NCBI GenBank assembly: GCA_028278025.1 | Contig: JANQFE010000096.1 | Span: 10,711 to 74,710 of the forward strand | Length of the DNA stretch: 64,000 nt | From: Thermodesulfobacteriota bacterium | GTDB taxonomy: Bacteria; Desulfobacterota; WTBG01; CAIYCZ01; CAIRTM01 | Direction of reading: 5' to 3' | Shown here: piece by piece, positions 1-64,000 of the stretch | How positions within the stretch are numbered: position 1 is the first letter of the stretch | Layout of the letters: the number at the start of each line of letters is the position of its first letter | Notes under the pieces: model-generated | Seen by the model: the letters and a program-made list of their open reading frames with translations, nothing else | Database searches by the model: none | What the model was told of the DNA's origin: nothing | Program-made: the position numbers and the translations under genes

Positions 1-2692
1 AGTCAGGAGCAGTAATAATTGCCCACACACGATCAATGGTGCCTGCAGTGGTAACATCTGATACCCAAATTTCCGCATCAGTTTGACCCTCAAGAATTTG
101 TTCAGGGCATATTTCACCAATTGTCGGTATGTCTTCGGCTGTTACAACCCCTAAACCGATATAGAAACCTTTAGCTAAAAAGCCATCGGATTTTTCATTT
201 GCTTTACCATTGCCATCATCATCCAAAACAGCATTTTGAAAGCCATGAAGTGACATTGCATTTTTTGCTGTTACATAAGAATCGTAGACAGTATTTCCTT
301 TGAATATTTCTCCCCAAAAATAATGGGAAAAAGAAATTACGCCATTATCAAGAAAATAGGCTTCCTCATCCGCAGAGGTGCTGCAGACTAAAATACGATC
401 ATTTCCCCTGGATGGCTTAAGGTATGGTGTAAAACTTCCAGATTGGCAAGCGTCATAAACAAAAACAACTTTGCCATTTATTGTGTCCTGAATTTCATCA
501 AGCCAGCGGTTTAGATTTTCTGCTTTTAGTATCTCATCTTCACCCATACGAAATTTACCATCATCACCATGATCTGTAATATAGAGAACTATATCATCAG
601 CATCCTGAGACCACTGTGTTAATGCATATTGCAAATTGGTATTGGTCGCGTCTGCATCAACATCAACAATACCATCAGAATCTATGTCCAGATTCATGTT
701 TGACGAAAGGTAATAAATAGTATCATTTGTAAAACCCTGGCTTATAAGAACCTGCCAGGCATAATTTGTACAAAGCTGTGTTGAATCCCAGAGGGTATTT
801 CCATCATACTGTCCGCCACCGGCAACAATTATAGCCTTTTGGTCCGGCATGTCCGCAGAAGATGATACCGTTACTTGAATGCTTTCTGATTGTGATACAG
901 CGAAATCATCATTGCCGCCAAAAAATGATTGAACTTCCCATGTGCCGGTTTGGTCCGGTATGATTTCCACTTCATAATAGCCATCCTGGTTTGTTATGGT
1001 AATTTCTTTTGTGGTTGTTTCATCGGGTGCAGTATAAATGACCTCAACAAGAGCGTCTTGAATTGGTGTTTCGTTTTGTTTGGTCAGGGTTCCATATGCT
1101 TTAAACCGTTGATTTATGGAAATGGTGTCTGAGGCAGTTTCACAACTGATGAATGAATTTTCTCTCAAACCATATTGAGTAATTGTTACATCCTGAGGAC
1201 TATTGGGAGCAGCCGGAGCAGTGATTCTTATGGTGCCAATTCTGGGTGATTTATTACTATTTTCAGTAAAGGAAAGTGTAATAGTACCGGTGTCAGCACC
1301 GGTTTCACCTGAGACAATAGACATCCATTCTTCGCCGGATATTATGTCCGTATACCAATACATATAACGGACTCCGACATTATCTACACTAAAAGATGTA
1401 GTGCCGGCGGAATCATCTACGTCTCTATTCAAAGGTGTTACTGAAAGTTCTTGTGTTTCATCATCGCAAAGATCACCTGTGCCGTCACCATCGGTGTCGA
1501 GCTGATCTGTGTTGTAGACTTCAGGGCAATTATCATTGCTGTCTGAGAAACCATCACAGTCTGCATCGTTTGAACAACCCCTGGAAGCTGTTTTTTTAGG
1601 GTTATATCTATACATGGGCCATGAACCATTATCCCCATCTGCTGCCTCAATACAATAAACTTTCTTGTCATAACTGCCGAAATATAAATACCCTTCAGAG
1701 AGTGCAGGAGTGGAGACAATGTTATTTCCTGCTGAAAAGTACCATTGTTCTTCACCCGTTACTGCATCAAAACAATAAATTTTATGGTCGATAGCAATAT
1801 AAATGAATTTATCTGTAACGATTGGAGAAGTGTGAATATGAAAATTTTTTTCTCCTATAAATTCCCATATCTTATTTCCGGTCAAGGCATCAAGACGGTA
1901 TAGCAAATCAGTACAACCAAAGAAAACTGAACCATCAGACACAACAGGAGCCGAACACTCGCCTTCCTCTGATTTAAACTCCCATACAACCTTGCCTGTC
2001 TCAGCGCTTAAACAGAATATTTTTCCTAATCTCTGATGACTTGTAAAAACATAGCCATCAGAGATTGCAGGTGCTGAAAGCTTTCCAGAAGATTTATTTT
2101 GGATTTGTTTGAATTCCCATATTGTGTTGCCATTTTTTATATTAAGACTGGAAATAATAGGCAGAGATAACTCGGTATCATAATGAGGTACATAAAAGTT
2201 ACTGCCATCAACAGCAGCAGTATTCTCAGCATCAGGAATGTATGTCTCCCAAATTATTTCACCCGTATTTGCATCCAAACAGAATGCATTATTGTCACTT
2301 GTAGTATAAACATATCCATTAAGAAATGCAGGGGACTGGTCCTTGCCCCAACTGTCCATTTTTGTTTCCCAGATCTGCTCACCAGTGTGAGCATTAAGAC
2401 AACGAAGGCCACTACTTCCCATAAAATAAACAAATCCGTTCACAACTACCGGTGAGGATCGTACCCAGTATGCGTCATGTGTCCAAATGGTTTCTCCGGT
2501 TGCGGCAGCGAGGCAGTACAGTTTACTATCATCACTGCCTATATATACATAGCCTTCATAAACTGCAGGGGAAGACTCGACATAATGGTTGGTTGTAAAT
2601 TCCCAAACTAAATCACCGCCTGCTGCAAAACAGAATGCAGCACTGTGCAATAAAAATATTTTTGCAATCAAGCAACAAATATATTTATTCAT
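1..2692 (-). CDS. Secreted multidomain protein, 5'-partial (continues past window start). From the N-terminus: signal peptide, PQQ-like beta-propeller repeats, Asp-rich Ca-binding (TSP3-like DxDxDG) stretch, carboxypeptidase-regulatory-like domain, peptidase C13 (legumain-like, clan CD) domain.
   Basis: ATG (rc cat) at 2690-2692. Manual minus-strand translation gives MNKYICCLIAKIFLLHSAAFCFAAG followed by repeated 'G..Y.G..D..LY..D..TG...W' propeller blades. Downstream come 'DGDGTGDLCDDETQ', 'YITDHGDDG' and 'VFVYDACQSGSF', which match the His/Cys dyad motifs of legumain (YFTDHG / EACESGS). No complete ORF is listed because it runs off the window. Confidence 0.7.
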   Translation of the reverse strand, partial: MNKYICCLIAKIFLLHSAAFCFAAGGDLVWEFTTNHYVESSPAVYEGYVYIGSDDSKLYCLAAATGETIWTHDAYWVRSSPVVVNGFVYFMGSSGLRCLNAHTGEQIWETKMDSWGKDQSPAFLNGYVYTTSDNNAFCLDANTGEIIWETYIPDAENTAAVDGSNFYVPHYDTELSLPIISSLNIKNGNTIWEFKQIQNKSSGKLSAPAISDGYVFTSHQRLGKIFCLSAETGKVVWEFKSEEGECSAPVVSDGSVFFGCTDLLYRLDALTGNKIWEFIGEKNFHIHTSPIVTDKFIYIAIDHKIYCFDAVTGEEQWYFSAGNNIVSTPALSEGYLYFGSYDKKVYCIEAADGDNGSWPMYRYNPKKTASRGCSNDADCDGFSDSNDNCPEVYNTDQLDTDGDGTGDLCDDETQELSVTPLNRDVDDSAGTTSFSVDNVGVRYMYWYTDIISGEEWMSIVSGETGADTGTITLSFTENSNKSPRIGTIRITAPAAPNSPQDVTITQYGLRENSFISCETASDTISINQRFKAYGTLTKQNETPIQDALVEVIYTAPDETTTKEITITNQDGYYEVEIIPDQTGTWEVQSFFGGNDDFAVSQSESIQVTVSSSADMPDQKAIIVAGGGQYDGNTLWDSTQLCTNYAWQVLISQGFTNDTIYYLSSNMNLDIDSDGIVDVDADATNTNLQYALTQWSQDADDIVLYITDHGDDGKFRMGEDEILKAENLNRWLDEIQDTINGKVVFVYDACQSGSFTPYLKPSRGNDRILVCSTSADEEAYFLDNGVISFSHYFWGEIFKGNTVYDSYVTAKNAMSLHGFQNAVLDDDGNGKANEKSDGFLAKGFYIGLGVVTAEDIPTIGEICPEQILEGQTDAEIWVSDVTTAGTIDRVWAIITAPD

Positions 2693-2901
2693 TTTTTTAT
2701 GAAAAACACAAAATGGTTTAGGTTTTAAAGCTAAAATTTTGATATATTTTAATAATTATTTAACAATATGTCAAAGGTGTCAAATGCTTTGCATGCAAAC
2801 AGAAAACAAAATTGGACTAATCAAGGAAAAATATGTCAAATAATACTTCAAATTCATAACCTGAATGAAAAGTTTAACTTAAGTTAAATAAGCATATAAC
2901 A

Positions 2902-2930
2902 AAGGGAGTGTTGTGTTATAACACTCCCTT
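2902..2930 (-). terminator. Intrinsic-terminator-like hairpin downstream of the M30-like peptidase gene (12-bp stem aaagggagtgtt / aacactcccttt, 7-nt loop)
   Basis: Perfect inverted repeat read directly. On the minus strand it is followed by a T-rich tract. Confidence 0.5.
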
Positions 2931-3006
2931 TATAAATTTTAATATTATGTAATTTATCGTCTAAGCTTTATTATACATTGTTAGTTCCATTATAATAGTT
3001 ACTGTT

Positions 3007-6000
3007 TCAGTCTAGAAGTGCGATGTTCAATTTGTTGAAAAGTGTACCCTCATTTAATTCCTGTTGCAGTTTATTAATAAAACTGCCCAGCGCAGGGCTC
3101 GCCTTTTTGATTACCTCAGTGCACATCTTATTAATTTTTTCTGAATTGTTTTTAGATATATTTACAGCATTACCGTTTATTGCAGACTGTATCTCTGGAA
3201 GAACCTGAAACAGCAATTCAAGTGATTTTACCCGCAGTGAGCGATCATTACTAATAATTGCTGTCAGCTCTTCAAAGTGTGTATAATATAAATTTATAAT
3301 TTCCCTGCCGGCTGCGGTGTTGCCAAGCACAGAGTCACGGAACTCTCTCAAAAGGCTGGTCTCTGCGGCAGTATCCCCCAGCATATACGCAAAGGGGCAT
3401 GCACCCTGGGGGGGTGGGTTTGTCTGGCCACAGCAAGATTCGTCGTACGGGTTGTCAAGACAGAAGGAATCTGGGCTTGGCGTTTTTGCACACAGGCCTT
3501 CATATGGTTCGTCCTGGCAATAGGGGTGGCTGTCAGGGCAGCAGATACCGTTACCACAGTCTATAGAAAAGCCATCAGGGCAGCTGCCGTCGTCATCATC
3601 ATCGTCGTCACCAGCATCGCAGCAGGAATCATCTGATGGATTATCAAGGCAGAACGGGTCGGGGTTCTGTGTTTTTGCACACATACCACCATATGGTCCG
3701 TCGAGGCAGTATGGGTGGCTGTCAGGACAGCAGATACCGTTACCACAGTCTATAGAAAAGCCATCAGGGCAGCTGTCATCATTATCGTCGTCATCACTGC
3801 CGGAATCACACACATTGCTGCCGTCCTGCTCGAAGAACCTGATGTTAGAGCCTGCACCGGTAGGGCAGGTATAGGATTCTGATATTTTTCTGTATACAAC
3901 TCCTCCATTGTGAATATTAACCCTGGATGATGTAGGGCCGTGAGCAGTCAGTATGAATTCACCTTTATAGCCGTAAGGGCCTGATCGGTCGTTTAGCAGG
4001 TTTGCCAGGGCCCAGTTTTTAAGCAGGTCTTCCCAGGTGTCTACATTAGGCAGGCGTTTTGATGCAACTGCTTCAACTGCCTGATAGTCACCAACACCAT
4101 GTTCAACCATGTAATCTAGGATTTCTTTAAAAATCTTATCATTAATGGAAGAATGAATGGCAAGATACTGACCAAAGATGTATGCCAAGGCGTAGTTTGC
4201 AAGCCTATCTTCATCGTTATTCGAGTCCCACCACGTAAGACCATGTCCGTTACGTATAGTCTTATTTTTATCATCATTGTAATAAGTGATCCTGGTAAGG
4301 TAACCATCATTAAGCATCTCTGGATTAGTGAAGGAGGGATCATCTTCTAGTTTTGCCTTTAAATACATGGTTTCTGACGCCATTGACATCATTTCAGTTA
4401 TCCATATGTCTGAAGAAAATCCATCTCTACCCAGGTTCCATCCGGTTTCGCAAAAATTGACCATATGCTGATACTCATGTATGAAAGTTGTCAAAATGTA
4501 TTTATGGTAGTAATTATTCGCATAATTACCGTTAACATAGAGCAAGTCCATCTCATTTGATTTTCTGTCTATACCTTCAGCATCAAGTATTTCCTGAGCA
4601 TAATAATCGTACGGAGCAAAAAATCCTCCGAGACCATTGTTTCCTAAATTACATAAAAGGATCGATACTTTTCCATTATGGTCTCTGTCGGTATATTCAC
4701 CGATCTTAGACCGCACTAATTCGTACATAACATCAAACTCTGTAATATATAATTCAAGTATATCATCAGGAATTGAAAGCGTTGTTTCGACAAATATATA
4801 ACCGTACCTGCCTTCTTTTTTTAGCGTTGCCGCAACCCTGTCACCCAAAACCCAGAAGTCTTTTTTGTCATCGAGGTTAAAAGTTTGAGAGGCTATTTTT
4901 ACAGTACGGCTTTTTTGTTCAAGGAGTTTACGCGTTTTATAAATCAACGATGCATCACATTTTGGCATGGGAACATCCTGCAGATAAAAACTGCGATTAG
5001 AATCTCTTGTTTTGAAGGATGGTGCAGCCTGGGAGAAATTTGATCCTGGAAGAGAACCGGAGGGTTCGGTTTGTTCATCATCTTCAGCTTTTATATTAAT
5101 TGCTACAAGGTAGTCAGAATCATTTTCTTCTATTGGAAAGACCGCAATAGTTGCAGAAGCAGTATCCGTTCCACCTGATCCCTTAACAGTTAATGTTGCC
5201 TGATATGTACCAGGCTCATCATAGGTATGTGAGATGTTTTTGCCAGAACCGGTTTTACCATTACCGAAGGTCCAGGCCCAAGAATAAATATCTCCTTTTG
5301 ATTGATCTGTAAATTGTACATTCAATGGGGCTTTGCCGCTTTTTGGGCTCGCGGTAAAAGCAGCTTCGGGTGCTTTGGATGTAACTGTAAGCCTGGCCGA
5401 GGAACTTGTTCTGCTTCCTTCTACATTGCTGACAACACAGCGAAAAAGGTCCCCGTTATCATCACTTGAAACTGGTGGTGTTGTATGTTTTGATTTGGTC
5501 GCACCGGAAATATCTGTATAATTTTTTTGCCACTGGTACTGCAAATCATCACCTTCAGCCTTAACTGAAAAGCGGGCAGTGTCACCTTCCTCAACAGTCT
5601 GGGATTCAGGGTGAGATGTGATTTGCGGAGGCTCAATGGTTTCTTCAATTACACTTAATTCCGCCCAATCACTTTCAACGCTGCCGGCACTATTGCTGAC
5701 GATACAACTGTATTCAGATCCATCATCGGCAAATGTGACCGGAGGAGTAGTATAGGAAGAAAAGGTTGCGTCGGGAATATGATAACCATCCTTTAACCAC
5801 TGGTACTGGAGGTCATCACCGTCGGCTTCAACTGAAAAGACTGCAATCTCCCCAATATATACTTCCTGGTCATCAGGTTGGTTTGTTATTTCAGGAGGTG
5901 CTGCAACAGAAGAGGGTTCAATGGGAAAATCTATTTTACTGTATTCCGGATAGTCACCATCGAGCATGACTGACCGCAGTTCATCCTGGTTGCAAGCAGA

Positions 6001-6423
6001 AGAAATATGCAAGCCGATACTGTCAGAGGAACTGATAGGTTCATTGACAGTTATGTAATAATTAACAATGTAGTAATAGCCATCTCCAGCAAGATCAACT
6101 TCTTGTGAGCCAATAGCAGTATCATTTTTTTTCAGTACAATATTAAACAGTGCTCCAGAAGTGTTATCCTCATTGAGTGCTTTTAATAACATTGTGCCTG
6201 ATATGTTTGAGTCTTCCAGTACAACTCCACCGGTAAGAAAACCTGAAAAGCTGATATCAAGTGAAGGTTGCCCAAGGTATTCTTCAGGTTCAGAACCATC
6301 ATAGGGTTGTGAAGTTAGCAGTCCGCCGCTGTTCAAATAGAGCCTCTCAATGGACTCGCTATATGCAAAGCTGCTTCCAAGGAGTATGGTTATTATGAGA
6401 ATTAAAGTTGTTAGGTGTTTCAT
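3007..6423 (-). CDS. Secreted multidomain metallopeptidase, M30 (hyicolysin)-like HEXXH family. Contains 2 Ig-like (I-set-like) domains, a PKD domain, two tandem Cys-rich repeats with poly-Asp stretches, and a conserved helical C-terminal domain (CTD-A).
   Basis: The ORF track gives 3007..6465 beginning at a TTG. The probable real start is ATG 6423 (MKHLTTLILIITILLGSSFAYS signal peptide) preceded by AGGAGA. Motif 'TTFIHEYQHMVNF...WITEMMSMASE' is paralogous to the 43544..45754 protein. PKD: 'ASPKSGKAPLNVQFTDQSKGDIYSWAWTFGNG'. C-terminus 'LLREFRDSVL...GREIINLYY'. Confidence 0.8.
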   Translation of the reverse strand: MKHLTTLILIITILLGSSFAYSESIERLYLNSGGLLTSQPYDGSEPEEYLGQPSLDISFSGFLTGGVVLEDSNISGTMLLKALNEDNTSGALFNIVLKKNDTAIGSQEVDLAGDGYYYIVNYYITVNEPISSSDSIGLHISSACNQDELRSVMLDGDYPEYSKIDFPIEPSSVAAPPEITNQPDDQEVYIGEIAVFSVEADGDDLQYQWLKDGYHIPDATFSSYTTPPVTFADDGSEYSCIVSNSAGSVESDWAELSVIEETIEPPQITSHPESQTVEEGDTARFSVKAEGDDLQYQWQKNYTDISGATKSKHTTPPVSSDDNGDLFRCVVSNVEGSRTSSSARLTVTSKAPEAAFTASPKSGKAPLNVQFTDQSKGDIYSWAWTFGNGKTGSGKNISHTYDEPGTYQATLTVKGSGGTDTASATIAVFPIEENDSDYLVAINIKAEDDEQTEPSGSLPGSNFSQAAPSFKTRDSNRSFYLQDVPMPKCDASLIYKTRKLLEQKSRTVKIASQTFNLDDKKDFWVLGDRVAATLKKEGRYGYIFVETTLSIPDDILELYITEFDVMYELVRSKIGEYTDRDHNGKVSILLCNLGNNGLGGFFAPYDYYAQEILDAEGIDRKSNEMDLLYVNGNYANNYYHKYILTTFIHEYQHMVNFCETGWNLGRDGFSSDIWITEMMSMASETMYLKAKLEDDPSFTNPEMLNDGYLTRITYYNDDKNKTIRNGHGLTWWDSNNDEDRLANYALAYIFGQYLAIHSSINDKIFKEILDYMVEHGVGDYQAVEAVASKRLPNVDTWEDLLKNWALANLLNDRSGPYGYKGEFILTAHGPTSSRVNIHNGGVVYRKISESYTCPTGAGSNIRFFEQDGSNVCDSGSDDDDNDDSCPDGFSIDCGNGICCPDSHPYCLDGPYGGMCAKTQNPDPFCLDNPSDDSCCDAGDDDDDDDGSCPDGFSIDCGNGICCPDSHPYCQDEPYEGLCAKTPSPDSFCLDNPYDESCCGQTNPPPQGACPFAYMLGDTAAETSLLREFRDSVLGNTAAGREIINLYYTHFEELTAIISNDRSLRVKSLELLFQVLPEIQSAINGNAVNISKNNSEKINKMCTEVIKKASPALGSFINKLQQELNEGTLFNKLNIALLD

Positions 6424-6471
6424 CGATGGTCTCCTTTCATTAAAGAACTTACTTATTGTTTTCAAAAAGTT

Positions 6472-6499
6472 TAGTCGTCTAATGAAAAATTTTATTTCT
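6472..6499 (-). promoter_or_regulatory. ECF-sigma-type promoter motif (coding orientation AGAAAT-N16-GACGACTAA) upstream of the M30-like peptidase gene
   Basis: Plus strand 'tagtcg' at 6472-6477 and 'atttct' at 6494-6499, with a 16-nt spacer. This is one of five copies of the same motif in the window. Confidence 0.55.
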
Positions 6500-6560
6500 A
6501 AAAAAATAATTTTTTTGTGTAGGGAGACAGATATGGCTTTAGATGGCAGTATATATTAAA

Positions 6561-6598
6561 TATAAAAGCAATATATTAAATAATATATTGCTTTTATA
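6561..6598 (-). terminator. Perfect AT-rich palindrome (17-bp arms, 4-nt loop) immediately downstream of the 6619..7230 gene; putative terminator
   Basis: tataaaagcaatatatt-aaat-aatatattgcttttata read directly. Confidence 0.4.
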
Positions 6599-6618
6599 TA
6601 AATACTTAATAAAAAATA

Positions 6619-7230
6619 TTAATTAAAAAAGATTTTTCCTAATGAAATTTTTTCTTGTGAGAAATTGAAAATATTGTACTCATCAACGGGAGATACATTA
6701 TTACTGAAATTGTTGATATCAAAAATATCTGAGCCACATGTATTGGTGCAATGACTTTCAAGGACTGGATCCCCTGAGTTTGTAAGTGTCAATAAAAGGG
6801 TTATATCTTCATCGCAATCATTAATAGGTATACAGCCCTCAAAATTAGCTATAAAGTCGCCGTCAATATAAAGTTTTATACTGCAAATATCATCAGAAAT
6901 TTCTCTGCAGTCTGAATATTCTCCTGATTCTGCAGCCCATGTTCCTTCAGATGTTTTCAGGGTTGCTTCCAGAGATCTACCATTGCTGTAGGAAAGATTA
7001 TTAAAAAAGTTTAGATTTTTCTCAGAACCTCCCGGCCCTTGTTGACCTTTTGCTGCCCCTTCGATAACAACACAATTGCGGTCTGAAGCATACGCCTGAG
7101 CTGCAAAAGGGTAACATGGTGAAAATATCAGACTTAAAATCAGTAGAAGGCTCATATACATAGTGTATGATATAACCATTTTATTATACTTGAAGATAAG
7201 CACTGTTAGTTTTAGAAAGTTTGCATTCAT
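6619..7230 (-). CDS. Small secreted Cys-rich protein (paralog of 7432..7980), function unknown
   Basis: ATG at 7230 with AGGAGA 6 nt upstream. Hydrophobic signal-like segment. Shares 'NFFNN(L/I)(S/A)YSxGxS(L/M)xA(T/K)L(K/E)TS(E/A)GTW(A/T)A(E/D)SGEYSxC' and a conserved Cys framework with the next gene. Confidence 0.6.
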   Translation of the reverse strand: MNANFLKLTVLIFKYNKMVISYTMYMSLLLILSLIFSPCYPFAAQAYASDRNCVVIEGAAKGQQGPGGSEKNLNFFNNLSYSNGRSLEATLKTSEGTWAAESGEYSDCREISDDICSIKLYIDGDFIANFEGCIPINDCDEDITLLLTLTNSGDPVLESHCTNTCGSDIFDINNFSNNVSPVDEYNIFNFSQEKISLGKIFFN

Positions 7231-7297
7231 GATTATTCTCCTATTGTATCTGGTTATTATTTCAAAATTTTCAACATTATGGTTGTTTTAATAGATA

Positions 7298-7325
7298 TAG
7301 TCGCAGTTATGAAAAAAAAATTTCA
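7298..7325 (-). promoter_or_regulatory. ECF-type promoter motif (TGAAAT-N16-CTGCGACTAT) upstream of the 6619..7230 gene
   Basis: 'tagtcg' at 7298-7303 and 'atttca' at 7320-7325, about 60 nt upstream of the ATG. Confidence 0.5.
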
Positions 7326-7431
7326 ATGATTCTCAAAAAAAGAAAAAAAGCCATCACAATTGTTGAGATGGCTTTCTAATAACTATTAGGAAAAGATGCC
7401 AGTGTTAAAGAACACTAACAAGTTTGATCAT

Positions 7432-7980
7432 TCAAAAAACAAGAGGTAGAAGAGGCTCCAGATCATCATTTTCACCTTCATCATTTAAATTACTAAAAAG
7501 ATCAATTTCAACTTCTATATTAATTATTGAAGCTGTATCAACTATATCAGCAAATCCTTCAAATGATTGTACATTCAAGATATCATTACCGCAATCATCA
7601 TGGCAGATCAACTTGAGAACAAAAGTGGAAGACCCCTCTAAAGTGAGCAGTAGTGTAGCATCAGTGCAATCTTCAATGTCAAGGCAATCATTAAAAGCAA
7701 ATTTATAATCACCATCAAAATAAACTCTAATGTCACATATTGAATTGTTTGAAACGGATTTGCAGCTCGAGTATTCGCCCGAATCTGCCGTCCAAGTGCC
7801 TGCAGAAGTTTCCAGTTTTGCAGACATGCTGTTTCCGCTGGAGTAGGCAATGTTATTAAAAAAATTAACACTATGAGGTGAACTGTTGCCACCCCCGCCT
7901 CCATCATCACCATCACAGCCAATCAAGGAGATTGATGCAATAATTGTTACAATATAAACAATACACTTAATTTTCTTCAT
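7432..7980 (-). CDS. Small Cys-rich lipoprotein (paralog of 6619..7230), function unknown
   Basis: ATG at 7980 with an AAAGGA SD. Lipobox 'SLIGC'. A Gly run follows, then the same conserved Cys pattern as the upstream paralog. Confidence 0.65.
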   Translation of the reverse strand: MKKIKCIVYIVTIIASISLIGCDGDDGGGGGNSSPHSVNFFNNIAYSSGNSMSAKLETSAGTWTADSGEYSSCKSVSNNSICDIRVYFDGDYKFAFNDCLDIEDCTDATLLLTLEGSSTFVLKLICHDDCGNDILNVQSFEGFADIVDTASIINIEVEIDLFSNLNDEGENDDLEPLLPLVF

Positions 7981-8103
7981 GGGATGTTCCTTTCATTAAG
8001 TTAAAATAAAATTGTTTTTGAATGCAAAGTGCTTATAAAAAAATCTCAATCCTCCTTCCTGTTTTGAATTTTTTAAAAAAAGCAGTTTTTGTACTGTTAT
8101 TGT

Positions 8104-8131
8104 TAGTCGCAGGAAGTAAAAAATTATTCTA
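8104..8131 (-). promoter_or_regulatory. ECF-type promoter motif (TAGAAT-N16-CTGCGACTAA) upstream of the 7432..7980 gene
   Basis: 'tagtcg' at 8104-8109 and 'attcta' at 8126-8131. Confidence 0.55.
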
Positions 8132-8210
8132 AAAAAATATTTTTTAGCAGATTTATTAAATTTAATGGGCATGAACAGGAATAAAGATATAAATAGCTGA
8201 TTAAGGCAGG

Positions 8211-8248
8211 AATAGTTAATTCCCGCCTATAGGCGGGAATTAACTATT
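8211..8248 (-). terminator. Perfect 38-bp palindrome (aatagttaattcccgcc-tata-ggcgggaattaactatt) between the lipoprotein gene and the promoter of the next gene; putative terminator or operator
   Basis: Read directly. No canonical U-tract on either side, so a protein-binding site is equally possible. Confidence 0.35.
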
Positions 8249-8279
8249 AGTAAAAAAGTAAGATGTAAGTATGTACCGT

Positions 8280-9005
8280 TTATTTTACAGCTATAATCTG
8301 CGGTTGCATTTCATACTGCGAATCAAGGCGTGCAATGCTGGTGGCCTGTATCTGGGCCACACGTTCAAGCAGCTTACTGCTTACAAAGGACCTGTATGAA
8401 TACTCAACCTTATCGGAAAACTCAGTGGTTATACCGGGATCATGATTTTGTGAATAGACCGCGCCGGCGCCCAGTGCACAAAGCCCCCACCCCGGGGCAA
8501 ACCAGCCCAGCAGAGAGGTTGCCGCACCTCTGCTGAAACTGGTGTATCTGATTTCATATGGAGTAACAATATTAAACTGATTGATTAATCTGCCGGTTTT
8601 AGGGTCAAGCACACGCACATCAGTATCAACTTCTATATAATACTTATACCCGAGCCAGGCATGCGAAAAGACCAGAAAGCCGGGAAATGCGATAGGAATA
8701 TTTTGAAGGGATGATTTATACTTAACTGTTTTATTAAGATCGCATATATAATCAAGGTCCATCCCGGCAGATGTATGACAATCCTTTTTTACGGCCTCAA
8801 CTGAAGAAGAAAGGCTTGTCTCGCTAATAATGGACCTGAGCAGGCGGTCCTGGGTCGGTGCAAATCCAAGTTTAACTGTTTCTCTTTGATAGGCATTTAC
8901 GGGTGTAAAAACATCTCTGTTGGTAACTTTAAGCGGGTGAGTGCACCCCATTGCTGCAAAAATGCTGGTGGCCAGTAAGCATATAATTTTTGTTGCTGTT
9001 TTCAT
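8280..9005 (-). CDS. Lipoprotein of unknown function
   Basis: ATG at 9005 with an AAGGAG SD. Signal 'LLATSIFAAMGC' (lipobox). Confidence 0.6.
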   Translation of the reverse strand: MKTATKIICLLATSIFAAMGCTHPLKVTNRDVFTPVNAYQRETVKLGFAPTQDRLLRSIISETSLSSSVEAVKKDCHTSAGMDLDYICDLNKTVKYKSSLQNIPIAFPGFLVFSHAWLGYKYYIEVDTDVRVLDPKTGRLINQFNIVTPYEIRYTSFSRGAATSLLGWFAPGWGLCALGAGAVYSQNHDPGITTEFSDKVEYSYRSFVSSKLLERVAQIQATSIARLDSQYEMQPQIIAVK

Positions 9006-9146
9006 TTTTTTCTCCTTTTGTGTATTGATTAAGTAGTTTTTTTTATTGTAATTTTAAAGCTGCAAACTGACTGATTAAGTAATTAATATTTTTCAAAATT
9101 CACCTCCTTTCAGGTAATCTAAAACTTTATTTGATTTTGATAGTAT

Positions 9147-9174
9147 TAGTCGCAGGAGTCTGAAAAATATTCCC
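9147..9174 (-). promoter_or_regulatory. ECF-type promoter motif (GGGAAT-N16-CTGCGACTAA) upstream of the lipoprotein gene
   Basis: 'tagtcg' at 9147-9152 and 'attccc' at 9169-9174. Confidence 0.55.
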
Positions 9175-9276
9175 GAAAGGAGTAATTTTTTATAAAGATG
9201 AGATGTTACCAGCCCAGCTTTGTTAAGTTTGATTTTTATGAAGCAAAAAAGAGAAGAGGCAAGAAGGGAAAGGCAG

Positions 9277-12108
9277 CTAATATGTCATAATGTCAGCAGA
9301 TTCAAAGATATTCTTAATGGTTTTTTTCTTTAGGTATGGTTTTACAAGTGAAAGATTATGTTTCAAAGTTGGAGGAGAGCTTTTTTGCAAGTCTATAAAA
9401 GCCTGCATCAAGCTGTTAACAAGTTCTTGGGGAAGTGCAACAGATTTATTCTTAAGGGCAGTATCTGTGATTAGAGCAGCAGAAGAAATTAATTCTAAAC
9501 AGCGCTGACTAAGTTTGGGATCTTTTTTTATAATATTCCAAACACCACAGGCTAAATCATAGTAGAGATCAACCAGCTGCCTTCCCGCTGGTGATTTTAC
9601 TAATATTTCATCACGAAACATCCTGAGTAGAATCAAATGATTATTCTGAGAAGTTTTTTCTACTAAATATTTAACAGGGCAGGTGCTGTTGTCCGGAGAT
9701 GTTCCGTTGTCATCATCATCATTTTCACCGACAACAGGCTTCATAATAATATCCTTATATACAACAGAACCGGGTGTGACCACTACAAGCGGAGTTGTTT
9801 CCTGGGTATAATATTTATGGTCTGATGACAGCATATGTTCACCGGCAGAGGCCAGGACTTCATAATAACCATCATGGTCACTGGTGTACTCGGGGCTGCC
9901 CTTGCAGGTAACGGTGGCATTATCGAGCAGATCTCCGGAGTCTGTTTTAACATATCCGTGAATTAAACCTATCAAACCTGATGAGGCCTCAAATAGCCCA
10001 GATGATGTACCTGCAAAGATAGGAGATAACGATAAAGGGGCACTTTTTTTAAGATGCAGGACTCGCGCAGATGTGCTGCCGGAAGCTGCTGAAGTATTTG
10101 CGTTTATGGTATGCAGGCTGTGCCCTGTAAGGCCTGCCTTGTTCCAGTACTCCCCGCCGTTGAGGCTCATATACACACCGCCAAAACTTACAAGGTCTTT
10201 ACGGTAGGCCATTGATAAACCTTGATAAACTATGTTGCTGTCTGATTTGTCGACACTAATGTCGGCTATGGTAAATTTCTCGGGCAATCCTTCAGATTTG
10301 TTTAACCAAGACGAACCACTGTCAGTGCTTTTGTAGATTCCGTTGCTGCGGCAGGCAGCATAAATTATATCAGGAGAAGAAGGTGCAAGTGCCAGCGCAT
10401 TTACGACTTCTTCATGTAAAGCTGTCTGCGACCACGTATCACCGCCATCAGTGCTTGCATACAGACCACCTGGCTTAACAGGAGAATAAACGTTCCCGGC
10501 ACCTGCAAAAATAATAGTTGAATCCTGTTGATTTACGGCAAGAACATTAATATCACAATCTGCCTGAAGCACTGTTTCAATTGTGCTTTTAGAGAAATTT
10601 TTTTGAGGGTCATCATCTATTCTTACAATCTGTCCTTTCGTGCCTGAAGAAAAACCAACCGCAGCTAAAACAATATCATTACCGGTTTCTTTCTCAATAA
10701 CGGCAATTGAATTTATGGAATTTGTATTAATAAGGTCCGGTAAATAGCGATACTGCCAGGTTGTGCCGCTGTCAGTGCTTTTTCCAAGTTTCCAAGCAAA
10801 ACCGGCATAGATAATATTTTTATCTTGAGGGTGAAAGCGAACAGCTTTACTAGAGTTTTTTTCAATGTGCTTCCATTCAGTATCAGTTTTAAGAAAAACA
10901 CCCGCAACAGTGCTCGCTACGATAGTTGAGGAATTATCAGGAGCAAAATCAGTTGAAAAAATTGCATTTGCCTTAATCCCGCTGTTTATAGTTTCCCAGG
11001 TTTCAGCGCCGTCGTTTGATTTAAAGATGCCGTTATGAATGCCGCCGGCATATATAGTATCTGGATTAAAGGGGTCTGATGCCAGCTTATAGAAATCATC
11101 AGGGGTTTCAAAAAAGTCCCAGGTAGCACCTTTATCAACGCTTTTAGCAATTGTTTTACCGGCAAGTCCAGCGAAGACGGTATCAGGTTCGGAGTTTGGA
11201 ATGCATAAAGTGTATGTAGGCTCGGCTAGCGATGTCCAGTACCAAGAACCGCTTTTAAGCGGACCGTCAACCTTGCGGGCTACACCTTTTGATCCACATG
11301 TAAAAAGAACAGATGGGTCAGAAGGATGAACTGCAATTGAGCCAAGCCAGCCAAACGAGCCAGAACCTTCATCTCCATAGGCTTCTGACCAGCTATGCCA
11401 TGTTGTACCGTTATCAGGGGAAACATACACAATGCCGTTTGTTTCAAACACACCCCATGATGAAGAAATTCCCCACAATTCACCAGGTTGTTGAGGGTTG
11501 ATGCCCAGGTCAATAATCGCATAAGGTGCCTCAAGGGACATTTCTTTGAAAAGAATAGACCCCTCAGTGCTTCGATAGAAATAACCGTAGCCATTATCAC
11601 TTGTTGGCCCGGTTCCAATATATATTGTATTACCCGTAGAATCGTGTGGATCAACTTCAACATTATGGCAAAAAAGCTTTGAAAATACTCCGTTAATGAA
11701 TCCGATATTCCATGTTTCACCATAATCGTAGCTGACATCAGTAAACATATTGGATGACACCCATATGGTTGACGGGTTGTTCGGATCAATATCAATGTCA
11801 AAAACTTCACGGTTGCGAAACCAGGTGTTGTTGTCGGTGGGGATTGTAATCCATGTCTGACCGCTGTCAGTGGTTCTGAACAGGCCGTCACCGTTCCAGC
11901 TGCCGGCATACAGTATCGAGCTGTCATCGGGATCAATAGCAAGGGATAGAATCTGACCGCCATACAGCCCCAAGTCTTCCCAATAAGAGTTTTCCTGTTG
12001 AGCATGTGCAGGGCAAAAAGTGCAAAATAGGATTAAAGGCACACAAAATGCAACATATGTGCAAAGTATTATAGAGTTGAGGGTGTTGAATATTTGATAT
12101 AATTTCAT
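9277..12108 (-). CDS. Secreted BNR/Asp-box repeat protein (sortilin/Ycf48-like beta-propeller repeats), followed by a carboxypeptidase-regulatory-like domain and the conserved C-terminal domain (CTD-B)
   Basis: The ORF track's 9277..12348 overlaps the upstream gene. The real start is ATG 12108 (MKLYQIF...CPAHAQQ signal). Eight or more S/TxDxGxTW motifs (TTDSGQTW, SYDYGETW, SPDNGTTW, VDKGATW, SNDGAETW, STDSGTTW, STDGGDTW, STDSGSSW). C-terminus 'LRMFRDEILVKSPAGRQLVDLYY'. Confidence 0.8.
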   Translation of the reverse strand: MKLYQIFNTLNSIILCTYVAFCVPLILFCTFCPAHAQQENSYWEDLGLYGGQILSLAIDPDDSSILYAGSWNGDGLFRTTDSGQTWITIPTDNNTWFRNREVFDIDIDPNNPSTIWVSSNMFTDVSYDYGETWNIGFINGVFSKLFCHNVEVDPHDSTGNTIYIGTGPTSDNGYGYFYRSTEGSILFKEMSLEAPYAIIDLGINPQQPGELWGISSSWGVFETNGIVYVSPDNGTTWHSWSEAYGDEGSGSFGWLGSIAVHPSDPSVLFTCGSKGVARKVDGPLKSGSWYWTSLAEPTYTLCIPNSEPDTVFAGLAGKTIAKSVDKGATWDFFETPDDFYKLASDPFNPDTIYAGGIHNGIFKSNDGAETWETINSGIKANAIFSTDFAPDNSSTIVASTVAGVFLKTDTEWKHIEKNSSKAVRFHPQDKNIIYAGFAWKLGKSTDSGTTWQYRYLPDLINTNSINSIAVIEKETGNDIVLAAVGFSSGTKGQIVRIDDDPQKNFSKSTIETVLQADCDINVLAVNQQDSTIIFAGAGNVYSPVKPGGLYASTDGGDTWSQTALHEEVVNALALAPSSPDIIYAACRSNGIYKSTDSGSSWLNKSEGLPEKFTIADISVDKSDSNIVYQGLSMAYRKDLVSFGGVYMSLNGGEYWNKAGLTGHSLHTINANTSAASGSTSARVLHLKKSAPLSLSPIFAGTSSGLFEASSGLIGLIHGYVKTDSGDLLDNATVTCKGSPEYTSDHDGYYEVLASAGEHMLSSDHKYYTQETTPLVVVTPGSVVYKDIIMKPVVGENDDDDNGTSPDNSTCPVKYLVEKTSQNNHLILLRMFRDEILVKSPAGRQLVDLYYDLACGVWNIIKKDPKLSQRCLELISSAALITDTALKNKSVALPQELVNSLMQAFIDLQKSSPPTLKHNLSLVKPYLKKKTIKNIFESADIMTY

Positions 12109-12142
12109 TTTAAAAAAAAATCTGCACATAGCGTTCATGCAC

Positions 12143-13495
12143 TTAAAAATGAATAATAACTGATGCCATAAACAGATGCTGGGTAACATCCGCATCAGTT
12201 GAAGGTATATCCAGAACCTCTCCCTCAACATCCTCTCCCCGGCGAAACTGGTAGGCAAAATCAAAAACAAGCCTTCCAGCTGAAAAACCTGTGCCCAGAG
12301 AAAATCCCCAGAAATCTTCAGGGCTTTTATTAGACGGCTCAGGATCATAAAAAAGTCCGCAACGCAACGGAATGATGGTTTTTACAAATATAAGGAGATA
12401 TTCTGCACCCAGTCTAATCTGGTGGGTTGCATTAACATGACTATCTTGTGAAGACTCACCGGTGATAGGACTTTTACGTTTGCCTTTACCGTTTTCAAGC
12501 ACAAAATGAGACCATTCAGTTCTGTGTACATCGAGTGAAAGAGTAAGTGTATCAGAAAAACGTAATGCAATCCCAAACCCATACGATAGGGGTATTTCAA
12601 GATCAACATCCTCGTCTATACGTGTTACCGAAGTGCTGGCAAAGCCTGTGGGCGGCTTCATTGTGATTTTTCCCACACGTTCATGCTGCAATTCACCGGT
12701 AAAGGGGGTCTTAATAACGCCGCCGATTGTTATATACCTGTTGATGTCCCATAAAAAACCAATATGCATGTTAAAACCGGAAAAGCCGTAATACCTGTCG
12801 CGGTCTTTAGATTTAAACTTTGTCGGTGCTCGTCCCGGACGAGATATTGCACCTGTAATAATAGTATCCGACTCCCAACCGTTACTCCAAAAAAGATTGT
12901 CAGTCCAAATATTGCATGTAAATCCAAAAGAAATATCGGGGGTAATTTGAATGGCATAAGCAGGAGATAGCGCACTCAGTTTGCCACGCTGGCGGAAATC
13001 CATATGCTGCTCGAAACGAACGGCAGGATTGTTAGACCGGGTAATAAAATCTGTTTCAATATTGCGATCAAATTCATAAAGGCGCTGGTAGTTAAGCGAA
13101 ACAATCATGTTGCGCTGAAACAGTTTGAAAGGATAAGCAATGCTCAAGTAATTAAGGTCTTTGCTGAGACTTCGCTGCAGTCCAGCCGCTTCAGGGTGAC
13201 TTTTTGAACTGTAATCCTCACGACGTCTGAAATAAGAAAACGCAAAAGAAATCTCGGGCTTACGCAGTTGAGTCAGACCGGCAGGATTCCATGAGGCTGC
13301 GGTGGCATCATCTGCAACAGCAATAAAGGCGCCCCCCATACCAACAGCGCGGGCACCTGAGCCAACAGGGTTGGGTGATGATGCTATAGTAATTTTTTGA
13401 GGTGCAGTTTGTGCCGAAACTGCAGTACACAATACGCCACCTGTAAGGCATAAAAAAATGAAATAAAAAAAACAGCGTAGAAGAAACAGTCTCAT
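12143..13495 (-). CDS. FadL/TodX/OMPP1-family outer-membrane beta-barrel (hydrophobic-substrate transporter family, which also contains T9SS PorV)
   Basis: Signal peptide. 'GMGGAFIAVADDATAASWNPAGL', the family-typical NPAGL N-terminal motif. C-terminal aromatic (..HF). The ATG overlaps the stop of the upstream gene (ATGA coupling). Confidence 0.8.
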   Translation of the reverse strand: MRLFLLRCFFYFIFLCLTGGVLCTAVSAQTAPQKITIASSPNPVGSGARAVGMGGAFIAVADDATAASWNPAGLTQLRKPEISFAFSYFRRREDYSSKSHPEAAGLQRSLSKDLNYLSIAYPFKLFQRNMIVSLNYQRLYEFDRNIETDFITRSNNPAVRFEQHMDFRQRGKLSALSPAYAIQITPDISFGFTCNIWTDNLFWSNGWESDTIITGAISRPGRAPTKFKSKDRDRYYGFSGFNMHIGFLWDINRYITIGGVIKTPFTGELQHERVGKITMKPPTGFASTSVTRIDEDVDLEIPLSYGFGIALRFSDTLTLSLDVHRTEWSHFVLENGKGKRKSPITGESSQDSHVNATHQIRLGAEYLLIFVKTIIPLRCGLFYDPEPSNKSPEDFWGFSLGTGFSAGRLVFDFAYQFRRGEDVEGEVLDIPSTDADVTQHLFMASVIIHF

Positions 13496-15618
13496 TTTGT
13501 GATTACTTTATCATTAATCTTAAGGTCTCGTTCTGTAAATTTTTCAAGAATCTTACCTTTAGCAAATTCTTTATTGACCTCTGTTGCAGTCACCAGCCCG
13601 AGAACCTCTGTTTTTCGGCCAAGTATTTTTTTTGTAACAGGATGTATGAGAGGGTCATTTTCTCTGAAGGCCAGAAGCTTCATGCCTGTGCATAAAGAAT
13701 GAGAGCTGCCAAGATCAATTGTTATGCTGCGTAATTTTTTACTGATTATGGTTCCTTCACACAAAGGAAAATGTTGTTTAAATTTAAGCGCAAGTCCTCC
13801 GATAGCATCACGAAGACCACGCAGATTTTCTCCTTCCCAGTATACGTCCTTTTCAGCCAGGATAAGGGATGTTTCCGTATCTACCATACGTGCAATAATT
13901 TCCACAGATTGTTCAGTTGTAAAAATGTCTCCAAGCAAAACTGTTTCAGATGCCATCAAACGGCCAAGACGAATAGCGGTCTGCTGATCAAAGATAGATT
14001 CCTGAGAGAGTTGCTGTTCAGTAAGCAATTGCTCCAATTGCTTTCTTTCAAGCACATTAAACCGTTTCTGCTGCACGAAGCATTTGGTTAGAAAAGATTC
14101 AATATAATCAGCCAGAGGCTCAGTATTTTGTTTGCTCTCTCTAAAAGGATAAATTGAAACAGTTAGGCGGGAGCCAACTTGTCGAATTGCAGGAATTTTT
14201 CTAATTACGGAAACAGCCTTGGTTATAGTTAAACCCTTGTGGTCAATAAGTTCAACAGAGACGGTATTTGCCTTTTCGTGCAGCTGTATAAGTTTGCTAA
14301 AGGAAAGTGTTTTCCTGGTGCTCTTGCCGAGCTCTCTTAAAAATGCCTTAAAAGATTTGTTCATGTCGGACTGTAGAAGTGATTGACCATTAACCCTTAT
14401 ATCTTTTATTCCCGCCGGAGTATAGACAAAGCCCTCAAGAAAAAGTGTATCTGATAAAACAGTTTGACCATCTTCACAGCCCTTCAGCTGAATATAAGGT
14501 TGTGACGGATGAGACGTTTGAGAATGGTAAGCTGTGAAATTACGTTCTGTTTGTCCAGAAGGTATTTTCATGACAGGAAGTGCTTCTCCAGAATATGCTA
14601 TAAGGGGTAATTTTGACGGAGGGCAGGAACTGGTTGACGAAACAACATGGATGAATCCGGTTGTGTGATTGCCGGCACGGTCTACTGCAACAAACTGAAT
14701 TTTATTCCCGCCTGATAATGTGTCCGACCTTACATAATAATTAATTTTTTCAAATTGCTTGTAACCAATCGGCAGATTGTTGTTGTTGATTGTAACTTTT
14801 GAGAGGGCTGAACTGTCAAAAACTGCACCACTGATATGGATTGTGTTATTGCCATCAGGCCTGGCTTCCAGAAAAACCAAAGGACCATTTCGATCAACCG
14901 TTACCTCAAACTTTACCGGAGGTGATTTTTTTTCAGTTAAATCCTCTGCCTGGACTGTAATAAGATTTTTTCCGTCATGAAGAATGATTTCTTTATGAAA
15001 TGTGACATCTTTTTGTGAAAGTTCAAGTGAAGTGGGGTTTCCGTTAACCAAGATTTTTGAAACATAGAAATCATCATGTGCAGAGCCGCTTACATTCATT
15101 GATAAGCTGCTGGTTACATAATCACGAGTGGGTGTAACCACTGCAAGGGTAGGTGGCATAGTATCTAAGCCTGTTTTTTTAAGCAGCTTTTGCCGGGCCT
15201 TATTAAGGTAAAATACAGCCCGGGCAGTTTTGAAATCTGAAAGAGATGCCTCAAGAGACTGAATGGCTTCTTCATGATTACCAAGATGATAACAGGCTAT
15301 TCCCAACTCACGTTTAGGGAAATAGTCTATAAAATGCATTCCATAAGTGCGGGCTCTGCGCTGATCCTTATCTCGCTGGGCAATTGCCTGTTTAAAATCT
15401 GATGAAGCGTCCTGCCAGAAGCCTCCCTGGCTGTATGAAAGACCGCGAAGGTAGTAATCGTTCCATTTTTCTTTAAAAAGGCCATCAACTGTACCGTAAA
15501 GCATGCCGTCCTTTTCGTAGACCGTGCTTTCTTTTACAGCACAGCTGTATTGCAGAAATGCAAAAATGACAGTGAAAACAAAAAAAATAGAATATATCTT
15601 TTTATATAACCAGCACAT
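13492..15618 (-). CDS. Lipoprotein with N-terminal TPR-like region, central Ig-like/beta region and C-terminal CsgG/HfaB-like domain
   Basis: ATG at 15618. 'FNVLERKQLEQLLTEQQL...AIRLGRLMASETVLLGDI' resembles the CsgG core LERxxLxxLLxE ... lG..lGAdylv.G. Confidence 0.55.
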   Translation of the reverse strand: MCWLYKKIYSIFFVFTVIFAFLQYSCAVKESTVYEKDGMLYGTVDGLFKEKWNDYYLRGLSYSQGGFWQDASSDFKQAIAQRDKDQRRARTYGMHFIDYFPKRELGIACYHLGNHEEAIQSLEASLSDFKTARAVFYLNKARQKLLKKTGLDTMPPTLAVVTPTRDYVTSSLSMNVSGSAHDDFYVSKILVNGNPTSLELSQKDVTFHKEIILHDGKNLITVQAEDLTEKKSPPVKFEVTVDRNGPLVFLEARPDGNNTIHISGAVFDSSALSKVTINNNNLPIGYKQFEKINYYVRSDTLSGGNKIQFVAVDRAGNHTTGFIHVVSSTSSCPPSKLPLIAYSGEALPVMKIPSGQTERNFTAYHSQTSHPSQPYIQLKGCEDGQTVLSDTLFLEGFVYTPAGIKDIRVNGQSLLQSDMNKSFKAFLRELGKSTRKTLSFSKLIQLHEKANTVSVELIDHKGLTITKAVSVIRKIPAIRQVGSRLTVSIYPFRESKQNTEPLADYIESFLTKCFVQQKRFNVLERKQLEQLLTEQQLSQESIFDQQTAIRLGRLMASETVLLGDIFTTEQSVEIIARMVDTETSLILAEKDVYWEGENLRGLRDAIGGLALKFKQHFPLCEGTIISKKLRSITIDLGSSHSLCTGMKLLAFRENDPLIHPVTKKILGRKTEVLGLVTATEVNKEFAKGKILEKFTERDLKINDKVITK

Positions 15619-15660
15619 TGCTTTTGTCTCAACCTTTAAAGCATCATGTAATAAACAAAA

Positions 15661-17778
15661 TTAATTAGATTCAACAACTCTCAGGCCTGGTACAATATTT
15701 TTTTTACTGCTAAGAATAGTCGCATACGAGTGATCCGGCATTGTTTGTACAGTCTTCAGCAATCCTATATGCTCCTTGTCATATGCAAGAGAAAGGTCAG
15801 ATTCGGCTAAGGAGTCATTTGTTGGAAGGATTGAGAAATCAGTACCCACTTGAACGCCACTGTCTGCACCGATGTTTAGCAGGACTTTTTCATTTTGCAA
15901 ACGGATGATTTTACCTTTAACTGGATAGAGGGACCTTGCTTCTTTTATAAGGGAGTTTGATAAATTATTAACAATAACCTTGGCGGCCCTGTTATCCAAC
16001 TCCTCATGCAATGCAATAATAATTTTAGAAGTGTCAGTTTCAAAAACACGTAAATTGACAGTAGTCAGATTTTTCAGCTTTACAATTTTTCCAACACCAA
16101 TGAGCCTGGCACCCATAAGCTTGCCGAGCATGGCAAGTGCCAAGGACTGATCGGCAATATCTGAGGTGCTGATCTGCAATTCTTTCAGCAGGGCGTTGAT
16201 TTTTTCACGCTCTACGAGTTGAACCCTGCCTGTGTTTATGAGTTCTCTGGAAAGGCTTGTGGTAAAGTATTGTTCAAGATTCTCACTGTCTTTAATGTTG
16301 CCAACACAGCTAAATCCAAGTATTGACATCGTCAAAGGGCTTGATGTCCATGAATCTACAGGATGTGATGAGCCCTTTATTTTTTTTTGTTTTTCATATT
16401 TTTCAGTAAGAGCTTTTAGAATAACTCGAATATTATCAGTAGAAGGTTTTACGGACTTAACGGCAGTTATAGAAGTTTTGTCAGTATGTTTTTGTTTAAG
16501 AAAAGGAAGTTTATCATGAGAGAGAAAAAGCAGAATAAATATTGCAGTTAAAAAAATGATGACAGAAGAAATTGTAAAGTTAAAGGTTTTGCGGTCAAGA
16601 GGAAGTGATCTTGTTGATCCTGTTGCAAGGGCCTCTTTATGCGTAGACATTTCTTCATAGGGCAGTTTTTTGTCTGCAGAAGAAAACTGGTTGTCATCAA
16701 GATAATTGAAAGATGGATGGCCATACAGAACATAGCTTGCCCAGATAATATTGCTCTCACCGTAAATGGAAATAAGATGCTCGCGAGACTTTTTTACAGC
16801 CTCTCCAATACAACAACCTTGGATAAGTTTTTGATAAAAACAAACAGAAAATTCACGGCTTGCATCATCCAGGACTTCCCAGAAGGTGCCGATGTAATGC
16901 AGTACTCCTGACACTAGAAATGAATGCGCAAGGCCGAAGATGTTAGTTTCAAAATCTTCATTAAGTTTCCATTCAAGTGTCTGGCCTGACTGGCAGGCAT
17001 TGGCAAAGATAAGATTAGGGAAAGGCCTGTTGCGCGACATGTGCATGATATCATGTGAAGTGAATTTACCGTTTTCCAGCAGCCAGCCGCTTTGTGAAGG
17101 ATCAGCAGCAACATAATCAGCATGGCCTGCATAGTGAATAATATCATAGTTGCGTATGTAGTCCCTTAATGTGGAGTTGTTGACTCTTCGATTAAAAAGA
17201 TCTGCGTGTATTAGTGCGGGGCTTTTATCCAGTTCAGATCTAATAAGGCTACCTTCAATGTAAGCATTTTCAAGATCGCCACTGGGGTCACACAAAATTA
17301 GAATTTTTAAGGGCGACGAGATCTTTTTGGGTTTTGGCTTGACGATGTTTTGATGGGTGCGCACAACCCTGCCTACATTAAATTTCCTGCAAAGGAAATC
17401 GCTGCCGTCATACAAAAGTTCCCAGGGAATATGGACCAGTCCGTCATCAATATTAATGATAAGGTTTTCAGAAGCAGTTTTGGAAAGCTCTTTTTGAACA
17501 TTGTGGGGCAATAAATCTTCAAAAAGCGAGAAACCGGTATTCTTTAATTGAGCAAGATTTTCTCCGGCAAGTGCGCCTCTCAGATTAGCATTGTTAAGCA
17601 GTCGGGTAAATTCTTTGCATTTATTAGTTATAAGATATGGATCAATGGTTTGCTCTGAAATATGTCTTAGCGTATCCTCTTCTATGTTTGTCTTAGTAAA
17701 GATACCAACCTTCAGACGGGTATGCTCTCGTGATAATTCAATTTCAATTGTTTTTTGCTGGTGGTCGTGTGTGCTCAT
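15661..17778 (-). CDS. CHAT-domain (caspase-like, clan CD) peptidase fused through a TM helix to a C-terminal CsgG-like domain
   Basis: ATG at 17778. 'HYAGHADYV' and 'FANACQSGQ' are the His/Cys dyad motifs of CHAT/caspase-HetF. TM helix 'VIIFLTAIFILLFLS'. C-terminus 'VQLVEREKINALLKELQ...LAMLGKLMGARLIGVGKI' (CsgG-like). Confidence 0.7.
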   Translation of the reverse strand: MSTHDHQQKTIEIELSREHTRLKVGIFTKTNIEEDTLRHISEQTIDPYLITNKCKEFTRLLNNANLRGALAGENLAQLKNTGFSLFEDLLPHNVQKELSKTASENLIINIDDGLVHIPWELLYDGSDFLCRKFNVGRVVRTHQNIVKPKPKKISSPLKILILCDPSGDLENAYIEGSLIRSELDKSPALIHADLFNRRVNNSTLRDYIRNYDIIHYAGHADYVAADPSQSGWLLENGKFTSHDIMHMSRNRPFPNLIFANACQSGQTLEWKLNEDFETNIFGLAHSFLVSGVLHYIGTFWEVLDDASREFSVCFYQKLIQGCCIGEAVKKSREHLISIYGESNIIWASYVLYGHPSFNYLDDNQFSSADKKLPYEEMSTHKEALATGSTRSLPLDRKTFNFTISSVIIFLTAIFILLFLSHDKLPFLKQKHTDKTSITAVKSVKPSTDNIRVILKALTEKYEKQKKIKGSSHPVDSWTSSPLTMSILGFSCVGNIKDSENLEQYFTTSLSRELINTGRVQLVEREKINALLKELQISTSDIADQSLALAMLGKLMGARLIGVGKIVKLKNLTTVNLRVFETDTSKIIIALHEELDNRAAKVIVNNLSNSLIKEARSLYPVKGKIIRLQNEKVLLNIGADSGVQVGTDFSILPTNDSLAESDLSLAYDKEHIGLLKTVQTMPDHSYATILSSKKNIVPGLRVVESN

Positions 17779-17835
17779 TATATACTGTTTCTTAATAAAG
17801 TTGTCTGATTAGTTTATGCAGCTAATGCAGAGATG

Positions 17836-18705
17836 CTATTGAATCAGAAATTGAACTCTTTTGATTTCCCTGCGGTTTCTGGATAATACTATATGATAAG
17901 TTCCAGGAGATATATCCTTAAACAGCGCCTTACCATCTTCTAGGAAGAGCGACACTATTTCGAGGGTATCATGAAACAAAGAAACTCTGATATTATCAAG
18001 AGAAGAGCGTAGGCCTGATGTTGAGAGAAAAACCAACACTTCAAATTTTTGTTTCTCAAGTTCTTCTATTTCAATTTTCAGCTCAATTCCCCCGGACCTG
18101 TCCATGATAATGGATATGTTTTCCTGGAGTTTTCTTTTACCCTTTCGAACCATTATAAGCTGCGGTTCAGATTGAGGAATAAAAAGTTCGGCAACAAAAT
18201 CCCTGCATTTTTGGAGAATGGATTTAGTAAGGTGTATCATTTGTGTGCTTAATGAAGTGTCAGTGCTTTTGCTAAGAGGATATTCCCGTGAGACTGCTTT
18301 AAGAAAACTATGCAGCCCATCTACTGGTTCCTTATGAAAAGTCATTTTTTGCATATCCTGCTCAAGATCAAGAAGCTGTGAGAAATATCTGTTACAGTCA
18401 GTACAACTATTAAGGTGTTGTTTAATTTCTTTTAGGCCCTTATCAGATAGCATTTCTCTCTGGTTAGCATACGCGACAAGAAGATCAGGGTCAATACAAC
18501 TGGAATCTGCATATTTTTCTGCAAGAACTGTCCTGTGTGTTGATAATGCGGCATCAATTTCACGCAGTTTTATAATCTCATGTCTGCATGCGGAGCACCC
18601 ATCAATATGTGCTGCAAGCGTTTTCATATCATTGCCGTTTAACTGCTTTTCAAGATAAAGCAGTAATTTGTCATTGAGCTCAGGTTTATCACATTGTGCT
18701 TTCAC
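17836..18705 (-). CDS. Anti-sigma factor, zinc-finger (ZAS, HxxxCxxC) type
   Basis: GTG start at 18705 overlaps the sigma stop (GTGA). 'HIDGCSACRHE'. Second Cys pair 'CTDC'. Position is immediately downstream of the ECF sigma gene. Confidence 0.65.
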   Translation of the reverse strand: MKAQCDKPELNDKLLLYLEKQLNGNDMKTLAAHIDGCSACRHEIIKLREIDAALSTHRTVLAEKYADSSCIDPDLLVAYANQREMLSDKGLKEIKQHLNSCTDCNRYFSQLLDLEQDMQKMTFHKEPVDGLHSFLKAVSREYPLSKSTDTSLSTQMIHLTKSILQKCRDFVAELFIPQSEPQLIMVRKGKRKLQENISIIMDRSGGIELKIEIEELEKQKFEVLVFLSTSGLRSSLDNIRVSLFHDTLEIVSLFLEDGKALFKDISPGTYHIVLSRNRREIKRVQFLIQ

Positions 18706-19304
18706 AAAAGATCTCCCTTGTTTTGTTCACAAAGGTTTCTCAACTCCAACAAACAGCGTTTCAGTCGTGACGCCACAGTGCCCATAGGAATATTAAGGGT
18801 AGATACAATTTTGTCATATGAAAAGTTATCAAAATATTTTAGTTTTATGATCTCACGGCACTTTGTTCCTATATTATCAAGAGCTGATGTCAGCAGCTCA
18901 CGTGTCTCGGTGCATTCAAGATGGTCATAAAAAGAAGAGTGCGTGTCTTCCAGTACCAAGCGGGGGGAGCCATCTTCATCTGCAGCATCAATTGACAAAC
19001 AGTTTTTTTCCCCCTCACGTTTTTGGGCTGTGATTTTTCTGATTTCTGAAACACATTTGTTTTTAGCGATATTTGAAGCAAAGGTTTCAAGAGAACAGTC
19101 AAATTTGAACGATTTTAATGAAGTGACAAGACCGGTAAATACTTCCTGTATTATTTCCTCTGCATCCTCAAAGTCAAAATTCCATTTTTTCCAATGGGCA
19201 ACGAACCGGATAGTATTATAGGTTCGTTTATAGAGGATGGACCAGGCTTCTTCGCTGCCGGTCAGGCATTGCGTAACAAGTTCTTTATCATCCTGCACTG
19301 CCAA
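18702..19304 (-). CDS. ECF-family RNA polymerase sigma-70 factor
   Basis: Sigma-70 region 2 ('EAWSILYKRTYNTIRFVAHW...EDAEEIIQEVF') and region 4 ('YFDNFSYDKIVSTLNIPMGTVASRLKRCLLELR'). The ORF track starts at 19460. A GAGGAGG SD 8 nt upstream of TTG 19304 gives an ECF-typical length of about 200 aa. Confidence 0.85.
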   Translation of the reverse strand: MAVQDDKELVTQCLTGSEEAWSILYKRTYNTIRFVAHWKKWNFDFEDAEEIIQEVFTGLVTSLKSFKFDCSLETFASNIAKNKCVSEIRKITAQKREGEKNCLSIDAADEDGSPRLVLEDTHSSFYDHLECTETRELLTSALDNIGTKCREIIKLKYFDNFSYDKIVSTLNIPMGTVASRLKRCLLELRNLCEQNKGDLL

Positions 19305-19876
19305 GAATGTTTCCTCCTCAAAGATATATATAACCAGATAACAAAAAGCTTTTGTATCTATAGATAAACATAAGCAATGCCTTTTCTCTGGAAGGTAGAT
19401 ACAGTAAACTGTAATATGATTGTGGTTTTGACGTCTGTTTGCTCTAATATTTTTTCTCATTTTTACATAAATTGCAATAAATAAACAGGATTAGAATTAT
19501 TTTTATTATAATCTATAATTAATTAGCTATTGTTAAAATTTTATTTCCCTTTTGGTGCAATGCTTAAAAGACATAATTAGAATACAATGAAAAATGGAGT
19601 TTCTCTAATATCTATTGTCGCAATCTGAAATAATTTGTTTCTAAAAAATGATTTATTTATTCAATCAACATAACAATCATTTTTCGCTCAGTTGATGCTG
19701 TTGGAAACAAGACCACATTTAATGCAGATGATTTCAAATGAAATGAGAAGTTTTATCAAGTGAGGTTTTTTCCTCAGGTGATAGCGAAGAACTAAAATTT
19801 TATTTAAAATATGATGGTTTAGAAAATTTTGCATAATGTTCACCTTTAGTGTTGGGTTGTTACTATTCAATGAATT

Positions 19877-19904
19877 TAGTCGCAAGAAGAATGAAATTAT
19901 TCTG
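19877..19904 (-). promoter_or_regulatory. ECF-type promoter motif (CAGAAT-N16-TTGCGACTAA) upstream of the sigma/anti-sigma operon; candidate autoregulatory promoter
   Basis: 'tagtcg' at 19877-19882 and 'attctg' at 19899-19904. It lies about 570 nt upstream of the proposed sigma start. Confidence 0.5.
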
Positions 19905-20169
19905 CAGTTTTTTTATTAATAGCTGACTTATGAGGAAAATAGACAGACGTACTAAATAAGAATGAAAAAAATGCTTACAAAGAACAAAGGAAAAGAAGAT
20001 GCTGCCTGGTGGTAATTGCTATGAGCATAATTTTAAAGGAATTGTAGTGAACAAATACATTACAGAGCAGCAAAGCAGGTGCACGCAAGAAAATGTAAAA
20101 AAGGGTAATAAAGATATTCATGCAGACAACGATACGAAGAAGGGATTATTATAATGGCGATACTCTTTG

Positions 20170-22131
20170 TCAAACATCTGAGGGCGTGATCAATTCCCAT
20201 GTAACCATAAATTCATTCAGGTAAGATATCTGATCATTACTTCTGTAGCGGACGGCTATAACTTTTTCGCCGTTCAGCCATACCCGCCCATTGGAAACTG
20301 TTTGCTTCAGCGGATCATTAGGTTTGCCAAGATGCCCGGGTGTAATATAGGGGCTGATCCAAATTCCCGAAATCGCATTGTCAGGAACGATTCTATGGGT
20401 AACCACCTTGCCATTGCAGAGTTTGTAATCGATAAACATTTCACGTTCTTTATATAATAGTCGTTTCACCCGGCCAAAGAAAGTTCTTTGGAAAAACGTT
20501 TTTGCACGCAAGATTGTTTCCTGGTGCTCTGGAATAGTAATCCACTCTTCCCAGGCAGCGGTGATCGTATCGGTTTCCTCGGGCATTGAGAACAGGGGGG
20601 ACGCGCTTTTTGATAACAGCATTACATGGTTAGCTGCGAGGTGTAGGTAATAATTGCGTATGATCTCAAATATTGTGTTGGGTTCATCACTGAGCAGATA
20701 CCTATTGTCTATGCTAATGAAATTATTTTTATTGTTTTTAACGTTCCACAGGATAAAGTCAGGAGCGGAGGTGCTCTTTATAAAGTCAGCGTTTTTGGCA
20801 TCAAGCCAGGGTGTATACGCAATATAGGATTGAAAAACCGGCCGAGGATGCCAGTTTAAACTATTTGCAAAAACGTACGCTGTTTCCCAGGGATAAATAT
20901 CAACAGGGGCTTGTGAGATTGTATTGAGAATTTTTTTGTCGATAACATAGTTCTGCAAATATTTTTTTGAATAATTGTTAATATTTTTTTCAAAATTTCT
21001 TATTTTGAAGATTGTAGAAAAATTATTATACCGTTTTGAATAAAAAGATTTTTTAATATGTCTCATAAGAAAATCTTTGGTGTGAAAATATGGAAGACTG
21101 TTGATCGTTATAGTAACCAGTATCATAGAGATGATCAGCAGTAAAAGGCAGTACATTTTGTGTTTTATACTGTCGGCATATATAAACAAAATGGTGAGCA
21201 TTATAAAAATTAAAACCAGGAAATATGGAGCATGACCTACCCTGGAAAATGAGTATTTAAACCAAACAGCCATTGGTAATAAAAAAATGAAGCTAAACTT
21301 TTTAACCCGAGAGGGTTGTGACAGGATAAATATACAAATCAACAATAGTGCTATGACAAAAGGTATCCAGTTCATGGACGCACTTTTACTCATTGCACTG
21401 GAATTGCCGGAAGAAAGCTCAAGGGTTGCTATAACAAAATTATAGAGTGTTATAATGCTTCCAACGGCAATACTCCAGAGTACAACTAAGCAAAGCAAAG
21501 CGGTTCCCGCTGTTGACAAAAGCATTTTTATTTTTTTGGTAGAGGGATACCTTATAAGAATATAAGATATTAAAAATGCCAGGGAAAGGATTGTATATGC
21601 AGGTTTTACCAGGAACATAAAGGCTGATAAAAAGGCAGCAATAAAGAGAAAATGCGCTAGGTTCCATTTGTCTGCGATACATATAAGCAAAACTATAAGG
21701 GCAACGGTAATTTCACCGGTACCGAAATAGACAAGTACATTACCGAGAAAAAATGAAATTATCAGTACAGCTGTTTGTAAAAAACGGTTTGTATTGGATA
21801 TTGTTGAAAAAAGTATCTGAAAATAGCACAGTATAAAACCAAGCAGGATCAGGGTATAAAAAACAGTACCGAATAAGATATTGTGGCCGACCGGCTGCGG
21901 TACCAATAAAAAACCTAGAGGACCGTATGTAAAAAAAATATCTTTACCGACAAAAATATTATTATCAAAAAAATAATTAAGGGCTGCCTCGTAAGATGGA
22001 TCAAGGCCGGGTATGATCGGTCTTCCGATGAGATGAAAACTAAACATGAAAAACAGACCGGAGATTGCCAGGGGATAAATAATGTGCTTGTTTGGAGGAA
22101 TATCGATATTTTTTGAAACGGTCGGCGACAT
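20170..22131 (-). CDS. Polytopic integral membrane protein (more than 10 TM helices) with C-terminal soluble domain, function unknown (possibly envelope glycan-related)
   Basis: Long hydrophobic segments throughout the N-terminal 350 aa. Adjacent to an LtaS-like sulfatase-family gene. Confidence 0.55.
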   Translation of the reverse strand: MSPTVSKNIDIPPNKHIIYPLAISGLFFMFSFHLIGRPIIPGLDPSYEAALNYFFDNNIFVGKDIFFTYGPLGFLLVPQPVGHNILFGTVFYTLILLGFILCYFQILFSTISNTNRFLQTAVLIISFFLGNVLVYFGTGEITVALIVLLICIADKWNLAHFLFIAAFLSAFMFLVKPAYTILSLAFLISYILIRYPSTKKIKMLLSTAGTALLCLVVLWSIAVGSIITLYNFVIATLELSSGNSSAMSKSASMNWIPFVIALLLICIFILSQPSRVKKFSFIFLLPMAVWFKYSFSRVGHAPYFLVLIFIMLTILFIYADSIKHKMYCLLLLIISMILVTITINSLPYFHTKDFLMRHIKKSFYSKRYNNFSTIFKIRNFEKNINNYSKKYLQNYVIDKKILNTISQAPVDIYPWETAYVFANSLNWHPRPVFQSYIAYTPWLDAKNADFIKSTSAPDFILWNVKNNKNNFISIDNRYLLSDEPNTIFEIIRNYYLHLAANHVMLLSKSASPLFSMPEETDTITAAWEEWITIPEHQETILRAKTFFQRTFFGRVKRLLYKEREMFIDYKLCNGKVVTHRIVPDNAISGIWISPYITPGHLGKPNDPLKQTVSNGRVWLNGEKVIAVRYRSNDQISYLNEFMVTWELITPSDV

Positions 22132-22190
22132 TTTTTAGAAAAAAAGTTTTTTCATCAAATAGCCACAAATGATCATAGTAATATATACTC

Positions 22191-22325
22191 TCCTTCGCCG
22201 GAATGCCCGTCCGGAAGGGCGGGATGAATGGCGAGGAGAACCCTGCGTAGCTTCAGCGTAGGAGGGCGCAAGGCTACGGGGAGTTCCGCAATTCTTATAA
22301 ATAGTAGGATGCCCCGCGCTGTGCT
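22191..22325. repeat. GC-rich structured element in the 3' region of the sulfatase-like gene (multiple short GC stems); REP-like or small RNA
   Basis: Sharp GC jump against AT-rich flanks. Stems such as gccc-g-tccgga-a-gggc and ccctgcgtagc...gctacgggg. The overlapping 64-aa ORF is Arg/Pro-rich, a GC artifact. Confidence 0.35.
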
Positions 22326-24059
22326 TCACTGTATATATCCAAGCTGTTTCAATTGTTCAATCTGCTCTTTATCATAAGAGATAGGGCCTTCTGAATTTTT
22401 TGAGGCGTGCCCTTGCACGATGATTGAATGCAGCTGTTCCGACTCTGCAATTTTTTCTGCAATTTTTTCAGTAAGTGTCTTTTTGATAGGAATATTGTTA
22501 GCTGCAAGATTGTTTTGCTCAAGAGGATCGTTTTCTATATTGAACAGCTTCAGCCTTTTTTCTTCCAGTCCCTGATCGCTCATCAATTTCCAGCGCTTTG
22601 ACCGGACAAAGAAACTACCTTTCAAGTTAAAACCATACACATATTCTTTACCCTCACCATTACCGTATAACAGATTTTTAAAGCTTTTTCCCTGAACACG
22701 TGCAGGTGTTGTAATATCCAGCAAGTCAAGTGTTGACGGCATTATATCAATTGATTCCACTAACCCTGCAATTCTTCTTTTATCGGCAGATTGTATTGGG
22801 CTGCCGTGTGGCAGTTTAATGATTAAAGGAACATGTATAAGCTCGTCATAATAATACGGATTGCTGTGAAGCAGATAACCATGCTCCTGGAACTCTTCGC
22901 CATGGTCTGAAGTAATGATTATCAGGGAGTTTTCATAGAGATCAAGTTCTTTAAGCATGGCAAAAAAGTCCCCAATACACTGATCCATGTAGGCAATGCT
23001 ATTATCATACAGTGCAGCAAGGTAGTCTAATTGCTCTTTAGTTAAGGCCTGTTGACGCTTATTTATGTGAACCATTGCGATAGAGGCGGATTCTTCAGTA
23101 AATCCAAGGTCAATCGAATTCAATTTTGTAAACAGAGTATTAAAAGGGGGGGGTGAGCTATAGGGAGTTTGGCCGTGGTCGGAGTGTACATCGAAAAAAT
23201 GCACAAAGAGAAAAAAGTTCTTCTTAACATTTTTTTGCAAATAGTTTTTTATAAAAACGGTTTGAAATTCAGCATTTCTAGAAGGCTCGCTAGGACTGTA
23301 ATTAAAAAGCTTTATATATGAATCAAACCCCTGATAAAATCCCGCTTGTGCATCCATAAAAATGCCGGCATTTGCAAAAGCCAATGTCTGGAAGCCTTCA
23401 TTCTTAAGAACTTCAGCCAACGTTACAAATGCAGGACTTAAGGCCCTCCCGGTATAAAGATCAACCTTTTGAGTGATAGGGTAAAGAGAAGTAAGCATAG
23501 ACATGTGTGAAGTGAGCGTCCAGGGTTCATGTACAAAACAGTTTTCAAACAAAATATTATCTTTTGCAAAAGCGTCAAGATAGGGGGACGTGTTACGGGT
23601 GTATCCATAGCAACCCAAATGATCGGCTCTGAGGTCATCAATTGAAATAAGTATAATGTTGGGATAGTGGGGTGTGCGATCAATAACTGCTATAACCACT
23701 ATATTAAAAGATACAACACCCGCTAAAAGTATGTATGCAGGCATCCTAACCCAGGTGCGGTCAAACAATGCTGCATATCGTGTAAAATATACTGTTATAG
23801 GCTTTTTGTAAAGCAGTTGAAAGCAGTACAGAGCGCCTAACAAAATTACTATGATGCAGACAGCGCATATACATGCTGCCAGCAACCAGTAATTAAGATT
23901 CTCCTGGAAAGAATAAAAAATAAGTCTGTTTAAATTATGGGTGCTATAATTGTTGAGCGTAACGACCTGTGCTGCTTTGACTGCACCAATAACAGATCCA
24001 ATAATGACCGCTAAGCACAGCGGTCCTCGACATGCCTTTTTCCACATAATACCTTCCAA
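22326..24059 (-). CDS. Membrane-anchored sulfatase / alkaline-phosphatase-superfamily protein (LtaS/phosphoglycerol-transferase-like)
   Basis: N-terminal TM helices. 'ILISIDDLRADHLGCYGY', the sulfatase-family metal-binding N-terminal motif. 'ITSDHGEEF'. Confidence 0.75.
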   Translation of the reverse strand: MEGIMWKKACRGPLCLAVIIGSVIGAVKAAQVVTLNNYSTHNLNRLIFYSFQENLNYWLLAACICAVCIIVILLGALYCFQLLYKKPITVYFTRYAALFDRTWVRMPAYILLAGVVSFNIVVIAVIDRTPHYPNIILISIDDLRADHLGCYGYTRNTSPYLDAFAKDNILFENCFVHEPWTLTSHMSMLTSLYPITQKVDLYTGRALSPAFVTLAEVLKNEGFQTLAFANAGIFMDAQAGFYQGFDSYIKLFNYSPSEPSRNAEFQTVFIKNYLQKNVKKNFFLFVHFFDVHSDHGQTPYSSPPPFNTLFTKLNSIDLGFTEESASIAMVHINKRQQALTKEQLDYLAALYDNSIAYMDQCIGDFFAMLKELDLYENSLIIITSDHGEEFQEHGYLLHSNPYYYDELIHVPLIIKLPHGSPIQSADKRRIAGLVESIDIMPSTLDLLDITTPARVQGKSFKNLLYGNGEGKEYVYGFNLKGSFFVRSKRWKLMSDQGLEEKRLKLFNIENDPLEQNNLAANNIPIKKTLTEKIAEKIAESEQLHSIIVQGHASKNSEGPISYDKEQIEQLKQLGYIQ

Positions 24060-24114
24060 AATTTTGGTTAGTGCTCTGACACAATATACAAATTATTAAA
24101 AAACAAAACAACAT

Positions 24115-25680
24115 TTAATCTTTTTCTCCAAACCCTCCGCCACCGGGAGTTTCAATACGCAGGTGATCACCTTTGTATAAGGTCATATTGAATTTGCCGG
24201 GTTTATGCTTTGTAACGCCGTTTTTTATGACACTGTTTTTACCAGGCTGTCCATGACTGCCGCCAAAAAGACCATAGGGAGCGTGTGTGCGTCTTTCAGA
24301 CAAAACGGTTACCTCGGCATCTGAAAGCAGTTGTATCTCGCGCACAACACCATCACCTCCATTAGACCGCCCTCTGCCGCCGGATCCCCTGCGCACCGAA
24401 TATTCTTTTACGAGAAAAGGGCAGGTGTATTCTAAAGCCTCTACCGGTGTGTTCAGAGTATTTGTCATGTGGGAATGAACTGCACTTTCACCATGATGTC
24501 CTGCTGTTGCACCCATTCCCCCTGCAATGGTTTCGTAGTAGGCAAATGGTTTCCCGGTTCTATGGTCAAGACCGCCGATAGCAACGTTGTTCATGGTACC
24601 CTGACTTGCAGCAGGAATGCTACCAGGAAGTGCCTGCGACAGGGCTCCCAGGACCAGATCGACAATCCTCTGCGATGTTTCAACATTACCGCCGGCAACA
24701 GCGGCAGGAAATCGTGCATCAACAATGGAACCTTTTTCTGTAGTTATGCTGATAGGCCGCAGGCAGCCTGCATTAGCGGGAATGTCTTCGGTAACCAGAC
24801 ATCTAGATGTATACAAAACGGCAGAGAGCGTTATAGCATAGACCGCATTAATACAACCTGAAACCTGGGGTGCTGACTGTGAAAAATCCAGAACAGCATT
24901 TTCGTTGTTAATCTCAAGCATAAGACTAAGAGGAATATGCTCTGAGGAAAATCCGTCGTCATCCATAACATCTTCAAACCGGTAGAGACCATCGGGGATA
25001 CTTTTAATGGTTTTGCGCATAATGCGTTCAGCATAGTCCATGAGGCTGCGAGAGTAAAAAAACACGGTTTCAAAACCAAATTTGTCGATAAGCTGTTTCA
25101 TCCGGCGGACGCCCGTCGTATTTGCCATGATCTGAGCGGCAAAATCTCCTTCCCGTTCTGTCGGGGTCCTCACATTGCTTAAAAAAAAGTCCATAACTTT
25201 TCTGTCTATATTACCCCGGTCAACAAGTTTTAAGGGTGGTATAATCAAACCTTCCTGATAAATAGATGATGAAAGCGGCATGGATCCCGAACTTATCCCG
25301 CCAACATCTGCATGATGGGCACGGTTGGCAATATAAAAGGATGGTGAATCGTCCCGGACAAACACAGGTGCTACAAGTGTAATATCCGGTAAATGAGTAC
25401 CCCCTTTATAAGGGTCATTTAATATTACCATATCTCCCTCGCTGAAGACCGTACTTTCTATGGCAGATTTTACCGATAAAGGCATGGAGCCAAGATGTAC
25501 AGGTATATGGGCAGCCTGGGCGATCATGTCACCCTGCTGATCAAATACTGCACAGGAACAGTCCCGTCTCTCTTTGATATTTGGCGAAAAAGATGTGCGC
25601 GTTAGGGTGACCCCCATCTCTTCTGCAATGGAAGCAAAACGGTGTTTAAAAAGTTCAAGGAGAATGGGGTTTGGCAGCAT
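24115..25680 (-). CDS. hyuB: Hydantoinase B / 5-oxoprolinase (HyuB) family protein; could be an acetone/acetophenone-carboxylase-type subunit
   Basis: Whole-length HyuB-like sequence ('...LTRTSFSPNIKERRDCSCAVFD...'). Confidence 0.85.
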   Translation of the reverse strand: MLPNPILLELFKHRFASIAEEMGVTLTRTSFSPNIKERRDCSCAVFDQQGDMIAQAAHIPVHLGSMPLSVKSAIESTVFSEGDMVILNDPYKGGTHLPDITLVAPVFVRDDSPSFYIANRAHHADVGGISSGSMPLSSSIYQEGLIIPPLKLVDRGNIDRKVMDFFLSNVRTPTEREGDFAAQIMANTTGVRRMKQLIDKFGFETVFFYSRSLMDYAERIMRKTIKSIPDGLYRFEDVMDDDGFSSEHIPLSLMLEINNENAVLDFSQSAPQVSGCINAVYAITLSAVLYTSRCLVTEDIPANAGCLRPISITTEKGSIVDARFPAAVAGGNVETSQRIVDLVLGALSQALPGSIPAASQGTMNNVAIGGLDHRTGKPFAYYETIAGGMGATAGHHGESAVHSHMTNTLNTPVEALEYTCPFLVKEYSVRRGSGGRGRSNGGDGVVREIQLLSDAEVTVLSERRTHAPYGLFGGSHGQPGKNSVIKNGVTKHKPGKFNMTLYKGDHLRIETPGGGGFGEKD

Positions 25681-25821
25681 TTTTTTTAATGTTTATGTTT
25701 AATATACTGTAATTATCTACCGCATTGAGCAGCGCACCGATCAAGCCGTTTTTTCCAACGTAGGTTGTGACTATCATCCAGTGATATTAACTTTAGGACT
25801 CGTAAAACATAACACGCTATA

Positions 25822-27807
25822 TTAGGTGATTTCCATTACTATATTTCCAAACTCATCAACAACTGCACTGGCAAAAGGTGGCATAACAATAGTGCCGGAA
25901 TATTCTACGATAACAGCAGGCCCTGTTAACTGATTTCCGCTAAGGAGATGGTCACGTTTGATAATTTTTGTGCGGCGATTTTTTCCTTCAAAAAAAGTAT
26001 CTTTTTCTCCCAGCACGGCCTCATCAGGAGCATGTCTACCACCGGCTTTTTGTCTTTTTACAGCAGGTTTTTCCACTGTCCCTATGGCTCTGAGTCTGGT
26101 ACCTACAATTTCTACGGGCATACTATTGTTTCTGTGCCCATAGGTTTGTTCATGAAGAGCATGAAAGCTTTCAATAAAATCGTACCTGTAAGGTACAAGA
26201 ATTTCAAAGGATTGGCCTTTATAGCGCATATCAAGTCCGTGCTCAAAAGTAATTTTGTCATGATTGATCCCTTCAGATGCAAGTTCCGAAATTGCTTTAT
26301 TTTCAAGTTCCTTAACATACTTGTCCAGGTCAGAAGATTCTGTTTGCAGAGCATCAAGCATGACCGTACGCGAATAATCTTTTATAATATCAGCCAATAG
26401 CATGCCGATTGCAGACAGTATTCCCGGGTTTTGCGGAATGATGACCCGAGGGATATTAAGAAGATGTGCAAGAAATGCTGCGTGCATGCCGCCGGCCCCA
26501 CCGAAAGCAAAAAGCGAAAAATCCCGGGGATCATGGCCCCGTTCAACTGATATGACCCGGATGGCACGTTCCATACATGTGTTGGCAACATCAAGGATAC
26601 CTTCTGCAAGTTCTACAGAGGTTAAGCCAAGCTTTTTAGACATAAGCTCAAAAAACGAATCAAGCCGGGTATACTGCAAACTCATGGCGCCACCCAAAAA
26701 GTGTTCAGCAATGAGCCTACCAAGATACAAATGTGCATCAGTAACCGTAATCTGATTACCCTTACCGTAGCATATCGGTCCAGGGTCTGCTCCGGCACTT
26801 TTCGGACCGACCTGTAAAGAACCACCGGTATCGATTCGGGCGATAGATCCACCACCGGCACCCACGGTATGAATATCAATCATGGGGAGCTTAAGCGGAT
26901 ATTCTGAGATAGTTGACTCCAGAGTAAGTGATGGTTTTTGCAGAATCAGAGAGACATCAGTAGATGTGCCGCCCATGTCTAAGGTTATAAGATTTGTAAA
27001 GCCGGCAATTTTGCCAATTTCATAAGCACCTATGACCCCTCCCGCGGGACCGGACAGTATGGTTCGTGCTGATTCATTCATTGCGGTAGAGGCAGATATG
27101 CTGCCTCCATTAGATTGCATGATCCTGAGAATATCTTGAGGGGAAAACTCAGTTTGCATACCGTCAAGATATTTTTTCATGATTGGTGATACATAGGCAT
27201 TAATTACGGTAGTAGATGTCCTTTCAAATTCACGGAATTCTGCGAGGATTTCATGCGAAAGGGAAACAGACATGTTCAGTTTCGATAACAGCTCACCTAG
27301 GTGCTTTTCATGACAGGGATTTGTATAAGAAAACAATAAACATACGGCAACTGATTCAGCACCGGTTTCATGTACAGAATTGACTACACGTTGAAGCTCC
27401 GCAGGGTCAAGTTCTTCCAAAACCATGCCGCTATACAGTATTCGTCCTGTAATTCCAAAACGCAAACTGTACGGTACAATACAGGGTGTTTTTTTATAGG
27501 CTAGATCATAAAGCCTGCTTCTGTTTTGACGGCCTATTTCAATAACATCTTCAAAACCTTTATTGGCAATCAGGGCTGTTTTGACTCCTTTCCTTTCCAG
27601 GATTGCATTTGTTGCTACAGTTGAACCGTGCACAACCTGTTTAGGTGTGCCGGCAGCAAGCATCCTGAGCCCTTTAATGACGGCCTTGGAAGGATTGTGC
27701 GGGGTAGAGAGGACTTTATGCACACCCCAGCCGTTGTTGTCTTTAAAAACAAAGTCAGTAAATGTGCCACCGGTATCCACACCGATAATAATATGAGATG
27801 ATTGCAT
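25822..27807 (-). CDS. hyuA: Hydantoinase A / 5-oxoprolinase (HyuA) family protein
   Basis: 'IIGVDTGGTFTDFVF', the HyuA N-terminal ATPase motif. Length 661 aa. Adjacent to hyuB. Confidence 0.85.
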   Translation of the reverse strand: MQSSHIIIGVDTGGTFTDFVFKDNNGWGVHKVLSTPHNPSKAVIKGLRMLAAGTPKQVVHGSTVATNAILERKGVKTALIANKGFEDVIEIGRQNRSRLYDLAYKKTPCIVPYSLRFGITGRILYSGMVLEELDPAELQRVVNSVHETGAESVAVCLLFSYTNPCHEKHLGELLSKLNMSVSLSHEILAEFREFERTSTTVINAYVSPIMKKYLDGMQTEFSPQDILRIMQSNGGSISASTAMNESARTILSGPAGGVIGAYEIGKIAGFTNLITLDMGGTSTDVSLILQKPSLTLESTISEYPLKLPMIDIHTVGAGGGSIARIDTGGSLQVGPKSAGADPGPICYGKGNQITVTDAHLYLGRLIAEHFLGGAMSLQYTRLDSFFELMSKKLGLTSVELAEGILDVANTCMERAIRVISVERGHDPRDFSLFAFGGAGGMHAAFLAHLLNIPRVIIPQNPGILSAIGMLLADIIKDYSRTVMLDALQTESSDLDKYVKELENKAISELASEGINHDKITFEHGLDMRYKGQSFEILVPYRYDFIESFHALHEQTYGHRNNSMPVEIVGTRLRAIGTVEKPAVKRQKAGGRHAPDEAVLGEKDTFFEGKNRRTKIIKRDHLLSGNQLTGPAVIVEYSGTIVMPPFASAVVDEFGNIVMEIT

Positions 27808-28035
27808 CCGGCTATTGAATCCAAGTCATTGAATTTGTATAACAAAACAGCTCTTGCCTACAGGAGTACAGGCTGTTCGGTTTGAAGTGATGTTTGTAAT
27901 GCAAAATATCTTATTTTGATCATGCATGAAAAGCAATAACTTTTCATTGACAAAAAATGTTTGTAACAGTACAGAACATAAGCAACGTCTGTGCTTATGA
28001 ACTAAATAAAAAAATTGTGTAAATATTTAATATAA

Positions 28036-28497
28036 CTATTCACCAATAATTTTCACCAGTACACGTTTTTTTCTTCTACCGTCAAATTCACCATAAAAGA
28101 TCTGCTCCCAGGGCCCAAAGTCAAGCTTTCCTTTTGTTATGGCAACCACTACTTCACGGCCCATAACCTGACGTTTTAAATGTGCATCTCCATTGTCTTC
28201 ACCGGTACGGTTATGCAGATACTGAGATACAGGTTCATGGGGTGCCAACTTTTCAAGCCACTTTTCATAATCCTGGTGCAGGCCGGATTCATTATCATTA
28301 ATAAAAACGGAAGCAGTTATGTGCATTGCATTAACCAGGGCCAAGCCCTCAGTAATGCCGCTTTCCATGAGACAGGCTTCAACATCATGAGTAATGTTAA
28401 CAAATGCCCGGCGGGTTTTTATGTTGAACCAGAGTTCCTTGCGATAGCTTTTCATGGGGGATCTCCTCACAGTATAAATTTTTTTTTGGTTTAACAT
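28036..28497 (-). CDS. yjbQ: YjbQ/UPF0047 family protein (secondary thiamine-phosphate synthase-like)
   Basis: '[18 protein letters not shown]...[42 protein letters not shown]' matches the family signature. Confidence 0.8.
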
Positions 28498-28604
28498 TTA
28501 GTATGTTCATTAATAATAAGTCTATAATAACTATGCCGCAAAACATTACAACAATTTTTTAGTACGTACAACTATTACACATTGATATTTTATTTTTTCG
28601 TATA

Positions 28605-28721
28605 CGTTGGCCCCCTTTGGTTTGATTGCTGCGGGCTATATGCTCGCTGAAAAAAGCTTAAAGCTTTCATCACGGCCCGTGTTCACACCGCCCTTACGGC
28701 TCAAGCCAAGGGGGGCCAACG
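28605..28721. repeat. About 117-nt GC-rich palindromic element (copy 1); long imperfect hairpin with arms cgttggccccctttggtttga / tcaagccaaggggggccaacg
   Basis: Read directly. It shares a core (ggttt(t)gattgctgcgggcta..tgctcgctg ... caccgccctt..gctcaa) with copy 2. Confidence 0.5.
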
Positions 28722-28888
28722 TATGAAACACAATTTTAATTTGAGGATTACTCAAATTAAAATGTGACGCTGTAGACAGGCTGTATTGATAGTGCATTGC
28801 AAAACACAACATAACAAGCATTGTGAAAAAAGATAATTGTGCTAGAGTACTTATACAGTGCAAGATAGAATAACAAAGGAGCATATTC

Positions 28889-29683
28889 ATGATTATTGAT
28901 ATTCACAATCACGTGACTGTCAAGCACAGTCCTTTTCATTTATCAGCCGAAGAATACATTAAAGCAATGGATGACGCGGGCGTAGATAAGATTGTTATTC
29001 TTGGTAAGGATTATGGGATGCTGGGAGACAGACAGAACAATAACCTTCCTGATGAAGATGTAACTGATTTTATTGAGCAGTATCCTGACCGCTTTATTGG
29101 ATTTACAGCGGCCCATCCAGACAGGGAAATTTCACAGAATGTAGAGCGCATTGAGCGGGCTGTGCATGACCTTGGTTTTAAGGGAATAAAACTTAACCCT
29201 GCTGCCGGGTTTTATCCTAATGATGAACGGCTTTATCCTGTTTATGAAAAAGCATCAGAGCTGGGGATACCGGTTGTGATTCATATGGGTGTAAAGCCGC
29301 CGGCAGAGGGGTGCCGCCTAAAGTTTTGTAATCCGCTGTCGCTTGATGATATAACCGTTGATTTTTCCGACCTTAAGCTGGTTGTGGCCCATGCAGGCTA
29401 TCCCTGGGTAGAGGAGACAATCATGGTCGGGCTGTATGCCGAAAATGTGTTTGTTGATATTTCCACCCTTAATCAGATAGAAGAAACTCTCGGGTATGAT
29501 GTGGTTTTACCGACACTTCGCAAACTAACCAGTTCACTGGGAAGCAGAAGGGTAGTATTCGGCTCGGATGGTATTTTTAATTTTGAACCGCTTATTGATA
29601 GTGTTAAAAATGCGGATTTTCTTTCAGAAAGTGATAAGGAAAGAATCTTGTGGCAGAATGCAAAAGAAATTTTGGGATTGTAA
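28889..29683 (+). CDS. Amidohydrolase-2 family (TIM-barrel metal-dependent hydrolase)
   Basis: 'MIIDIHNHV', the metal-binding HxH N-terminus. Length 264 aa. AGGAG SD. Confidence 0.75.
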   Translation: MIIDIHNHVTVKHSPFHLSAEEYIKAMDDAGVDKIVILGKDYGMLGDRQNNNLPDEDVTDFIEQYPDRFIGFTAAHPDREISQNVERIERAVHDLGFKGIKLNPAAGFYPNDERLYPVYEKASELGIPVVIHMGVKPPAEGCRLKFCNPLSLDDITVDFSDLKLVVAHAGYPWVEETIMVGLYAENVFVDISTLNQIEETLGYDVVLPTLRKLTSSLGSRRVVFGSDGIFNFEPLIDSVKNADFLSESDKERILWQNAKEILGL

Positions 29684-29747
29684 ACATACTAAAAAATGTA
29701 TTGCATTGCAGTAGTAGTTCATGACACTTTAATTTTTTATTTGATCG

Positions 29748-29860
29748 GTGAAGGTCTTTGGTTTTGATTGCTGCGGGCTACGTGCTCGCTGGAATGACCG
29801 TCTTTATAGTATAGGCAATTGCTCGCACCGCCCTTGCTGCTCAAAACCAAAGACCTTCAC
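29748..29860. repeat. About 113-nt GC-rich palindromic element (copy 2), in direct orientation with copy 1, so the pair flanks the amidohydrolase gene
   Basis: Arms gtgaaggtctttggttttga / tcaaaaccaaagaccttcac. Shared internal core with copy 1. Confidence 0.5.
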
Positions 29861-29913
29861 TAAAGTATACCAACAGATTTAAGTGTCACGTTGTAGTAGT
29901 ATGTAAAAGAATG

Positions 29914-30555
29914 CTATCGCCAGCCGCGCCAGCCTCCTCCCCCGAAACCACCTCCTCTAAAAGGCCCGGAGCCGCTGCGGATAGGACCGTTTCCAAAGGA
30001 ACGCCCTGAACGATGACCCCATTGCCCTCGTCGGTCGTCACGCCTGTCCTGGCGATTGTCCCTGACATTTTCAATACGCTGCTGGCGTTGTTGCTTGCGT
30101 TCATCATAAAAATCTATAATTGCTTCAGCTTTTTTTTCACGGGCTTCCTTGCGCTTTTTGAGAAAATCAGCTAAATGCTCATCAATACCATCATCTTCAG
30201 TATCTTCAAAATAATCCTCCCAGTCATCATAATACCAGTAATAAGGATCATACCAGTAAGGATAATAGCCGTAGTAATAGGGGTAATGGTATGGATAATA
30301 GGGGTAATACCCCATGTAGAACGGATCATACCAATAAGGATAATAGTGCCGGGGATATTCAGTATAGCGATCCGGGCCGGCAGAATAAGGAACCGGTTGA
30401 GAAGCATTATCTGAATCATCTGATGCATCCAGGTAAGATATACTGTTTTCATTCAACACAGCTTGCGGGGATGATGATATTTCATTTTTTTGAGCAATGG
30501 TGGCACAGCTCAGTACAATAAACACTATAGATGTGATAATAGATATTTTTGTCAT
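29914..30555 (-). CDS. Secreted low-complexity protein with a Tyr/Pro/Trp-rich core (YYPYWYDPFYMGYYPYYPYHYPYYYGYYPYWYDPYYWYY), an acidic segment, a Lys/Glu/Arg/Gln-rich helix and an RG/GGF-rich tail
   Basis: ATG at 30555. Signal peptide MTKISIITSIVFIVLSCATIAQ. Composition read directly. ORFs on the opposite strand here are mirror artifacts. Confidence 0.5.
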   Translation of the reverse strand: MTKISIITSIVFIVLSCATIAQKNEISSSPQAVLNENSISYLDASDDSDNASQPVPYSAGPDRYTEYPRHYYPYWYDPFYMGYYPYYPYHYPYYYGYYPYWYDPYYWYYDDWEDYFEDTEDDGIDEHLADFLKKRKEAREKKAEAIIDFYDERKQQRQQRIENVRDNRQDRRDDRRGQWGHRSGRSFGNGPIRSGSGPFRGGGFGGGGWRGWR

Positions 30556-30689
30556 GCTGCAAAATAATATGGTTTTTCTTTACACATTTAATTATATCAT
30601 AAAAACAGTTTTCAATCATTATTCCATCTGATAGTATATAAACATTATATATGTGGATTAAAAAAAATTTAATGTGCAGGAGTTGCCGA

Positions 30690-31667
30690 GTGAAACATGA
30701 AAAGGAATTACACATAGCGCTTGATGCAGTTAAAAAGGCATCAAATCTTTGCAGCAGTGTTCAAAACAGGCTGGTGGACATTCAGGCAGTTGAAAAACAG
30801 GACAGGTCACCTGTAACTGTTGCCGATCTGGGCAGTCAGGCGGTTATCGTCAGCATGCTTCTTGATGTATTCCCCAAAGATTCAATTGTTGGTGAAGAGG
30901 AGGCCGATATTTTGCGCAGTAATGCTGATCTGCGACGGCAGGTGGTTGAGCTTGTTAATGAACAAATACCGGGTACAACCGAACAGCAGGTGCTGGAGTC
31001 AATCGATTTTGGTGCACGGCAGACCGATTTTACACAAAGATACTGGACCGTAGACCCGATTGATGGAACAAAAGGTTTTTTACGCGGTGAACAGTATGCC
31101 ATAGCTCTGGCACTTGTGGAAAAGGGACAGGTGGTTTTGGGTGTCCTCGGCTGCCCGAATTTTATGATTGAAACAAATGATGACTCTGGCAGCAAAGGCT
31201 GCATATTTTTTGCAGTTAAAGGGCAGGGGGCTTTTGTGCAGCCATTAGGGAGTTCTGAAAAAACAAATGTTTCAGTAGACAGGATTGTAAATGCTGCCGG
31301 GGCTGTTTTTTGTGAATCTGTTGAGAAAGCCCATGCCTCCCATGAAGATCATGCCCGGATTTCAGCCCATCTGGGCATTACCGCCGTGCCATACCGCATC
31401 GACAGCCAGGCAAAATATGCTGCGGTAGCATGCGGGAAGGCTTCAATATATCTGCGGCTGCCCCGCAGCAAGGAGTACCGGGAAAAAATCTGGGATCATG
31501 CTGCCGGATGTATCATTATAAGTGAAGCCGGTGGTAAGGTAACTGATTTCAGTGGTAAAACTCTGGATTTTTCGGCAGGTAAGAAACTTATAAAAAACGA
31601 AGGTATTCTAGCAACTAATGGTCATTTACATCAGAAAGCACTTGATGCAATTGCACATGTTCTATAG
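30690..31667 (+). CDS. cysQ: 3'(2'),5'-bisphosphate nucleotidase / inositol-monophosphatase family (CysQ/HAL2-like)
   Basis: 'WTVDPIDGTKGFLRGEQYAIALAL' (IMPase DPIDGT motif). The ORF track starts at 30651. An AGGAG SD 7 nt before GTG 30690 is the preferred start. Confidence 0.75.
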   Translation: MKHEKELHIALDAVKKASNLCSSVQNRLVDIQAVEKQDRSPVTVADLGSQAVIVSMLLDVFPKDSIVGEEEADILRSNADLRRQVVELVNEQIPGTTEQQVLESIDFGARQTDFTQRYWTVDPIDGTKGFLRGEQYAIALALVEKGQVVLGVLGCPNFMIETNDDSGSKGCIFFAVKGQGAFVQPLGSSEKTNVSVDRIVNAAGAVFCESVEKAHASHEDHARISAHLGITAVPYRIDSQAKYAAVACGKASIYLRLPRSKEYREKIWDHAAGCIIISEAGGKVTDFSGKTLDFSAGKKLIKNEGILATNGHLHQKALDAIAHVL

Positions 31668-31766
31668 AAAGCTTTAAAAGCGCCACAAATGCAAACTAAA
31701 AAAGACTCCTCACTATTACAGATGAGGAGTCTTTTTGTAAACTGGTAAGGAATATACGTTACGTTA

Positions 31767-33245
31767 TTATCTTGAATCTGCTGTCAGCTTTTCTATTACA
31801 GGCAGTACTGTTTCCAGTATGGTCTTTGCAATAGAGGTAACTGCCGGGTATGTATCCATTAAATCGACAATTGCAGCTGACTGGGCATAATAGAGTTTTA
31901 TAAGAGCTTTGCCGGTCTTGTTTTGTGCAAGGACTCTGTCTCGGAATTGCCGCAGCGTTTCAAGACAGGGATCCGCCTCACCAAGCAGCTCGATGGCCGG
32001 ACATGGGAGAAGAGGCGCTACCGTTACCTGCTGCGATGCAGTGTTCGTGAGCGCTTCAGGGTCCTTAACTTGCAGTATAATGGTATATGTACCGGGCTCT
32101 GCATAGGTAGTGGTTGCCGTTTTAGTTGGGCTGTATTGAGTATCCCAGGTACCGTCATTTTCCCAGTCCCAGCGCACTTCAAGAGAATCCGAGCTATCCT
32201 CTGCATCAGTGGAGGCCGAGGCATCAACGCTGAATTCAGTACGGGTGTTACCTGATATAGGATCAACAGAAAATAAAGCGGTTGGGGCAGTATTGGTAGG
32301 CACGGAAGTTGTTGTAGTTGTTGTTTCCGAGACCGGGGAGAAGTAACGCAGTATGATACCATCATTGCCAACGGCATAGGCTTCATTTGAAGGGCTTACC
32401 CAAAGGCCCTGGAGAAGTTTTGAAACACCGCTTTCCATCTTCATCCAGGTGTTTGACCGATAGTTATAAATAATACCGTCTTCACCCGCAGTAAAGATAT
32501 TAGGAGCGGTGGTGCCTTCAATATCCCAAAAATCTTTTTTGGTACCGGCACTCTGCTTAGTCCATGTTTCACCGTTATAGATAAGTAGTGTGCCGTTTTT
32601 GCCGACAGCAAAAACATTTGTTGCAGACGTACCCCAAATGCTGTAAAGATCATCCTCGACAAAACTTTCCTGTACGGTCCAATCACTGCCGTCAAAGTGC
32701 AGAATAACGCCCTTTTCACCAACGGTAAAGATATCATCGGCAGCGCTGCCCCAAATGTCCAAAAGAGTGTCGCTTACAGGACTCAGCATGCTTGAGCAGG
32801 AGGATTCATTACACTGCTTGATTATACCCTTTTCCCCGACAAAAAACATTTCAGAGAAAGAAGTGCCCCATATCCCGTAAAGGTTAACTGAAGTGTCACT
32901 GGGCACCGGCTGCCAGGCAGATTCATTTTTTTTCAAGATGGTGCCGTCATTGCCAGCAATAAATATGCTGTCATTAGCAGGACCCCAAATTCGATTGAGC
33001 GTATTGGCAGTACCACTGTCTAATTCTTTCCAGGTTGTGCCGTTGTCAAAAAGAAGCGTACCGGCAAAGCCTACCGCATAGATGCTGGTATCTGAGGTCC
33101 CCCATACATCTTTCAGTACCTCCTTTGTCGGACTTTTCATACCTGTCCACTCCTGGGCGTAAAGGCCACCGGCAGTAAAGAGTAAAATAAATGTGATCAT
33201 TAAAAAAAAAAGTGATTTTTTCATACGGTACCTCCAATTTTGCAT
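31767..33245 (-). CDS. Secreted 7-bladed beta-propeller protein with PKD domain and the conserved C-terminal domain (CTD-C)
   Basis: Signal peptide. Seven repeats of 'IWG(T/S)S...(F/Y)AVG..G.IL....(S/E)W'. PKD 'FSVDASASTDAEDSSDSLEVRWDWENDGTWD'. C-terminus 'CPAIELLGEADPCLETLRQFRDRVLAQNKTGKALIKLYY'. Confidence 0.75.
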   Translation of the reverse strand: MQNWRYRMKKSLFFLMITFILLFTAGGLYAQEWTGMKSPTKEVLKDVWGTSDTSIYAVGFAGTLLFDNGTTWKELDSGTANTLNRIWGPANDSIFIAGNDGTILKKNESAWQPVPSDTSVNLYGIWGTSFSEMFFVGEKGIIKQCNESSCSSMLSPVSDTLLDIWGSAADDIFTVGEKGVILHFDGSDWTVQESFVEDDLYSIWGTSATNVFAVGKNGTLLIYNGETWTKQSAGTKKDFWDIEGTTAPNIFTAGEDGIIYNYRSNTWMKMESGVSKLLQGLWVSPSNEAYAVGNDGIILRYFSPVSETTTTTTSVPTNTAPTALFSVDPISGNTRTEFSVDASASTDAEDSSDSLEVRWDWENDGTWDTQYSPTKTATTTYAEPGTYTIILQVKDPEALTNTASQQVTVAPLLPCPAIELLGEADPCLETLRQFRDRVLAQNKTGKALIKLYYAQSAAIVDLMDTYPAVTSIAKTILETVLPVIEKLTADSR

Positions 33246-33424
33246 AAATTATAATCATCTACTTTTGGTTTATGTTGTTCAAAAACCTGGATAAGATAAT
33301 TAAGGTTATCATTTCAATATCGGTTTTTTTACAGATATCCCAAGCAAATATTGAACATGCCTATAACAAAAACCAGTCTTTTGTAAGGAGATTTATAAAA
33401 GATATTTAACCGGCAGCAGCACTA

Positions 33425-34561
33425 TTACTGATTTTTGCTCTGCAGAAGCCAGCTGAAAATTGTTACAAGGAAAAACAGGGATGCTGAGACAGTCATGGGA
33501 TAGAAAAGGTATTGAATAGAGGAAACCTCAAGGACCCATCCGGTTATTAAGGGGCCTATGACAGAGCCTAACCCATAAAAAAAGGTGAAAGAAGCATTAG
33601 CAACACCGATCTTATGGGCAGGTACAAGCTCCCCAATCAGAGACAATGCAACCGGATACAAAGCACCTGCAATCAGGCCAATACAACAGGTGAGTAGACA
33701 TATTATCCAGTAATTTTGGAAAAAATTAAAAGACAGGGTAGACAGAACAAGCACTGCTCCACAGCACGACAGTACAGGGCGTTTGCCCCATCGGTCAGCA
33801 ACCAGTCCGGCAGGGTAAGGTGAAACTGCACCGCCTATTGCAAAGAAGGTAAAAACAATACCAAGATATTTTCCGGAGATAGACATGTTGTCCAGGTACA
33901 GAGACAGAAATGAGGCGATAGAAACCTCTACAAAAGCATAGCACAGGGCTGCTGTCAGCGGGATCAACAGTATACCCAGTAAATTTAAAAAACCGAATTC
34001 GGTCTTTTTAACCGGAACTTTTGTCTCTGCAAATCCGATGAATAACACCACACTAGCAATAAAACAGCAAACAGCGCCCAAGATAAAGGGCCCGGCCGTG
34101 TTGACGGCATAAAGACTTGTACCAACTACCGGTCCAAAGGCAAAACCGACAGCAAATACGAGACCATACAGACCCAGATTAGCACCTCTTTTTTCGGGCG
34201 GTGAGATAATGTTGATCGCAGCTTCGGTCGGAGCAAAGATAAATGCTGAACCGATACCCTGAATAATACGAATCAGGTAAAAAAGCTTCGGCCCGGGCAT
34301 GTAGGGCATCAAAAAAATTGCCAAACTAAAGATTGTTAATCCCGCAAGAATAATCTTTTTCGACCCAATGCGATCAATCCAGCGGCCCAACAAAAGTGTT
34401 GTAATGGTGAAAGAAAGAAAATAGGTAGTCTGTATTTGTCCGATTGATGCCGTTGAAGCACCTATGCTTTTAAGGAGCAGGGGCACCAGGGGTGAAACAA
34501 AACTCATTCCAAAAGCAAGAAAAAAAACAGTCAAAAGGATTGAAAAAAGGGCTGCATTCAT
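33425..34561 (-). CDS. MFS transporter
   Basis: 12 hydrophobic segments. 'LLLGRWIDRIGSKKI' MFS motif-A-like loop. Confidence 0.8.
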   Translation of the reverse strand: MNAALFSILLTVFFLAFGMSFVSPLVPLLLKSIGASTASIGQIQTTYFLSFTITTLLLGRWIDRIGSKKIILAGLTIFSLAIFLMPYMPGPKLFYLIRIIQGIGSAFIFAPTEAAINIISPPEKRGANLGLYGLVFAVGFAFGPVVGTSLYAVNTAGPFILGAVCCFIASVVLFIGFAETKVPVKKTEFGFLNLLGILLIPLTAALCYAFVEVSIASFLSLYLDNMSISGKYLGIVFTFFAIGGAVSPYPAGLVADRWGKRPVLSCCGAVLVLSTLSFNFFQNYWIICLLTCCIGLIAGALYPVALSLIGELVPAHKIGVANASFTFFYGLGSVIGPLITGWVLEVSSIQYLFYPMTVSASLFFLVTIFSWLLQSKNQ

Positions 34562-34803
34562 GAATGTATTGCAAAAAGTTTACTATAGTAATAAATCTCT
34601 CAGGCGTATGACGGAATTTTTCAGTTCTCTAAGAGTCATATAATTTGGATTGCCGGCGTAAAGGAGTATTGAGAATTGTTTTTATGAAATACTCCGGTGT
34701 GAATAGTAAATCCAGATTATATAAGTATTAACTGGGAACTTATCAGGTAACAGCGTATTTTACGAAAAATTTGCTTTTTTTATGAAAATACATTGAGTAT
34801 AGT

Positions 34804-36798
34804 GTGGTACACAAAAATCAGTTTGATATTTTCTATCATAACAGTACCTACTATGACAACCGTGTTATGAAAAAAAAGCACAATTTTTTATTAAACAAAA
34901 CAGAAGAAAAAGAACCCCAAAGTTCTATGCGAATTGCGGCAATCAGCAGCATTCTGATAATTTTAATTATATATCTTATTAGTATGTGTCCGACGATCTA
35001 TTCGGGAGATGCACCGGAGCTTGCTACGGCAGGCGCCACTTTCGGCATTCCTCATCCTCCCGGTTATCCGCTGTATGTGCTGTGTGCAAATATTTTTTCA
35101 GGGCTTATGCCGTTTGGGAACCCGGCTTGGGAAATTAATCTTATGTCAGTGATTGCAGCGACCGGCGCTGTGGCCGGTGTGTTCGGCATAGCTCTGCTTT
35201 TGTATGAATCATGGGTACCGGCTGTTTTTGCAGCCCTTGGACTTGGTGTCGGTGCAACAATGTGGTCACAGGCACTGATTTCCGAGGTTTATGCATTTGA
35301 CCTGCTGCTGGCTGCGGCTACACTCTATAGTGCACTCAAGGCACGGCAGAAGCAGACCTTAACCAGTTGTGCCCTTACCGTTTTTCTGGCGGCAAGCTGG
35401 ACCGGTCATAGAACGGTCAATATACTGTATATTTTATCGGTTCTAATACTGCTTGGGCCTGTACTGCAAAAAACAGTATGTAGCGTTAAAGGCTGTCTTA
35501 TCATCGCTTTGGCATGTATAGCACCGTTTCTTGTTTTTTTGTATCTTCCGCTGGCCTCATCCTACAATCCGATGCTCGATACCGGTGATCCGGAAACTTG
35601 GCAACGTTTTTGGGATATGGTTACTGCTTCAGTTTATAAACAGTATCTTTTTGGTGGTGGTATAAATACATTTTTTATTCAGCTCATATACATTTTTTCA
35701 TCTTTGCCCAAAGAACTGGGCGCGGCCATAATACTTGCACCGGTTGGTGCTGTTTTTTTATGGCTGCAGAAAAAAACCGAAGCAGTAGCTTTGCTTTATC
35801 TGGCAGGTGCAAACTTGTTTTTTGCAGCAAATTATCAGGTGCTTGATGTAATGGTGTTTACCCTGCCGTCGCTGCTGGCACTGCATGTACTGTCAGGGGC
35901 CGCGATTAGGGGCATGTTTGGAAAGCTGCCTAAAATGTATACGATAACTATAATTATAGGGCTCGTTATTGCAACAGCCGTATATACAAGTGCAGAGAAC
36001 AACTTGCGTGAGCAAACCCTTTGCCGTGATTTTGCCCGCGATGCATTAAACTGTGCTGAAGACAATGCCCTTATCTTAAGTAATGTTGACAGTGTTACCT
36101 TTGCACTTTGGTATATGCAGTATGCAGAATCATACAGAGAAGATATCCTGGTTGTTTCAAAGGGCCGATCAGTTGACTGGTATCAAGAGCAGACAAAGAA
36201 GCAGAGACCGGATTTAATCATACAGAAATATCAGGGAGCTGATGCTGCAAGCAGATGGCCGGCCATGCTGGCCGAAAACAATGCCGGTACTGTACTGGTC
36301 TACCTTACAGCAAATATGAAGGGCTATTTTTTGCCTATTGACATGATGAGATTAAACAATGTAGTGACCGAGGTGCCTTCAGGGATATTGATGCAGATTG
36401 TGCCGCGTGATGCTGTGCCTTCACCAGAAAAGGTTATTGTGCGTAATGAAACCTTATGGGATCAGTTGTGGCCTCACGCAGTCAAGGCACGCACGCAGAA
36501 CCTGGCAACCGATATGACGGCCCTGCTTTTGCATTATGCAAGTATGCGAGTACTGTTTGCACGGTATTGTTTGTGGCATGGACATGCCGGGGCTGCAAAA
36601 AATGCTTCGCAGGATGTTATTGAACTTGATACTGATGAGTTGATTACAAAGGTCAATAAAACCTTTCAACGCAAAGGCTTCAGGTACCATATGTCCGATA
36701 TGTCTCAGCAGGCTGTTATGCTCAATCGCCTTGCATTGTTGTTGCAGCAAGAAAAACTTGACCTCATACAGATAAGAAGAAAGCTGGCAGGAGCGTAA
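34804..36798 (+). CDS. Polytopic membrane protein, DUF2723/TMEM260-like putative GT-C glycosyltransferase; the true start is probably downstream (M at about 34867 or 34927)
   Basis: N-terminal TM-rich region 'CPTIYSGDAPELATAGATFGIPHPPGYPLY' followed by a large soluble C-terminal domain. Confidence 0.5.
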   Translation: MVHKNQFDIFYHNSTYYDNRVMKKKHNFLLNKTEEKEPQSSMRIAAISSILIILIIYLISMCPTIYSGDAPELATAGATFGIPHPPGYPLYVLCANIFSGLMPFGNPAWEINLMSVIAATGAVAGVFGIALLLYESWVPAVFAALGLGVGATMWSQALISEVYAFDLLLAAATLYSALKARQKQTLTSCALTVFLAASWTGHRTVNILYILSVLILLGPVLQKTVCSVKGCLIIALACIAPFLVFLYLPLASSYNPMLDTGDPETWQRFWDMVTASVYKQYLFGGGINTFFIQLIYIFSSLPKELGAAIILAPVGAVFLWLQKKTEAVALLYLAGANLFFAANYQVLDVMVFTLPSLLALHVLSGAAIRGMFGKLPKMYTITIIIGLVIATAVYTSAENNLREQTLCRDFARDALNCAEDNALILSNVDSVTFALWYMQYAESYREDILVVSKGRSVDWYQEQTKKQRPDLIIQKYQGADAASRWPAMLAENNAGTVLVYLTANMKGYFLPIDMMRLNNVVTEVPSGILMQIVPRDAVPSPEKVIVRNETLWDQLWPHAVKARTQNLATDMTALLLHYASMRVLFARYCLWHGHAGAAKNASQDVIELDTDELITKVNKTFQRKGFRYHMSDMSQQAVMLNRLALLLQQEKLDLIQIRRKLAGA

Positions 36799-36828
36799 TG
36801 TGTTTTACATACATAACCGTCCAGGAAA

Positions 36829-37491
36829 ATGAAGATATTAGCAATCAACGGTAGTCCGCGCCGCAAAGGAAATACAACAATCCTGCTGCACGAGCTCTTA
36901 CAGGAAGCTCAAAAGGCAGGTGCCCTGACCGAAGAAATTTATGCAGAAGAACTTAACTTAAAATACTGCCGCGGCTGCCTGCGATGTAACCTGATCAAAC
37001 GCTGTGCAATACGGGGAGATGACTGGAACAGAGTAAGCGAAAATATTAGGCAGGCTGATGCCTTAATTTTTGCGACACCAGTGTACTTCCGTCATGTGAC
37101 GGCGTCTTTAAAAAAAGTATTGGACCGGTTTCGATCTTTTGTACATGTGCAGATAACATCAGATGGTTTGCAGCATACCCCCTGGCAACAATGGGAAAAA
37201 AAATTTATACTGATTACATGTATGGGTTCTCCCGATCCCGGCGAAGCAAAGCCTGTTGTTGATCTGTTCAGTTTTATTGCATCTATACTCGGCCCTGATA
37301 ATTCAATAGAATCGGTTATCGGCACTCGTTTAGCTGTTCCTGAACAGGTAACCATGACTAAAGCACGGCTCAGTAAACTCTACCATAAACTGAACATCTC
37401 TGGTGAGCTGGTTGAAACGGATTATGCACGGAACCGGATGATACTTACTACGTGTCGTGCAATCGGCAGGAATTTGGTACTTGGGAAATAG
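36829..37491 (+). CDS. Iron-sulfur flavoprotein (Isf) / NADPH-dependent FMN reductase-like
   Basis: 'MKILAINGSPRRKGNT' flavodoxin-like N-terminus. Compact Cys motif 'CRGCLRCNLIKRC' (C-x2-C-x2-C-x5-C). Confidence 0.75.
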   Translation: MKILAINGSPRRKGNTTILLHELLQEAQKAGALTEEIYAEELNLKYCRGCLRCNLIKRCAIRGDDWNRVSENIRQADALIFATPVYFRHVTASLKKVLDRFRSFVHVQITSDGLQHTPWQQWEKKFILITCMGSPDPGEAKPVVDLFSFIASILGPDNSIESVIGTRLAVPEQVTMTKARLSKLYHKLNISGELVETDYARNRMILTTCRAIGRNLVLGK

Positions 37492-37717
37492 TTGATAAGA
37501 TAAATTTCTAAACCTATCGCCACTGGAGGTGGCTCCTGAAATCCCTGCACTCGGCTGCGTTGCAATGGGATCAGAAGCCCCCTTCAGGTGGGGATCATTA
37601 CTTAAATCTATACAGTAATTTAAATTCTATGATTTAGAATTGCTGCACTTGGTAACGGGCAACCCCGAAGCGTAGTTTATCCCGAATCCATGCGGGAAAA
37701 AGTAACCAGCAAAGAAT

Positions 37718-39451
37718 TCACATTTTCTTAAGCAATACATCCATTTTCTTTTTGTATTTTCTCCTGTAAAGGGCCTGTCCCATTTTTTCCTGCTTATTGA
37801 GAATTTCTTTTAAAATTAAGCGGTTGGTTAACGGATTGACAGTAACAGAACGAAGCACAACAATCAGCTGTGGATAATAGGAGGTTGCTTTAAGCGCAGT
37901 CCTGGACACAAAGGTCGTGTCTTCGGCACGTATTGCACGATGCAGATCAACATTCAGGTGATTGAGCAGGTCGTTGACAGCATGCATCTTTTTCTTAACA
38001 CCTGTTTTTTTATTTTTGCATTTGGTTTGCTGTAAGAGCTTTTTTAAACTCTCCTGGACATATCCGGGAACGAAACGGTAGACATGAATAAAAAGCTGGG
38101 GATTATTCATGGGTTCAAAATTCTCAGAAGCGGTCACAAGCTGGTTCATGTCTGCCGTTAGGGTAAAGGCATGATCAAACAGTATCTGAAACCCATCAGT
38201 TCCCAGTATTTTTAAAGATGCCCAGGGTTTGAGCACATCAAATTGACGTGAACCTTCAAGCGTAAAGCGGCCTTGATCAACAGAACTTCTTCTGACAACA
38301 TATTCGGCAGTATATTTTACGAGAGAAAGATCTTTTTCATTGCGAAACAGGACCATGCCCATACTCATGGGAGTGTAGAAGAGTTTGTGTGCATCAATGG
38401 AAACAGAGTCGGCTAGTTCAATACCCTCCAGCAGGTGTTTGTAACGTCTGGCAAGCAGGGTCGCACCACCCCAGGCAGCATCAACATGGAAGTGGGTGTT
38501 GCATTCATTGGCAACCTCCCGTAATTCCTGAAGATCGTCAATATTGCCTGTCTCTGTTGTTCCTGCGATACCCACCAGAGCCATAATCCTACATTTGGCT
38601 CGACGAAGCTCTTTAACTTTACTGCGCAACTTCTTGATGTTAATCTGATTGTTAGTGTTTACCGGAATTCTGATCAGGTTTTTACTGCCAAGACCCAGGA
38701 CGTCAACGGCCTTGTCAAGAGAATAGTGCCCTAGACTAGATACTAAAACAGCAGCAGAAGAATAGCCGGATTTTTTTAAAGCTGTCTGGAAACCTTCTTT
38801 GCGGATTCCCTTGAAGCCTTTTCTGGGGGGGAAGGCCTTTTCCCTGGCTATCCACAGTGCAGTTAGATTTGCAATAGTACCATCAACGGTAACGTTTCCA
38901 AGAGAAAGCTCATGATTTTGTATATTGCGGCGGTAAAATTTTTCCGAACGATTAAAAACCAGTCTATGTATCCAGGCCAGAAACTCACGCTCTACAAAGC
39001 TTGAAGCCTTGGCAGTCTCGATTTTAATCTGATTCTGGTTTAGAGCAGCAATGATCATTTCAATAAGGATCATAAAGTAGGGAATGGCGCTTGTCATGTG
39101 GCCGATATAATGAGGGTTGCCGACCTTGACCGAATGGGCAATAACATTCTGTTTGATTTCAATCAGGACATCTCTAATAAGCTTTGGATCGCTGGGTGGA
39201 GTTGTGTTAGAGAAAATCTTGGAAAGGTCGGGAAGGCTGATCGAGGAATGTATGCCGCCTTTTTCTTGGAAAAAATCATGAATCATGTTGAGCAGGGCAT
39301 CGCCGAAGGCCACAAATTTATCTGACGTATCCGGCATAATGAACAGTTTGGAAAGGTAATCTATCGAAGCAATGATCTTCTTGTCCTTTTTTCGTGATGG
39401 CGCCAACACATGATCACTGATATCGATTTTGAGTTCTTTGCGAGGGTTCAT
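37718..39451 (-). CDS. PLP-dependent group II amino-acid decarboxylase (glutamate/tyrosine/DABA decarboxylase family)
   Basis: 'SVSIDAHKLFYTPMSMGMVLF' (PLP-Lys in the HK motif). Length 577 aa. Confidence 0.8.
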   Translation of the reverse strand: MNPRKELKIDISDHVLAPSRKKDKKIIASIDYLSKLFIMPDTSDKFVAFGDALLNMIHDFFQEKGGIHSSISLPDLSKIFSNTTPPSDPKLIRDVLIEIKQNVIAHSVKVGNPHYIGHMTSAIPYFMILIEMIIAALNQNQIKIETAKASSFVEREFLAWIHRLVFNRSEKFYRRNIQNHELSLGNVTVDGTIANLTALWIAREKAFPPRKGFKGIRKEGFQTALKKSGYSSAAVLVSSLGHYSLDKAVDVLGLGSKNLIRIPVNTNNQINIKKLRSKVKELRRAKCRIMALVGIAGTTETGNIDDLQELREVANECNTHFHVDAAWGGATLLARRYKHLLEGIELADSVSIDAHKLFYTPMSMGMVLFRNEKDLSLVKYTAEYVVRRSSVDQGRFTLEGSRQFDVLKPWASLKILGTDGFQILFDHAFTLTADMNQLVTASENFEPMNNPQLFIHVYRFVPGYVQESLKKLLQQTKCKNKKTGVKKKMHAVNDLLNHLNVDLHRAIRAEDTTFVSRTALKATSYYPQLIVVLRSVTVNPLTNRLILKEILNKQEKMGQALYRRKYKKKMDVLLKKM

Positions 39452-39666
39452 ATTGTTAACCTTACTATGAGTATTGATTTTGACCGGAGTATAGGATAAA
39501 GGAGAGCAAAAGTCAATAGGTGTGGTATTACAATATGTTAAGTGGTTTTATTAACACTGTCTATATGTTTTTAATAGTATTGTTTTCTACCGCATGCATA
39601 TCATGCGAAGAGAACTGAGAAACATCAAAAGAGAGAAAGTTGTTAACTAAAACTATTGTAGCATTT

Positions 39667-41097
39667 TTATTCCGTTACCGTAACTGTTAGTGATGCAATA
39701 TCAGAAAGTTCGTTTTGGTAGTCACCTACCTGAACGCGGGCGGTATATTCACCCGGAACAAAATAAACATACTGGTATTGACTTAAAAATAAACATTCTG
39801 CTGGAAAACCGTCACCCATATCCCAGCAATAGAATTGGATGCCAGTGCCATCAGGATCATGAGCAGTACAGGTGAAAGTAAATATAGTTTGCAAGGCCAC
39901 ACCACTAGTCGGTTCGACAGTGAAAGAATCAATGATTGGAGCTCCGGAACCGGATGAAACAGACGTAGTTGTGGTTGGATCACCTGATATAGATGTGCTG
40001 GTAGTTGTATCCGCACCGGGTACGGTAGTGGTTGTGTTTGTTCCGTCGGGAACGGTAGTAGTTGCGGGGGGTGTCTCTCCGGTTTCGATATAGGTAATGG
40101 CCCGCTCAAGCACATAGTCATGGGTGTCGTCAAAGCTTTGCTCAGAGGATATCCCAATATCAGGAGGAACGCCGTTATCCTCTATCACTTTGTCATAATA
40201 GGTATAGGCCATCCAGCTGGAAATTGCATAGCTTACCCTGTTGGGCAGTTCATAGGTCTGGGGAAAGCCTGAGGCTCCGCGGGTTCGTTCACCGATAAGG
40301 GCAATGTTCGGATTGCGCTTCATCATCAGCGTGAACCATTCAGCCGAGCTCATGCAGCGTTTTCCGATCAGTCCTACAACCGGTCCACTGAAATGAGTAC
40401 CGGCATTGGGGTCCAGGGCATGAGACACGGGTGGGTCAAAATCGTCGTGGTTGGGACCGTTGCGGGTTGTTGTATAGCCGTACTCGTACGATTCATCAGT
40501 TAAACGGGAACAAAACAGCGCAGCATTTTCTTCATTTCCGCCGTTGTTCGCGCGGATATCGATAATCATGCCGTCGGCATTTGCATACTTCTGAAAAATC
40601 TCATCAATGGCATTATCGGTTATTGACCGAAAAGCACTGTCTTCCAGCGTAACGATATCAATGTAGGCAATATTATTGCCGACAATACCGTGCGTTATTG
40701 TTCCGTTGGCAAGGTCTGTTGCATCGGTTATATACTGACTTGTTACCGACCAATCGGGTCGATTAACGTTGTAGGAACCATCGTAGCCGTACACATTGCC
40801 TGTGGGCGATGCAACCGACACATGCCAGTCATGCAGTACCTGCAGCATTTCATTGAGCTGCTGGGCGAACTGCTCAGCATCCATTTCCTCCTGAAAGTTG
40901 GGTGCATACTGTTGCTTGACCGCGTTCCAGTCAACATTCTTATAGGTAAAGTACGAGTAATGCTGATCAAAATCGCTCCAGGCCTGCTCAAAGAGTTCAG
41001 AGGTGGGGGTTCCAATGATGCAGCCTCTTTGGCCGCAGATAAACGGTATACATGCCAAAAGCAGAAGCAACTGAAAGAATCTTATAAGATAGTTCAT
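39667..41097 (-). CDS. Secreted S41-family peptidase (tail-specific/C-terminal-processing protease-like) with Thr-rich linker and C-terminal PKD-like domain
   Basis: 'IIDIRANNGGNEENAA' and 'GKRCMSSAEWF' are S41-like motifs. 'TTTVPDGTNTTTTVPGADTTTS' linker. C-terminal PKD-like module shared with the 41203..42543 protein. Confidence 0.75.
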   Translation of the reverse strand: MNYLIRFFQLLLLLACIPFICGQRGCIIGTPTSELFEQAWSDFDQHYSYFTYKNVDWNAVKQQYAPNFQEEMDAEQFAQQLNEMLQVLHDWHVSVASPTGNVYGYDGSYNVNRPDWSVTSQYITDATDLANGTITHGIVGNNIAYIDIVTLEDSAFRSITDNAIDEIFQKYANADGMIIDIRANNGGNEENAALFCSRLTDESYEYGYTTTRNGPNHDDFDPPVSHALDPNAGTHFSGPVVGLIGKRCMSSAEWFTLMMKRNPNIALIGERTRGASGFPQTYELPNRVSYAISSWMAYTYYDKVIEDNGVPPDIGISSEQSFDDTHDYVLERAITYIETGETPPATTTVPDGTNTTTTVPGADTTTSTSISGDPTTTTSVSSGSGAPIIDSFTVEPTSGVALQTIFTFTCTAHDPDGTGIQFYCWDMGDGFPAECLFLSQYQYVYFVPGEYTARVQVGDYQNELSDIASLTVTVTE

Positions 41098-41202
41098 AAC
41101 AGTACTCCATAAAAAAACAGCAATTATTTACTTAATATAATACTTTGTTTTATATTGGATAAAAATATGCTAAAAACATATAATGCTATAATTATGAATT
41201 TT

Positions 41203-42543
41203 TTACTCCTCGGTAACTTCAAAAGATGCGGATGCTATAGTATAATTATCCTGGTCGTCCCATACAGACACATAAGCTGTAAAGGTTCCAGCAATATAGG
41301 CAGTAGCTGAAAAAGTGCTGCTGAGTGTTGTTGCATCCCATTCCCAGAATTGCTCGACAGAACCGCCGCTGCTGCCGTCAAAATCCCACCAGTACGCAAC
41401 AATTGAACCGTCCGGATCATGTGCCTCACACGTAAAGGTAAAAAATGTTTCATAAATCTGTCCGGAGGTAGGACTGATGGTAAAGGAATCAATGACAGGT
41501 GCCCCAGAGTTAGAATCAACAGTCGTTGTTGTTGTCGCAGTGCCGGGTACTGAAGAAGATGTAGTTGTATCACCACCCGGGGAAGGCGTATTTTCAAGCA
41601 ATCCGGGTCGGTATGCCAGGATGTTTGCCTGAATACGTTCAGCCTGACCGGGAGTGAATTCTGTTAAACAGGGATCAGAGGAATAATCCATATAGTTATG
41701 AATCGGGTCTTTGCCGGGGCGTAGCGGACAGGAATTGCGGGAATCAGGACAGCCGCTTGTAGAGGTACGCTGGGCCGGTGTATCATCTACATAATCCCCA
41801 TTGCCGTAACAAAAACGAGGGGCCTCGAAAGTATGGTAGAGACCCAGCCAATGACCGGTTTCATGGACGGCAGTATCGCCTTCATTGTAATCTTCAAAGT
41901 CGCCGCCGGGAAGGGAAGAGTATGTAACAACCACACCATCAACCGCAGGGGCAGACTCCAGATCCCATGGAAATTTGGCGTATCCGAGTTTGTTTTCTTC
42001 AAGAACGGCTGAGTAAAGATTTAAATAATAGTGAGGATCCAGGTTTAGGGCCGCTTTTGCTTCAACCTCTGAAGTTTCTTTTTCCATTTTAAACCACTCA
42101 GGATCATCAGTATAGTCTACTTGTACCAGCAGGAATTGTACACCCATTGACCGGTATGCTTGGTTCATAACATTTAATTGTGCATCAATATCTTCCTGTG
42201 TAAGGAGACCCTCCTGACCGTTATGCATAACATGAAAAGCAACCGGTATAGTCAGTCCAGAAGCTGGAAAGTCCTGGATCATGCCGCGTCTCTTGTTATA
42301 ATCAGGATCATCTGGATCAGGTAAAAGTGGTGAAATAGTTTCCTGTAGAAGCCGTGCTTCTTCAGGAGTAACATCACGAGTTGAGCACCGTATTATAGAA
42401 GATGGGGGTTCATTTTCACCATCAAGATAAGTTTCGGATGCAAATACTCCTGTTTTTCCTGAAAGAACATAACTGCTTGGAGAATAAACTAGAATTACAC
42501 TAAGAAATATAATTGCATACACATATAATCGTCTGCTTTTCAC
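41203..42543 (-). CDS. Secreted M43 (pappalysin/cytophagalysin-like) zinc metallopeptidase with Thr-rich linker and C-terminal PKD-like domain
   Basis: 'VHETGHWLGLYHTF' (HExxHxxGxxH). Signal peptide. C-terminal module paralogous to the S41 protein's. Confidence 0.8.
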   Translation of the reverse strand: MKSRRLYVYAIIFLSVILVYSPSSYVLSGKTGVFASETYLDGENEPPSSIIRCSTRDVTPEEARLLQETISPLLPDPDDPDYNKRRGMIQDFPASGLTIPVAFHVMHNGQEGLLTQEDIDAQLNVMNQAYRSMGVQFLLVQVDYTDDPEWFKMEKETSEVEAKAALNLDPHYYLNLYSAVLEENKLGYAKFPWDLESAPAVDGVVVTYSSLPGGDFEDYNEGDTAVHETGHWLGLYHTFEAPRFCYGNGDYVDDTPAQRTSTSGCPDSRNSCPLRPGKDPIHNYMDYSSDPCLTEFTPGQAERIQANILAYRPGLLENTPSPGGDTTTSSSVPGTATTTTTVDSNSGAPVIDSFTISPTSGQIYETFFTFTCEAHDPDGSIVAYWWDFDGSSGGSVEQFWEWDATTLSSTFSATAYIAGTFTAYVSVWDDQDNYTIASASFEVTEE

Positions 42544-42574
42544 ATAACCCCCCTTCTACAGTGAATATTAATAA

Positions 42575-43492
42575 TCACAACTCGCTATCGTCAAGCAAGC
42601 CCGGGCGATACATCAGGGTCATGGCCTGCATACGCTCATTCTGGCCAGGCGTAAACTCGTACAGGCAGGTATCATAGGAATAATCCATGTAATTGTGAAT
42701 TGGATCGAGCCCCGGCCGCAGGGGACAGGAATTGCGGGAATTCGGACAGCCGCTGGTAGAAGACCGCTGGGCCGGGGTATCAGCTACGTAATCCCCGTTT
42801 CCCGAGCAGAGCCTTTGACGCTGGAATGTATGGTAGAGACCAAGCCAATGTCCAACTTCATGCACTGCAGTATCACCCTCATTAAAGTTTTCGGTTTCTC
42901 CTCCCGGGATTGAAGAATAAAGCATTACCACTCCGTCCACTTCGGGATTTGTTGCCAGATCCGACGGAAATTTGGCATACCCGAGCAGGCTGTCTTCCAG
43001 TCCGGCTGAATACAGGTTTAAATAATTGAAAGGATCAAGGTTAAGGGCCGATTTTGCCTCTAACTCAATCTCACCTCTTTCCATGGTAAACCATACAGGA
43101 TCGTCAGTAAAATCAACCTGTGCCAGCGAGAACTGAAAACCGGTACCCTGGTAGGCCTCATTCATAACACTGATCTGGGCATCAATATCTTCCTGGGTAA
43201 GCAGCCCGTCATCACCATTGTGCATCACGTGAAAAGCTACCGGGATGACTATTCCTTCTGCTGGAAAATCCTGGATCATACTGTTCTGATTCTTGGAGCC
43301 CGGGGCATCCCGATCAGGTAACAGAGGAGCAATTATTTCCTGAATCCGTTGGGCTTCTGCAGGCGCTACATCACGTGTTCCACAACGAATGACTGTGGTA
43401 CTTTCCCCAAAGGATGGAGTTGTGTTTATGGCAAAAACCGGTAAAAAAACAGCGATTGCACTAAATAACCTACCTACATTTTTCATGCTCAA
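42575..43492 (-). CDS. Secreted M43 zinc metallopeptidase (tandem paralog, lacks C-terminal extension)
   Basis: 'VHEVGHWLGLYHTF'. Collinear with 41203..42543 over the catalytic domain. Confidence 0.8.
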   Translation of the reverse strand: MSMKNVGRLFSAIAVFLPVFAINTTPSFGESTTVIRCGTRDVAPAEAQRIQEIIAPLLPDRDAPGSKNQNSMIQDFPAEGIVIPVAFHVMHNGDDGLLTQEDIDAQISVMNEAYQGTGFQFSLAQVDFTDDPVWFTMERGEIELEAKSALNLDPFNYLNLYSAGLEDSLLGYAKFPSDLATNPEVDGVVMLYSSIPGGETENFNEGDTAVHEVGHWLGLYHTFQRQRLCSGNGDYVADTPAQRSSTSGCPNSRNSCPLRPGLDPIHNYMDYSYDTCLYEFTPGQNERMQAMTLMYRPGLLDDSEL

Positions 43493-43543
43493 TCCTCCAA
43501 CAAAAATTGTACTATTAATGATTTTACATTACAATAATATACT

Positions 43544-45754
43544 CTATTCAATAGTTAAATCGTTTAACAGGGTACCCGTAAGCAAATCGTTTTGTAATGT
43601 TTCAATAGCATAAGTCAAATCAGGCCCGGCATGCTGCTTTAGTGCTTCACACAATTTATTTATACGGGATATCTCAAAAGAAGTGAGTTTTAGATGATTC
43701 TTTTTAACGGCATAGTCCAGTGCGGGCAGCAGGTCAACCAGAGTTTTACCTGCCAGGGCTCTCACCTTGGGCTTGTTTGTTACAATTGAAACAACTTCTG
43801 CAGTATGCAGATAATACAAATCAATTAATTCTCTGCCATAACCTGTCTTGCGAAGCACTGTATCCCTGAAATTTCTTATTAATGCAGTTTTTGCAGATTT
43901 GTGGCCGAGTAACCGGGCAATACCGCAAGCACCGCCGCTGACTGTTGTGGTTGTGTCTCCGCCACCACCACTAGGAACAGTGGTGGTGCCCGGTGTAACG
44001 CTGGCACTGGTTTCATGAAATCTAATGCTGGGGCCAGCATCAGCAGGAGCGCTCCAGGCACCATCGACTTTGCGGTATACTGCACCGCTGTTATGAATGT
44101 TGACACTGTCGGCAGTCGGTCCCTGGGCACTGACGGTAAAATTACTGTTGTAGCCGTAACGTCCCGAAGCTTCATTTGCAAGATTGGCAAAATAAAAGCT
44201 CTTTAACAAGTCTTCCCATGACCCAATACCAGAGATTCTTTGAGACGCTGCCCCAACAACACCCTGATAGTCATGCACACCATTAGCAATCATATAGTCA
44301 AGGATTGCTTTAAATATATCCTGACCCGTTGACGATTGAATTGCAAGGTACTGACCAAACAGATATGAAAGGGTATAATTTGCAAAAACATCACCCTGGT
44401 TATCCCAGAATGAAAGGCCATGGCCGTTTTTAATGCTGTCACGGGGGTCAATGTTGTAGTATTCGATTCTATCTGCAAGATAGCCCTGGCCCTGCATGCT
44501 GGGGTGCGAATATGCAGTATCATTTTGGAGCTTATATTTGAAATACATGGTTTCAGAAGCCATAGCCATCATTTCATCTATCCAGACATCTGAAAAATCA
44601 CCGCTGTTGCCCTGGGTCCAGACTTTAATGCAGAAGTGAACCAGGTGCTGATATTCATGAACAAGCGTTGTAAGATTGTAATTATAGAAATCATAATCTG
44701 TCTCAGTTGACCACCCTTGCGGCTCGTTGCCCCTGATGTAAATAATATCCATTTCATTGCTGCGGATTCCCTGTACACTGGTCGTGGAATCATTAAGGTA
44801 ATCCTTGCTCCAGAAATAGCCGCCCATATAACCGGTAGCAACACTGCCGTCGTCATTCATGGCATACAGCAGTACGGCAACCTTGTTATCTCCGTTTCTG
44901 TCGGTAAAAACACCGATATTGTCTCTAACAACTGTGTACATAGTTTCAAACTCGGTTGCATACTCTTCAAGGTTTTCATTTGAGATAGAAATAGTATTAT
45001 CTACAAAAATGTTTGCATGCGTACCTGACTTCTGTACGGTGGCCGACACCTGACGCCAGGCAGAATCATTATTATCCTTAACCCAGAAAAAGCCGGTATC
45101 GCCGACATCATAAACCGTAACATCCTCAGAGTGTAACGTCTCAGCTCTTTTTTTAAGAACTTCTTTTGTCTGCCTGATCGACGATAAATCAGGGCGAGGG
45201 AAGGGCTGATCATGCCAACGGATTAGCGGCTTGCCGTCCTGCCTGTACAACATGGGTGTGCTTTCAAAAAAGCTTGTACCAGGAAGGGTGCCCGACGATT
45301 CGGGAGAATCATTTTCACCATTGCCGTTAATATTAATTGCCGCAATATACTGACCAGCCGAGGAGGAGCCGCCGGGAATAGTTGTGGTTGTATCACTGCC
45401 GGGGACAGTAGTTGTCGTACCGCCTTCAGGTATTGTAGTTGTTGACGGAGAAGAATCTTTTAAGCATTGCTGATCTGCATTATAATAATCACCACATGAT
45501 GTACCTGCAGGACAGCACCAGTAATTAAAAACATCGTCAAAACAGCATACCGTAAAATCCTGGTGGCAGCAGAAATAATCAAAGCCGTCAAAACATTCAA
45601 TTGTGTATTCCGGAAATCCACTGGGTGGACAATTTTGACCATACGAAATACCCTGCGGCAGCAGCAAAGGGTGGAAAAACAAAAGCAAAGGTAATTGGAA
45701 ATAGATTCTCAGTTTCATTCGATATGCTCCATGATAGATATTTAAAATATTCAT
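43544..45754 (-). CDS. Secreted M30 (hyicolysin)-like metallopeptidase with Thr-rich linkers and the conserved C-terminal domain (CTD-D); paralog of 3007..6423
   Basis: 'TTLVHEYQHLVHFC...WIDEMMAMASETMYFKYKL'. C-terminus 'ALIRNFRDTVLRKTGYGRELIDLYY'. The true start is possibly M13 (MKLRIYF..., 45718). Confidence 0.8.
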   Translation of the reverse strand: MNILNIYHGAYRMKLRIYFQLPLLLFFHPLLLPQGISYGQNCPPSGFPEYTIECFDGFDYFCCHQDFTVCCFDDVFNYWCCPAGTSCGDYYNADQQCLKDSSPSTTTIPEGGTTTTVPGSDTTTTIPGGSSSAGQYIAAININGNGENDSPESSGTLPGTSFFESTPMLYRQDGKPLIRWHDQPFPRPDLSSIRQTKEVLKKRAETLHSEDVTVYDVGDTGFFWVKDNNDSAWRQVSATVQKSGTHANIFVDNTISISNENLEEYATEFETMYTVVRDNIGVFTDRNGDNKVAVLLYAMNDDGSVATGYMGGYFWSKDYLNDSTTSVQGIRSNEMDIIYIRGNEPQGWSTETDYDFYNYNLTTLVHEYQHLVHFCIKVWTQGNSGDFSDVWIDEMMAMASETMYFKYKLQNDTAYSHPSMQGQGYLADRIEYYNIDPRDSIKNGHGLSFWDNQGDVFANYTLSYLFGQYLAIQSSTGQDIFKAILDYMIANGVHDYQGVVGAASQRISGIGSWEDLLKSFYFANLANEASGRYGYNSNFTVSAQGPTADSVNIHNSGAVYRKVDGAWSAPADAGPSIRFHETSASVTPGTTTVPSGGGGDTTTTVSGGACGIARLLGHKSAKTALIRNFRDTVLRKTGYGRELIDLYYLHTAEVVSIVTNKPKVRALAGKTLVDLLPALDYAVKKNHLKLTSFEISRINKLCEALKQHAGPDLTYAIETLQNDLLTGTLLNDLTIE

Positions 45755-45777
45755 GATTGTTTTACGGTCATGAGTGG

Positions 45778-47256
45778 CTACTCCACAATTTCAAAATCAG
45801 CAGACATCGTGTTAGATTGCTCATCCGCTGAAATGTTCGTAACACTTACACCGGTATCAGTGCCGGTGTAATCACTGCTGTTAGGAATTGACTCGGGTGT
45901 AAATTCAGTCCCCGGTACATAAAAATCATCGGGATCGAAATATGATTCCTGCCATGACAGGTTCTCAATCTCCTCACGTCCGTCAGCCTCCATAAGGCGC
46001 AGCAGTTTATGGTCTGTATAGCTGTTGTCGAAAGCAAAATCAGTCCCTTCCATGTTAAGGACTGCATCAACATGCCAGATAAGATACCCGTTATTCGGGA
46101 TATTGTAATCATTTTCAGTTGCTGAGCGGTGCTGTACCAGAAAATATTCTGAGAACGGATCAATGCTGCCGGTTTGCGAAGGCATTATGGCAATGCAATC
46201 CTGCATTTCAGATGATGGATTGAGTGCCGGGGCCTTTGAGCCGCCGGTTATAACATCGGGCGTGATCCAGCCCAGCATCCATTTGCTGAAACAGTTATGA
46301 TCAAACTCATTGCCGTCCATCATATCAAGCCCGCCCACACCCCCGCCTGGGCCCTGATTCTCATCATAATCATAATAGTCGGGCAATCCAAGCGCATGCC
46401 CGGTTTCATGAATAATTGTTACCGGAGAGTATACATACTCCTCCAGTCGTTCATTGATTTCCCACTGCCAGGAGAAAACGCCGAGCCTTTTTCCATCGAT
46501 GGTGAACGGATCGCCGGCCCAAAGGGCACCGTCGTGCTGGGCCCACCCCCACCAGACAGAGCCCCAGCCGGTATCGGGCCCGGTCCAGATAACCGCAAAA
46601 TAGTCTATTGTGCCATCTCCATCATTGTCATATTGTGCAAAGTCGTGCGAACCGTCATAAGAAAGTAATGCTTCTTTAATCAGTTTCTTTATGCCGTTGA
46701 TACTATGTCTGGTAAATAAACCAAAGCTGTACCAGCCCCTTCTGTGCTGAGCTTGATACCATCCCAACACATCGCCCTGGATAGTGAGCGATCCGTATGA
46801 TGAACGGTCATAATAATTGGTAAGACTTTCATAGGGGTATTCGGACTGATCCCCATCTCCAAAAATTTTTCTATTAAAAACTGCTACATCCGTTGCATGT
46901 GGAAAATTGGGAAACTCAATAAGTAAAATGAAAATCTTCGGGGTACCTTGGGACGGCAATCCGGTATTATAAGGAAACAGGGCTTCTGTAGGGTCTTGCT
47001 GTAATAATCTTACCCCCGGTTTTTTTTGCTGAATGAGGGAGGGGTGGAATCGGTGATTATTTAAAAACCGGACAAAACTGATGCGATGATCAAAGCTGCC
47101 GTCCCTTTTATAGCGCTCTATTTCCCCAGGTTGTGGCGGCTCAAGACAAAAGGCATCAGGGGGGAGCATACAAAGAACCAGCGCAGATATAGTGATATAA
47201 TTTATAGAAAAAAAATATTTTACTGATTTTTTGTTATGTTTTTGGTTTTTGATCAT
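45778..47256 (-). CDS. Secreted M6 (immune inhibitor A-like) metallopeptidase
   Basis: 'IIHETGHALGLPDYYDYD' (M6 HExxH...LGLPD motif). N-terminal signal/TM. Confidence 0.7.
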   Translation of the reverse strand: MIKNQKHNKKSVKYFFSINYITISALVLCMLPPDAFCLEPPQPGEIERYKRDGSFDHRISFVRFLNNHRFHPSLIQQKKPGVRLLQQDPTEALFPYNTGLPSQGTPKIFILLIEFPNFPHATDVAVFNRKIFGDGDQSEYPYESLTNYYDRSSYGSLTIQGDVLGWYQAQHRRGWYSFGLFTRHSINGIKKLIKEALLSYDGSHDFAQYDNDGDGTIDYFAVIWTGPDTGWGSVWWGWAQHDGALWAGDPFTIDGKRLGVFSWQWEINERLEEYVYSPVTIIHETGHALGLPDYYDYDENQGPGGGVGGLDMMDGNEFDHNCFSKWMLGWITPDVITGGSKAPALNPSSEMQDCIAIMPSQTGSIDPFSEYFLVQHRSATENDYNIPNNGYLIWHVDAVLNMEGTDFAFDNSYTDHKLLRLMEADGREEIENLSWQESYFDPDDFYVPGTEFTPESIPNSSDYTGTDTGVSVTNISADEQSNTMSADFEIVE

Positions 47257-47607
47257 ATTAGGTATTCCTAAAGGGTAAATAGTTAAAATAATACAAAAAA
47301 AATAACGAATATGGTGATAACAGGTTTTGATAAAAAAGTGTCGGAGAAAAGAAATATGGTAGATGTTTTTTCACAGGTTAGAGGCCTTATAGGTAACATG
47401 CTTTAGTAATAAGCATAATTATATTAATATCATACTGTACTTGAAAAAGAAAGTTCCAAACGACTATACAATAGTGGAATAATTAGTAAAAAGTAAAGGA
47501 AATAAGGATTGCAAAATATATTTTTAAAAAATTACAAGACAACAACTCCCGGATTGAAGCAGGACGTCTACGCCCCAACAGTTTTTTTACAGTTGCCGGG
47601 TTGTCTC

Positions 47608-47637
47608 TTGAAAATTATTAATATTTCATTATATATA
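47608..47637 (+). promoter_or_regulatory. Sigma70-like promoter (TTGAAA-N18-TATATA) of the candidate small RNA
   Basis: Read directly. The transcript would start near 47644 at GGAAGGAGG. Confidence 0.35.
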
Positions 47638-47640
47638 TAA

Positions 47641-47890
47641 GTGGAAGGAGGTGTGTTCAGCTCGATACCCTTGGGCAAAAATTATAAAATTTTGATTACC
47701 ACAGTATGCTGTGGAAACCGACTGATAATTACAAAATGTCAGTTGGTCAAAAAAAGATTGTTAACTTAGCAGAAAGGATTTTCTAACACAAATTCTTTTG
47801 CACTAAAAATAAATTCACCTCCTTCCTTCCACTTTTTTAAAAATGGGTTTTATAAAAAGCAGGATTACCATATAGTCCTGCTTTTTTATA
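47641..47890 (+). ncRNA. Candidate small RNA (about 250 nt). The 5' GGAAGGAGGUG is complementary to the 3' CACCUCCUUCCUUCC, giving a terminal clamp stem, followed by an intrinsic terminator (8-bp stem 47857-47883 plus U-tract)
   Basis: Long-range inverted repeat gtggaaggaggtg (47641) / cacctccttccttccac (47817). Terminator aaaaagcagga-loop-tcctgctttttt. No convincing ORF; the best candidate is a 26-aa peptide. Confidence 0.35.
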
Positions 47891-48400
47891 TTTGATTAAG
47901 AAGTCTTCAGATTAGTAAAAAAAAGAATTTGGTTAAGTAACTTATTTTTTCTTGTTTCATAGAATCAACCGTACTATATTTTTACATAACGTGCTGAACA
48001 TATGTTGTGCTTGTTGGCTTGTTTTTAAGATTATAACATTGAACGAATACTGGTACAGCGTCACCGATGAACTGACACATTAAAGTGTGACGCCGTACTA
48101 GGCCGCTAATGCAGAGCAGTATGCGAAAAAGAAAAAAAGCAGTCAATATCCAGAGTACCTTTAGATGGTGTGACAGGGAAGAAAAGTATATTGCAATTGC
48201 CTCCTGTACCAAAAAGGGCGCAATAAAACCACGTTGCCGCAAATGTTTGATGACATGGCAGCGAACTCGCTATCAGTTGCCTTTGCCGTTTTCGATTGAG
48301 CAAAGGCGGTCAAAGCGATGAATTTATTATAATCACAATACTGCCGAACCGAACTATTTTTGAGGAAGACACTATCCGTGTAATTAGAGTTATACAATAG

Positions 48401-49714
48401 ATGCAACAAGCAGGTAAATACTGCTATCCTGTAACTGCCCGGGCTAATATCATGTTTAGATTTTCACCAAAAGAATCTGTTTGGGTCTCATGGCTATATG
48501 TTGCGCTATGTACAATTGTTATTTACGGCACTATACCATTTGCGCGCGTTATTCAGAAATTTATTGACGAACAATACGGCAGACAGTTTTTTTTTAATCT
48601 TACTCTCACCTGTATAATAATAACTATTTTTTTTCTGGTAGTATACCTCTTGCGTATACGCACGTTGCTCATAGTGCGGAAAGTTTTATGGCTGCTCACG
48701 GCCGGAGGTGTTTGGATATACTCCATAATGCAGTTTAAACATTCTCCGGAAGAGACGCTGCATTTTATTGAATACGGTTTGGTAGGATTGTTGCTTTACC
48801 GTGCACTTATGCATCATGTAAAAGACCCATTGATATATCCATGTGCTGTCTTAGTGGGTATTATCATCGGCATTCTTGATGAAATAATTCAATGGATAAC
48901 TCCCGGCAGGTATTGGCATATACGTGATGTGTTTATTAACTCATTGTCGGTTTTTTTGATGCAGGTGACAATATCTATGGGAATCCAGCCGGCAGCTATA
49001 TCCTATCCAATTAAGAAGGCCTCACTGCGTTTGGTTTGTCGCCTGAGTATCGCTGTATTGATACTTTTGGGTCTCTGCCTTTCAAATACACCCCAAAATG
49101 TTATGTGGTATGCCGACCGCATACCCGGATTGAAATTTCTAAAAAAAAATGAAAACATGATGACAGAATATGGTTATCGCCATATTGATCCTGATATCGG
49201 GACATTTTATTCTCGTTTTACCTTGCGGGATATTTATAATGAAGACAAGCATCGATACGCTGAGGTTGCTGCCATTATCGACAGCTATCAGGGTCGCGAA
49301 GGGTATAAGAATTTCCTGAAGACCTATACACCAGCGGTTGACCCATTTGCGCATGAGGTACGAGTACGCTTGTTTAGACGTAATTATTATTTAAAAGAAC
49401 AGGCTGATTACAATGAAAATGATGATCAGAAATATGATTACTGCACAATTGCATATAAAGAACATCAGTTGATTCGAAAATACTTCAGTGCTACGCTGTT
49501 GCATTCTGCATATATGATCTCTGATGAGACTATTGATTATCTGCGTGCCAGGCTTAATACAAACACGCATTATGTGAGCAAGGTAAGCATGCAGCTTATT
49601 ACTTCCTTTTCAAAGAAACAGATACTGGTTATTATTGCAGCGCTGTTAATTATATTGTTTTTCATTGATCGTTATTATTGCAGGTGCGTAACAACAGAAA
49701 AAAGCAAAACTTAA
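48401..49714 (+). CDS. VanZ-like family membrane protein with long C-terminal extension
   Basis: 'GILDEIIQWITPGRYWHIRDVFINSLSVF' matches the VanZ DExxQxxxPxRxxxxxDxxxN signature. Confidence 0.55.
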   Translation: MQQAGKYCYPVTARANIMFRFSPKESVWVSWLYVALCTIVIYGTIPFARVIQKFIDEQYGRQFFFNLTLTCIIITIFFLVVYLLRIRTLLIVRKVLWLLTAGGVWIYSIMQFKHSPEETLHFIEYGLVGLLLYRALMHHVKDPLIYPCAVLVGIIIGILDEIIQWITPGRYWHIRDVFINSLSVFLMQVTISMGIQPAAISYPIKKASLRLVCRLSIAVLILLGLCLSNTPQNVMWYADRIPGLKFLKKNENMMTEYGYRHIDPDIGTFYSRFTLRDIYNEDKHRYAEVAAIIDSYQGREGYKNFLKTYTPAVDPFAHEVRVRLFRRNYYLKEQADYNENDDQKYDYCTIAYKEHQLIRKYFSATLLHSAYMISDETIDYLRARLNTNTHYVSKVSMQLITSFSKKQILVIIAALLIILFFIDRYYCRCVTTEKSKT

Positions 49715-49741
49715 AAAAAAGACATACAGAAAAAGATTGCA

Positions 49742-50695
49742 GTGAATATAATTACAACAAAGATAACACGACGCCGTTTTTTACAGACAGCCGGTCTTGG
49801 TGGTGCAATGCTTGCTGCTGGTTTGCCCACTACTGTAACATGGGCCCGTCCGGGACCTTCTGCAAAAAAGCTGAGGTTCATCTTCTATACTGATGTACAT
49901 GCAAGAACTGAATGGGACACACCTCGGGCCCTCCAGAGGGCTTCAGAGGCAATGAATGTGCAAAAGGCTGATTTTATGATTGCCGGAGGTGATCTGATTA
50001 CTGATGGTTTTCAATCCGGAGCTGCAAAGATAAAACATCGTTGGGATATATACCTGAAAATGCATCAGGGTATACCTGTACCCGTATACCCGGTCCTTGG
50101 TAATCATGACCTGGTTGCTGCAATACCTGAAGATGGAACAAACCCTTCTGATGACCCCCGCAGGATATTCAGGGACATCTTCGGGCTGCACAGCACATAT
50201 TACTCTTTTACCGCCTGCGGCTATCACTTCATTATACTGGATTCCATCTTGATTAGCGGTGGTGAGCTTAAGTATCAGGGTACGATACTGCCGGACCAGC
50301 TGGAATGGTTAAGAGAGGATCTTTCAGGTGTTTCCAAGGATATGCCGATTATTATTATAACGCATATTCCCCTTGTTACTGCTTTTTACCAATTAACATA
50401 TGGTACTACGGGTCCAGCTCCCAAGAACCGTGTGATTGTCAATAATCGTCAGGTTATTAATCTGTTCAACGAGCATAATCTTATACTGGTTCTTCAGGGT
50501 CACCTGCATATTAAGGAAAGAGTAATGTTGAATGGGACAACATTCATTACAGGTGGTGCGATATGCGCCAAGTGGTGGCGGGGCCCTTGGTATGATACTG
50601 AAGAAGGATTTTCAGTCATTACTCTGGATAATAACAAGGTATTCTGGGAGTATATTGATTATGACTGGATAGCACGGCGTCCGATTAGCCGGTAG
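49742..50695 (+). CDS. Tat-exported calcineurin-like metallophosphoesterase
   Basis: Twin-arginine signal 'RRRFLQTAGLGGAMLAAGLP'. 'FIFYTDVH', 'GGDLITDG' and 'VLGNHD' are phosphoesterase motifs. Confidence 0.8.
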   Translation: MNIITTKITRRRFLQTAGLGGAMLAAGLPTTVTWARPGPSAKKLRFIFYTDVHARTEWDTPRALQRASEAMNVQKADFMIAGGDLITDGFQSGAAKIKHRWDIYLKMHQGIPVPVYPVLGNHDLVAAIPEDGTNPSDDPRRIFRDIFGLHSTYYSFTACGYHFIILDSILISGGELKYQGTILPDQLEWLREDLSGVSKDMPIIIITHIPLVTAFYQLTYGTTGPAPKNRVIVNNRQVINLFNEHNLILVLQGHLHIKERVMLNGTTFITGGAICAKWWRGPWYDTEEGFSVITLDNNKVFWEYIDYDWIARRPISR

Positions 50696-51072
50696 TTACT
50701 GTTATTGCATAGCAGCTTGTAGGAAGTTATCAAGGAAGAGATAAAAGGGTTATTACCCTGCGATTGCAAAACAGAAGTAGTATATAACCAGGAATACGGC
50801 GTAGGAGATGCCGAGCAATAAAGCCTTGATAAATTTAGGCTTCTTAAAAAACCCCATTCTTTTGCCCAAAATTGTTAGTGTGGATTTGTTACCCAGTTAT
50901 TAGGTTGCTTTAGGATATATGATAAAAGAATTTACTATGGTTTGTCAAGTAAAAAAGCGCATAATTTAGAATAAATATGATAATTTGGACTAACAGTATA
51001 AAAAATAAAAAGTTTTTTTAAAAAAAATTTACCTATAAAATATCAAGAAATAATAAATTATATAGAAATAAC

Positions 51073-52251
51073 TTATTCGCCATTGGGCATTATAACTCTT
51101 ACCATGGTCACGCCATCAACAGCCCGCAGCTTTTTAATCAGGGTATTGTCTATAGGGCTATCTATATCAATTATATTGTAGGCATAGTCACCCTTGCTTT
51201 TATTCAACATATCAGCAATATTAATTTTCCCCTGGGCTAAAATAGGGGTGATCTGCCCAATCATGTTCGGGACATTCCTGTTAGCCACAAGTATTCGGTT
51301 TGTACCTGCAGGCGCCAGGGTGCAGTCGGGGAAGTTTACCGAGTTTTTGATATTGCCGTTTTCGAGAAAATTACGCAGTTGATTAACAGCCATGACAGCA
51401 CAGTTTTCTTCAGATTCAGGGGTTGAAGCCCCAAGGTGAGGTAGAGGGATTACATTGTCTAAACTAAGAAGATCGTCAGTGGGAAAATCAGTAACGTAGG
51501 TTTCAACAATTCCATCGGTGATAGCTTCTTTAAGGTCTTCATTATTAACCAATTCACCGCGGGCGAAATTAAGGATTCGAACGCCTTTTTTCATGACGGC
51601 AAATTTCTCTTTATTGATCATGCCTTTGGTATTGTCATTAAGAGGGACATGTAGTGAGATATAATCAGATTCGGCAATAAGGCTATCGAGGCTTACCGAT
51701 TTTTTTACAGTTCGTGAAAGACCCCAGGCTGCTTCAACCGACATATACGGGTCATACCCGCACACATCCATGCCAAGTGCTTCAGCATCATTTGCAACCA
51801 TAACACCAATTGCACCCAATCCGACAACACCGAATTTCTTACCCCTTATCTCAGGACCTGCAAAGTCTGATTTGCCTTTTTCTATCAGTTTTGTAACCTC
51901 CTGGCCTTTCCCGGTAAGGGTTCTGGCCCAGTTTATACCCTGAAAAATCCTGCGGGATGAAATAAAAAGGCCCATTAAAACCAGCTCCTTAACACCATTA
52001 GCATTCGCACCGGGAGTATTGAAAACTATGATGCCGCATTCGGAACATTTATCTACCGGTATATTATTGACACCGGCTCCTGCGCGAGCAATTGCTTTTA
52101 AGTTTTCCGGCAATTCCATATCAAGCATTTTATAACTTCTAACAAGAACAGCATCAGGGTTAAGTATTTCAGAGGCGTATTCATACTTTTCACGGGGTAA
52201 CAGATCGAGACCTTTGGGTGATATTTTATTGAGTGTTTGTACCTTGAACAT
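51073..52251 (-). CDS. serA: D-3-phosphoglycerate dehydrogenase-type 2-hydroxyacid dehydrogenase with C-terminal ACT domain
   Basis: 'GVVGLGAIGVMVA' NAD-binding motif. Catalytic R/E/H region 'LNFARGELV...HLGAST'. ACT-like C-terminus. Confidence 0.7.
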   Translation of the reverse strand: MFKVQTLNKISPKGLDLLPREKYEYASEILNPDAVLVRSYKMLDMELPENLKAIARAGAGVNNIPVDKCSECGIIVFNTPGANANGVKELVLMGLFISSRRIFQGINWARTLTGKGQEVTKLIEKGKSDFAGPEIRGKKFGVVGLGAIGVMVANDAEALGMDVCGYDPYMSVEAAWGLSRTVKKSVSLDSLIAESDYISLHVPLNDNTKGMINKEKFAVMKKGVRILNFARGELVNNEDLKEAITDGIVETYVTDFPTDDLLSLDNVIPLPHLGASTPESEENCAVMAVNQLRNFLENGNIKNSVNFPDCTLAPAGTNRILVANRNVPNMIGQITPILAQGKINIADMLNKSKGDYAYNIIDIDSPIDNTLIKKLRAVDGVTMVRVIMPNGE

Positions 52252-52308
52252 CGTAACTGCTCCTTATTGCAATAAAATAATGAATGTTTGTTTGCATGTA
52301 AGTCTGTA

Positions 52309-54336
52309 TTACTTTTTCAGCAGCTTTCTGGCACGCAGCACAACACTATCCACTGTGAATCCGTACTGTTTAAACAATTCCTTATAGGGTGCGCTGGCAC
52401 CAAACGTAGTAATGCCCATTATGTCACCGGCATCTCCAACCCAGTCACGCCAGCCCAGGGGAGAACCTGCTTCCACAGCAAGACGAACGGTTGTTGCCGG
52501 GGGCAGTACCTCATCCCGGTAAGCAGGGGATTGATCCTTAAACAGTTCCCAGCTCGGCATGCTTACCACACGGGCATCAATACCTTCATTTGCCAAATTG
52601 TCCTGAGCCTTCAAAATTAATTCAACCTCAGAGCCGGTAGCCAAAAGAACAATATCAGGCACAGAGCCCTTTTCTTTGGAGAGGATATAGGCACCGTTGA
52701 GGGCTCCTTCAGCAGGGGCATATATAGTACGGTCCAGTACAGAAAGCTTCTGCCTGGTCAAAACCAGCATGGTAGGGCCGGTCGTGCGCATCAGGGCAAC
52801 TTGCCAGGCAAAGGCGACCTCATTTGCATCTGCCGGTCTGATGACATACAGATTGGGTATGGCCCGCAGTGAGGCAAGATGCTCAATGGGCTGATGAGTC
52901 GGCCCGTCTTCACCAAGACCAATGGAGTCATGTGTCATGACATAGATTACCGGTAAGCCCATGAGCGCAGCAAGGCGGATAGCAGGCCGTGCATAGTCGG
53001 TAAAGACAAAAAAAGTTGCAGCAAATGGTCGAATACCGCCATGCAGGGCCATGCCTGAAGAACAGGAACACATAGCATGTTCACGCACTCCCCATGCTAT
53101 ATTCCGGTTTTCATAGCGTCCTTTGCCAAAATAGTCAGTGGTTTTTATAAGGCTGTTGTTGGAAGGGGCCAAGTCGGCGCTGCCGCCTACTACATATGGT
53201 ACATGTTCTGCAAAGGCGTTAATGACTTTGCCTGAAGCTGAACGGGTCGCAAGGGGACCATCAGAGGGTGCAAACTCCGGTATCCCTTTGTCCCAGCCTT
53301 TTGGCAGTTCATTTCTTAATGCGGTATCAAGCTGTAAAGCCGCATCCGGAAAAGCTTGCCGGTATGAAGCACATTGCTTGTTCCATTCATCCTCATAGCG
53401 GATGCCTCTCTCAACAGCTTTTTGCATATACTCAAGAGCATTCTCAGGGACCAGAAACTTCTCATGTTCCGGCCAGCCGTAGACTCTTTTAGTACGTGCA
53501 GCTTCATCTTCCCCCAGCGGTGCACCGTGCGCATCGGGTGTATCCTGAAAGCTGGGTGAGCCATAGCCAATGTGGCTGCGTACAATAATAATGGAAGGGC
53601 GGTCTTTTTCCTGCCGGGCATTACTAAATGCCTGAGAAAGAGCGCCGACATCGTTGGCATTGTCGCCGATATCCTGTACATGCCAGTGATAGGCCTCAAA
53701 CCTGGTTTTGACATCATCAGTATAAGCGATTTCTGTTTGGCCCTCTATACTGATATGATTATCATCATACAGAAAAATCAATTTGCTCAGGCCAAGATGT
53801 CCTGCCAGGGAAGCCGCCTCATGTGAAGCCCCTTCCATGAAATCACCGTCACTGCAAAAAGCATAGGTATAATGGTTTATAATTTCATGTCCCTTGCGGT
53901 TAAAGGTCGCTGCGAGATGAGCCTCGGCAATTGCCATACCCACCGCATTCATAATTCCCTGGCCCAGCGGGCCGGTAGTCGTTTCTACTCCGGGTGTAAG
54001 TATATTTTCGGGATGCCCGGGTGTTTTGCTTTTTAGTTGACGAAAATTTTTAATGTCGTCCAGTGACAGGTCATAACCGGTTAAATAGAGCATGGCATAC
54101 AGGAGCATGGAAGCATGGCCGTTAGACAAAATAAAACGGTCACGGTTAAACCACGATGGATTGCGGGGATTATAGCGCATGATCTTTGTCCACAGTGTGT
54201 AGGCGGCAGGTGCCAGCGCCATAGGAGCACCGGGATGGCCCGAGTTGGCCTTCTGGACTGCATCTATTGAAAGGGTCCGAATGGTATTGATGCAGAGCAG
54301 CTCAAGAGCGTCGTTTTGGGGCGATGTGTCAGACAC
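52309..54336 (-). CDS. tkt: Transketolase
   Basis: '[27 protein letters not shown]' and TPP-binding 'GDGDFMEG' region. Confidence 0.95.
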
Positions 54337-54562
54337 GTTAATTTCCTTATGAATTTTAGGTAAATAGTGGTTTAAAGAGCGATAGTATTTAAGGCTGGAA
54401 GTATAGAAGAATGCACCAGATATGTCAAGAAAAAGGGGGTAAGACGGGATGTAACTGATGCTCTAAGCAATGTTTTAAAAACCCGGCATACTAAAATTTT
54501 AGTAATTTAGTAAATAATAGTATATAAAAAGAGTTAGTTAATTTTCTAAACCGGAGGAACTT

Positions 54563-56539
54563 GTGACGGAAAAAAATTCAAGTACAAAAAATATTTTTGG
54601 ATGGAGGGGCAACATTCTACGAGTTAATCTTACTCAATCAAAGATATGGGTTGAAGATCTTCCGGAAGAATATATGGATAAATACATCGGCGGGGCAGGT
54701 ATCAATGCCCGGTTGCTGTATGACATTATGAAAGACAATTTACAGACAGATCCCCTTGATCCTGTAAGTCCGCTTATATTCGGCTGCGGGCCTATGGTTG
54801 GAACAAAATTTCCTTGTGCCAGCCGATTTACGGTCACTGCTAAAAGTCCGCTGACCGGGATTTTCGGGGATACAAATGCGGGGGGATATTTTCCGGTACG
54901 ACTCAAGCAGGCAGGTTATGACCATATTGTTATTCAAGGCAGAGCTGAAAAGCCGGTAGCACTTCTGATTGAGAAAGACAACCTGCCGGAGATCGTAGAT
55001 GCCCGTGACCTATGGGGTCTTGATATTTATGCTGTCGACGAAGCCCTACAGGAAAAATACGGGAGCTGTGAAACAGCCCGTATAGGGTCTGCCGGAGAAA
55101 ACCTGGTGCGCTATGCAAGCATCCTATCCGGTTCAAAAAGGGTAAGTTCAAATGGCCGCACCGGTATGGGATGTGTGATGGGCTCAAAAAATTTAAAAGC
55201 CGTCATTGTAAAAAGTACCGGCACAGTGCCGGTTGCCGATGAGCAGGCAGTTGATGTTTTGGCGAAACGCTATCGCGAAGTGTGGCACAAGGGGCCCGGT
55301 ACCACACTTAAAAGAGAGTACGGTACGCTCACCTTGATGTCACAGAAAGGAGAAACAGAACGTATTAAGAACGATCAGGAGCATATTACACAAGAGCAGC
55401 TTAACGCTTATGACCTTGAAGATTTTAAACAAAATTACAAAACCGGGCAGACCGCATGCTATCGTTGTCCGGTAGCCTGCAGCCAGAAATGGGCAATAAA
55501 GCAGGGTCCCTTTAAGGGGGACAGGGGTGACAAGGTTGAATACGGACATATGCTGCACCTGGGTCCTATGCTGGGAATATTTGATTTTTCTGCCATGCTG
55601 CATCTCACAGATGTATGTAACCGCATGGGTATGGACTGTATCCAGTTCGGATACAATACTGCCATGGCGATGGAATGTTTTCAGAGGGGTATCATAGGCA
55701 GCGAGGAATCCGGGGGCATCACGCTGCAATGGGGTGATGTTCAGGTTGTGGAGAAGCTGATGATGATGACGGCACACAGAGACGGCTTCGGTGATATTTT
55801 GGCTGAGGGTGCAACCGGTATGATTGCACGACTGGGACCCGGGACAGAGGTCTGCGGATCGCACATTAAGGGCATGTCTTTTACCTATAGCTGCAGCCAT
55901 GGAGTGCCTATGAGCCTGGCTTCATCGGTAGCAACCAGAGGGGGTGATCACCTCAAAGGACATCCCTTTGCAGCTATCATAGGCCACGAGGAGATGCTTG
56001 AAAAAATGTTCGGCAAGGATTTGCCCGAAGAAATTGCAGACCACACCAGTCCGGTTGCCAAGGGCCGTGTAGTGTGGTGGCAGGAAAACTACAAAATGAT
56101 TATGGACTGTCTGGGATTATGTTTTTTGCCGGTAATAAATGCAAATGTATGGAGCGATCCTCTTATACTGACAAAAGAGATGGGTGAGATGTATCAGACC
56201 ATAACAGGACGTGATCCGAAAAACCTGTTTGAATCGGCTGAGCGGGCCTATCAGGTTGAGCGTTGTTATAATGCACTACTGGGAATTACCCGCAAAGATG
56301 ATGCCTGGCAAGGCAATCTGCGCGGTGGTAAAAACCCCATTAACCATCCGGGTATGCTTGATGAGTATTATTTTTATAGGGGGTGTTCCAGTGACGGGTT
56401 GCCTACACTCAAAAGACTTAAAGAAATAGGGTTATCAGATATTGCCGGGGACCTGGCTAAAAATAAAAAACTTGCCGAAGAGGTAGCATGTCCTGATATA
56501 CGGGAACTGGTAAAGGATTCTCCTGATATTGTCGGGTAA
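54563..56539 (+). CDS. aor: Tungsten-containing aldehyde:ferredoxin oxidoreductase (AOR family)
   Basis: GTG start after GGAGG. 'ILRVNLTQSKIWVEDLPEEYMDKYIGGAGINARLLYD', AOR N-terminal domain. Length 658 aa. Confidence 0.9.
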   Translation: MTEKNSSTKNIFGWRGNILRVNLTQSKIWVEDLPEEYMDKYIGGAGINARLLYDIMKDNLQTDPLDPVSPLIFGCGPMVGTKFPCASRFTVTAKSPLTGIFGDTNAGGYFPVRLKQAGYDHIVIQGRAEKPVALLIEKDNLPEIVDARDLWGLDIYAVDEALQEKYGSCETARIGSAGENLVRYASILSGSKRVSSNGRTGMGCVMGSKNLKAVIVKSTGTVPVADEQAVDVLAKRYREVWHKGPGTTLKREYGTLTLMSQKGETERIKNDQEHITQEQLNAYDLEDFKQNYKTGQTACYRCPVACSQKWAIKQGPFKGDRGDKVEYGHMLHLGPMLGIFDFSAMLHLTDVCNRMGMDCIQFGYNTAMAMECFQRGIIGSEESGGITLQWGDVQVVEKLMMMTAHRDGFGDILAEGATGMIARLGPGTEVCGSHIKGMSFTYSCSHGVPMSLASSVATRGGDHLKGHPFAAIIGHEEMLEKMFGKDLPEEIADHTSPVAKGRVVWWQENYKMIMDCLGLCFLPVINANVWSDPLILTKEMGEMYQTITGRDPKNLFESAERAYQVERCYNALLGITRKDDAWQGNLRGGKNPINHPGMLDEYYFYRGCSSDGLPTLKRLKEIGLSDIAGDLAKNKKLAEEVACPDIRELVKDSPDIVG

Positions 56540-56555
56540 CTTTTTTAGGTGATTA

Positions 56556-57935
56556 TTACGTAAGTTTTTTGATTTTTTTCCGCTTGTAGCGGAAAGCATA
56601 GTATGACATATGCAGCAATTCGGCGGCACGTTTTTCGTTGCCGCCGGCTTTTTTATATGCTTGGCGTATATAGTGTTTTTCAAGGGCATCCAGGTCAATG
56701 CCGTCATTAGGCAAAGATGGAAAATGAGGAGTACTGCCATCCTGTTCAACTGCGTGCTCCAGCGTAACTTTTTGCATGCCGAGGTCTTCAAGGGTTATAT
56801 TCGGCCCGCTTCCAACGAGAACTCCGCGTTCGATCATATTTTTAAGCTCACGTATGTTGCCTTTCCACTGGTGATTCTCCAGAAATGATTCAGCCTCAGG
56901 GGCAATACCGATAAAAGACTTGCCGTGTTTGTTGTTAAACTCAGCCAGAAAATGTCGTGCTATGGGTACGATATCCTCGGGCCGCTCATTCAGCGATGGG
57001 ATTTCTATTTTAATGACGGCAAGACGGTAATAGAGGTCCTGCCTGAAAAGCTCCTTTTGTACCATCTGTTCAAGGTCCTTATTGGTAGCAGAAACAATAC
57101 GTGTTGTTAAGGAAAGCTTCTGGGTACCCCCCACCCGGTAGTACTCGCCGTCTTCAAGAAAACGCAGCAGTTTTGCCTGGGCCTGCAGGCTCAAATCAGC
57201 AACCTCATCCAGAAACAGTGTGCCGCCGGCAGCCTCTTCAACCAGACCTTTTTTGCCGGCAATTAAGGCGCCGCTGAAAGCACCTTTTTCATATCCGAAA
57301 AGTTCACTTTCTATAAGATCCTTTGGTATGGCCGCACAGTTTATTGAAACAAACGGTCCCCTGAAATTGGGGCTGTTATAATGAACCGCCCCGGCAATAA
57401 GCTCCTTACCGGTTCCTGTTGCTCCTATTATCAGGACAGGTGTATCGGGGCTTTGAGCTACTTTGTCCACAAACTGCATAACATCCTGAATAACGTTGCT
57501 CTCAGCAACAAAACAGGGAATATTTTCCTTAAGAGTCTGCTCCTGAAGGGTCTGTATTTCTTTGCGCAGCTTAATAGTGTCCAGGGCTCTGGTAATACTG
57601 TGCTTGAGGGAATCCATGTGCAGGGGTTTGACAATGTAATCGTGTGCACCGGATTTCATAGCGGCAAGCACAGTGTCAATGTCCTCATAGGCCGTTGCCA
57701 TAATGACAAGTATGTTAGGGTTACGCTTTTTGATCTCCTGGAGTGCTTCAATGCCGCTCATTCCCGGCAGTCCAATGTCAAGCAGCACCAGATCAGGTAC
57801 ATCAGTGTCAATTTCAACAAGAGCAGCCTCTGCAGAGTCAAAAGCCTTAACGCGGTACTGTTTTCTCAAGCCAAAGGTTACTCCGTCCCTGATGCTTTTT
57901 TCATCATCAACAATATAAATAAAATAGTCTATCAT
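56556..57935 (-). CDS. Sigma54-dependent response regulator (NtrC family: receiver, AAA+ sigma54-activator and HTH domains)
   Basis: 'VLLDIGLPGMSGI' receiver. 'GATGTGKELIAGAVH' Walker A. 'GAFSGA' GAFTGA-like motif. C-terminal HTH. Confidence 0.9.
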   Translation of the reverse strand: MIDYFIYIVDDEKSIRDGVTFGLRKQYRVKAFDSAEAALVEIDTDVPDLVLLDIGLPGMSGIEALQEIKKRNPNILVIMATAYEDIDTVLAAMKSGAHDYIVKPLHMDSLKHSITRALDTIKLRKEIQTLQEQTLKENIPCFVAESNVIQDVMQFVDKVAQSPDTPVLIIGATGTGKELIAGAVHYNSPNFRGPFVSINCAAIPKDLIESELFGYEKGAFSGALIAGKKGLVEEAAGGTLFLDEVADLSLQAQAKLLRFLEDGEYYRVGGTQKLSLTTRIVSATNKDLEQMVQKELFRQDLYYRLAVIKIEIPSLNERPEDIVPIARHFLAEFNNKHGKSFIGIAPEAESFLENHQWKGNIRELKNMIERGVLVGSGPNITLEDLGMQKVTLEHAVEQDGSTPHFPSLPNDGIDLDALEKHYIRQAYKKAGGNEKRAAELLHMSYYAFRYKRKKIKKLT

Positions 57936-57943
57936 GGCCTGTA

Positions 57944-60103
57944 TTATCCTTTATAGGCAGAGGGAATTCTTATAATAAATTCAGCACCGCCCCATTGTGA
58001 ACCGGTAATAGAAATACTACCCCGGTGGTCGGTGATGATACGCTGACAAATACTCAGTCCGATCCCTGAGCCGTCTTTTTTAGTGGTATAGAAAGGATCA
58101 AATATTTTTTCTCTGTTTGCAGCAATAATTCCAGGACCCGAATCGGCAACATGGATGGTTACGGACCCGTTTTCCAAGGCTGTGCTTACCGCAATGATTC
58201 TTTCTCCCGCTCTATTTTTTAAGGCTTCAGCGGCATTGTTTATAAGGTTTAATATGACCTGTTCCATCTGCTGCAGATCAATCTTTATAGTCGGCAGATC
58301 CTCCGCTAAATCGGTATGTATGGATATTTTGGATTTCCGCAGGGTAACATGCGCAAGCATTAAGGCCTCATTAACGGCCACATTGATGTTGGCCGGCTTA
58401 AACCTGGGTGTCCCCGGTCTGGTAAAATCAAGTACCCGTTTAATGACCGTTTCTATTTTGCCTGCAGCAGCCTGGGCCTGGCTAATGAGGGTCTTAATAT
58501 CTTCAGTGCTTTCGGGGTCCTGAAAATTTTCACGTATACCGTCAAGAAACATATTGACTCCGGAAAGGGGATTGCGAATTTCGTGGGCAATGCCCGCGGC
58601 CACATGGCCCAGAGAAATCATCCTGTCCTTGGCTTCCAGGAGGTTTTCCAGTTCTCGGGTCCTGGTAACGTCCATCATATTCACAAGAATAGCCTTTTGA
58701 CCCATATATTCTATAAGATTTGCACGGCAGTGTGCCCAGCGTACTGCACCGCTTTTGTGTCCGTCAGTTGATGAATAAAAACGGTAATCTGTGTCGGCTT
58801 TTTGCACTTCCCCGGAAAGCAGGCTTTCATAAAATATTTTAACCTTTTCAACATCATCAGGATGTACTCTTTGAAAGTTGGTAATGGTAAAACCCTCGGG
58901 CAGCGGGCCGAAAAGGCGTTCCTGTTCCGGATTGCGGTAAACAATCCGCTCATTTTGCACAATAAAAATACCTGTATGTGAGTTTTCAACCAGGCTGCGA
59001 AAACGTTCTTCGCTTTCCTCCAGTACATGCAGTGCCTGTTGCTGATCGGTTATATCAAGCAATGATCCTACACTGCTTCTGCTGCCCGGAATCACAGCAG
59101 TGGTGAAAGAAACAGTTCGGATATGGCCCTTCCAGGTAACAAAACTAAATTCAAAGCTGTGAGGTGCGGATGCGGTGTTGAACATGCTCGCAGAGCAATA
59201 ACTTTTTAAGCCCTCGCTGTCTTTGCCGGAAGCAAAATCGGAAAAAATACTTTTACCCTCTATATCAGCCTTGGTATAGCCGGAGAGTTTTTCAAATTCA
59301 CTGTTTGCGAGCATGACAACCAGGTCCTCATTGAGAATAACCGTAGCAGTTCCCGTGTTTTCAAAAATAATGCGGTATTTTTCCTCGGAGGCCCGTAGGG
59401 CATTTTCTGTTTCGGCACGTTGCCTCTCGGTCTGGAGGTTCTGCACCGTTAAAAAAATCAAGAGTAATGCAATGACTGCCACAATGGCAAGGGATATAAG
59501 GACGACATTTCGGTTTATAGAGGCCATTTCCAAAGCAACATCTTCTATGTAAATACCTGTGCCGATTATCCAGCCCCACGGTGCAAAGCCCTTCACGTAG
59601 GATATTTTAGGTACTATGCGATTTTGGTCATCTTTCCACTGCCACATATATTCAATGTAGCCCGCGCCGGACTTTTTAACAACGTTAACAAATTCTATAA
59701 AGACTTGTTTGCCGTTCGGATCTGTATAATTGCTTAAATCTTTGCCGTTCAAATCACTTCGGTAGGGGTGGATTACCATACGCGGATGCATGTCATTAAT
59801 CCAGAAATAATCTTTCATCTGCTGCCCGTAATGCAGGTTTCTGATCTGCTCAACCGCCAGACGCTGAGCTTCTTGACGGGTAAGCAGGCCCCGGCGTTCG
59901 TCATATTCGAATTTAGCAAGGATATTCCAGGCAGAATTAGTCAATTCTCTGATCATCTCACGCTTGTGATCAAGACTGATTTTCTCAATGACCGGTATGA
60001 TGATGATAAAAATTGAGGAGATAAAAAGTACTATAGTGAGCACGGTCGGGAGGATTACCCGAACCAGAAAAGACTTCCATTGCACAGATAAACTTTGCAT
60101 CAT
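57944..60103 (-). CDS. Sensor histidine kinase with periplasmic Cache-like domain, two PAS domains, HisKA and HATPase
   Basis: Two TM segments flank a periplasmic domain. 'HEIRNPLSGV' H-box. G-box 'DSGPGI'. Confidence 0.85.
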   Translation of the reverse strand: MMQSLSVQWKSFLVRVILPTVLTIVLFISSIFIIIIPVIEKISLDHKREMIRELTNSAWNILAKFEYDERRGLLTRQEAQRLAVEQIRNLHYGQQMKDYFWINDMHPRMVIHPYRSDLNGKDLSNYTDPNGKQVFIEFVNVVKKSGAGYIEYMWQWKDDQNRIVPKISYVKGFAPWGWIIGTGIYIEDVALEMASINRNVVLISLAIVAVIALLLIFLTVQNLQTERQRAETENALRASEEKYRIIFENTGTATVILNEDLVVMLANSEFEKLSGYTKADIEGKSIFSDFASGKDSEGLKSYCSASMFNTASAPHSFEFSFVTWKGHIRTVSFTTAVIPGSRSSVGSLLDITDQQQALHVLEESEERFRSLVENSHTGIFIVQNERIVYRNPEQERLFGPLPEGFTITNFQRVHPDDVEKVKIFYESLLSGEVQKADTDYRFYSSTDGHKSGAVRWAHCRANLIEYMGQKAILVNMMDVTRTRELENLLEAKDRMISLGHVAAGIAHEIRNPLSGVNMFLDGIRENFQDPESTEDIKTLISQAQAAAGKIETVIKRVLDFTRPGTPRFKPANINVAVNEALMLAHVTLRKSKISIHTDLAEDLPTIKIDLQQMEQVILNLINNAAEALKNRAGERIIAVSTALENGSVTIHVADSGPGIIAANREKIFDPFYTTKKDGSGIGLSICQRIITDHRGSISITGSQWGGAEFIIRIPSAYKG

Positions 60104-60341
60104 TGTATAGATCGTAAGCTGCCTTTGCCCAAAAAGAGTTAAGACGGTATAGGGAGTATAAGCATACTGTATATAAGATATTAAAAAAGCACATTACATT
60201 TTTTATACTAATGATTTTTTCACCATTTGTCAATGATGTATTTGGCCATTTGGCCAAATATTGGGGTTGGTAACGGGTTGTTGATGATAAAAATAAATAA
60301 AATAAAAAAACAAAACATATTAATTTATTAAAATAACTTAA

Positions 60342-60357
60342 TGGCACCATTACTGCA
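60342..60357 (+). promoter_or_regulatory. Sigma54 (-24/-12) promoter TGGCAC-N5-CTGCA upstream of the satP-like gene. Palindromic candidate enhancer sites (atttggccaaat, ggccatttggcc) lie at 60243-60262.
   Basis: Read directly. Located between the divergent NtrC-type TCS operon and the YaaH-family gene. Confidence 0.5.
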
Positions 60358-60473
60358 ATTATCTGTTTACAAAACTGTGACACCAAAAGCCGAATTACAT
60401 AAGCGGGACCAACACAGCCAATTGATTCGGCCCTGTACAATAACCAAACTTATGATGAGGAGGTAAAACAATA

Positions 60474-61181
60474 ATGGAATATGCTCAACAAGAGGCCTAT
60501 GAAAGAGCGGAAATGATTAATGCCTTGGACAATCACCTGAAACAGACAACAGATGCAAAAGTTATCAGCTTAGCAGAGGTTCTTTTAAAACAGCAGGAAG
60601 CCCGCCGGGCTGTACAGATTGAGGATACGACCTCAAATCCGGCACCCCTGGGACTGCTGGGGTTCGGCATGACAACCATACTGCTTAACATTCACAATGC
60701 CGGTTATACGGCCCTTGATACCATGATTTTGGGAATGGGTATTTTTTACGGCGGTTTGGCCCAGATCATTGCCGGCATCATGGAATGGAAAAAGAAAAAT
60801 ACCTTTGGAACGACAGCTTTTACTTCATACGGACTGTTCTGGCTGACACTGGTCGGCCTGCTGGTTCTGCCGAAATTCGGTATCGGAGATGCACCTACAG
60901 CCCATGCCATGGGAACCTATCTGTTTATGTGGGGGCTGCTCACAGCGTTTTTATTTATCGGCACTTTCAAGATGAACCGGGTCCTGCAGCTTGTATTCTT
61001 TACCCTGACCGCGCTTTTCTTTATGCTGGCTACGGCCGATTTTACGGGCGTTGCCATGATAAAAACAGTAGCCGGATACGAAGGCATAGTTTGCGGACTG
61101 TTAGCCTGTTATGCCGCGCTTGCTCAGGTTTTAAATGAAGTGTTCGGCAAGGATATCTTCCCCCTTGGTCCCGTGAAATAG
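60474..61181 (+). CDS. satP: GPR1/FUN34/YaaH-family succinate-acetate/proton symporter (SatP-like) with about 45-aa N-terminal extension
   Basis: '[24 protein letters not shown]', the family hallmark. GAGGAGG SD. Confidence 0.85.
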
Positions 61182-61204
61182 TACCCTCCTGTTTCATGTG
61201 AGAA

Positions 61205-61239
61205 AAAAGGGCGGGTATGCAAATTCCGCCCTTTTTTCT
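61205..61239 (+). terminator. Rho-independent terminator (gggcgg-loop-ccgccc plus T6) after the satP-like gene
   Basis: Read directly at 61204-61238. Confidence 0.7.
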
Positions 61240-61353
61240 TTGCGTGCACTCAAGTACTCAGAAGCATTTTATTCCATTTGACATATTGCTGTTAAGCAAG
61301 TATATTCTCTGCCTCTTAAGCACTACTATATTTACTGATACACCGACGGTATT

Positions 61354-61584
61354 ATGAGTTCCTGCAAACACGAAATTCTAACCCTGGTGCAGATCAAAAA
61401 TAACAAACTGCGCTGCAGACACTGCCATCTTACTATCAGCGCAGATGAGCTTAGCAACGGCTGCTGTCCGGAATGTCTTGATGTGCATAAAGTGAGGCGC
61501 AGAGATTTTGATGAAATTGTAGAAGTCGGCAAAGATACCATCCGCTATTGCTGCGAGCGCTGTGGAATGGTGGTGGATTGCTAG
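61354..61584 (+). CDS. Small zinc-ribbon protein (three CxxC pairs), function unknown
   Basis: 'CRHC', 'CPEC' and 'CERC'. Weak SD. Supported only as an ORF. Confidence 0.4.
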   Translation: MSSCKHEILTLVQIKNNKLRCRHCHLTISADELSNGCCPECLDVHKVRRRDFDEIVEVGKDTIRYCCERCGMVVDC

Positions 61585-61950
61585 CAGATGATAAACTGCC
61601 TTTTTATTGTGAAGCTCTTCTCGCAACCCAGGAGCGCTGTTCGGGCTTATTGGTACGGTATCCCGGGGTTAGCTCACAGAAGGGGTACTGGTTTTTGCGG
61701 CACTCACTACCGCTGCGGCGATCAATTCTGGAACGCACTGTAAAAACTCCATATTTTTGATCTTTACCTATTCTATTCATTATTAAACGCCATTTTTGTA
61801 CCTCAAAAACAGCAAAACCTTTTTATGACAAATGCAATGTAATGGTTTGAGTATAAAATTCAATGATTAAAAAACATGCATATATTCTCAAAATAAGATA
61901 AAATTTTAAAGTATATTTTTTTGAAGAAAAAATGAAAGGAGTTACCTAAA

Positions 61951-62589
61951 ATGCTTATAGGATTTAACGGCAGTCCAAAACCGCACAGCAATCTTCGCAG
62001 AATAATTGAGATGGTGTTACAGGAATCCGGCCAAGAATACCGGATATATGATCTGGCACAGATGAATATAAAACCATGCACAGGATGTGTTCAGTGTGCC
62101 AAAGATAATCGCTGCGTAGTGAAAGATGATATGTTTGCTCTCTATGATGAAATCATTGCCTCAGACGGGATTGTTGTCGGGGCCGTAGTCTATTTTAAAA
62201 AGGCCAATGGTTTCACACATAATTTTCTTGAGCGTCTTTTTCCATTACGGCATGTCGAACCCCGGACTATGGGAAAGCCTGCCGTAGCAGTAGCCGTTGG
62301 TGGAAATGAAGCGGAGGAAGTGGCAGAAGAAATAACCTATCAGTTAAGCAGCTATTTTAATTTTAATGTAGTGGACAGCCTGTTTTACAATTCCATGACA
62401 CCTCCGTGTTTTATATGCGGCTATGGAACTACCTGCCGGTATGGCGGGCCGGCACGTTGGATGTCCCCCGAAGAATTTGAAAACCTTAATGAGATCACAC
62501 CGGACATGTTTCAGCGATTTGAAACAGACAGTGAACTTGTAGAAAGAGTAAAGGCAATAGGTGAAAAACTGAGGGGGGTAACCCAGTAA
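61951..62589 (+). CDS. Iron-sulfur flavoprotein (Isf-like) / NAD(P)H-dependent FMN reductase family
   Basis: 'MLIGFNGSPKPHSN'. Compact Cys motif 'CTGCVQCAKDNRC' (C-x2-C-x2-C-x5-C), the same as in 36829..37491. AAAGGAG SD. Confidence 0.7.
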   Translation: MLIGFNGSPKPHSNLRRIIEMVLQESGQEYRIYDLAQMNIKPCTGCVQCAKDNRCVVKDDMFALYDEIIASDGIVVGAVVYFKKANGFTHNFLERLFPLRHVEPRTMGKPAVAVAVGGNEAEEVAEEITYQLSSYFNFNVVDSLFYNSMTPPCFICGYGTTCRYGGPARWMSPEEFENLNEITPDMFQRFETDSELVERVKAIGEKLRGVTQ

Positions 62590-62750
62590 GTCAGTTATCT
62601 CTATTCCTGAATACCAGGGTGATCAGCGGCGGTCCTTAACATGTAGCGTAGATAAAATGTACAAAACAACAGGCTGCAATTAGAGCATTTCGTAAAAAAG
62701 TGTAGCCTTACAGTTGAGGCAGCACAGGCTATAGAAAAAAGGGCAATGCT

Positions 62751-63776
62751 CTAGGTCTGGTTATTAACAGCGTGAGGTATGTTTGTATCGGGCCGTTTAT
62801 TCTTCATAGCTTTATCAACACCGGCAAGGATATCCGGAATTTGAGGCAGAACGTATTTTTCCATCACCGGACTGAAAGGCATGGGGACATCCTTGGCGGC
62901 AACTCTCACAACCGGACCTCTGAGATATTCAAACAGATCTTCGTTAATGCGTGCGGCCAGTTCTGCACCAAACCCTCCGGTAAGACATGCTTCGTGAACA
63001 ACTATGGCATGTTGTGTTTTTTTGACTGATTGGGCAATCAGCTCAAAGTCAAGAGGGCACAGGGTTCTCAGATCAATGATTTCAGCATCAATGCCATTTT
63101 GTACGAGGGCCCTGGAAGCTTCCATACATTCATAGGTCATACGTGAATAGGTCAATATGGTGATGTCCTTTCCGGGACGTTTTATCGCAGCTTTTCCAAG
63201 GGGAATAACATATTCTTCCTCAGTAACGGGACCGGTCCAGTTAAACAGACGCTTATGTTGAAAAAAGACAACAGGATCATCATCACGGATGGCCGCTTTA
63301 ATAAGTCCTTTAACATCAGCAGGTTCATATGGCGCTACGACTTTAAGTCCGGGTGTATGAATAATCCAGCTCTCCAGACACTGAGAATGCTGGGCCGCCG
63401 CGCTAATGCCACCACCGTCAGGTGCCCACAGTACCAGGGGAAGCGTGGCCTGACCTCCGAACATATATCTTATTTTGGCCATTTGATTAACGATTTCGTC
63501 CATAGCGGTAGTAACAAAGTCGGCAAAGTGCATATCTATAAAAGGACGCATTCCTGTCAGGGCGGCACCAACTCCGGCCCCGACGATGCTGGTTTCCGAA
63601 ATGGGTGTATCGATGAGACGGTCGGGAAATTTTTTGGAAAGGCCCCTGAACTGGCCAAAAATACCGCCCTGGGCGGTTAAATCTTCACCAATTATAAAAA
63701 TAGTCTCATCCTGTTCCATTTCTTCCATCAGCGCTTCAGCCATGGCCAGTGAACAGGACAGGTCTCTGACTCCCAT
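62751..63776 (-). CDS. pdhB: 2-oxoacid (pyruvate/acetoin) dehydrogenase E1 component beta subunit
   Basis: The ORF track starts at 63872. The real start is ATG 63776 with an AAGGAG SD (MGVRDLSCSLAMAEAL...). Transketolase-like pyrimidine-binding and C-terminal domains. Confidence 0.85.
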   Translation of the reverse strand: MGVRDLSCSLAMAEALMEEMEQDETIFIIGEDLTAQGGIFGQFRGLSKKFPDRLIDTPISETSIVGAGVGAALTGMRPFIDMHFADFVTTAMDEIVNQMAKIRYMFGGQATLPLVLWAPDGGGISAAAQHSQCLESWIIHTPGLKVVAPYEPADVKGLIKAAIRDDDPVVFFQHKRLFNWTGPVTEEEYVIPLGKAAIKRPGKDITILTYSRMTYECMEASRALVQNGIDAEIIDLRTLCPLDFELIAQSVKKTQHAIVVHEACLTGGFGAELAARINEDLFEYLRGPVVRVAAKDVPMPFSPVMEKYVLPQIPDILAGVDKAMKNKRPDTNIPHAVNNQT

Positions 63777-63789
63777 AGTGTGAATCTCC

Positions 63790-64000
63790 TTAGGGGTTGG
63801 TAAATAAATCCTTAAGTGCGTCTTCCGGTTTGGGCAGCGGTGAATCCAGACCGTATTGGGCGGCTTCATCAATAAATGTTTTAGTCTCAGCCCAGATTGC
63901 TGCTACAGCTTTTTTTGTCAAGACGCCTTCTTCGATAAGCACTGTTTGAAACCGGTCAATGGGATCACGATGCATCCTGTAATGCTGAATTTCATCCTGA
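63790..64000 (-). CDS. pdhA: 2-oxoacid dehydrogenase E1 component alpha subunit, 3'-terminal part only (gene continues past window end)
   Basis: The reading frame stays open upstream of the listed M at 63975 (...QDEIQHYRMHRDPIDRFQ...). It sits adjacent to and upstream of E1 beta. Confidence 0.75.
   Translation of the reverse strand, partial: QDEIQHYRMHRDPIDRFQTVLIEEGVLTKKAVAAIWAETKTFIDEAAQYGLDSPLPKPEDALKDLFTNP

Follow-up and report, generated by a model that had tools for sequence, protein, structure and literature searches.

Four genes with a common C-terminal domain

The window, a 64,000-nucleotide stretch of contig JANQFE010000096.1 from a Thermodesulfobacteriota bacterium, contains four minus-strand open reading frames whose products end in a common domain. 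Translations and an alignment confirmed this observation of the preliminary description, and the exact domain limits, drawn here from an invariant Cys to the last codon, differ from the coordinates first reported by 0–9 nt. The genes and their C-terminal domains (CTDs) are listed below.

3007..6423, minus strand: gene A, 1138 aa (translation, Pfam)
3010..3399, minus strand: CTD of A, 130 aa from Cys1009; core at ~3172–3399, two-helix extension at ~3010–3171
9277..12108, minus strand: gene B, 943 aa (translation, Pfam, NCBIfam)
9280..9681, minus strand: CTD of B, 134 aa from Cys810; core at ~9448–9681, extension at ~9280–9447
31767..33245, minus strand: gene C, up to 492 aa (translation, Pfam)
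31770..32003, minus strand: CTD of C, 78 aa from Cys415; short form, core only
43544..45718, minus strand: gene D, 724 aa from the called start, with the ORF reaching 45754 (translation)
43547..43927, minus strand: CTD of D, 127 aa from Cys610 (736-aa numbering); core at ~43700–43927, two-helix extension at ~43547–43699

The N-termini of all four proteins resemble Sec signal peptides by inspection, and all four CTDs extend to the stop codon in the translations. The gene A product (identical to database protein P0011) runs from a Sec-type signal peptide through Ig/PKD domains, an HExxH metalloprotease (weakly M30-like), and two Cys-rich repeats to a long-form CFI-box CTD. Gene B (product identical to database protein P0014) encodes a signal peptide, a BNR/sortilin-Vps10-type propeller, a CarboxypepD_reg domain, an Asp-rich linker, and a long-form CFI-box CTD. 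The gene C product consists of a signal peptide, beta-propeller repeats, a PKD domain, and a short-form CFI-box CTD. Gene D, whose 724-aa product is P0283 in the protein collection, encodes a signal peptide, a Cys-rich module, a Thr-rich linker, an HExxH metalloprotease paralogous to that of A, a Thr/Gly linker, and a long-form CFI-box CTD.

A and D form one cargo family, sharing 46% identity over ~450 aa, and the HExxH motif reads HEYQH in both translations. Both had been called M30-like. The HExxH motif stands in each, but only A matched Pfam M30 (PF10460), with 16.2 bits and E 0.004, below the gathering score of 25.8, and D gave no match to this family in the Pfam scan. Judged by these scores, the M30 label expresses a distant resemblance only. 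No catalytic domain was recognized in B (BNR/sortilin-type propeller and CarboxypepD_reg) or C (propeller and PKD). The four catalytic types announced earlier thus reduce to three cargo types.

The four CTDs are homologous, with pairwise BLASTP E values of 1e-7 to 7e-32, far beyond chance. Each opens at the invariant Cys after a flexible Thr/Gly/Asp/Pro-rich linker, and this Cys lies 17–19 residues ahead of the conserved Arg of [LI]RxFRD. The alignment shows C, R, F-R-D, L, G, and L-Y-Y identical in all four copies. The core motif of the preliminary description is therefore present throughout, except that D reads IRNFRD, not LRNFRD. Beyond the core, A, B, and D carry a conserved ~55-aa extension with two helices; it is also present in other genomes and on the proteins most closely related to the A/D protease. 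C has the plain 78-aa form without it. Net charges of the window CTDs range from −2 to +7 (near-neutral or basic), against a family median of −8, and these differently charged copies may bind something different from typical family members. A four-CTD profile searched against the six-frame translation of the window found no fifth copy (next matches E ~1 or worse), and scanning the window for Rfam families, tRNAs, and tandem repeats returned nothing relevant.

Assignment to the CFI-box-CTERM family

All four CTDs matched NF041770 (NCBIfam CFI_box_CTERM), a 69-position model with a curated cut-off of 40 bits, at E 2e-13 to 2e-7. The CTD of C scored 49.8 bits (E 2.3e-13), above the cut-off, while those of A, B, and D scored 31.0 bits (E 1.6e-7), 36.6 bits (E 2.9e-9), and 32.6 bits (E 5.3e-8), respectively, below it. 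The matches of the window copies begin only at model positions 11–13. Among long-form relatives, L037 and L038 exceeded the cut-off with 43.1 and 51.6 bits, respectively, and L039 scored 21.6 bits. In the reciprocal test, a window-type profile matched 120 of 120 canonical CFIATAAYG proteins at 20–54 bits.

The residues L-R, F-R-D, L, G, and Y-Y are conserved at 0.89 or above in both the class without a transmembrane (TM) helix (n = 210) and the canonical class (n = 120). All these positions are present in the four window copies, with I for the L before R in D. All 76 aligned carriers have the domain Cys, and C19 of canonical P0163 aligns with NF041770 model position 1. The eponymous box, which reads CFIATAAYG[TS] in 69 of the 83 canonical matches where it was found, is missing from all four window copies (CPFAYMLGD, CPVKYLVEK, CPAIELLGE, and CGIARLLGH); only its Cys is kept. 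On this sequence evidence, the four window C-termini are best described as divergent CFI-box-CTERM members without the canonical TM helix, and A, B, and D belong to a recognizable long-tail subclass, to which the current NCBIfam model gives scores that are too low.

The domain had been presented as apparently undescribed. This does not hold, since NF041770 matches all four copies and NCBI already names the canonical relatives “CFI-box-CTERM domain-containing protein”. The family is catalogued, and the window copies are a divergent form of it. Similarity confined to one genome through paralogy, raised earlier as a possible explanation, is ruled out by a family size of 17,158 clusters at 50% identity. 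No characterized domain emerged from Pfam or the PDB: no Pfam family for the domain turned up with the whole proteins, with the CTDs alone (up to E = 10), with the consensus of the family, or with a canonical member, and a sequence-profile search of the PDB gave chance matches to designed helical bundles only (best E = 0.018). Literature searches found no paper or experimental characterization of the CFI-box-CTERM domain or NF041770, and nothing relevant to the domain for the Dehalococcoides S-layer protein DET1407. That the domain is previously undescribed and possibly lineage-specific is hardly tenable: the lack of a Pfam-A model even for canonical members, the lack of a paper, and the three copies below the cut-off, which a cut-off-based pipeline would probably leave unnamed, are set against matches at E 2e-7 or better, relatives already named, and clusters across bacteria and archaea.

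Predicted fold and membrane helix

AF2 modeled the short form (C) as a compact four-helix module with a pLDDT of 94.6. The long form (D) reached a pLDDT of 88.3 and a pTM of 0.79, with extra helices at model residues 88–102 and 107–122. The structure prediction proposed at the outset thus yields a compact all-alpha fold, in which a short box helix, an LRxFRDxxL helix, and a long helical hairpin starting from GxxLIxLYY are predicted. No similarity to a known binding fold was found for the domain. Hint/intein-like autoprocessing at the G-C-F junction was rejected, given the all-alpha prediction and the missing Phe in the window copies.

The window CTDs contain no TM segment, the highest 19-residue Kyte–Doolittle averages being 0.66–1.18, and a TM-like stretch was found in the last 60 aa of none of 149 window-type relatives. 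Together with the AF2 confidence, this argues for a folded module over a linear signal. Canonical members differ: 101 of 103 matches have a TM-like helix after the domain, followed in 95 of 103 by a basic cluster, which places their domain in a juxtamembrane position. Helix and cluster both lie outside the 69-position NF041770 model, and the Cys stands ~90 residues ahead of the TM helix rather than adjoining it.

Distribution, cargo, and genomic context

The carriers come mostly from anaerobes, largely uncultured, among both bacteria and archaea (Thermodesulfobacteriota, Dehalococcoidia, Nitrospiraceae, Aminicenantes, Methanomassiliicoccales, and Thorarchaeota). Thirty-five different Pfam families occur among 76 carriers, hence at least 35 kinds of cargo, including proteases, lectin-like proteins, propeller proteins, and multihaem cytochromes, and individual MAGs hold many copies. 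The domain ends within 5 aa of the protein C-terminus in 151 of 156 relatives. Thr makes up 22% and Ser 12% of the 25 residues preceding the Cys, and 47 of 73 longer carriers (Met start, at least 230 aa) passed a crude signal-peptide test. A single Cys is present in the domain in 108 of 152 relatives. The family is typically strongly acidic: the median net charge is −8, and the consensus has −17.

Departures from the one-domain, terminal layout were also found. P0012 and P0013 contain internal copies, P0008 and P0009 consist of a signal peptide and two domains with nothing else, and some proteins repeat the helix-3 unit. In P0012, an Asp-rich repeat pair that resembles a dockerin on visual inspection comes after the CFI-box copies, a layout which suggests that the CFI-box and the repeat pair are two distinct modules.

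The closest relatives of the A/D protease (48–55% identity) all bear the long-form CTD. A distant relative has a T9SS type A CTD in the equivalent position, and others have Big_6 repeats instead. As a positive control, the C-terminus of L052 matched the T9SS type A model TIGR04183 with 23.5 bits against a cut-off of 23. All-against-all clustering of the ORFs around 34 CFI-box loci and the window revealed no recurrent neighbor gene family, only generic ones, and one syntenic locus common to three MAGs. Two further CFI-box contexts showed housekeeping genes only and no conserved neighbor.

A proposed docking or retention module

We propose, with a probability of roughly one half, that the window domain is a non-catalytic docking or retention module, the TM-less divergent form of the CFI-box family. 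The carriers would be exported by Sec, and the module would stay on the mature protein and keep diverse enzymes and binding proteins attached to one another or to the envelope of the cell. Contact would be made through a putative patch of the conserved Cys, R..RD, and YY, and the probable partners would be other CFI-box domains, membrane-anchored ones included. Terminal position, Thr/Ser-rich stalk, signal peptides, varied cargo, and the many copies per MAG point to an anchor-like placement. The internal copies in P0012 and P0013 and the two-domain-only proteins P0008 and P0009 argue for docking or retention over removal, and the exchange of the long-form CTD for a T9SS CTD or Big_6 repeats among A/D protease relatives suggests anchor swapping. 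The targeting or anchoring role suggested in the preliminary description is thus compatible with architecture, cargo diversity, and anchor swapping. On the other side, neither a partner nor a receptor nor a processing enzyme came to light around the 34 loci and the two further contexts, and the near-neutral or basic charge of the window copies, unlike the acidic family median, also counts against the proposal.

A cleavable sorting signal appears unlikely. A dedicated enzyme would cleave at the invariant Cys or close to it and use this residue to link the cargo covalently to a lipid or an envelope polymer, in parallel to sortase, exosortase, and archaeosortase. The Cys does lie exactly at the linker/domain boundary, the canonical TM helix and basic cluster form the usual back end of sortase-type signals, and 151 of 156 relatives have the domain at their C-terminus, with many copies on unrelated cargo per MAG. 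Its replacement by a T9SS CTD in the distant cargo relative fits as well, and the “-CTERM” name implies such a role. However, the window type lacks the TM helix that would keep a substrate at an enzyme in the membrane, the canonical Cys is ~90 residues ahead of its TM helix instead of beside it, a stable fold is predicted, internal and tandem copies exist, and no candidate enzyme recurred in the neighborhoods examined. We infer that a retained module built round the invariant Cys and the R/RD/YY patch fits better than a cleaved signal.

Pure oligomerization or stabilization, in which the domain would form dimers or multimers of secreted or periplasmic proteins, possibly disulfide-linked via the Cys and with no envelope retention, is quite unlikely. 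The predicted helical hairpin or bundle, the single unpaired Cys typical of the domain, and the proteins made of two CFI-box domains only or with a repeated helix-3 unit would suit it. Against it, the canonical domain sits directly outside a membrane anchor, and a Thr-rich stalk with a terminal module is the usual layout for tethering to a surface. Extracellular disulfides are generally disfavored in anaerobes, from which most carriers come.

Still less probable is binding of a small ligand (metal ion, mineral surface, lipid head group, or glycan) by the conserved Cys, Arg, Asp, and Tyr, directing the cargo to a substrate or surface instead of a protein partner. In its favor, the positions that both classes conserve are for the most part polar or aromatic (C, R, R-D, Y-Y) and not only core hydrophobics, the typical member is strongly acidic, and multihaem cytochromes are among the cargo. 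The charge is not conserved, however, the window copies ranging from −2 to +7, and no likeness of the domain to a known binding fold was found.

A more far-reaching speculation, which we consider unlikely, would make the CFI-box the tag by which substrates enter an undiscovered machinery for attaching proteins, common to anaerobic bacteria and archaea. The Cys at the linker/domain boundary would then carry a covalent modification or cross-link in the form of a lipid, a thioether or disulfide bond to some component of the envelope, or a link to CFI-box proteins anchored in the membrane. On this view, the window's long-tail form would make up a separate subclass that has a partner of its own.

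The domain marks very many exported proteins, yet no Pfam entry, solved structure, or paper was found for it. Whether it anchors, docks, or is cleaved would place these enzymes on the cell surface, in the periplasm, or free in the medium, and the answer might bring to light a system for sorting or assembly. For annotation, all four window genes should be labeled CFI-box-CTERM family proteins, three of them as the long-tail subclass.

Comparison with known systems

The preliminary description had set the domain apart from T9SS CTDs, PEP-CTERM/LPXTG/GlyGly-type signals, and dockerins. This distinction is upheld by the absence of a TM segment, the all-alpha predicted fold, and the lack of a Pfam match. 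LPXTG, PEP-CTERM, PGF-CTERM, and GlyGly-CTERM signals resemble the CFI-box in being C-terminal on many unrelated Sec-exported proteins per genome, and Thr/Ser-rich stalks often precede both the CFI-box and the signals of sortase, exosortase, archaeosortase, and rhombosortase. Sortase/exosortase-type signals are short tripartite units of motif, TM helix, and basic cluster, whereas the window CTDs are predicted folded helical domains of 78–134 aa with no TM segment, and NCBIfam returned none of the corresponding models (LPXTG, PEP-CTERM, GlyGly-CTERM, PGF-CTERM) for the window proteins.

The T9SS type A CTD (TIGR04183; ~80–100 aa) is likewise a folded C-terminal domain on diverse secreted cargo. 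Its fold is a beta-sandwich, in contrast to the all-alpha prediction for the window CTDs, and TIGR04183 had no match in the window proteins. The CFI-box also occurs in archaea and in lineages outside Bacteroidota, where, to our knowledge, T9SS is not expected. Dockerin and SLH modules share with the CFI-box the concept of a small terminal module after a linker, docking varied exo-enzymes to a shared partner or envelope polymer. Pfam searches of the whole window proteins and the isolated CTDs (up to E = 10) matched neither module, no Asp-rich repeat pair of the P0012 kind was seen in the window CTDs, and we know of no cohesin-like partner for the CFI-box domain.

The closest comparison is with the canonical CFI-box-CTERM domains of Dehalococcoidia/Chloroflexi. 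Both forms are homologous helical domains with the Cys at model position 1, LRxFRDxxL, G, and YY, and both are C-terminal after a low-complexity linker on varied exported cargo. The window copies keep only the Cys of CFIATAAYG, reading CP[FVA]... or CGI..., are 2 residues shorter from Cys to LR, mostly lack the S-P conserved after YY, and lack the TM helix and basic cluster that continue the canonical domain. A, B, and D carry the extra ~55-aa two-helix extension, which lies outside the NF041770 model.

Four carriers of one C-terminal domain

Translation of four minus-strand genes, A (3007..6423), B (9277..12108), C (31767..33245) and D (43544..45718), confirmed that their products end in one shared C-terminal domain (CTD), and the four CTDs align. 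Counted from the invariant Cys through the last codon, the domain limits are as follows.

3010-3399, minus strand: CTD of A, 130 aa from the invariant Cys
9280-9681, minus strand: CTD of B, 134 aa from the invariant Cys
31770-32003, minus strand: CTD of C, 78 aa from the invariant Cys
43547-43927, minus strand: CTD of D, 127 aa from the invariant Cys

The residues C, R, F-R-D, L, G and L-Y-Y are invariant in the four-way alignment, and pairwise BLASTP between CTDs gave E values of 1e-7 to 7e-32. The motif LR(E/M/Q/N)FRD of the preliminary description is present in A, B and C, while D reads IRNFRD. A profile of the four, run against the window translated in six frames, found no fifth copy. By inspection, all four N-termini have the appearance of Sec signal peptides. 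The window proteins were singletons in clustering at 90% identity.

The carriers had been described as differing in catalytic type. Their propeller cargoes do differ, B having a BNR/sortilin-type propeller with a CarboxypepD_reg domain and C a propeller with a PKD domain, but Pfam and NCBIfam scans recognised no catalytic domain in either, and A and D belong to one HExxH metalloprotease family (46% identity). The Pfam M30 resemblance of A is weak (16.2 bits vs a gathering score of 25.8), and D gave no M30 match. Two tandem Cys-rich repeats (about 52 aa, SCPDGFSIDCGNGICCPDSHPYC...FCLDNP..SCC) lie just ahead of the CTD of A, at about 3400-3760 on the minus strand. A Cys-rich module near the N-terminus of D (45500-45650, minus strand) resembles them by eye.

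Relationship to CFI-box-CTERM

An NCBIfam scan matched all four CTDs to NF041770, CFI_box_CTERM, and NCBI already names canonical relatives accordingly, so the domain can no longer be called undescribed. C scored 49.8 bits, over the curated cut-off of 40 bits; A, B and D scored 31.0, 36.6 and 32.6 bits, under it, with E values of 1.6e-7 to 2.9e-9. The metagenomic relatives first retrieved all exceeded the cut-off. The canonical form, with its CFIATAAYG box, was sought in the protein collection using a probe sequence written around the box (GGGGCFIATAAYGS...). This probe matched 331 real proteins at up to 87% identity, several of them named 'CFI-box-CTERM domain-containing protein [Dehalococcoidia bacterium]' by NCBI. 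These named proteins scored about 100 bits over NF041770 positions 1-69, with the Cys as position 1. Reciprocally, an HMM built from window-type domains matched 120 of 120 canonical proteins, and every residue common to both classes (L-R, F-R-D, L, G, Y-Y) is found in the window copies. The two classes are homologous. Judged by sequence, C is an ordinary CFI-box-CTERM member lacking a transmembrane (TM) helix, and A, B and D are a homologous long-tail variant, so filed because they score below the curated cut-off, their box lacks F-I and their extension lies outside the model. A confident HHpred or Pfam match to a characterised domain had been named as grounds for abandoning the proposal; Pfam-A holds no model for the domain, canonical members included, and PDB holds no relative by sequence or by fold. 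A search of the accessible literature found no paper on the domain.

Anatomy of the two classes

Canonical proteins are ordered as cargo, linker, CFIATAAYG box, helical domain, short linker, TM helix and basic cluster (for example ...NTTPAEKMVIVGLLALVSVALAIWVKRQRGRGPECR). Among the 103 canonical matches with enough downstream sequence, a TM-like helix was present in 101 and a basic cluster in 95. The window class has no TM segment: the top 19-residue Kyte-Doolittle average in the CTDs of A-D was 0.66-1.18, and none of 149 close relatives had a TM-like stretch in the last 60 residues. Of the eponymous box, the window copies retain the Cys alone, and their Cys-to-LR spacing is 2 residues shorter than in the canonical class. 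Their net charge is -2 to +7, near-neutral or basic; the family median is -8.

AlphaFold2 predicted a compact helical fold, with a confidently modelled four-helix module in the short form of C (pLDDT 94.6, pTM 0.78) and the same module plus two more helices in the long form of D (pLDDT 88.3, pTM 0.79). The helical tail, initially regarded as variable, is an extension of about 55 aa conserved across A, B, D and other genomes. It aligns among A, B, D, two proteins of locus L022 (a Thermodesulfobacteriota MAG), L033, P0001 and P0157-P0161, as well as with both copies in P0013, and it is carried by the three metagenomic proteins closest to the A/D protease (48-55% identity). Short and long forms occur together in one genome, C with A, B and D here and L022a with L022b and L022c.

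Some other family members have unusual domain arrangements. P0008 and P0009 consist of a signal peptide and two complete CFI-box domains, with nothing else. In P0013 a long-form copy lies internally, ahead of a second cargo and a second copy, and in P0012 an Asp-rich repeat pair, dockerin-like by eye, comes after the CFI-box copies. The helix-3 (LYY) unit is repeated two or three times in P0010, P0021, P0023 and P0055. The small carriers P0002 and P0004 are, like A, Cys-rich.

Family size, distribution and cargo

When 1.84 billion representative proteins were searched exhaustively with a profile, 17,158 matched at E <= 0.001 and 1,536 at E <= 1e-10. The domain is terminal, after a flexible linker: in 151 of the best 156 relatives it stops no more than 5 residues short of the C-terminus. 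Within this set all 76 aligned carriers have the invariant Cys, which is the sole Cys of the domain in 108 of 152; Thr makes up 22% and Ser 12% of the 25 residues ahead of it. A crude signal-peptide test was passed by 47 of the 73 longer carriers with a Met start. Cargo diversity is wide, with 35 different Pfam families in 76 carriers, among them beta-helix, TSP3, C1, S8 and neprosin peptidases, lectins, propellers, CHAP and rhodanese. A further subset of carriers (L017, L020, L024, L025, L028, L032, P0100, P0082, P0115 and P0142) consists of small multihaem c-type cytochromes, each with 3-14 CXXCH motifs. L017, L025 and L032 represent one syntenic locus kept across three MAGs.

A deliberately narrow pattern scan, using one genome per species, gave 34 loci, most in Thermodesulfobacteriota or 'delta proteobacterium' MAGs, with as many as ten in one MAG; others were in Methanomassiliicoccales, Thorarchaeota, Nitrospiraceae, Polyangiales and Aminicenantes. 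Given this size and distribution, the similarity reflects neither chance nor paralogy within a single genome, the alternative originally raised. The tails of exported proteins that carry the domain make up a very large family spanning bacteria and archaea.

Genomic context

FadL-type outer-membrane and CsgG-like genes in the window point to a two-membrane (diderm) bacterium as the likely source. The neighbouring features are as follows.

2-2692, minus strand: large exported protein crossing the window start, features assigned by eye
6619-7230, 7432-7980 and 8280-9005, minus strand: three lipoprotein-like ORFs between B and A, without a Pfam family
12143-19460, minus strand: co-directional gene run directly upstream of B
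34804-36798, plus strand: TMEM260-like protein O-mannosyltransferase, about 1.5 kb from C
39667-47256, minus strand: secreted peptidase cluster of five genes, S41 with PKD, M43, M43, D (HExxH) and M6-like

In gene order, the run upstream of B opens with an ECF sigma factor and a zf-HC2 anti-sigma factor, continues with a CHAT protease-like protein that bears a CsgG-like domain and with a protein combining TPR, Glucodextranase_B and CsgG-like parts, and closes with a FadL/TodX-type outer-membrane protein; it may act as a regulated unit of the envelope or of export. A comes after the three lipoprotein-like ORFs, the first two of which by coordinate are paralogues with the common motif NFFNN..YS.G.S..A.L.TS.GTW.A.SGEYS.C. 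In the peptidase cluster, D alone bears a CFI-box CTD. With the O-mannosyltransferase gene close to C and with Thr/Ser-rich linkers ahead of the CTD family-wide, linker glycosylation is conceivable. The protein at 2-2692 could be a fifth carrier, its C-terminus lying outside the window; inspection of its sequence suggests a signal peptide followed by propeller repeats of PQQ/BamB-like type, an Asp-rich stretch resembling TSP3 and an HG...C region like that of caspase/legumain.

Proposed role

An anchoring or targeting role is plausible. We assign a probability of about 0.5 to a module that would stay on the mature protein and serve in docking or retention, with other CFI-box domains, TM-anchored ones included, as the most economical partner. 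Four observations led us to this reading. Canonical members place the domain directly outside a membrane anchor. Internal copies (P0012, P0013) and proteins of two domains only (P0008, P0009) occur, which look more adaptor-like and would fit poorly with a signal that is merely removed. Polar and aromatic residues conserved across both classes (C, R, R-D, Y-Y), gathered in the first half of the domain, exceed the needs of a helical core. Finally, the A/D protease family bears different C-terminal modules by lineage, the equivalent position being occupied by the CFI-box domain in its long form, by Big_6 repeats or by a T9SS type A CTD. Four Big_6 Ig-like repeats close L041, the one sequence scanned among the distant relatives L041-L049; L042-L049 are close to L041 and have near-identical C-terminal sequence. 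The distant relative L052:6203-6802 ends in a T9SS type A domain (TIGR04183, 23.5 bits vs a cut-off of 23) that also matches FlgD_ig (39 bits). This cargo family therefore swaps its module between lineages.

A sorting signal cleaved from the protein and modified at the Cys is unlikely: the window type has no TM helix, the Cys lies far from the TM helix in canonical members, the predicted fold is stable, internal copies occur, and no enzyme gene recurs in the neighbourhoods examined. A role in oligomerisation only appears somewhat less probable still, and a small-ligand or surface-binding module is the most doubtful of the alternatives. The neighbourhoods of the 34 loci and the window indicated no partner gene.

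Comparison with known systems

The domain was said to match none of the known sorting tags, and this held when the defining features of sortase-type signals, the T9SS CTD and dockerin were tested: Pfam, NCBIfam, AlphaFold2 and hydropathy revealed no sortase-type, T9SS or dockerin/SLH features in the window CTDs. What the CFI-box CTD has in common with sortase-type signals and the T9SS CTD is limited to position and cargo logic, and with dockerin or SLH modules to the concept. The nearest known entity to the window CTDs is CFI-box-CTERM itself.

Follow-up and report, generated by a model that had tools for sequence, protein, structure and literature searches.

The window, a 64-kb stretch of DNA analysed as a whole, carries on its minus strand a gene cluster for an ECF sigma factor, an anti-sigma factor, a CHAT (caspase-like) protease and a series of exported proteins, together with six copies of a promoter-like motif (Table 1). 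The sigma factor, which is identical to database protein P0001, matches the profiles Sigma70_r2, Sigma70_r4_2 and Sigma70_ECF and scores 88.8 bits against TIGR02937 (cut-off 42.9); as it has regions 2 and 4 but no region 3 and is 200 aa long, it is an ECF (group 4) sigma factor. All named NCBIfam ECF subfamilies (RpoE, SigW, SigX, SigM, SigK, Sig70_bacteroi1 and others) fall far below their cut-offs (for example, 75.9 vs 126.4 for TIGR02985 and 50.5 vs 236 for RpoE). The TTG start and its RBS are kept in the window and in the eight orthologs compared, nine loci in all, and a longer form from the ATG at 19460 is possible. The anti-sigma gene lies directly after the sigma gene, its start overlapping the sigma stop codon by 4 nt, and its product contains HIDGCSAC, an instance of the HxxxCxxC motif, as do class I, zinc-binding (ZAS-type) anti-sigma factors. 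No membrane-spanning or hydrophobic segment was found in this protein or in 7 orthologs, which rules out a membrane anti-sigma factor of the RseA/RsiW type, acting through regulated intramembrane proteolysis.

The CHAT protein has one membrane-spanning segment and no signal peptide. Its CHAT domain (PF12770, 102.8 bits) is predicted to be a peptidase, as HYAGHAD and NACQ(S/T)G, which hold the predicted catalytic His-Cys pair, are kept in the window protein and in 4 orthologs. Because this domain is N-terminal and no signal peptide is present, it is probably cytoplasmic, with the CsgG/LpoB-like domain on the envelope side. The anti-sigma factor and the CHAT protein have a gene each, both in the window and in the six ortholog loci that extend as far as the CHAT gene. 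Matches of the FadL/PorV-like barrel to the PorV/BamG families are below cut-offs. The gene for the exported protein with BNR repeats is probably the last of the sigma operon, since a scan of the window found no motif copy between 19613 and 9174 and the intergenic gaps are small.

Beyond the operon lie four genes for exported proteins. No homologs were found for the Cys-rich targets, the 182-aa lipoprotein having none outside this genome. The 1138-aa protein contains duplicated Cys-rich modules, and its HExxH region is M30-like at a score below the Pfam cut-off. Three of the four candidate promoters of these genes come after strong terminator-like hairpins, and the downstream genes therefore need promoters of their own.

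Table 1. Features of the sigma locus and of the genes preceded by the motif, in order of window position. Matrix scores and ranks are those of the weight matrix built from foreign sites.
Feature	Position	Strand	Details
Secreted multidomain protein, 1138 aa	3007-6423	minus	Ig/PKD domains, HExxH metallopeptidase region, CFI-box-CTERM-like C-terminal domain
Candidate ECF-type promoter AGAAATAAAATTTTTCATTAGACGACTAAA	6470-6499	minus	48 nt upstream of peptidase ATG 6423; score 13.8
Terminator-like hairpin after 203-aa gene	6560-6599	minus	z -5.6
Cys-rich secreted paralog, 203 aa	6619-7230	minus	46% identity to 182-aa protein
Candidate ECF-type promoter TGAAATTTTTTTTTCATAACTGCGACTATA	7296-7325	minus	67 nt upstream of ATG 7230; score 25.3, window best
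Intrinsic terminator, hairpin then T-run	7345-7377	minus	z -3.75
Cys-rich lipoprotein, 182 aa, 8 Cys	7432-7980	minus	beta-sandwich model of low confidence
Candidate ECF-type promoter TAGAATAATTTTTTACTTCCTGCGACTAAC	8102-8131	minus	123 nt upstream of ATG 7980; score 16.9
17-bp hairpin after lipoprotein gene	8212-8248	minus	-26.3 kcal/mol, z -7.2; terminator-like, without T-run
Lipoprotein, 241 aa, lipobox AAMGC	8280-9005	minus	predicted core of CsgG/LptE/PelC-like lipoprotein fold
Candidate ECF-type promoter GGGAATATTTTTCAGACTCCTGCGACTAAT	9145-9174	minus	141 nt upstream of lipoprotein ATG 9005; score 14.4
Exported protein, BNR/sortilin-type repeats	9277-12105	minus	CFI-box-CTERM-like C-terminal domain
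FadL/PorV-like outer-membrane beta-barrel	12143-13495	minus	Toluene_X 6.5e-17; syntenic in L004, L014
Exported protein, TPR repeats, Ig-like domains	13492-15618	minus	CsgG/LpoB/FlgO-like domain; syntenic in L004, L012, L014
CHAT (caspase-like) protease, 705 aa	15661-17778	minus	N-terminal CHAT, membrane segment 401-419, C-terminal CsgG/LpoB-like domain
Soluble zf-HC2 anti-sigma factor, 289 aa	17836-18705	minus	zf-HC2 32.7 bits vs cut-off 22.2
ECF sigma factor, 200 aa, TTG start	18702-19304	minus	RBS GAGGAGG; Pfam and NCBIfam matches
Sixth candidate ECF-type promoter AGAAACAAATTATTTCAGATTGCGACAATA	19613-19642	minus	310 nt upstream of sigma TTG; 154 nt upstream of in-frame ATG 19460; score 18.5, window rank 3
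Hypothetical 48-aa small ORF (MQNFLNHH...)	19688-19834	minus	RBS AAAGGTG; directly 3' of distal promoter copy; status uncertain
Distal candidate ECF-type promoter CAGAATAATTTCATTCTTCTTGCGACTAAA	19875-19904	minus	572 nt upstream of sigma TTG (19304); 42 nt upstream of 48-aa small ORF; score 19.5, window rank 2

All six motif copies in the window are intergenic and co-oriented with the minus-strand gene downstream; two precede the sigma/anti-sigma/CHAT operon and four precede single genes for exported proteins. The fixed-register consensus is G(A/G)AA(T/C)AATTT-N9-TGCGACTA, in which exactly 16 nt separate AA(T/C) from CGAC. Each of 14 aligned sites reads AA(T/C)-N16-CGAC, the 16-nt gap holding without exception; the positions A, A, C, G, A and C are invariant, and conservation is confined to the two blocks. 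Identity among the six window sites is 0.63 and 0.79 in the -35 and -10 blocks, respectively, vs only 0.32-0.34 in the flanks, indicating that the copies are not duplicated intergenic DNA. The motif has neither dyad nor direct-repeat symmetry.

A first-pass annotation of this DNA had reported five of the copies, all of which are present on the minus strand where it placed them, but it missed the sixth (regex match at 19615-19641, GAAACAAATTATTTCAGATTGCGACAA) and so credited the sigma operon with one copy rather than two. The distances it gave, 40-140 nt for the single genes and about 570 nt for the sigma operon, agree with the 48, 67, 123, 141 and 572 nt that we measured, counting from the final base of CGACTA up to the start codon. 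Its two-block layout with a 16-nt gap also stands, but GAAT and CTGCGACTAA are not universal: the copies at 6472 and 7298 contain GAAAT, which in the same register is AAAT-N16-CGAC, and the copies at 6472 and 19877 carry AGACGACTAA and TTGCGACTAA, respectively, neither of which is CTGCGACTAA; the copy at 7298 ends in CTAT. The GTC-containing -10 that it described must be replaced, as the -10 block is CGAC(T)A, of the CGAC and not the GTC/CGTC type, without GTC on the promoter strand. What it called a classic ECF layout is indeed found, with an AA(T/C) -35 core (ending in T more often than in the canonical C), a proximal T-tract, the fixed 16-nt gap and a CGAC -10. Judged by sequence, therefore, an AAC-like -35, a CG-containing -10, fixed spacing and co-orientation make these sites ECF-type promoters.

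The search pattern that had been proposed, GAAT-N16-CGACTA with one mismatch, occurs 5 times in the window vs 2.6 expected, and at least 5 times in 12 of 100 shuffles, which is not significant alone. A sharper regular expression, GAA[AT]-N16/17-CGAC[TA]A, has 6 matches vs 0.80 expected, and none of 500 dinucleotide shuffles yielded at least 6; all 6 matches lie in the 16% of the window outside ORFs of at least 150 aa. With a weight matrix built from 8 ortholog-locus sites only (three other loci were fetched later), the six window sites take ranks 1-4, 6 and 7 among about 128,000 positions; 0.135 sites are expected at a score of at least 14.4, a value reached by five of the six, the sixth scoring 13.8. 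The two other high scorers of this matrix are without CGAC and fall inside ORFs. A 14-site matrix found no match of at least 12 in 334.8 kb of 39 loci without the ortholog, where the maximum was 8.8.

The motif is present upstream of the orthologous sigma gene in all 11 loci with sufficient upstream DNA (environmental contigs L004, L007, L008, L009, L011, L012, L013, L014, L055, L056 and L057), in one copy each and on the coding strand throughout. Of the related records, one is labelled Thermodesulfobacteriota and one Deltaproteobacteria, and the rest are metagenome contigs. The sigma orthologs share 52-58% protein identity where measured, and the GC content of their loci is 41-53% vs 35% around the sigma gene of the window (18-20 kb). 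The sigma-proximal sites lie 243-570 nt from the canonical TTG start, which is unusually distant. The sixth copy is 154 nt from the upstream ATG, vs 155 nt in L013 and L014, and L056 has its copy at the matching 570-nt distance, likewise with a small ORF downstream. The sequence of the 48-aa ORF is not conserved; at its position, L056 and L011 have small hydrophobic ORFs and L008 has a short ORF in which no hydrophobic stretch is evident. A single non-sigma target site was found in the foreign loci, at 19340-19367 of L004, where it precedes by 130 nt a beta-propeller gene located after the cassette. The motif is absent upstream of the lipoprotein homologs in three other contigs, indicating that target membership is lineage-specific. 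Positive autoregulation of the sigma factor, which the first-pass annotation had drawn from one copy, is thus supported by conservation of the candidate promoter across ortholog loci.

These data suggest, with a probability that we put at roughly 85%, that RNA polymerase containing the ECF sigma factor encoded at 18702-19304 uses the six sites as promoters, and that these sites define an autoregulated ECF regulon, the extent of which is stated for the 64-kb window. Binding of the -35 block G(A/G)AA(T/C), which an A/T-rich tract follows, would fall to sigma region 4 and that of the -10 block TGCGACTA to region 2; transcription would start ~6-9 nt past CGACTA. The copies at 19875-19904 and 19613-19642 would drive an operon encoding the sigma factor, the anti-sigma factor and the CHAT, TPR/CsgG-like, FadL/PorV-like and BNR proteins, resulting in positive feedback, and the other four would drive single-gene units for the lipoprotein, the two Cys-rich paralogs and the Ig/PKD metallopeptidase. 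At rest, the sigma factor would be held by the soluble zinc-finger anti-sigma factor; release of the sigma factor may depend on the CHAT protease, which is membrane-anchored and co-conserved, and on the envelope partners of this protease.

Alternatively, the sites could be promoters of another alternative sigma factor encoded elsewhere, either an ECF paralog of overlapping specificity or one of the sigma-28/FliA type, an explanation that we regard as improbable. The sigma-28/FliA consensus, TAAA-N15-GCCGATAA, is loosely like the AAAT-N14-TGCGACTAA contained in the motif, but the targets are not flagellar genes. More generally, ECF regulons overlap in B. subtilis (PMC5758882), we infer the link between the adjacent sigma factor and the sites, and our view is limited to 64 kb of the genome. 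Against this, the motif accompanies the sigma ortholog at all 11 loci and is absent from 335 kb of loci without that gene, including sister-clade sigma loci (L017-L022 and L050, 38-48% identity), and the 64-kb window contains no second related sigma gene.

It is less probable still that the motif serves a DNA-binding repressor or activator as operator and is not a sigma element. Conserved upstream motifs can be transcription-factor sites, and the target genes are without a mapped housekeeping-type promoter; yet the motif is asymmetric and always gene-oriented, its two blocks are invariably 16 nt apart, a spacing typical of -35/-10 elements, it sits after terminators, where a promoter is needed, and its conserved neighbour is a sigma gene, with no transcription-factor gene. 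Chance similarity in AT-rich intergenic DNA, or descent from a duplicated gene-plus-upstream segment, would fit the non-significant count of the loose one-mismatch pattern and the fact that two targets are paralogs, but both are effectively refuted: shuffles of the AT-rich sub-regions give 0.033 expected vs 6 observed matches, flank identity is at background, a matrix from foreign genomes recovers the window sites, and the 335-kb negative control is empty.

The promoter logic of the ECF regulon that we favour is textbook ECF biology; the motif is real and the proposed regulon conventional. The regulon provides a testable consensus for an uncharacterised ECF sigma clade and a first target list for the sigma factor: one secreted metallopeptidase, one lipoprotein and a pair of lineage-specific Cys-rich proteins. 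More broadly, it offers a way into the study of the conserved cassette, and the defined promoters could be used as ready reporters of cassette signalling.

The cassette comprises the genes for the ECF sigma factor, the soluble zinc-finger anti-sigma factor, the CHAT protein, the exported TPR/Ig/CsgG-like protein and the FadL/PorV-like outer-membrane barrel. Its pairing of a soluble zinc-finger anti-sigma factor with a membrane-anchored CHAT protein is more unusual than the promoter motif, and the main text of the Casas-Pastor 2021 ECF classification (PMC7826278) leaves CHAT unmentioned. Tentatively, and with more doubt than confidence, we propose that these five genes form an undescribed envelope-spanning pathway in which an envelope signal would lead the CHAT protease to cleave the anti-sigma factor, or possibly an N-terminal sigma pro-sequence (~50 aa), whereupon the sigma factor would fire GAAT-N16-CGACTA promoters, as an envelope-sensing and CRISPR-independent counterpart of the Craspase Csx29/Csx30/CASP-sigma switch.

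ECF promoters of B. subtilis have tGAAACnTTTt at -35, and the sigX autoregulatory promoter has a CGAC -10 (PMC5758882). The motif described here resembles the sigX, sigW, sigM and sigV promoters in its AAC-type -35 after G/A, T-tract, 16-17-nt gap and CGxC -10, and there, as proposed here, an autoregulatory promoter lies upstream of the sigma gene and the regulon encodes envelope proteins (PMC5758882). It differs in its -35 core, which mostly has T as the last base (GAAT/AAAT), and in its extended -10, TGCGACTA; moreover, the sigma factor is distantly related, the SigX, SigW and SigM models being far below their cut-offs, and the anti-sigma factor is soluble, unlike the membrane proteins RsiW and RsiX. 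The nearest solved relatives by sequence are E. coli sigma-E (RpoE; 1or7, E 1e-8), whose structure is the closest, AlgU-like factors and SigW. Like sigma-E, the factor described here appears to be an autoregulated ECF sigma factor with envelope or exported targets that may be released by anti-sigma proteolysis. However, RseA of E. coli is a membrane-spanning protein that DegS cleaves first and RseP second, whereas the anti-sigma factor here has no membrane segment and its conserved neighbour is a CHAT protein. The sigma-E promoter consensus, GGAACTT-N16-TCnnA, also differs from the motif.

Two known systems join CHAT modules to ECF sigma factors. In DdvS-DdvA of Myxococcus xanthus, as here, an ECF sigma factor and a zinc-binding anti-sigma domain are linked to a CHAT caspase-like module, proposed in that system to start sigma release (PMC11506125). 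The TPR-CHAT portion of DdvA is the periplasmic domain of an anti-sigma factor that spans the membrane, and a CBASS/CRISPR defence island makes up the regulon (PMC11506125), whereas the CHAT domain here is N-terminal on a separate protein without a signal peptide, and the targets are secreted proteins. A DdvA-type anti-sigma factor is ruled out, as the soluble anti-sigma factor and the CHAT protein are separate genes. Defence-system models gave no convincing match among the 10 locus proteins, the single PADLOC result, BovA on the CHAT protein, being marginal (E 7e-4). In the Craspase system of Desulfonema ishimotonii, which comprises Cas7-11, Csx29 (TPR-CHAT), Csx30 and CASP-sigma, a cytoplasmic CHAT protease cleaves the soluble inhibitor of an ECF-like sigma factor, and copies of the sigma motif lie inside the system's own locus (PMC10028731). 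The locus described here likewise has a CHAT protease, a soluble inhibitor of an ECF-type sigma factor, the cleavage of which we only propose, and motif copies in the sigma locus; membership of the Craspase/CASP-sigma system is ruled out, as there is no Cas7-11 or other cas gene and no CRISPR array at the locus, and no CRISPR-like repeats in the window. Unlike Csx29, the CHAT protein here is membrane-anchored with an envelope-side CsgG/LpoB-like domain, and the partners of the CHAT protein, an exported TPR/CsgG-like protein and a FadL/PorV-like barrel, suggest a signal from the envelope and not an RNA-guided one. If the anti-sigma/CHAT pairing is functional, the caspase-like control of sigma factors represented by DdvA and Craspase would extend to envelope signalling outside phage defence.

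The 64-kb window contains six copies of one two-block promoter-like motif. The first-pass annotation, made from the sequence alone, had listed five minus-strand copies (6472-6499, 7298-7325, 8104-8131, 9147-9174 and 19877-19904), and all five were recovered by pattern search and direct reading, but it overlooked a sixth at 19615-19641 (GAAACAAATTATTTCAGATTGCGACAA). Aligned on CGAC, all sites share a single register, AA(T/C), exactly 16 nt and then CGAC, with the consensus G(A/G)AA(T/C)AATTT-N9-TGCGACTA. The consensus proposed earlier was slightly idealised: two copies have GAAAT instead of GAAT, AGACGACTAA stands in one copy and TTGCGACTAA in another, and a further copy ends in CTAT. The GTC that had been placed in the -10 element is absent from the promoter strand, where the block reads CGAC.

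The one-mismatch pattern originally proposed as a test was not significant by count (5 matches versus 2.6 expected, with at least 5 in 12 of 100 shuffles). The sharper pattern GAA[AT]-N16/17-CGAC[TA]A matched the window exactly six times, always on the minus strand, against 0.80 matches expected, and none of 500 dinucleotide-preserving shuffles reached six; with shuffles restricted to AT-rich sub-regions, 0.033 matches were expected. All six sites lie within the 16% of the window that is outside ORFs of at least 150 aa. In pairwise comparison of the six regions, identity does not exceed background outside the two blocks (flanks 0.32-0.34, spacer 0.38), against 0.63 in the -35 block and 0.79 in the -10 block, indicating that selection acts on the two blocks and that duplication of intergenic DNA does not account for the copies.

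Characterised ECF promoters of Bacillus subtilis combine a tGAAAC -35 element, an adjoining stimulatory T-tract and a CGxC -10 element, which is CGAC in the autoregulatory promoter of sigX (PMC5758882). The consensus in the window shares this anatomy, in support of the ECF layout suggested earlier. The best explanation for the six sites is that the adjacent sigma factor (table) directs RNA polymerase to them; the pair in front of the sigma operon would then provide positive feedback, and the other four would switch on exported proteins. We infer the start sites, the dependence on the adjacent sigma factor and the operon limits. The motif copies listed in the first-pass annotation are confirmed, with a sixth added, and their reading as a regulon is supported. 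Autoregulated ECF regulons with a defining -35/-10 motif are a well-known phenomenon; more unusual are the conserved cassette with a soluble anti-sigma factor and a CHAT protease, and the open frame upstream of the sigma gene.

Coordinates of genes and other features in the window and in loci from other genomes
Feature	Position	Strand	Remarks
ECF sigma factor, 200 aa	18702-19304	-	Sigma70_r2, r4_2 and ECF matches; TIGR02937 88.8 bits (cut-off 42.9)
Anti-sigma factor, zf-HC2 domain, without membrane segment	17836-18705	-	start overlaps sigma stop codon by 4 nt
CHAT protease	15661-17778	-	no signal peptide; one membrane helix (residues 401-419); C-terminal CsgG/LpoB-like domain
Exported TPR/Ig/CsgG-like protein	13492-15618	-	
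FadL/PorV-like outer-membrane barrel	12143-13495	-	
Exported BNR/sortilin-repeat protein	9277-12105	-	
Lipoprotein	8280-9005	-	motif 141 nt upstream of start codon
Cys-rich lipoprotein	7432-7980	-	motif 123 nt upstream of start codon
Paralog of Cys-rich lipoprotein, 46% identical	6619-7230	-	motif 67 nt upstream of start codon
Ig/PKD/HExxH multidomain protein	3007-6423	-	motif 48 nt upstream of start codon
Tandem duplication in peptidase gene	3431-3808		189 nt, 78% identity
AAGGAGG-like leader sequence, lipoprotein gene	~9100-9112	-	possible 16-codon TTG ORF follows
AAGGAGG-like leader sequence, 182-aa Cys-rich gene	~8045-8056	-	
Open frame upstream of sigma gene	19305-19460	-	
Small ORF, window	19688-19834	-	48 aa
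Small ORF, L056	2742-2936		64 aa; strong ribosome-binding site; hairpin 3'
Small ORF, L011 and L008			leader regions
Shared C-terminal domain, window	3010-3429, 9280-9699, 31791-32030, 43550-43930	-	
Gene ending in the shared C-terminal domain, L004	17534-19249		
Gene ending in the shared C-terminal domain, L001	11540-19306		
Paralogous cassette, L001	5230-19306		without sigma gene, anti-sigma gene or motif

The sigma gene begins with TTG, just 3' of a GAGGAGG sequence, and its product is identical to a database protein (P0001). From this gene to the BNR/sortilin-repeat gene (9277-19304) intergenic gaps are small and no motif copy occurs, and these six genes probably form one operon. Among the ten locus proteins, the sole PADLOC match was a marginal one of the CHAT protein to BovA (E 7e-4), and a PDB sequence search with the CHAT protein gave no match. 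Searches of the window for Rfam families and tRNAs also found none.

All four single-gene targets encode proteins with a signal peptide or lipobox. Strong hairpins lie 3' of the lipoprotein, 182-aa Cys-rich and paralog genes, directly before the next motif copy (folding z -7.2, -3.75 and -5.6), so that hairpin, motif and gene form a repeated terminator-promoter-gene module in which every downstream gene requires a separate promoter. A generic scan for sigma-70 promoters and terminators was uninformative, its counts equalling those of shuffles, and it overlooked these three AT-rich hairpins, which folding later confirmed. No significant structure is predicted in the 5' untranslated regions of the target genes (z -0.01 to +1.45 for the four). 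Two leaders contain strong AAGGAGG sequences resembling ribosome-binding sites, 70-100 nt upstream of annotated start codons that have ribosome-binding sites of their own. The duplication within the peptidase gene encodes two copies of a Cys-rich module (SCPDGFSIDCGNGICCPDSHPYC...) with poly-Asp runs on both sides. Structural models gave no functional call for either the lipoprotein (pLDDT 63; a generic CsgG/LptE/PelC-like lipoprotein fold) or the Cys-rich protein (a generic beta-sandwich, with only one of five models reaching pLDDT 57).

Searching with the sigma factor protein gave 26 relatives, whose contigs we gathered from metagenomes and MAGs. Wherever the contig extends far enough (L004, L009, L012, L013, L014, L016 and L055), the sigma, anti-sigma, CHAT, TPR/CsgG-like and FadL/PorV-like genes are syntenic. 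In all 11 ortholog loci that extend far enough upstream (L004, L007, L008, L009, L011, L012, L013, L014, L055, L056 and L057), one motif copy precedes the sigma gene on its coding strand, at 243-570 nt from the canonical start, with a sigma identity of 52-58% (where measured) and a locus GC of 41-53%. A matrix built from eight foreign sites only placed the six window sites at ranks 1-4, 6 and 7 among ~128,000 positions (scores 13.8-25.3); the random-sequence maximum averages 11.4, and five of the six sites score at least 14.4, a cut-off for which 0.135 positions are expected. The two other high-scoring window positions, 58098 and 24994, fall within ORFs and have no CGAC. A matrix built from all 14 sites, foreign and window, gave no match of at least 12 (maximum 8.8) in the 39 loci without an ortholog (334.8 kb), which include sister-clade sigma genes at 38-48% identity. 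Conservation of the motif across genomes, the standard phylogenetic-footprint argument, argues strongly that these sites are ECF target promoters. An apparently related motif in the sister sigma clade (L017 and L019-L021), TGGAATGGTTTC-N9-TTGCGTGTGTA, lies ~435 nt downstream of the sigma gene; we rejected it as evidence of co-variation because conservation runs well past both of its ends, and it is probably coding sequence.

No homologs of the Cys-rich protein were found, and lipoprotein homologs in three loci (L052, L053 and L054) have different gene contexts and no upstream motif; target membership therefore seems lineage-specific. Beyond the motif copy upstream of its sigma gene, L004 has a second one 130 nt upstream of a beta-propeller gene 3' of the cassette. 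A scan of a genome collection with the FadL/PorV-like protein retrieved only the distant loci L001 and L002, both without sigma gene and motif. The cassette in L001, from the same MAG as L004, is a second, paralogous one comprising a 908-aa protein, TPR/CsgG-like and FadL/PorV-like proteins and a 2588-aa protein with the shared C-terminal domain, so the envelope module can exist without the sigma switch. This domain of ~120 aa (CPxxY...LRxFRDxxL...G..LYY), which resembles NCBIfam CFI-box-CTERM below cut-off, is common to four window proteins and ends the gene 3' of the CHAT/TPR/FadL-like cassette in the window, L004 and L001, a hint that the cassette and the proteins with this domain are functionally linked.

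Upstream of the window sigma gene, the distal copy, previously placed about 570 nt from the operon, lies 572 nt before the TTG start, with a 48-aa small ORF after it. The same layout occurs in L056, where the single copy, 570 nt upstream of sigma, precedes a well-supported 64-aa small ORF and then a hairpin. For the proximal copy the distance to the TTG is 310 nt, and that to an in-frame ATG at 19460 is 154 nt; the single copy in L013 and L014 has a comparable position, with 299 nt to the TTG and 155 nt to the equivalent ATG. With each layout matched in orthologs, the window appears to combine both as tandem promoters. A small ORF follows the promoter where the motif is 430-572 nt from the sigma start; its product is a hydrophobic peptide in the window, L056 and L011, and the sequences are not conserved.

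In the window and the nine orthologs checked, the sigma reading frame continues without a stop for 43-102 codons ahead of the conserved TTG, with an in-frame ATG 42-84 codons upstream in nine loci (the window, L004, L007-L009 and L011-L014). It is possible that this frame encodes an N-terminal extension of ~50 aa, perhaps a pro-sigma form, as GC content jumps at the ATG in seven of the nine loci (from 0.18 to 0.47 in L013, for example) and indels are absent within two groups of close relatives; yet the encoded sequence shows no conservation from one group to another, whereas the ribosome-binding site and TTG start are conserved. The region may instead hold a housekeeping promoter with a conserved extended -10 element, TGcTATGAT.

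Like its counterparts in seven orthologs, the window anti-sigma factor is soluble. The CHAT protein retains the catalytic His and Cys motifs HYAGHAD and NACQ(S/T)G both in the window and in four orthologs; in these it has no signal peptide, and its single membrane helix precedes a conserved CsgG/LpoB-like domain. One reasonable but tentative scheme, which we consider less likely than not, is that an envelope signal would be sensed via this CsgG/LpoB-like domain together with the TPR protein and the FadL/PorV-like barrel, and that the CHAT protease so activated would cleave the soluble anti-sigma factor. The main text of the ECF classification of Casas-Pastor 2021 does not mention CHAT. Two published systems tie CHAT modules to ECF sigma control, DdvS-DdvA of Myxococcus xanthus, where the transmembrane anti-sigma factor DdvA itself carries the TPR-CHAT module as its periplasmic part (PMC11506125), and Craspase, whose cytoplasmic TPR-CHAT protease, Csx29, cuts Csx30, a soluble inhibitor of the sigma factor (PMC10028731). 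No CRISPR array, a trait of Craspase, is present here. The cassette conforms to neither published CHAT/ECF definition; its CHAT domain is carried on a separate protein.

Follow-up and report, generated by a model that had tools for sequence, protein, structure and literature searches.

The window, i.e., the whole analyzed stretch of 64,000 nucleotides, contains six collinear minus-strand genes at positions 9277 to 19460, which encode, in this order, an ECF sigma factor, a zinc-finger anti-sigma factor, a CHAT protein, a TPR/Ig lipoprotein, a FadL-like barrel, and a BNR propeller, and which overlap by GTGA or ATGA or are separated by gaps of at most 57 nt. This tight arrangement, proposed in a first-pass annotation, was confirmed by the open reading frames (ORFs), the junctions, and the domain scores. 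The features are the following.

18702..19304, minus strand: ECF sigma factor, 200 aa from TTG 19304 (TIGR02937, Sigma70_r2, r4_2)
17836..18705, minus strand: anti-sigma-like protein, soluble, with ZAS-type zinc finger (zf-HC2)
15661..17778, minus strand: CHAT protein, single-pass inner-membrane (CHAT, TM, TolB-N/LpoB-like domain, small beta-barrel)
16720..17529, minus strand: CHAT domain (caspase-like, clan CD), aa 84 to 353 (PF12770, 102.8 bits)
16516..16584, minus strand: TM segment of the CHAT protein, aa ~399 to 421 (single hydrophobic 19-mer)
15670..16335, minus strand: periplasmic alpha/beta domain plus small beta-barrel ("CsgG" part), aa ~482 to 703
13492..15618, minus strand: TPR/Ig lipoprotein with TolB-N/LpoB-like domain and beta-barrel (Pfam TPR, Glucodextran_B, CsgG, FlgO, LpoB)
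12143..13495, minus strand: FadL/TodX-family outer-membrane beta-barrel with signal peptide (Toluene_X)
9277..12138, minus strand: secreted BNR/sortilin-type beta-propeller with CarboxypepD_reg-like domain, shared tail, and signal peptide
9280..9690, minus strand: C-terminal domain of the BNR protein, a divergent CFI-box-CTERM (C..LRxFRDxxL..G..YY plus helical extension, no TM)

The sigma/anti-sigma junction is a GTGA overlap and the TPR/FadL junction an ATGA overlap, while the remaining gaps measure 57, 42, and 4 to 34 nt. Judged from this spacing only, the six genes would be co-transcribed; generic promoter and terminator scans stayed at chance level. The sigma factor reached 88.8 bits with TIGR02937 (cut-off 42.9), and its true start is likely the TTG at 19304, located behind a GAGGAGG ribosome-binding site. 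The alternative ATG at 19460, which gives the listed ORF 18702-19460, would add 52 poorly conserved residues. The anti-sigma protein (zf-HC2, 32.7 bits; cut-off 22.2) consists of two H-x3-C-x2-C motifs, a linker, and a C-terminal CarboxypepD_reg-like beta domain matching CarboxypepD_reg repeats; in the alignment, the family core comprises CP..HLxxCxxC and the beta-rich domain, and no conserved linker motif stood out. Neither a hydrophobic nor a TM segment was found in the window protein and 45 homologues. Its zinc site is complete (C/H/C/C) and could itself respond to redox, and its match to RsrA is weak (33.6 bits versus a cut-off of 62.5). In P0327, an anti-sigma-type protein is fused with an ECF sigma factor. 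The CHAT gene is immediately preceded by an anti-sigma gene in 59 of 71 related loci; no anti-sigma/CHAT fusion was detected in a full-library search.

The CHAT domain carries a putative His219/Cys262 dyad, and 15 homologues all retain H215, H219, and C262. Because the protein lacks a signal peptide, carries CHAT N-terminal to the TM segment, and is related to cyclase fusions, the CHAT domain is predicted to be cytoplasmic and the C-terminal domain of TolB-N/LpoB fold periplasmic. Specifically, the N terminus is hydrophilic, the sole TM helix follows CHAT, and the same layout was observed in 72 of 72 relatives having both domains. In most of the best homologues listed, a class III nucleotide (adenylate) cyclase is located N-terminal to CHAT, resulting in the architecture Guanylate_cyc-CHAT-TM-TPR-CsgG/LpoB-like. 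This topology assignment was based on the lack of a signal peptide, on the cyclase fusions, and on the fold, and made no use of the positive-inside rule, the charge flanking the TM segment being balanced. The "CsgG" matches of the CHAT protein and the lipoprotein reach only 24.1 and 34.1 bits and cover profile positions 18-101 and 33-104 of 210. These parts are domains of about 115 residues with TolB-N/LpoB/PelC/FlgT fold and without channel hairpins, which does not agree with the CsgG channel assumed in the first-pass annotation. The C-terminal fold of the CHAT protein matches FlgT, TolB-N, PelC, and LpoB as well as the periplasmic sensor domains of CadC/VtrA. It is also paralogous to the C-terminal region of the lipoprotein, as indicated by mutual cross-matches with E values of 1e-12 to 1e-16.

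Besides CsgG, the lipoprotein matches Glucodextran_B (Ig-like, 56.4 bits), and its assignment as a lipoprotein holds: most homologues possess a canonical lipobox whose cysteine aligns with Cys26 of the window protein. The barrel matches Toluene_X/FadL over nearly its full length (61.5 bits; cut-off 29.7); members of the FadL family are channels for hydrophobic molecules. The BNR protein scored 80.8 for Sortilin-Vps10/BNR and 135.6 for F510_1955 glycosylhydrolase (below 175). Its listed 1023-aa ORF (to 12348) overlaps the FadL gene, and the sequence places the true start at MNAM.. (12138) or MKLY.. (12108). As no separate promoter motif precedes the BNR gene, it is probably part of the sigma operon.

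A conserved ECF-type motif, GRAAY-N15-GCGACTA, is present upstream of the sigma gene and of four downstream genes for secreted proteins or lipoproteins.

19879..19903, minus strand: distal motif AGAAT-N15-GCGACTA (9/10; PWM rank 4)
19617..19641, minus strand: proximal motif GAAAC-N15-GCGACAA, ~310 nt 5' of the sigma TTG, aligning with the conserved block (PWM rank 3)
9149..9173, minus strand: motif GGAAT-N15-GCGACTA, intergenic, upstream of 8280-9005 (10/10)
8280..9005, minus strand: 241-aa lipoprotein, lipobox AAMGC, putative regulon member (no family match)
8106..8130, minus strand: motif upstream of 7432-7980 (9/10; PWM rank 2, score 16.1)
7432..7980, minus strand: 182-aa Cys-rich lipoprotein, 46% identical to its paralogue 6619-7230
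7300..7324, minus strand: motif upstream of 6619-7230 (10/10; PWM rank 1, score 27.8)
6619..7230, minus strand: 203-aa secreted Cys-rich protein
6474..6498, minus strand: motif GAAAT-N15-ACGACTA, upstream of 3007-6423 (9/10; PWM rank 6)
3007..6423, minus strand: 1138-aa secreted protein with Ig, PKD, HExxH region, Cys-rich repeats, and the shared tail at 3010-3420 (Pfam, CTD HMM)

The motif was derived from close relatives only, and matches were scored out of 10 against GRAAY-N15-GCGAC. In five relatives (L001, L002, L083, L084, and L085), the sigma gene is preceded by the conserved block GGAAC/GAAAT-N15-GCGACTAT. A position weight matrix (PWM) built solely from the relatives' sites was scanned over the window with 30 shuffles as control; its four best matches are all minus-strand, intergenic, and within the cluster, and the top score was 27.8 compared to a shuffle maximum of 16.7. 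Control of the operon by the ECF sigma factor, as suggested previously, is thus supported by a conserved ECF-type promoter found 5' of the sigma gene both in the window and in five relatives. Since four further transcription units carry the motif of the sigma gene, the unit is predicted to reach beyond the six genes, downstream to 3007. Additional sites are present 3' of the module in L002, L084, and L085; a crude dyad search over distant loci gave nothing above shuffles, and conservation of gene 8280-9005 near the module was not found in other loci. The first-pass annotation had set the end of the locus at 19904, a coordinate that falls on the distal motif copy (19903-19879).

The core of five genes, from sigma factor to barrel, recurs in Thermodesulfobacteriota, Nitrospirota, and Nitrospinota (at least 572 matches) and is intact in six of six close relatives. 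With the gene set present in dozens of unrelated contigs, the arrangement is therefore more than chance. Of the loci flanked by 8 kb on either side (n = 33), 29 encode the lipoprotein and 23 the barrel, and the genes 3' of the core differ among relatives. According to contig names, several metagenome-assembled genomes (MAGs) contain more than one module (L003 and L028, L005 and L017, L006 and L008, L021 and L039, L046 and L050), as expected for signaling systems. In L061, L065, and L070, the sigma/anti-sigma/CHAT trio is kept, lipoprotein and barrel are absent, and the periplasmic part is swapped; the two of them with Pfam matches have DUF4384 or DUF4384 plus trypsin there. Swapping of sensor domains is typical for signaling proteins.

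Overall, the locus looks like a widespread signaling module rather than a protein-sorting machine, and, in line with the first-pass annotation, no published description of a system with this composition was found in the literature searched. In the reading that we favor, with a probability of roughly one half, the module is a trans-envelope signaling system which controls the ECF sigma factor through cleavage of the anti-sigma protein by CHAT. Through or at the FadL-like barrel, a signal would enter the periplasm, where it would be sensed by the lipoprotein and by the CHAT protein's periplasmic domain, probably by contact of their paralogous domains. Sensing would alter how the CHAT protein oligomerizes across the membrane; dimerization activates both kinds of cytoplasmic output domain known from this family, namely caspase-type proteases and class III cyclases. 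Active CHAT would then cut the soluble anti-sigma protein encoded directly upstream, and the freed sigma factor would transcribe its own operon and the neighboring genes for secreted proteins. The cleavage step is proposed by analogy to craspase, in which Csx29 cleaves Csx30, the inhibitor of CASP-sigma (PMC10028731). The CalpL/CalpT/CalpS and SAVED-CHAT cascade provides a precedent for a protease directed against a sigma inhibitor (bioRxiv 10.1101/2023.06.23.546230), and DdvA/DdvS a further one for a CHAT/sigma partnership (PMC11506125).

The first-pass annotation had read the locus as an envelope sorting or processing machine for tail-tagged proteins, with the barrel as PorV, CHAT as PorU, and CsgG-like export channels. 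The composition and the ECF control stand, but the sorting interpretation mostly fails, and we consider it quite improbable. CHAT cannot act as a PorU-like surface sortase because it is, by prediction, cytoplasmic and N-terminal to the single TM segment, out of reach of an exported tail; the "CsgG" domains are missing the half of CsgG that makes the channel, and FlgT and TolB-N are their better matches; and the barrel is below every PorV cut-off (PorV_fam, 60.4 versus 90; BamG, 62.5 versus 250; T9SS PorV, 27.2 versus 250), with E=0.056 only against PorV in the PDB. The tail is indeed shared, as an HMM built from four window tails matches exactly those four proteins (3007-6465, 9277-12348, 31767-33245, and 43544-45754). 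All four match NF041770 (CFI-box-CTERM; one above the cut-off, 49.8 bits, and 31.0 bits for 3007-6423) and keep its invariant C, RxFRD, L, G, and YY. However, it is predicted to be all-helical and not a T9SS-type beta-sandwich, and the CFI-box family also occurs in one Woesearchaeota archaeon and one Planctomycetota bacterium, in stand-alone proteins of about 100 aa, and without the module within 10 kb in four of four sampled contigs. A BNR gene is a neighbor in only 6 of 33 fully flanked related loci, and two of the four window tail proteins lie 12 to 24 kb away without a clear promoter motif. On the other hand, CFI-box BNR proteins adjoin a FadL-like gene in about nine loci, and in L025, L055, and L062 BNR, CFI-box, TM segment, and barrel form one stop-free frame; this link is real and recurrent. 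Moreover, L002 encodes a non-BNR protein with window-type tail 3' of the barrel gene, the CFI-box in its short forms, made up of motif, TM, and basic residues, is reminiscent of tripartite sorting signals, and a second tail-bearing protein, 3007-6423, has a putative sigma-dependent promoter motif. Such adjacency and fusion in some loci leave the sorting or anchoring idea in a weaker form; in the signaling reading favored above, the beta-propeller proteins beside the barrel (BNR in the window) would be variable accessories or outputs outside the core.

The three in-frame fusions also argue for physical association and hence for a different reading, in which lipoprotein and barrel, with or without propeller, form an outer-membrane complex for uptake, export, or anchoring, and sigma factor, anti-sigma protein, and CHAT merely regulate expression. 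The anti-sigma protein would then be released by redox at the zinc site, for which the complete C/H/C/C site and the weak RsrA match can be cited, or through a protease other than CHAT, and CHAT itself would act on a different target in the cytoplasm. PelC, LpoB, CsgG, TraT, and FlgT folds often form rings at the outer membrane, and the combination of TPR, PelC-like domain, and barrel mirrors the parts list of PelBC (compare PelC rings under the PelB barrel, and surface lipoprotein/barrel pairs). Nevertheless, no polymerase, glycosyltransferase, or transporter gene was found to be conserved alongside the module; no other feature of the family is as constant as the adjacency of anti-sigma and CHAT genes, which outlasts the loss of lipoprotein and barrel; and paralogy between the periplasmic domain of the CHAT protein and the lipoprotein is expected for a relay, not for an unrelated regulator. 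We therefore regard this reading as unlikely. A role in anti-phage defense or conflict, with CHAT triggered by damage to the envelope or by an attaching phage and in turn setting off a sigma-dependent defense program or abortive infection, appears very improbable: a PADLOC search with seven proteins gave no significant match (best, BovA with 16.7 bits), neither the window nor the related loci examined contain CRISPR, CBASS, nuclease, or phage genes, and the proteins of the putative regulon are secreted hydrolase-like and small Cys-rich ones. It is favored by the characterized CHAT/sigma partnerships in the literature searched, which all come from defense loci, by the variable genes 3' of the core, and by several copies per genome.

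Returning to trans-envelope signaling with cleavage of the anti-sigma protein by CHAT, the closest parallels differ in where protease and inhibitor reside. In craspase (type III-E CRISPR; PMC10028731), a cytoplasmic CHAT protease (the TPR-CHAT protein Csx29) likewise cuts a soluble inhibitor of an ECF-type sigma factor, a step only presumed for the module, and CASP-sigma then activates genes of its own locus. In contrast, it responds to target RNA that Cas7-11 has bound, and Csx30 does not belong to the zf-HC2 proteins, whereas the CHAT protein of the module is membrane-anchored with a periplasmic domain and has no CRISPR genes beside it. DdvS/DdvA of Myxococcus xanthus (PMC11506125) also unites an ECF sigma factor, a zinc-binding anti-sigma domain, and CHAT in one pathway across the inner membrane; there, however, TPR-CHAT is periplasmic and part of the anti-sigma factor itself, whose release is proposed to need RseP, whereas in the module CHAT is predicted to be cytoplasmic on a separate protein and the anti-sigma protein has no TM helix.

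The RseA/DegS/RseP and FecA/FecR/FecI systems convert an envelope signal into anti-sigma proteolysis, the first sensor of Fec being an outer-membrane barrel, and their anti-sigma factors span the membrane and are cut by serine or metalloproteases. Regulated proteolysis and cell-surface signaling are summarized in PMC8999054. In the module, it is the putative protease that spans the membrane, the anti-sigma protein is soluble, and the barrel is of the FadL type rather than TonB-dependent. Type IX secretion (PorV shuttle, PorU sortase, beta-sandwich CTD) likewise brings together a barrel of the FadL superfamily, a peptidase of clan CD, and secreted proteins that have a C-terminal domain in common; in the module, the peptidase domain is predicted to lie on the cytoplasmic, and thus the wrong, side of the inner membrane, the barrel scores under the PorV thresholds, the tail is a helical CFI-box-CTERM, and no other T9SS genes were seen. 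Compared to CFI-box-CTERM (NF041770), the window tails have CP/CG variants in place of CFIATAA and no terminal TM helix, and most add about 70 helical residues. Relative to the TolB-N/LpoB/PelC/CsgG/FlgT fold family, the transmembrane hairpins of the CsgG channel are absent, and one copy, anchored to the inner membrane, forms the extracytoplasmic portion of a protease. Receptor-type class III adenylate cyclases combine the cyclase with periplasmic TolB-like/TPR parts, an architecture that was not found described in the literature search. Unlike these, the window CHAT protein has neither the cyclase nor the periplasmic TPR parts (lost or never had), and yet most of its relatives listed are such cyclases, with CHAT inserted between cyclase and TM helix.

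Six open reading frames on the minus strand occupy positions 9277-19460 of the window and were assigned as follows.

18702-19460, minus strand, ECF sigma factor (TIGR02937, 88.8 bits; cut-off 42.9)
17836-18705, minus strand, anti-sigma factor (zf-HC2, PF13490, 32.7 bits; cut-off 22.2)
15661-17778, minus strand, CHAT protein (PF12770, 102.8 bits, aa 84-353)
13492-15618, minus strand, lipoprotein with TPR and Ig-like domains and with FlgO and LpoB matches
12143-13495, minus strand, FadL-like barrel (Toluene_X, PF03349, 61.5 bits, nearly full length)
9277-12138, minus strand, BNR protein (Sortilin-Vps10/BNR, 80.8 bits)

Between successive genes there are, in order, a GTGA overlap, gaps of 57 and 42 nt, an ATGA overlap, and a gap of 4-34 nt, in agreement with the collinear run of tiny gaps and overlaps described in the first-pass annotation. 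The sigma gene most likely starts with the TTG at 19304, which is preceded by GAGGAGG; the 52 residues that a start at the ATG at 19460 would add show no conservation among relatives. For the BNR gene, 12138 or 12108 is the start rather than 12348. No hydrophobic segment was found in the sigma or anti-sigma factor and exactly one in the CHAT protein (aa 399-421), the N terminus of which is hydrophilic; the lipoprotein, the barrel, the BNR protein, and the other proteins of the cluster all possess an N-terminal signal peptide. Overall, the functional unit in the window spans approximately positions 19905 to 3007.

With its invariant His-Cys dyad (H219/C262), the CHAT protein is a predicted peptidase of clan CD. 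All 72 of the 72 relatives having both the CHAT and the C-terminal domain feature one transmembrane segment between the two and lack an N-terminal signal peptide. The best homologues listed are mostly 900-1200 aa long and display the order class III nucleotide cyclase, CHAT, transmembrane segment, TPR, CsgG/LpoB-like domain. Since a nucleotide cyclase requires cytoplasmic ATP or GTP, the CHAT domain is predicted to face the cytoplasm. Consequently, a domain so placed could not serve as a PorU-like surface sortase, i.e., a peptidase outside the inner membrane and alongside its cargo; that earlier proposal is contradicted by the missing signal peptide, by the position of CHAT N-terminal to the sole transmembrane helix, and by the cyclase fusions of the relatives. 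We hold the topology of the CHAT protein and the signalling character of the module with high confidence.

The two regions previously annotated as CsgG gave Pfam matches restricted to the first half of the CsgG profile, namely a weak and partial one in the CHAT protein (24.1 bits, profile positions 18-101 of 210) and one in the lipoprotein (34.1 bits, positions 33-104 of 210). AlphaFold2 predicted residues 427-705 of the CHAT protein (pLDDT 77.5) to form a compact α/β domain, a helix, and a small β-barrel. Fold comparison of this model returned FlgT (10.7, 174 residues), the N-domain of TolB (10.0), HpaA (9.4), PelC (9.2), LpoB (8.8), CsgG (8.8, 115 of 206 residues), the periplasmic domain of CadC (8.6), and VtrA (7.3); none of the periplasmic domain, the lipoprotein, and the barrel had a significant sequence match in the PDB, and fold comparison alone was informative. 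The CsgG pore is a 36-stranded outer-membrane structure built from two β-hairpins, and a full-length CsgG domain including both pore-forming hairpins was found in neither protein. The "CsgG" parts are a generic periplasmic fold common to FlgT/TolB/PelC/LpoB-type proteins, not the secretion channel suggested before. The lipoprotein ends in the same domain pair as the CHAT protein, with mutual cross-matches at E values of 1e-12 to 1e-16, and its assignment as a lipoprotein was borne out by an L-[AS]-G-C lipobox which, in most homologues, aligns with the cysteine of the window protein. One copy of the CsgG-like domain is carried by the TPR/Ig lipoprotein, and the other is tethered to the inner membrane by the transmembrane helix of the CHAT protein. 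The barrel matches PF03349 (cut-off 29.7 bits) with aa 48-415 against profile positions 24-379 of 421, as expected for a FadL/TodX protein. It does not reach the PorV/PorQ family thresholds (NF033709, 60.4 versus 90; NF033710, 27.2 versus 250; NF033711, 24.6 versus 220), and its comparison with PorV of the PDB gave E=0.056.

The anti-sigma factor is of the ZAS type, as indicated by its N-terminal H-x3-C-x2-C motif, its zf-HC2 match, and the GTGA overlap with the sigma gene. A set of 45 homologues conserves C70, H97, C101, and C104, and neither the window protein nor any of these 45 has a transmembrane segment. In the family core, a variable linker connects the zinc motif (a cysteine plus H-x3-C-x2-C) to a β-rich domain akin to CarboxypepD_reg. 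The window protein contains two such zinc motifs (aa 33-40 and aa 97-104); the additional N-terminal one is confined to this protein and its close relatives, most family members having only that at aa 97-104. The extra motif also matches the N termini of longer zf-HC2 proteins (440-640 aa). A full-library search (144 clusters) revealed no anti-sigma/CHAT fusion, and the anti-sigma alignment retrieved three proteins only in a word-indexed search. A 411-aa protein from the full-library search, P0327, combines an anti-sigma-like zinc motif and β domain with ECF sigma regions 2 and 4 in one polypeptide, which may be a genuine fusion or the product of two gene calls merged into one. Gene coupling together with P0327 points to a putative sigma/anti-sigma pair.

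The sigma factor possesses sigma-70 regions 2 and 4 only, above the family threshold, and hence belongs to the ECF (group IV) factors (Sigma70_r2, 33.2; r4_2, 31.5; Sigma70_ECF, 23.8). A GGAAC-like -35 and a CGTC/CGAC-like -10 element with about 16 nt between them are typical of ECF promoters. When the regions upstream of the sigma genes of seven close relatives were aligned, a block GGAAC/GAAAT-N15-GCGACTAT emerged in five of the seven and in the window. The resulting predicted autoregulated promoter, GRAAY-N15-GCGACTA, is conserved 5' of the sigma gene in the window and these five relatives and recurs within the cluster, consistent with the ECF control of the operon suggested in the first-pass annotation. 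The motif surfaced only with this alignment of close relatives: a crude dyad-enrichment search of 25 diverse loci performed no better than shuffles, and generic sigma-70 promoter and terminator scans remained at chance level.

Exact copies of GRAAY-N15-GCGAC are present on the minus strand at 19641, 9173, and 7324, all intergenic, and on the plus strand at 24614 within a coding region, giving a total of four versus about 1.3 expected with loose spacing; for 10/10 matches at the fixed 15-nt spacing, three were found versus 0.33 expected. Copies with one mismatch are located at 19903, 8130, and 6498. At the 9/10 level, the whole window contained 11 motifs versus 9.5 expected by chance, i.e., no excess, so the case for the promoter rests on the 10/10 matches, their locations, and an independent weight matrix. 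The four best positions of this matrix, made from the sites of the five relatives only, across the whole window were 7326, 8132, 19643, and 19905, with 6500 ranking sixth; the top score was 27.8 versus a maximum of 16.7 across 30 shuffles, and the motif-bearing intergenic stretches of the cluster represent about 1.4% of the scanned positions. In three related module loci, additional sites directly follow the module (L002, 17909; L084, 8399 and 8877; L085, 8038). Based on the motif positions and the matrix ranking, the sigma factor probably drives its own operon and four following units, whose products, as putative targets, are a lipoprotein of 241 aa, a pair of Cys-rich paralogues (46% identical), and a 1138-aa Ig/PKD/HExxH protein with a C-terminal tail shared by four window proteins. 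A leader of about 310 nt (19305-19617) separates the proximal motif from the sigma start; it is also long in relatives and conserved among the closest ones, and Rfam gave no match in it or elsewhere in the window. A weak 9/10 copy at 47603-47627 (GAGAC for GCGAC), intergenic and 5' of genes for an M6 peptidase and a tail protein, may be due to chance.

Identical sequences aside, the nearest homologue shares 53% identity with the CHAT protein, and hundreds more exist; a scan with one genome per species confirmed at least 572 loci in Thermodesulfobacteriota, Nitrospirota, Nitrospinia, and unclassified MAGs, including the complete genome of Desulfonema magnum 4be13 (L064). Several MAGs contain two modules on separate contigs. 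For synteny, six-frame open reading frames of 80 loci were searched with the window proteins. The anti-sigma gene lies directly 5' of the CHAT gene in 59 of the 71 loci with enough upstream sequence, and in 50 of 60 a sigma gene is found no more than 1.3 kb upstream. Of the 33 loci flanked by 8 kb or more on either side, 29 have the lipoprotein, 23 the barrel, and 6 a BNR protein. The lipoprotein/barrel pair is located downstream or upstream of the sigma/anti-sigma/CHAT trio, with varying internal order. The five-gene core is kept in all six close relatives, and the sixth gene is variable. It encodes the BNR protein in the window; in L002 its place is taken by a gene for a 571-aa protein, with one for a Beta_propel protein after it, and in L086 by a gene for an NHL propeller that also carries a C13 peptidase domain. 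L084 and L085 have no counterpart. The conserved unit therefore consists of five genes. Three loci (L061, L065, and L070) retain the trio and lack lipoprotein and barrel; there, the periplasmic part of the CHAT protein is replaced by DUF4384 or by DUF4384 plus trypsin, or (L070) has no Pfam match. Since the trio persists with such different envelope parts, it is the stable heart of the module, and the envelope parts behave like an exchangeable sensor. The CHAT protein of L065 (9977-13024), with DUF4384 and a trypsin-like domain in place of the periplasmic TolB-N-like domain, would have a protease on either side of the membrane.

In L001 (12198-12581) and L084 (4111-4527), a small PF05635 (23S_rRNA_IVP) gene separates the CHAT gene from the lipoprotein gene. 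The window also encodes two large polytopic membrane proteins without Pfam or NCBIfam match (20170-22131, 653 aa; 34804-36798, 664 aa), the former directly upstream of the sigma promoter region; neither this 653-aa protein nor the small downstream genes are conserved near the module elsewhere, and they were thus not counted as core. A minus-strand run of secreted-peptidase genes (39667-47256) comprises an S41 peptidase with PKD, two M43/reprolysin-like proteins, an HExxH protein, and an M6-like protein; the HExxH protein (43544-45754) has a CFI-box-like tail and is homologous to the catalytic part of the protein at 3007-6465. At 29914-30555, a 213-aa secreted protein has a striking Tyr/Pro/Trp/Asp-rich repeat (YYPYWYDPFYMGYYPYYPYHYPYYYGYYPYWYDPYYWYY), then a charged stretch rich in Arg, Glu, and Gln, and finally a tail rich in Gly and Arg.

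In the first-pass annotation, the shared tail was treated as a tag domain of cargo-like proteins, by analogy with T9SS. It is predicted to be helical and is not a C-terminal β-sandwich of about 80 residues with a match to the T9SS CTD models; instead, the tails match CFI-box-CTERM (NF041770, cut-off 40 bits) with 49.8 bits for the protein at 31767-33245, whereas the remaining three score 36.5, 32.6, and 31.0 bits. In an alignment with canonical CFIATAAYGS...LREFRD...YY proteins, an invariant C, R-x-F-R-D, L, G, and YY are common to both groups. The family has members in a Woesearchaeota archaeon and in a bacterium of the Planctomycetota, some members are stand-alone proteins of about 100 aa, and four sampled members had no CHAT, FadL, or CsgG-like neighbour within 10 kb. 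A degenerate DNA pattern for the tail recovered 19 metagenome stretches, mostly by chance, with no CHAT, lipoprotein, or FadL-like component nearby and one unrelated sigma-factor match. Possible sister families of the domain are represented by metagenome proteins (L091, 1271-1342; L094, 2159-2230; L104, 4426-4497) in which CFLTTA.. or CFITTAA.. precedes LRxFRD and YY with a spacing unlike that of the CFI-box. Next to the module, BNR homologues end in canonical or short CFI-box motifs, and at six loci the BNR gene is immediately 5' of the barrel gene. In three unrelated MAGs (L025, 16912-20967; L055, 1707-5678; L062, 912-5579), BNR, CFI-box, transmembrane helix, basic loop, and the barrel with its signal peptide form one stop-free frame, a fusion that signal peptidase could split into two proteins; in L002, a non-BNR protein with a window-type tail follows the barrel gene. 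The local link between CFI-box/BNR and the barrel is real, and the fusions are the first contextual clue found to the role of the uncharacterised CFI-box-CTERM domain.

In the mechanism that we consider most likely, barrel and lipoprotein would sense a cue from the envelope or the cell's surroundings, which would be relayed to the TolB-N-fold periplasmic domain of the CHAT protein; an altered oligomeric state would switch on the cytoplasm-facing CHAT domain, which would cut the soluble anti-sigma factor and set the sigma factor free. To the reading of this mechanism as a widespread and so far undescribed way of activating ECF sigma factors, we assign a probability of about 0.4. The cytoplasmic outputs in the CHAT-protein family are a caspase-type protease and a class III cyclase, and enzymes of both types are dimerisation-dependent. 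The specific step of anti-sigma cleavage by CHAT, argued by analogy, we consider possible at even odds or slightly less. The sorting and processing machine originally proposed conflicts with the topology, fold, and distribution data; of this proposal, the gene composition stands and most of the interpretation does not. The BNR-barrel fusions keep alive a more modest form of it, with the barrel as the anchor or recipient of CFI-box proteins. A PelBC-like outer-membrane complex merely regulated by the sigma factor would fit the fold matches but leave the constant anti-sigma/CHAT pairing unexplained. Against a role in defence speak the absence of defence neighbours in the window and the related loci examined and of any significant PADLOC match for the components (best, BovA with 16.7 bits and CARF with 14 bits).

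ECF sigma factors are one of the main bacterial means of envelope sensing. If sigma activation by CHAT holds true, a membrane-anchored caspase-type protease relaying an envelope signal to a soluble anti-sigma factor would be a new mechanism. Such a bacterial "receptor caspase" would, for the first time, place a CHAT/anti-sigma pathway outside CRISPR or CBASS defence loci; related proteins bear a nucleotide cyclase on the same receptor as well. It would give bacterial CHAT proteases a physiological, non-defence role and account for a large unannotated protein family of sulfate reducers, Nitrospirota, and Nitrospinota, labelled "CHAT domain-containing" or "class 3 adenylate cyclase/CHAT/TPR". 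As the module is present in the cultured D. magnum 4be13, the route is testable, and the predicted promoter would provide a ready-made reporter.

In line with the earlier statement that no such system had been described, a literature search retrieved no paper on this gene set, on CFI-box, or on a membrane-anchored cytoplasmic CHAT protease tied to an ECF sigma factor, and none of CHAT, FadL, and CsgG appears in the main text of the paper that re-classified the ECF factors. ECF54, the sole ECF group reported with CHAT neighbours, was rejected as the same system because it is actinobacterial and has no anti-sigma factor. The release of a sigma factor by a protease is a known principle, with precedents in Csx29/Csx30/CASP-sigma (PMC10028731), CalpL/CalpT/CalpS (bioRxiv 10.1101/2023.06.23.546230), and DdvA/DdvS (PMC11506125), and the present arrangement appears to be a new form of that principle.
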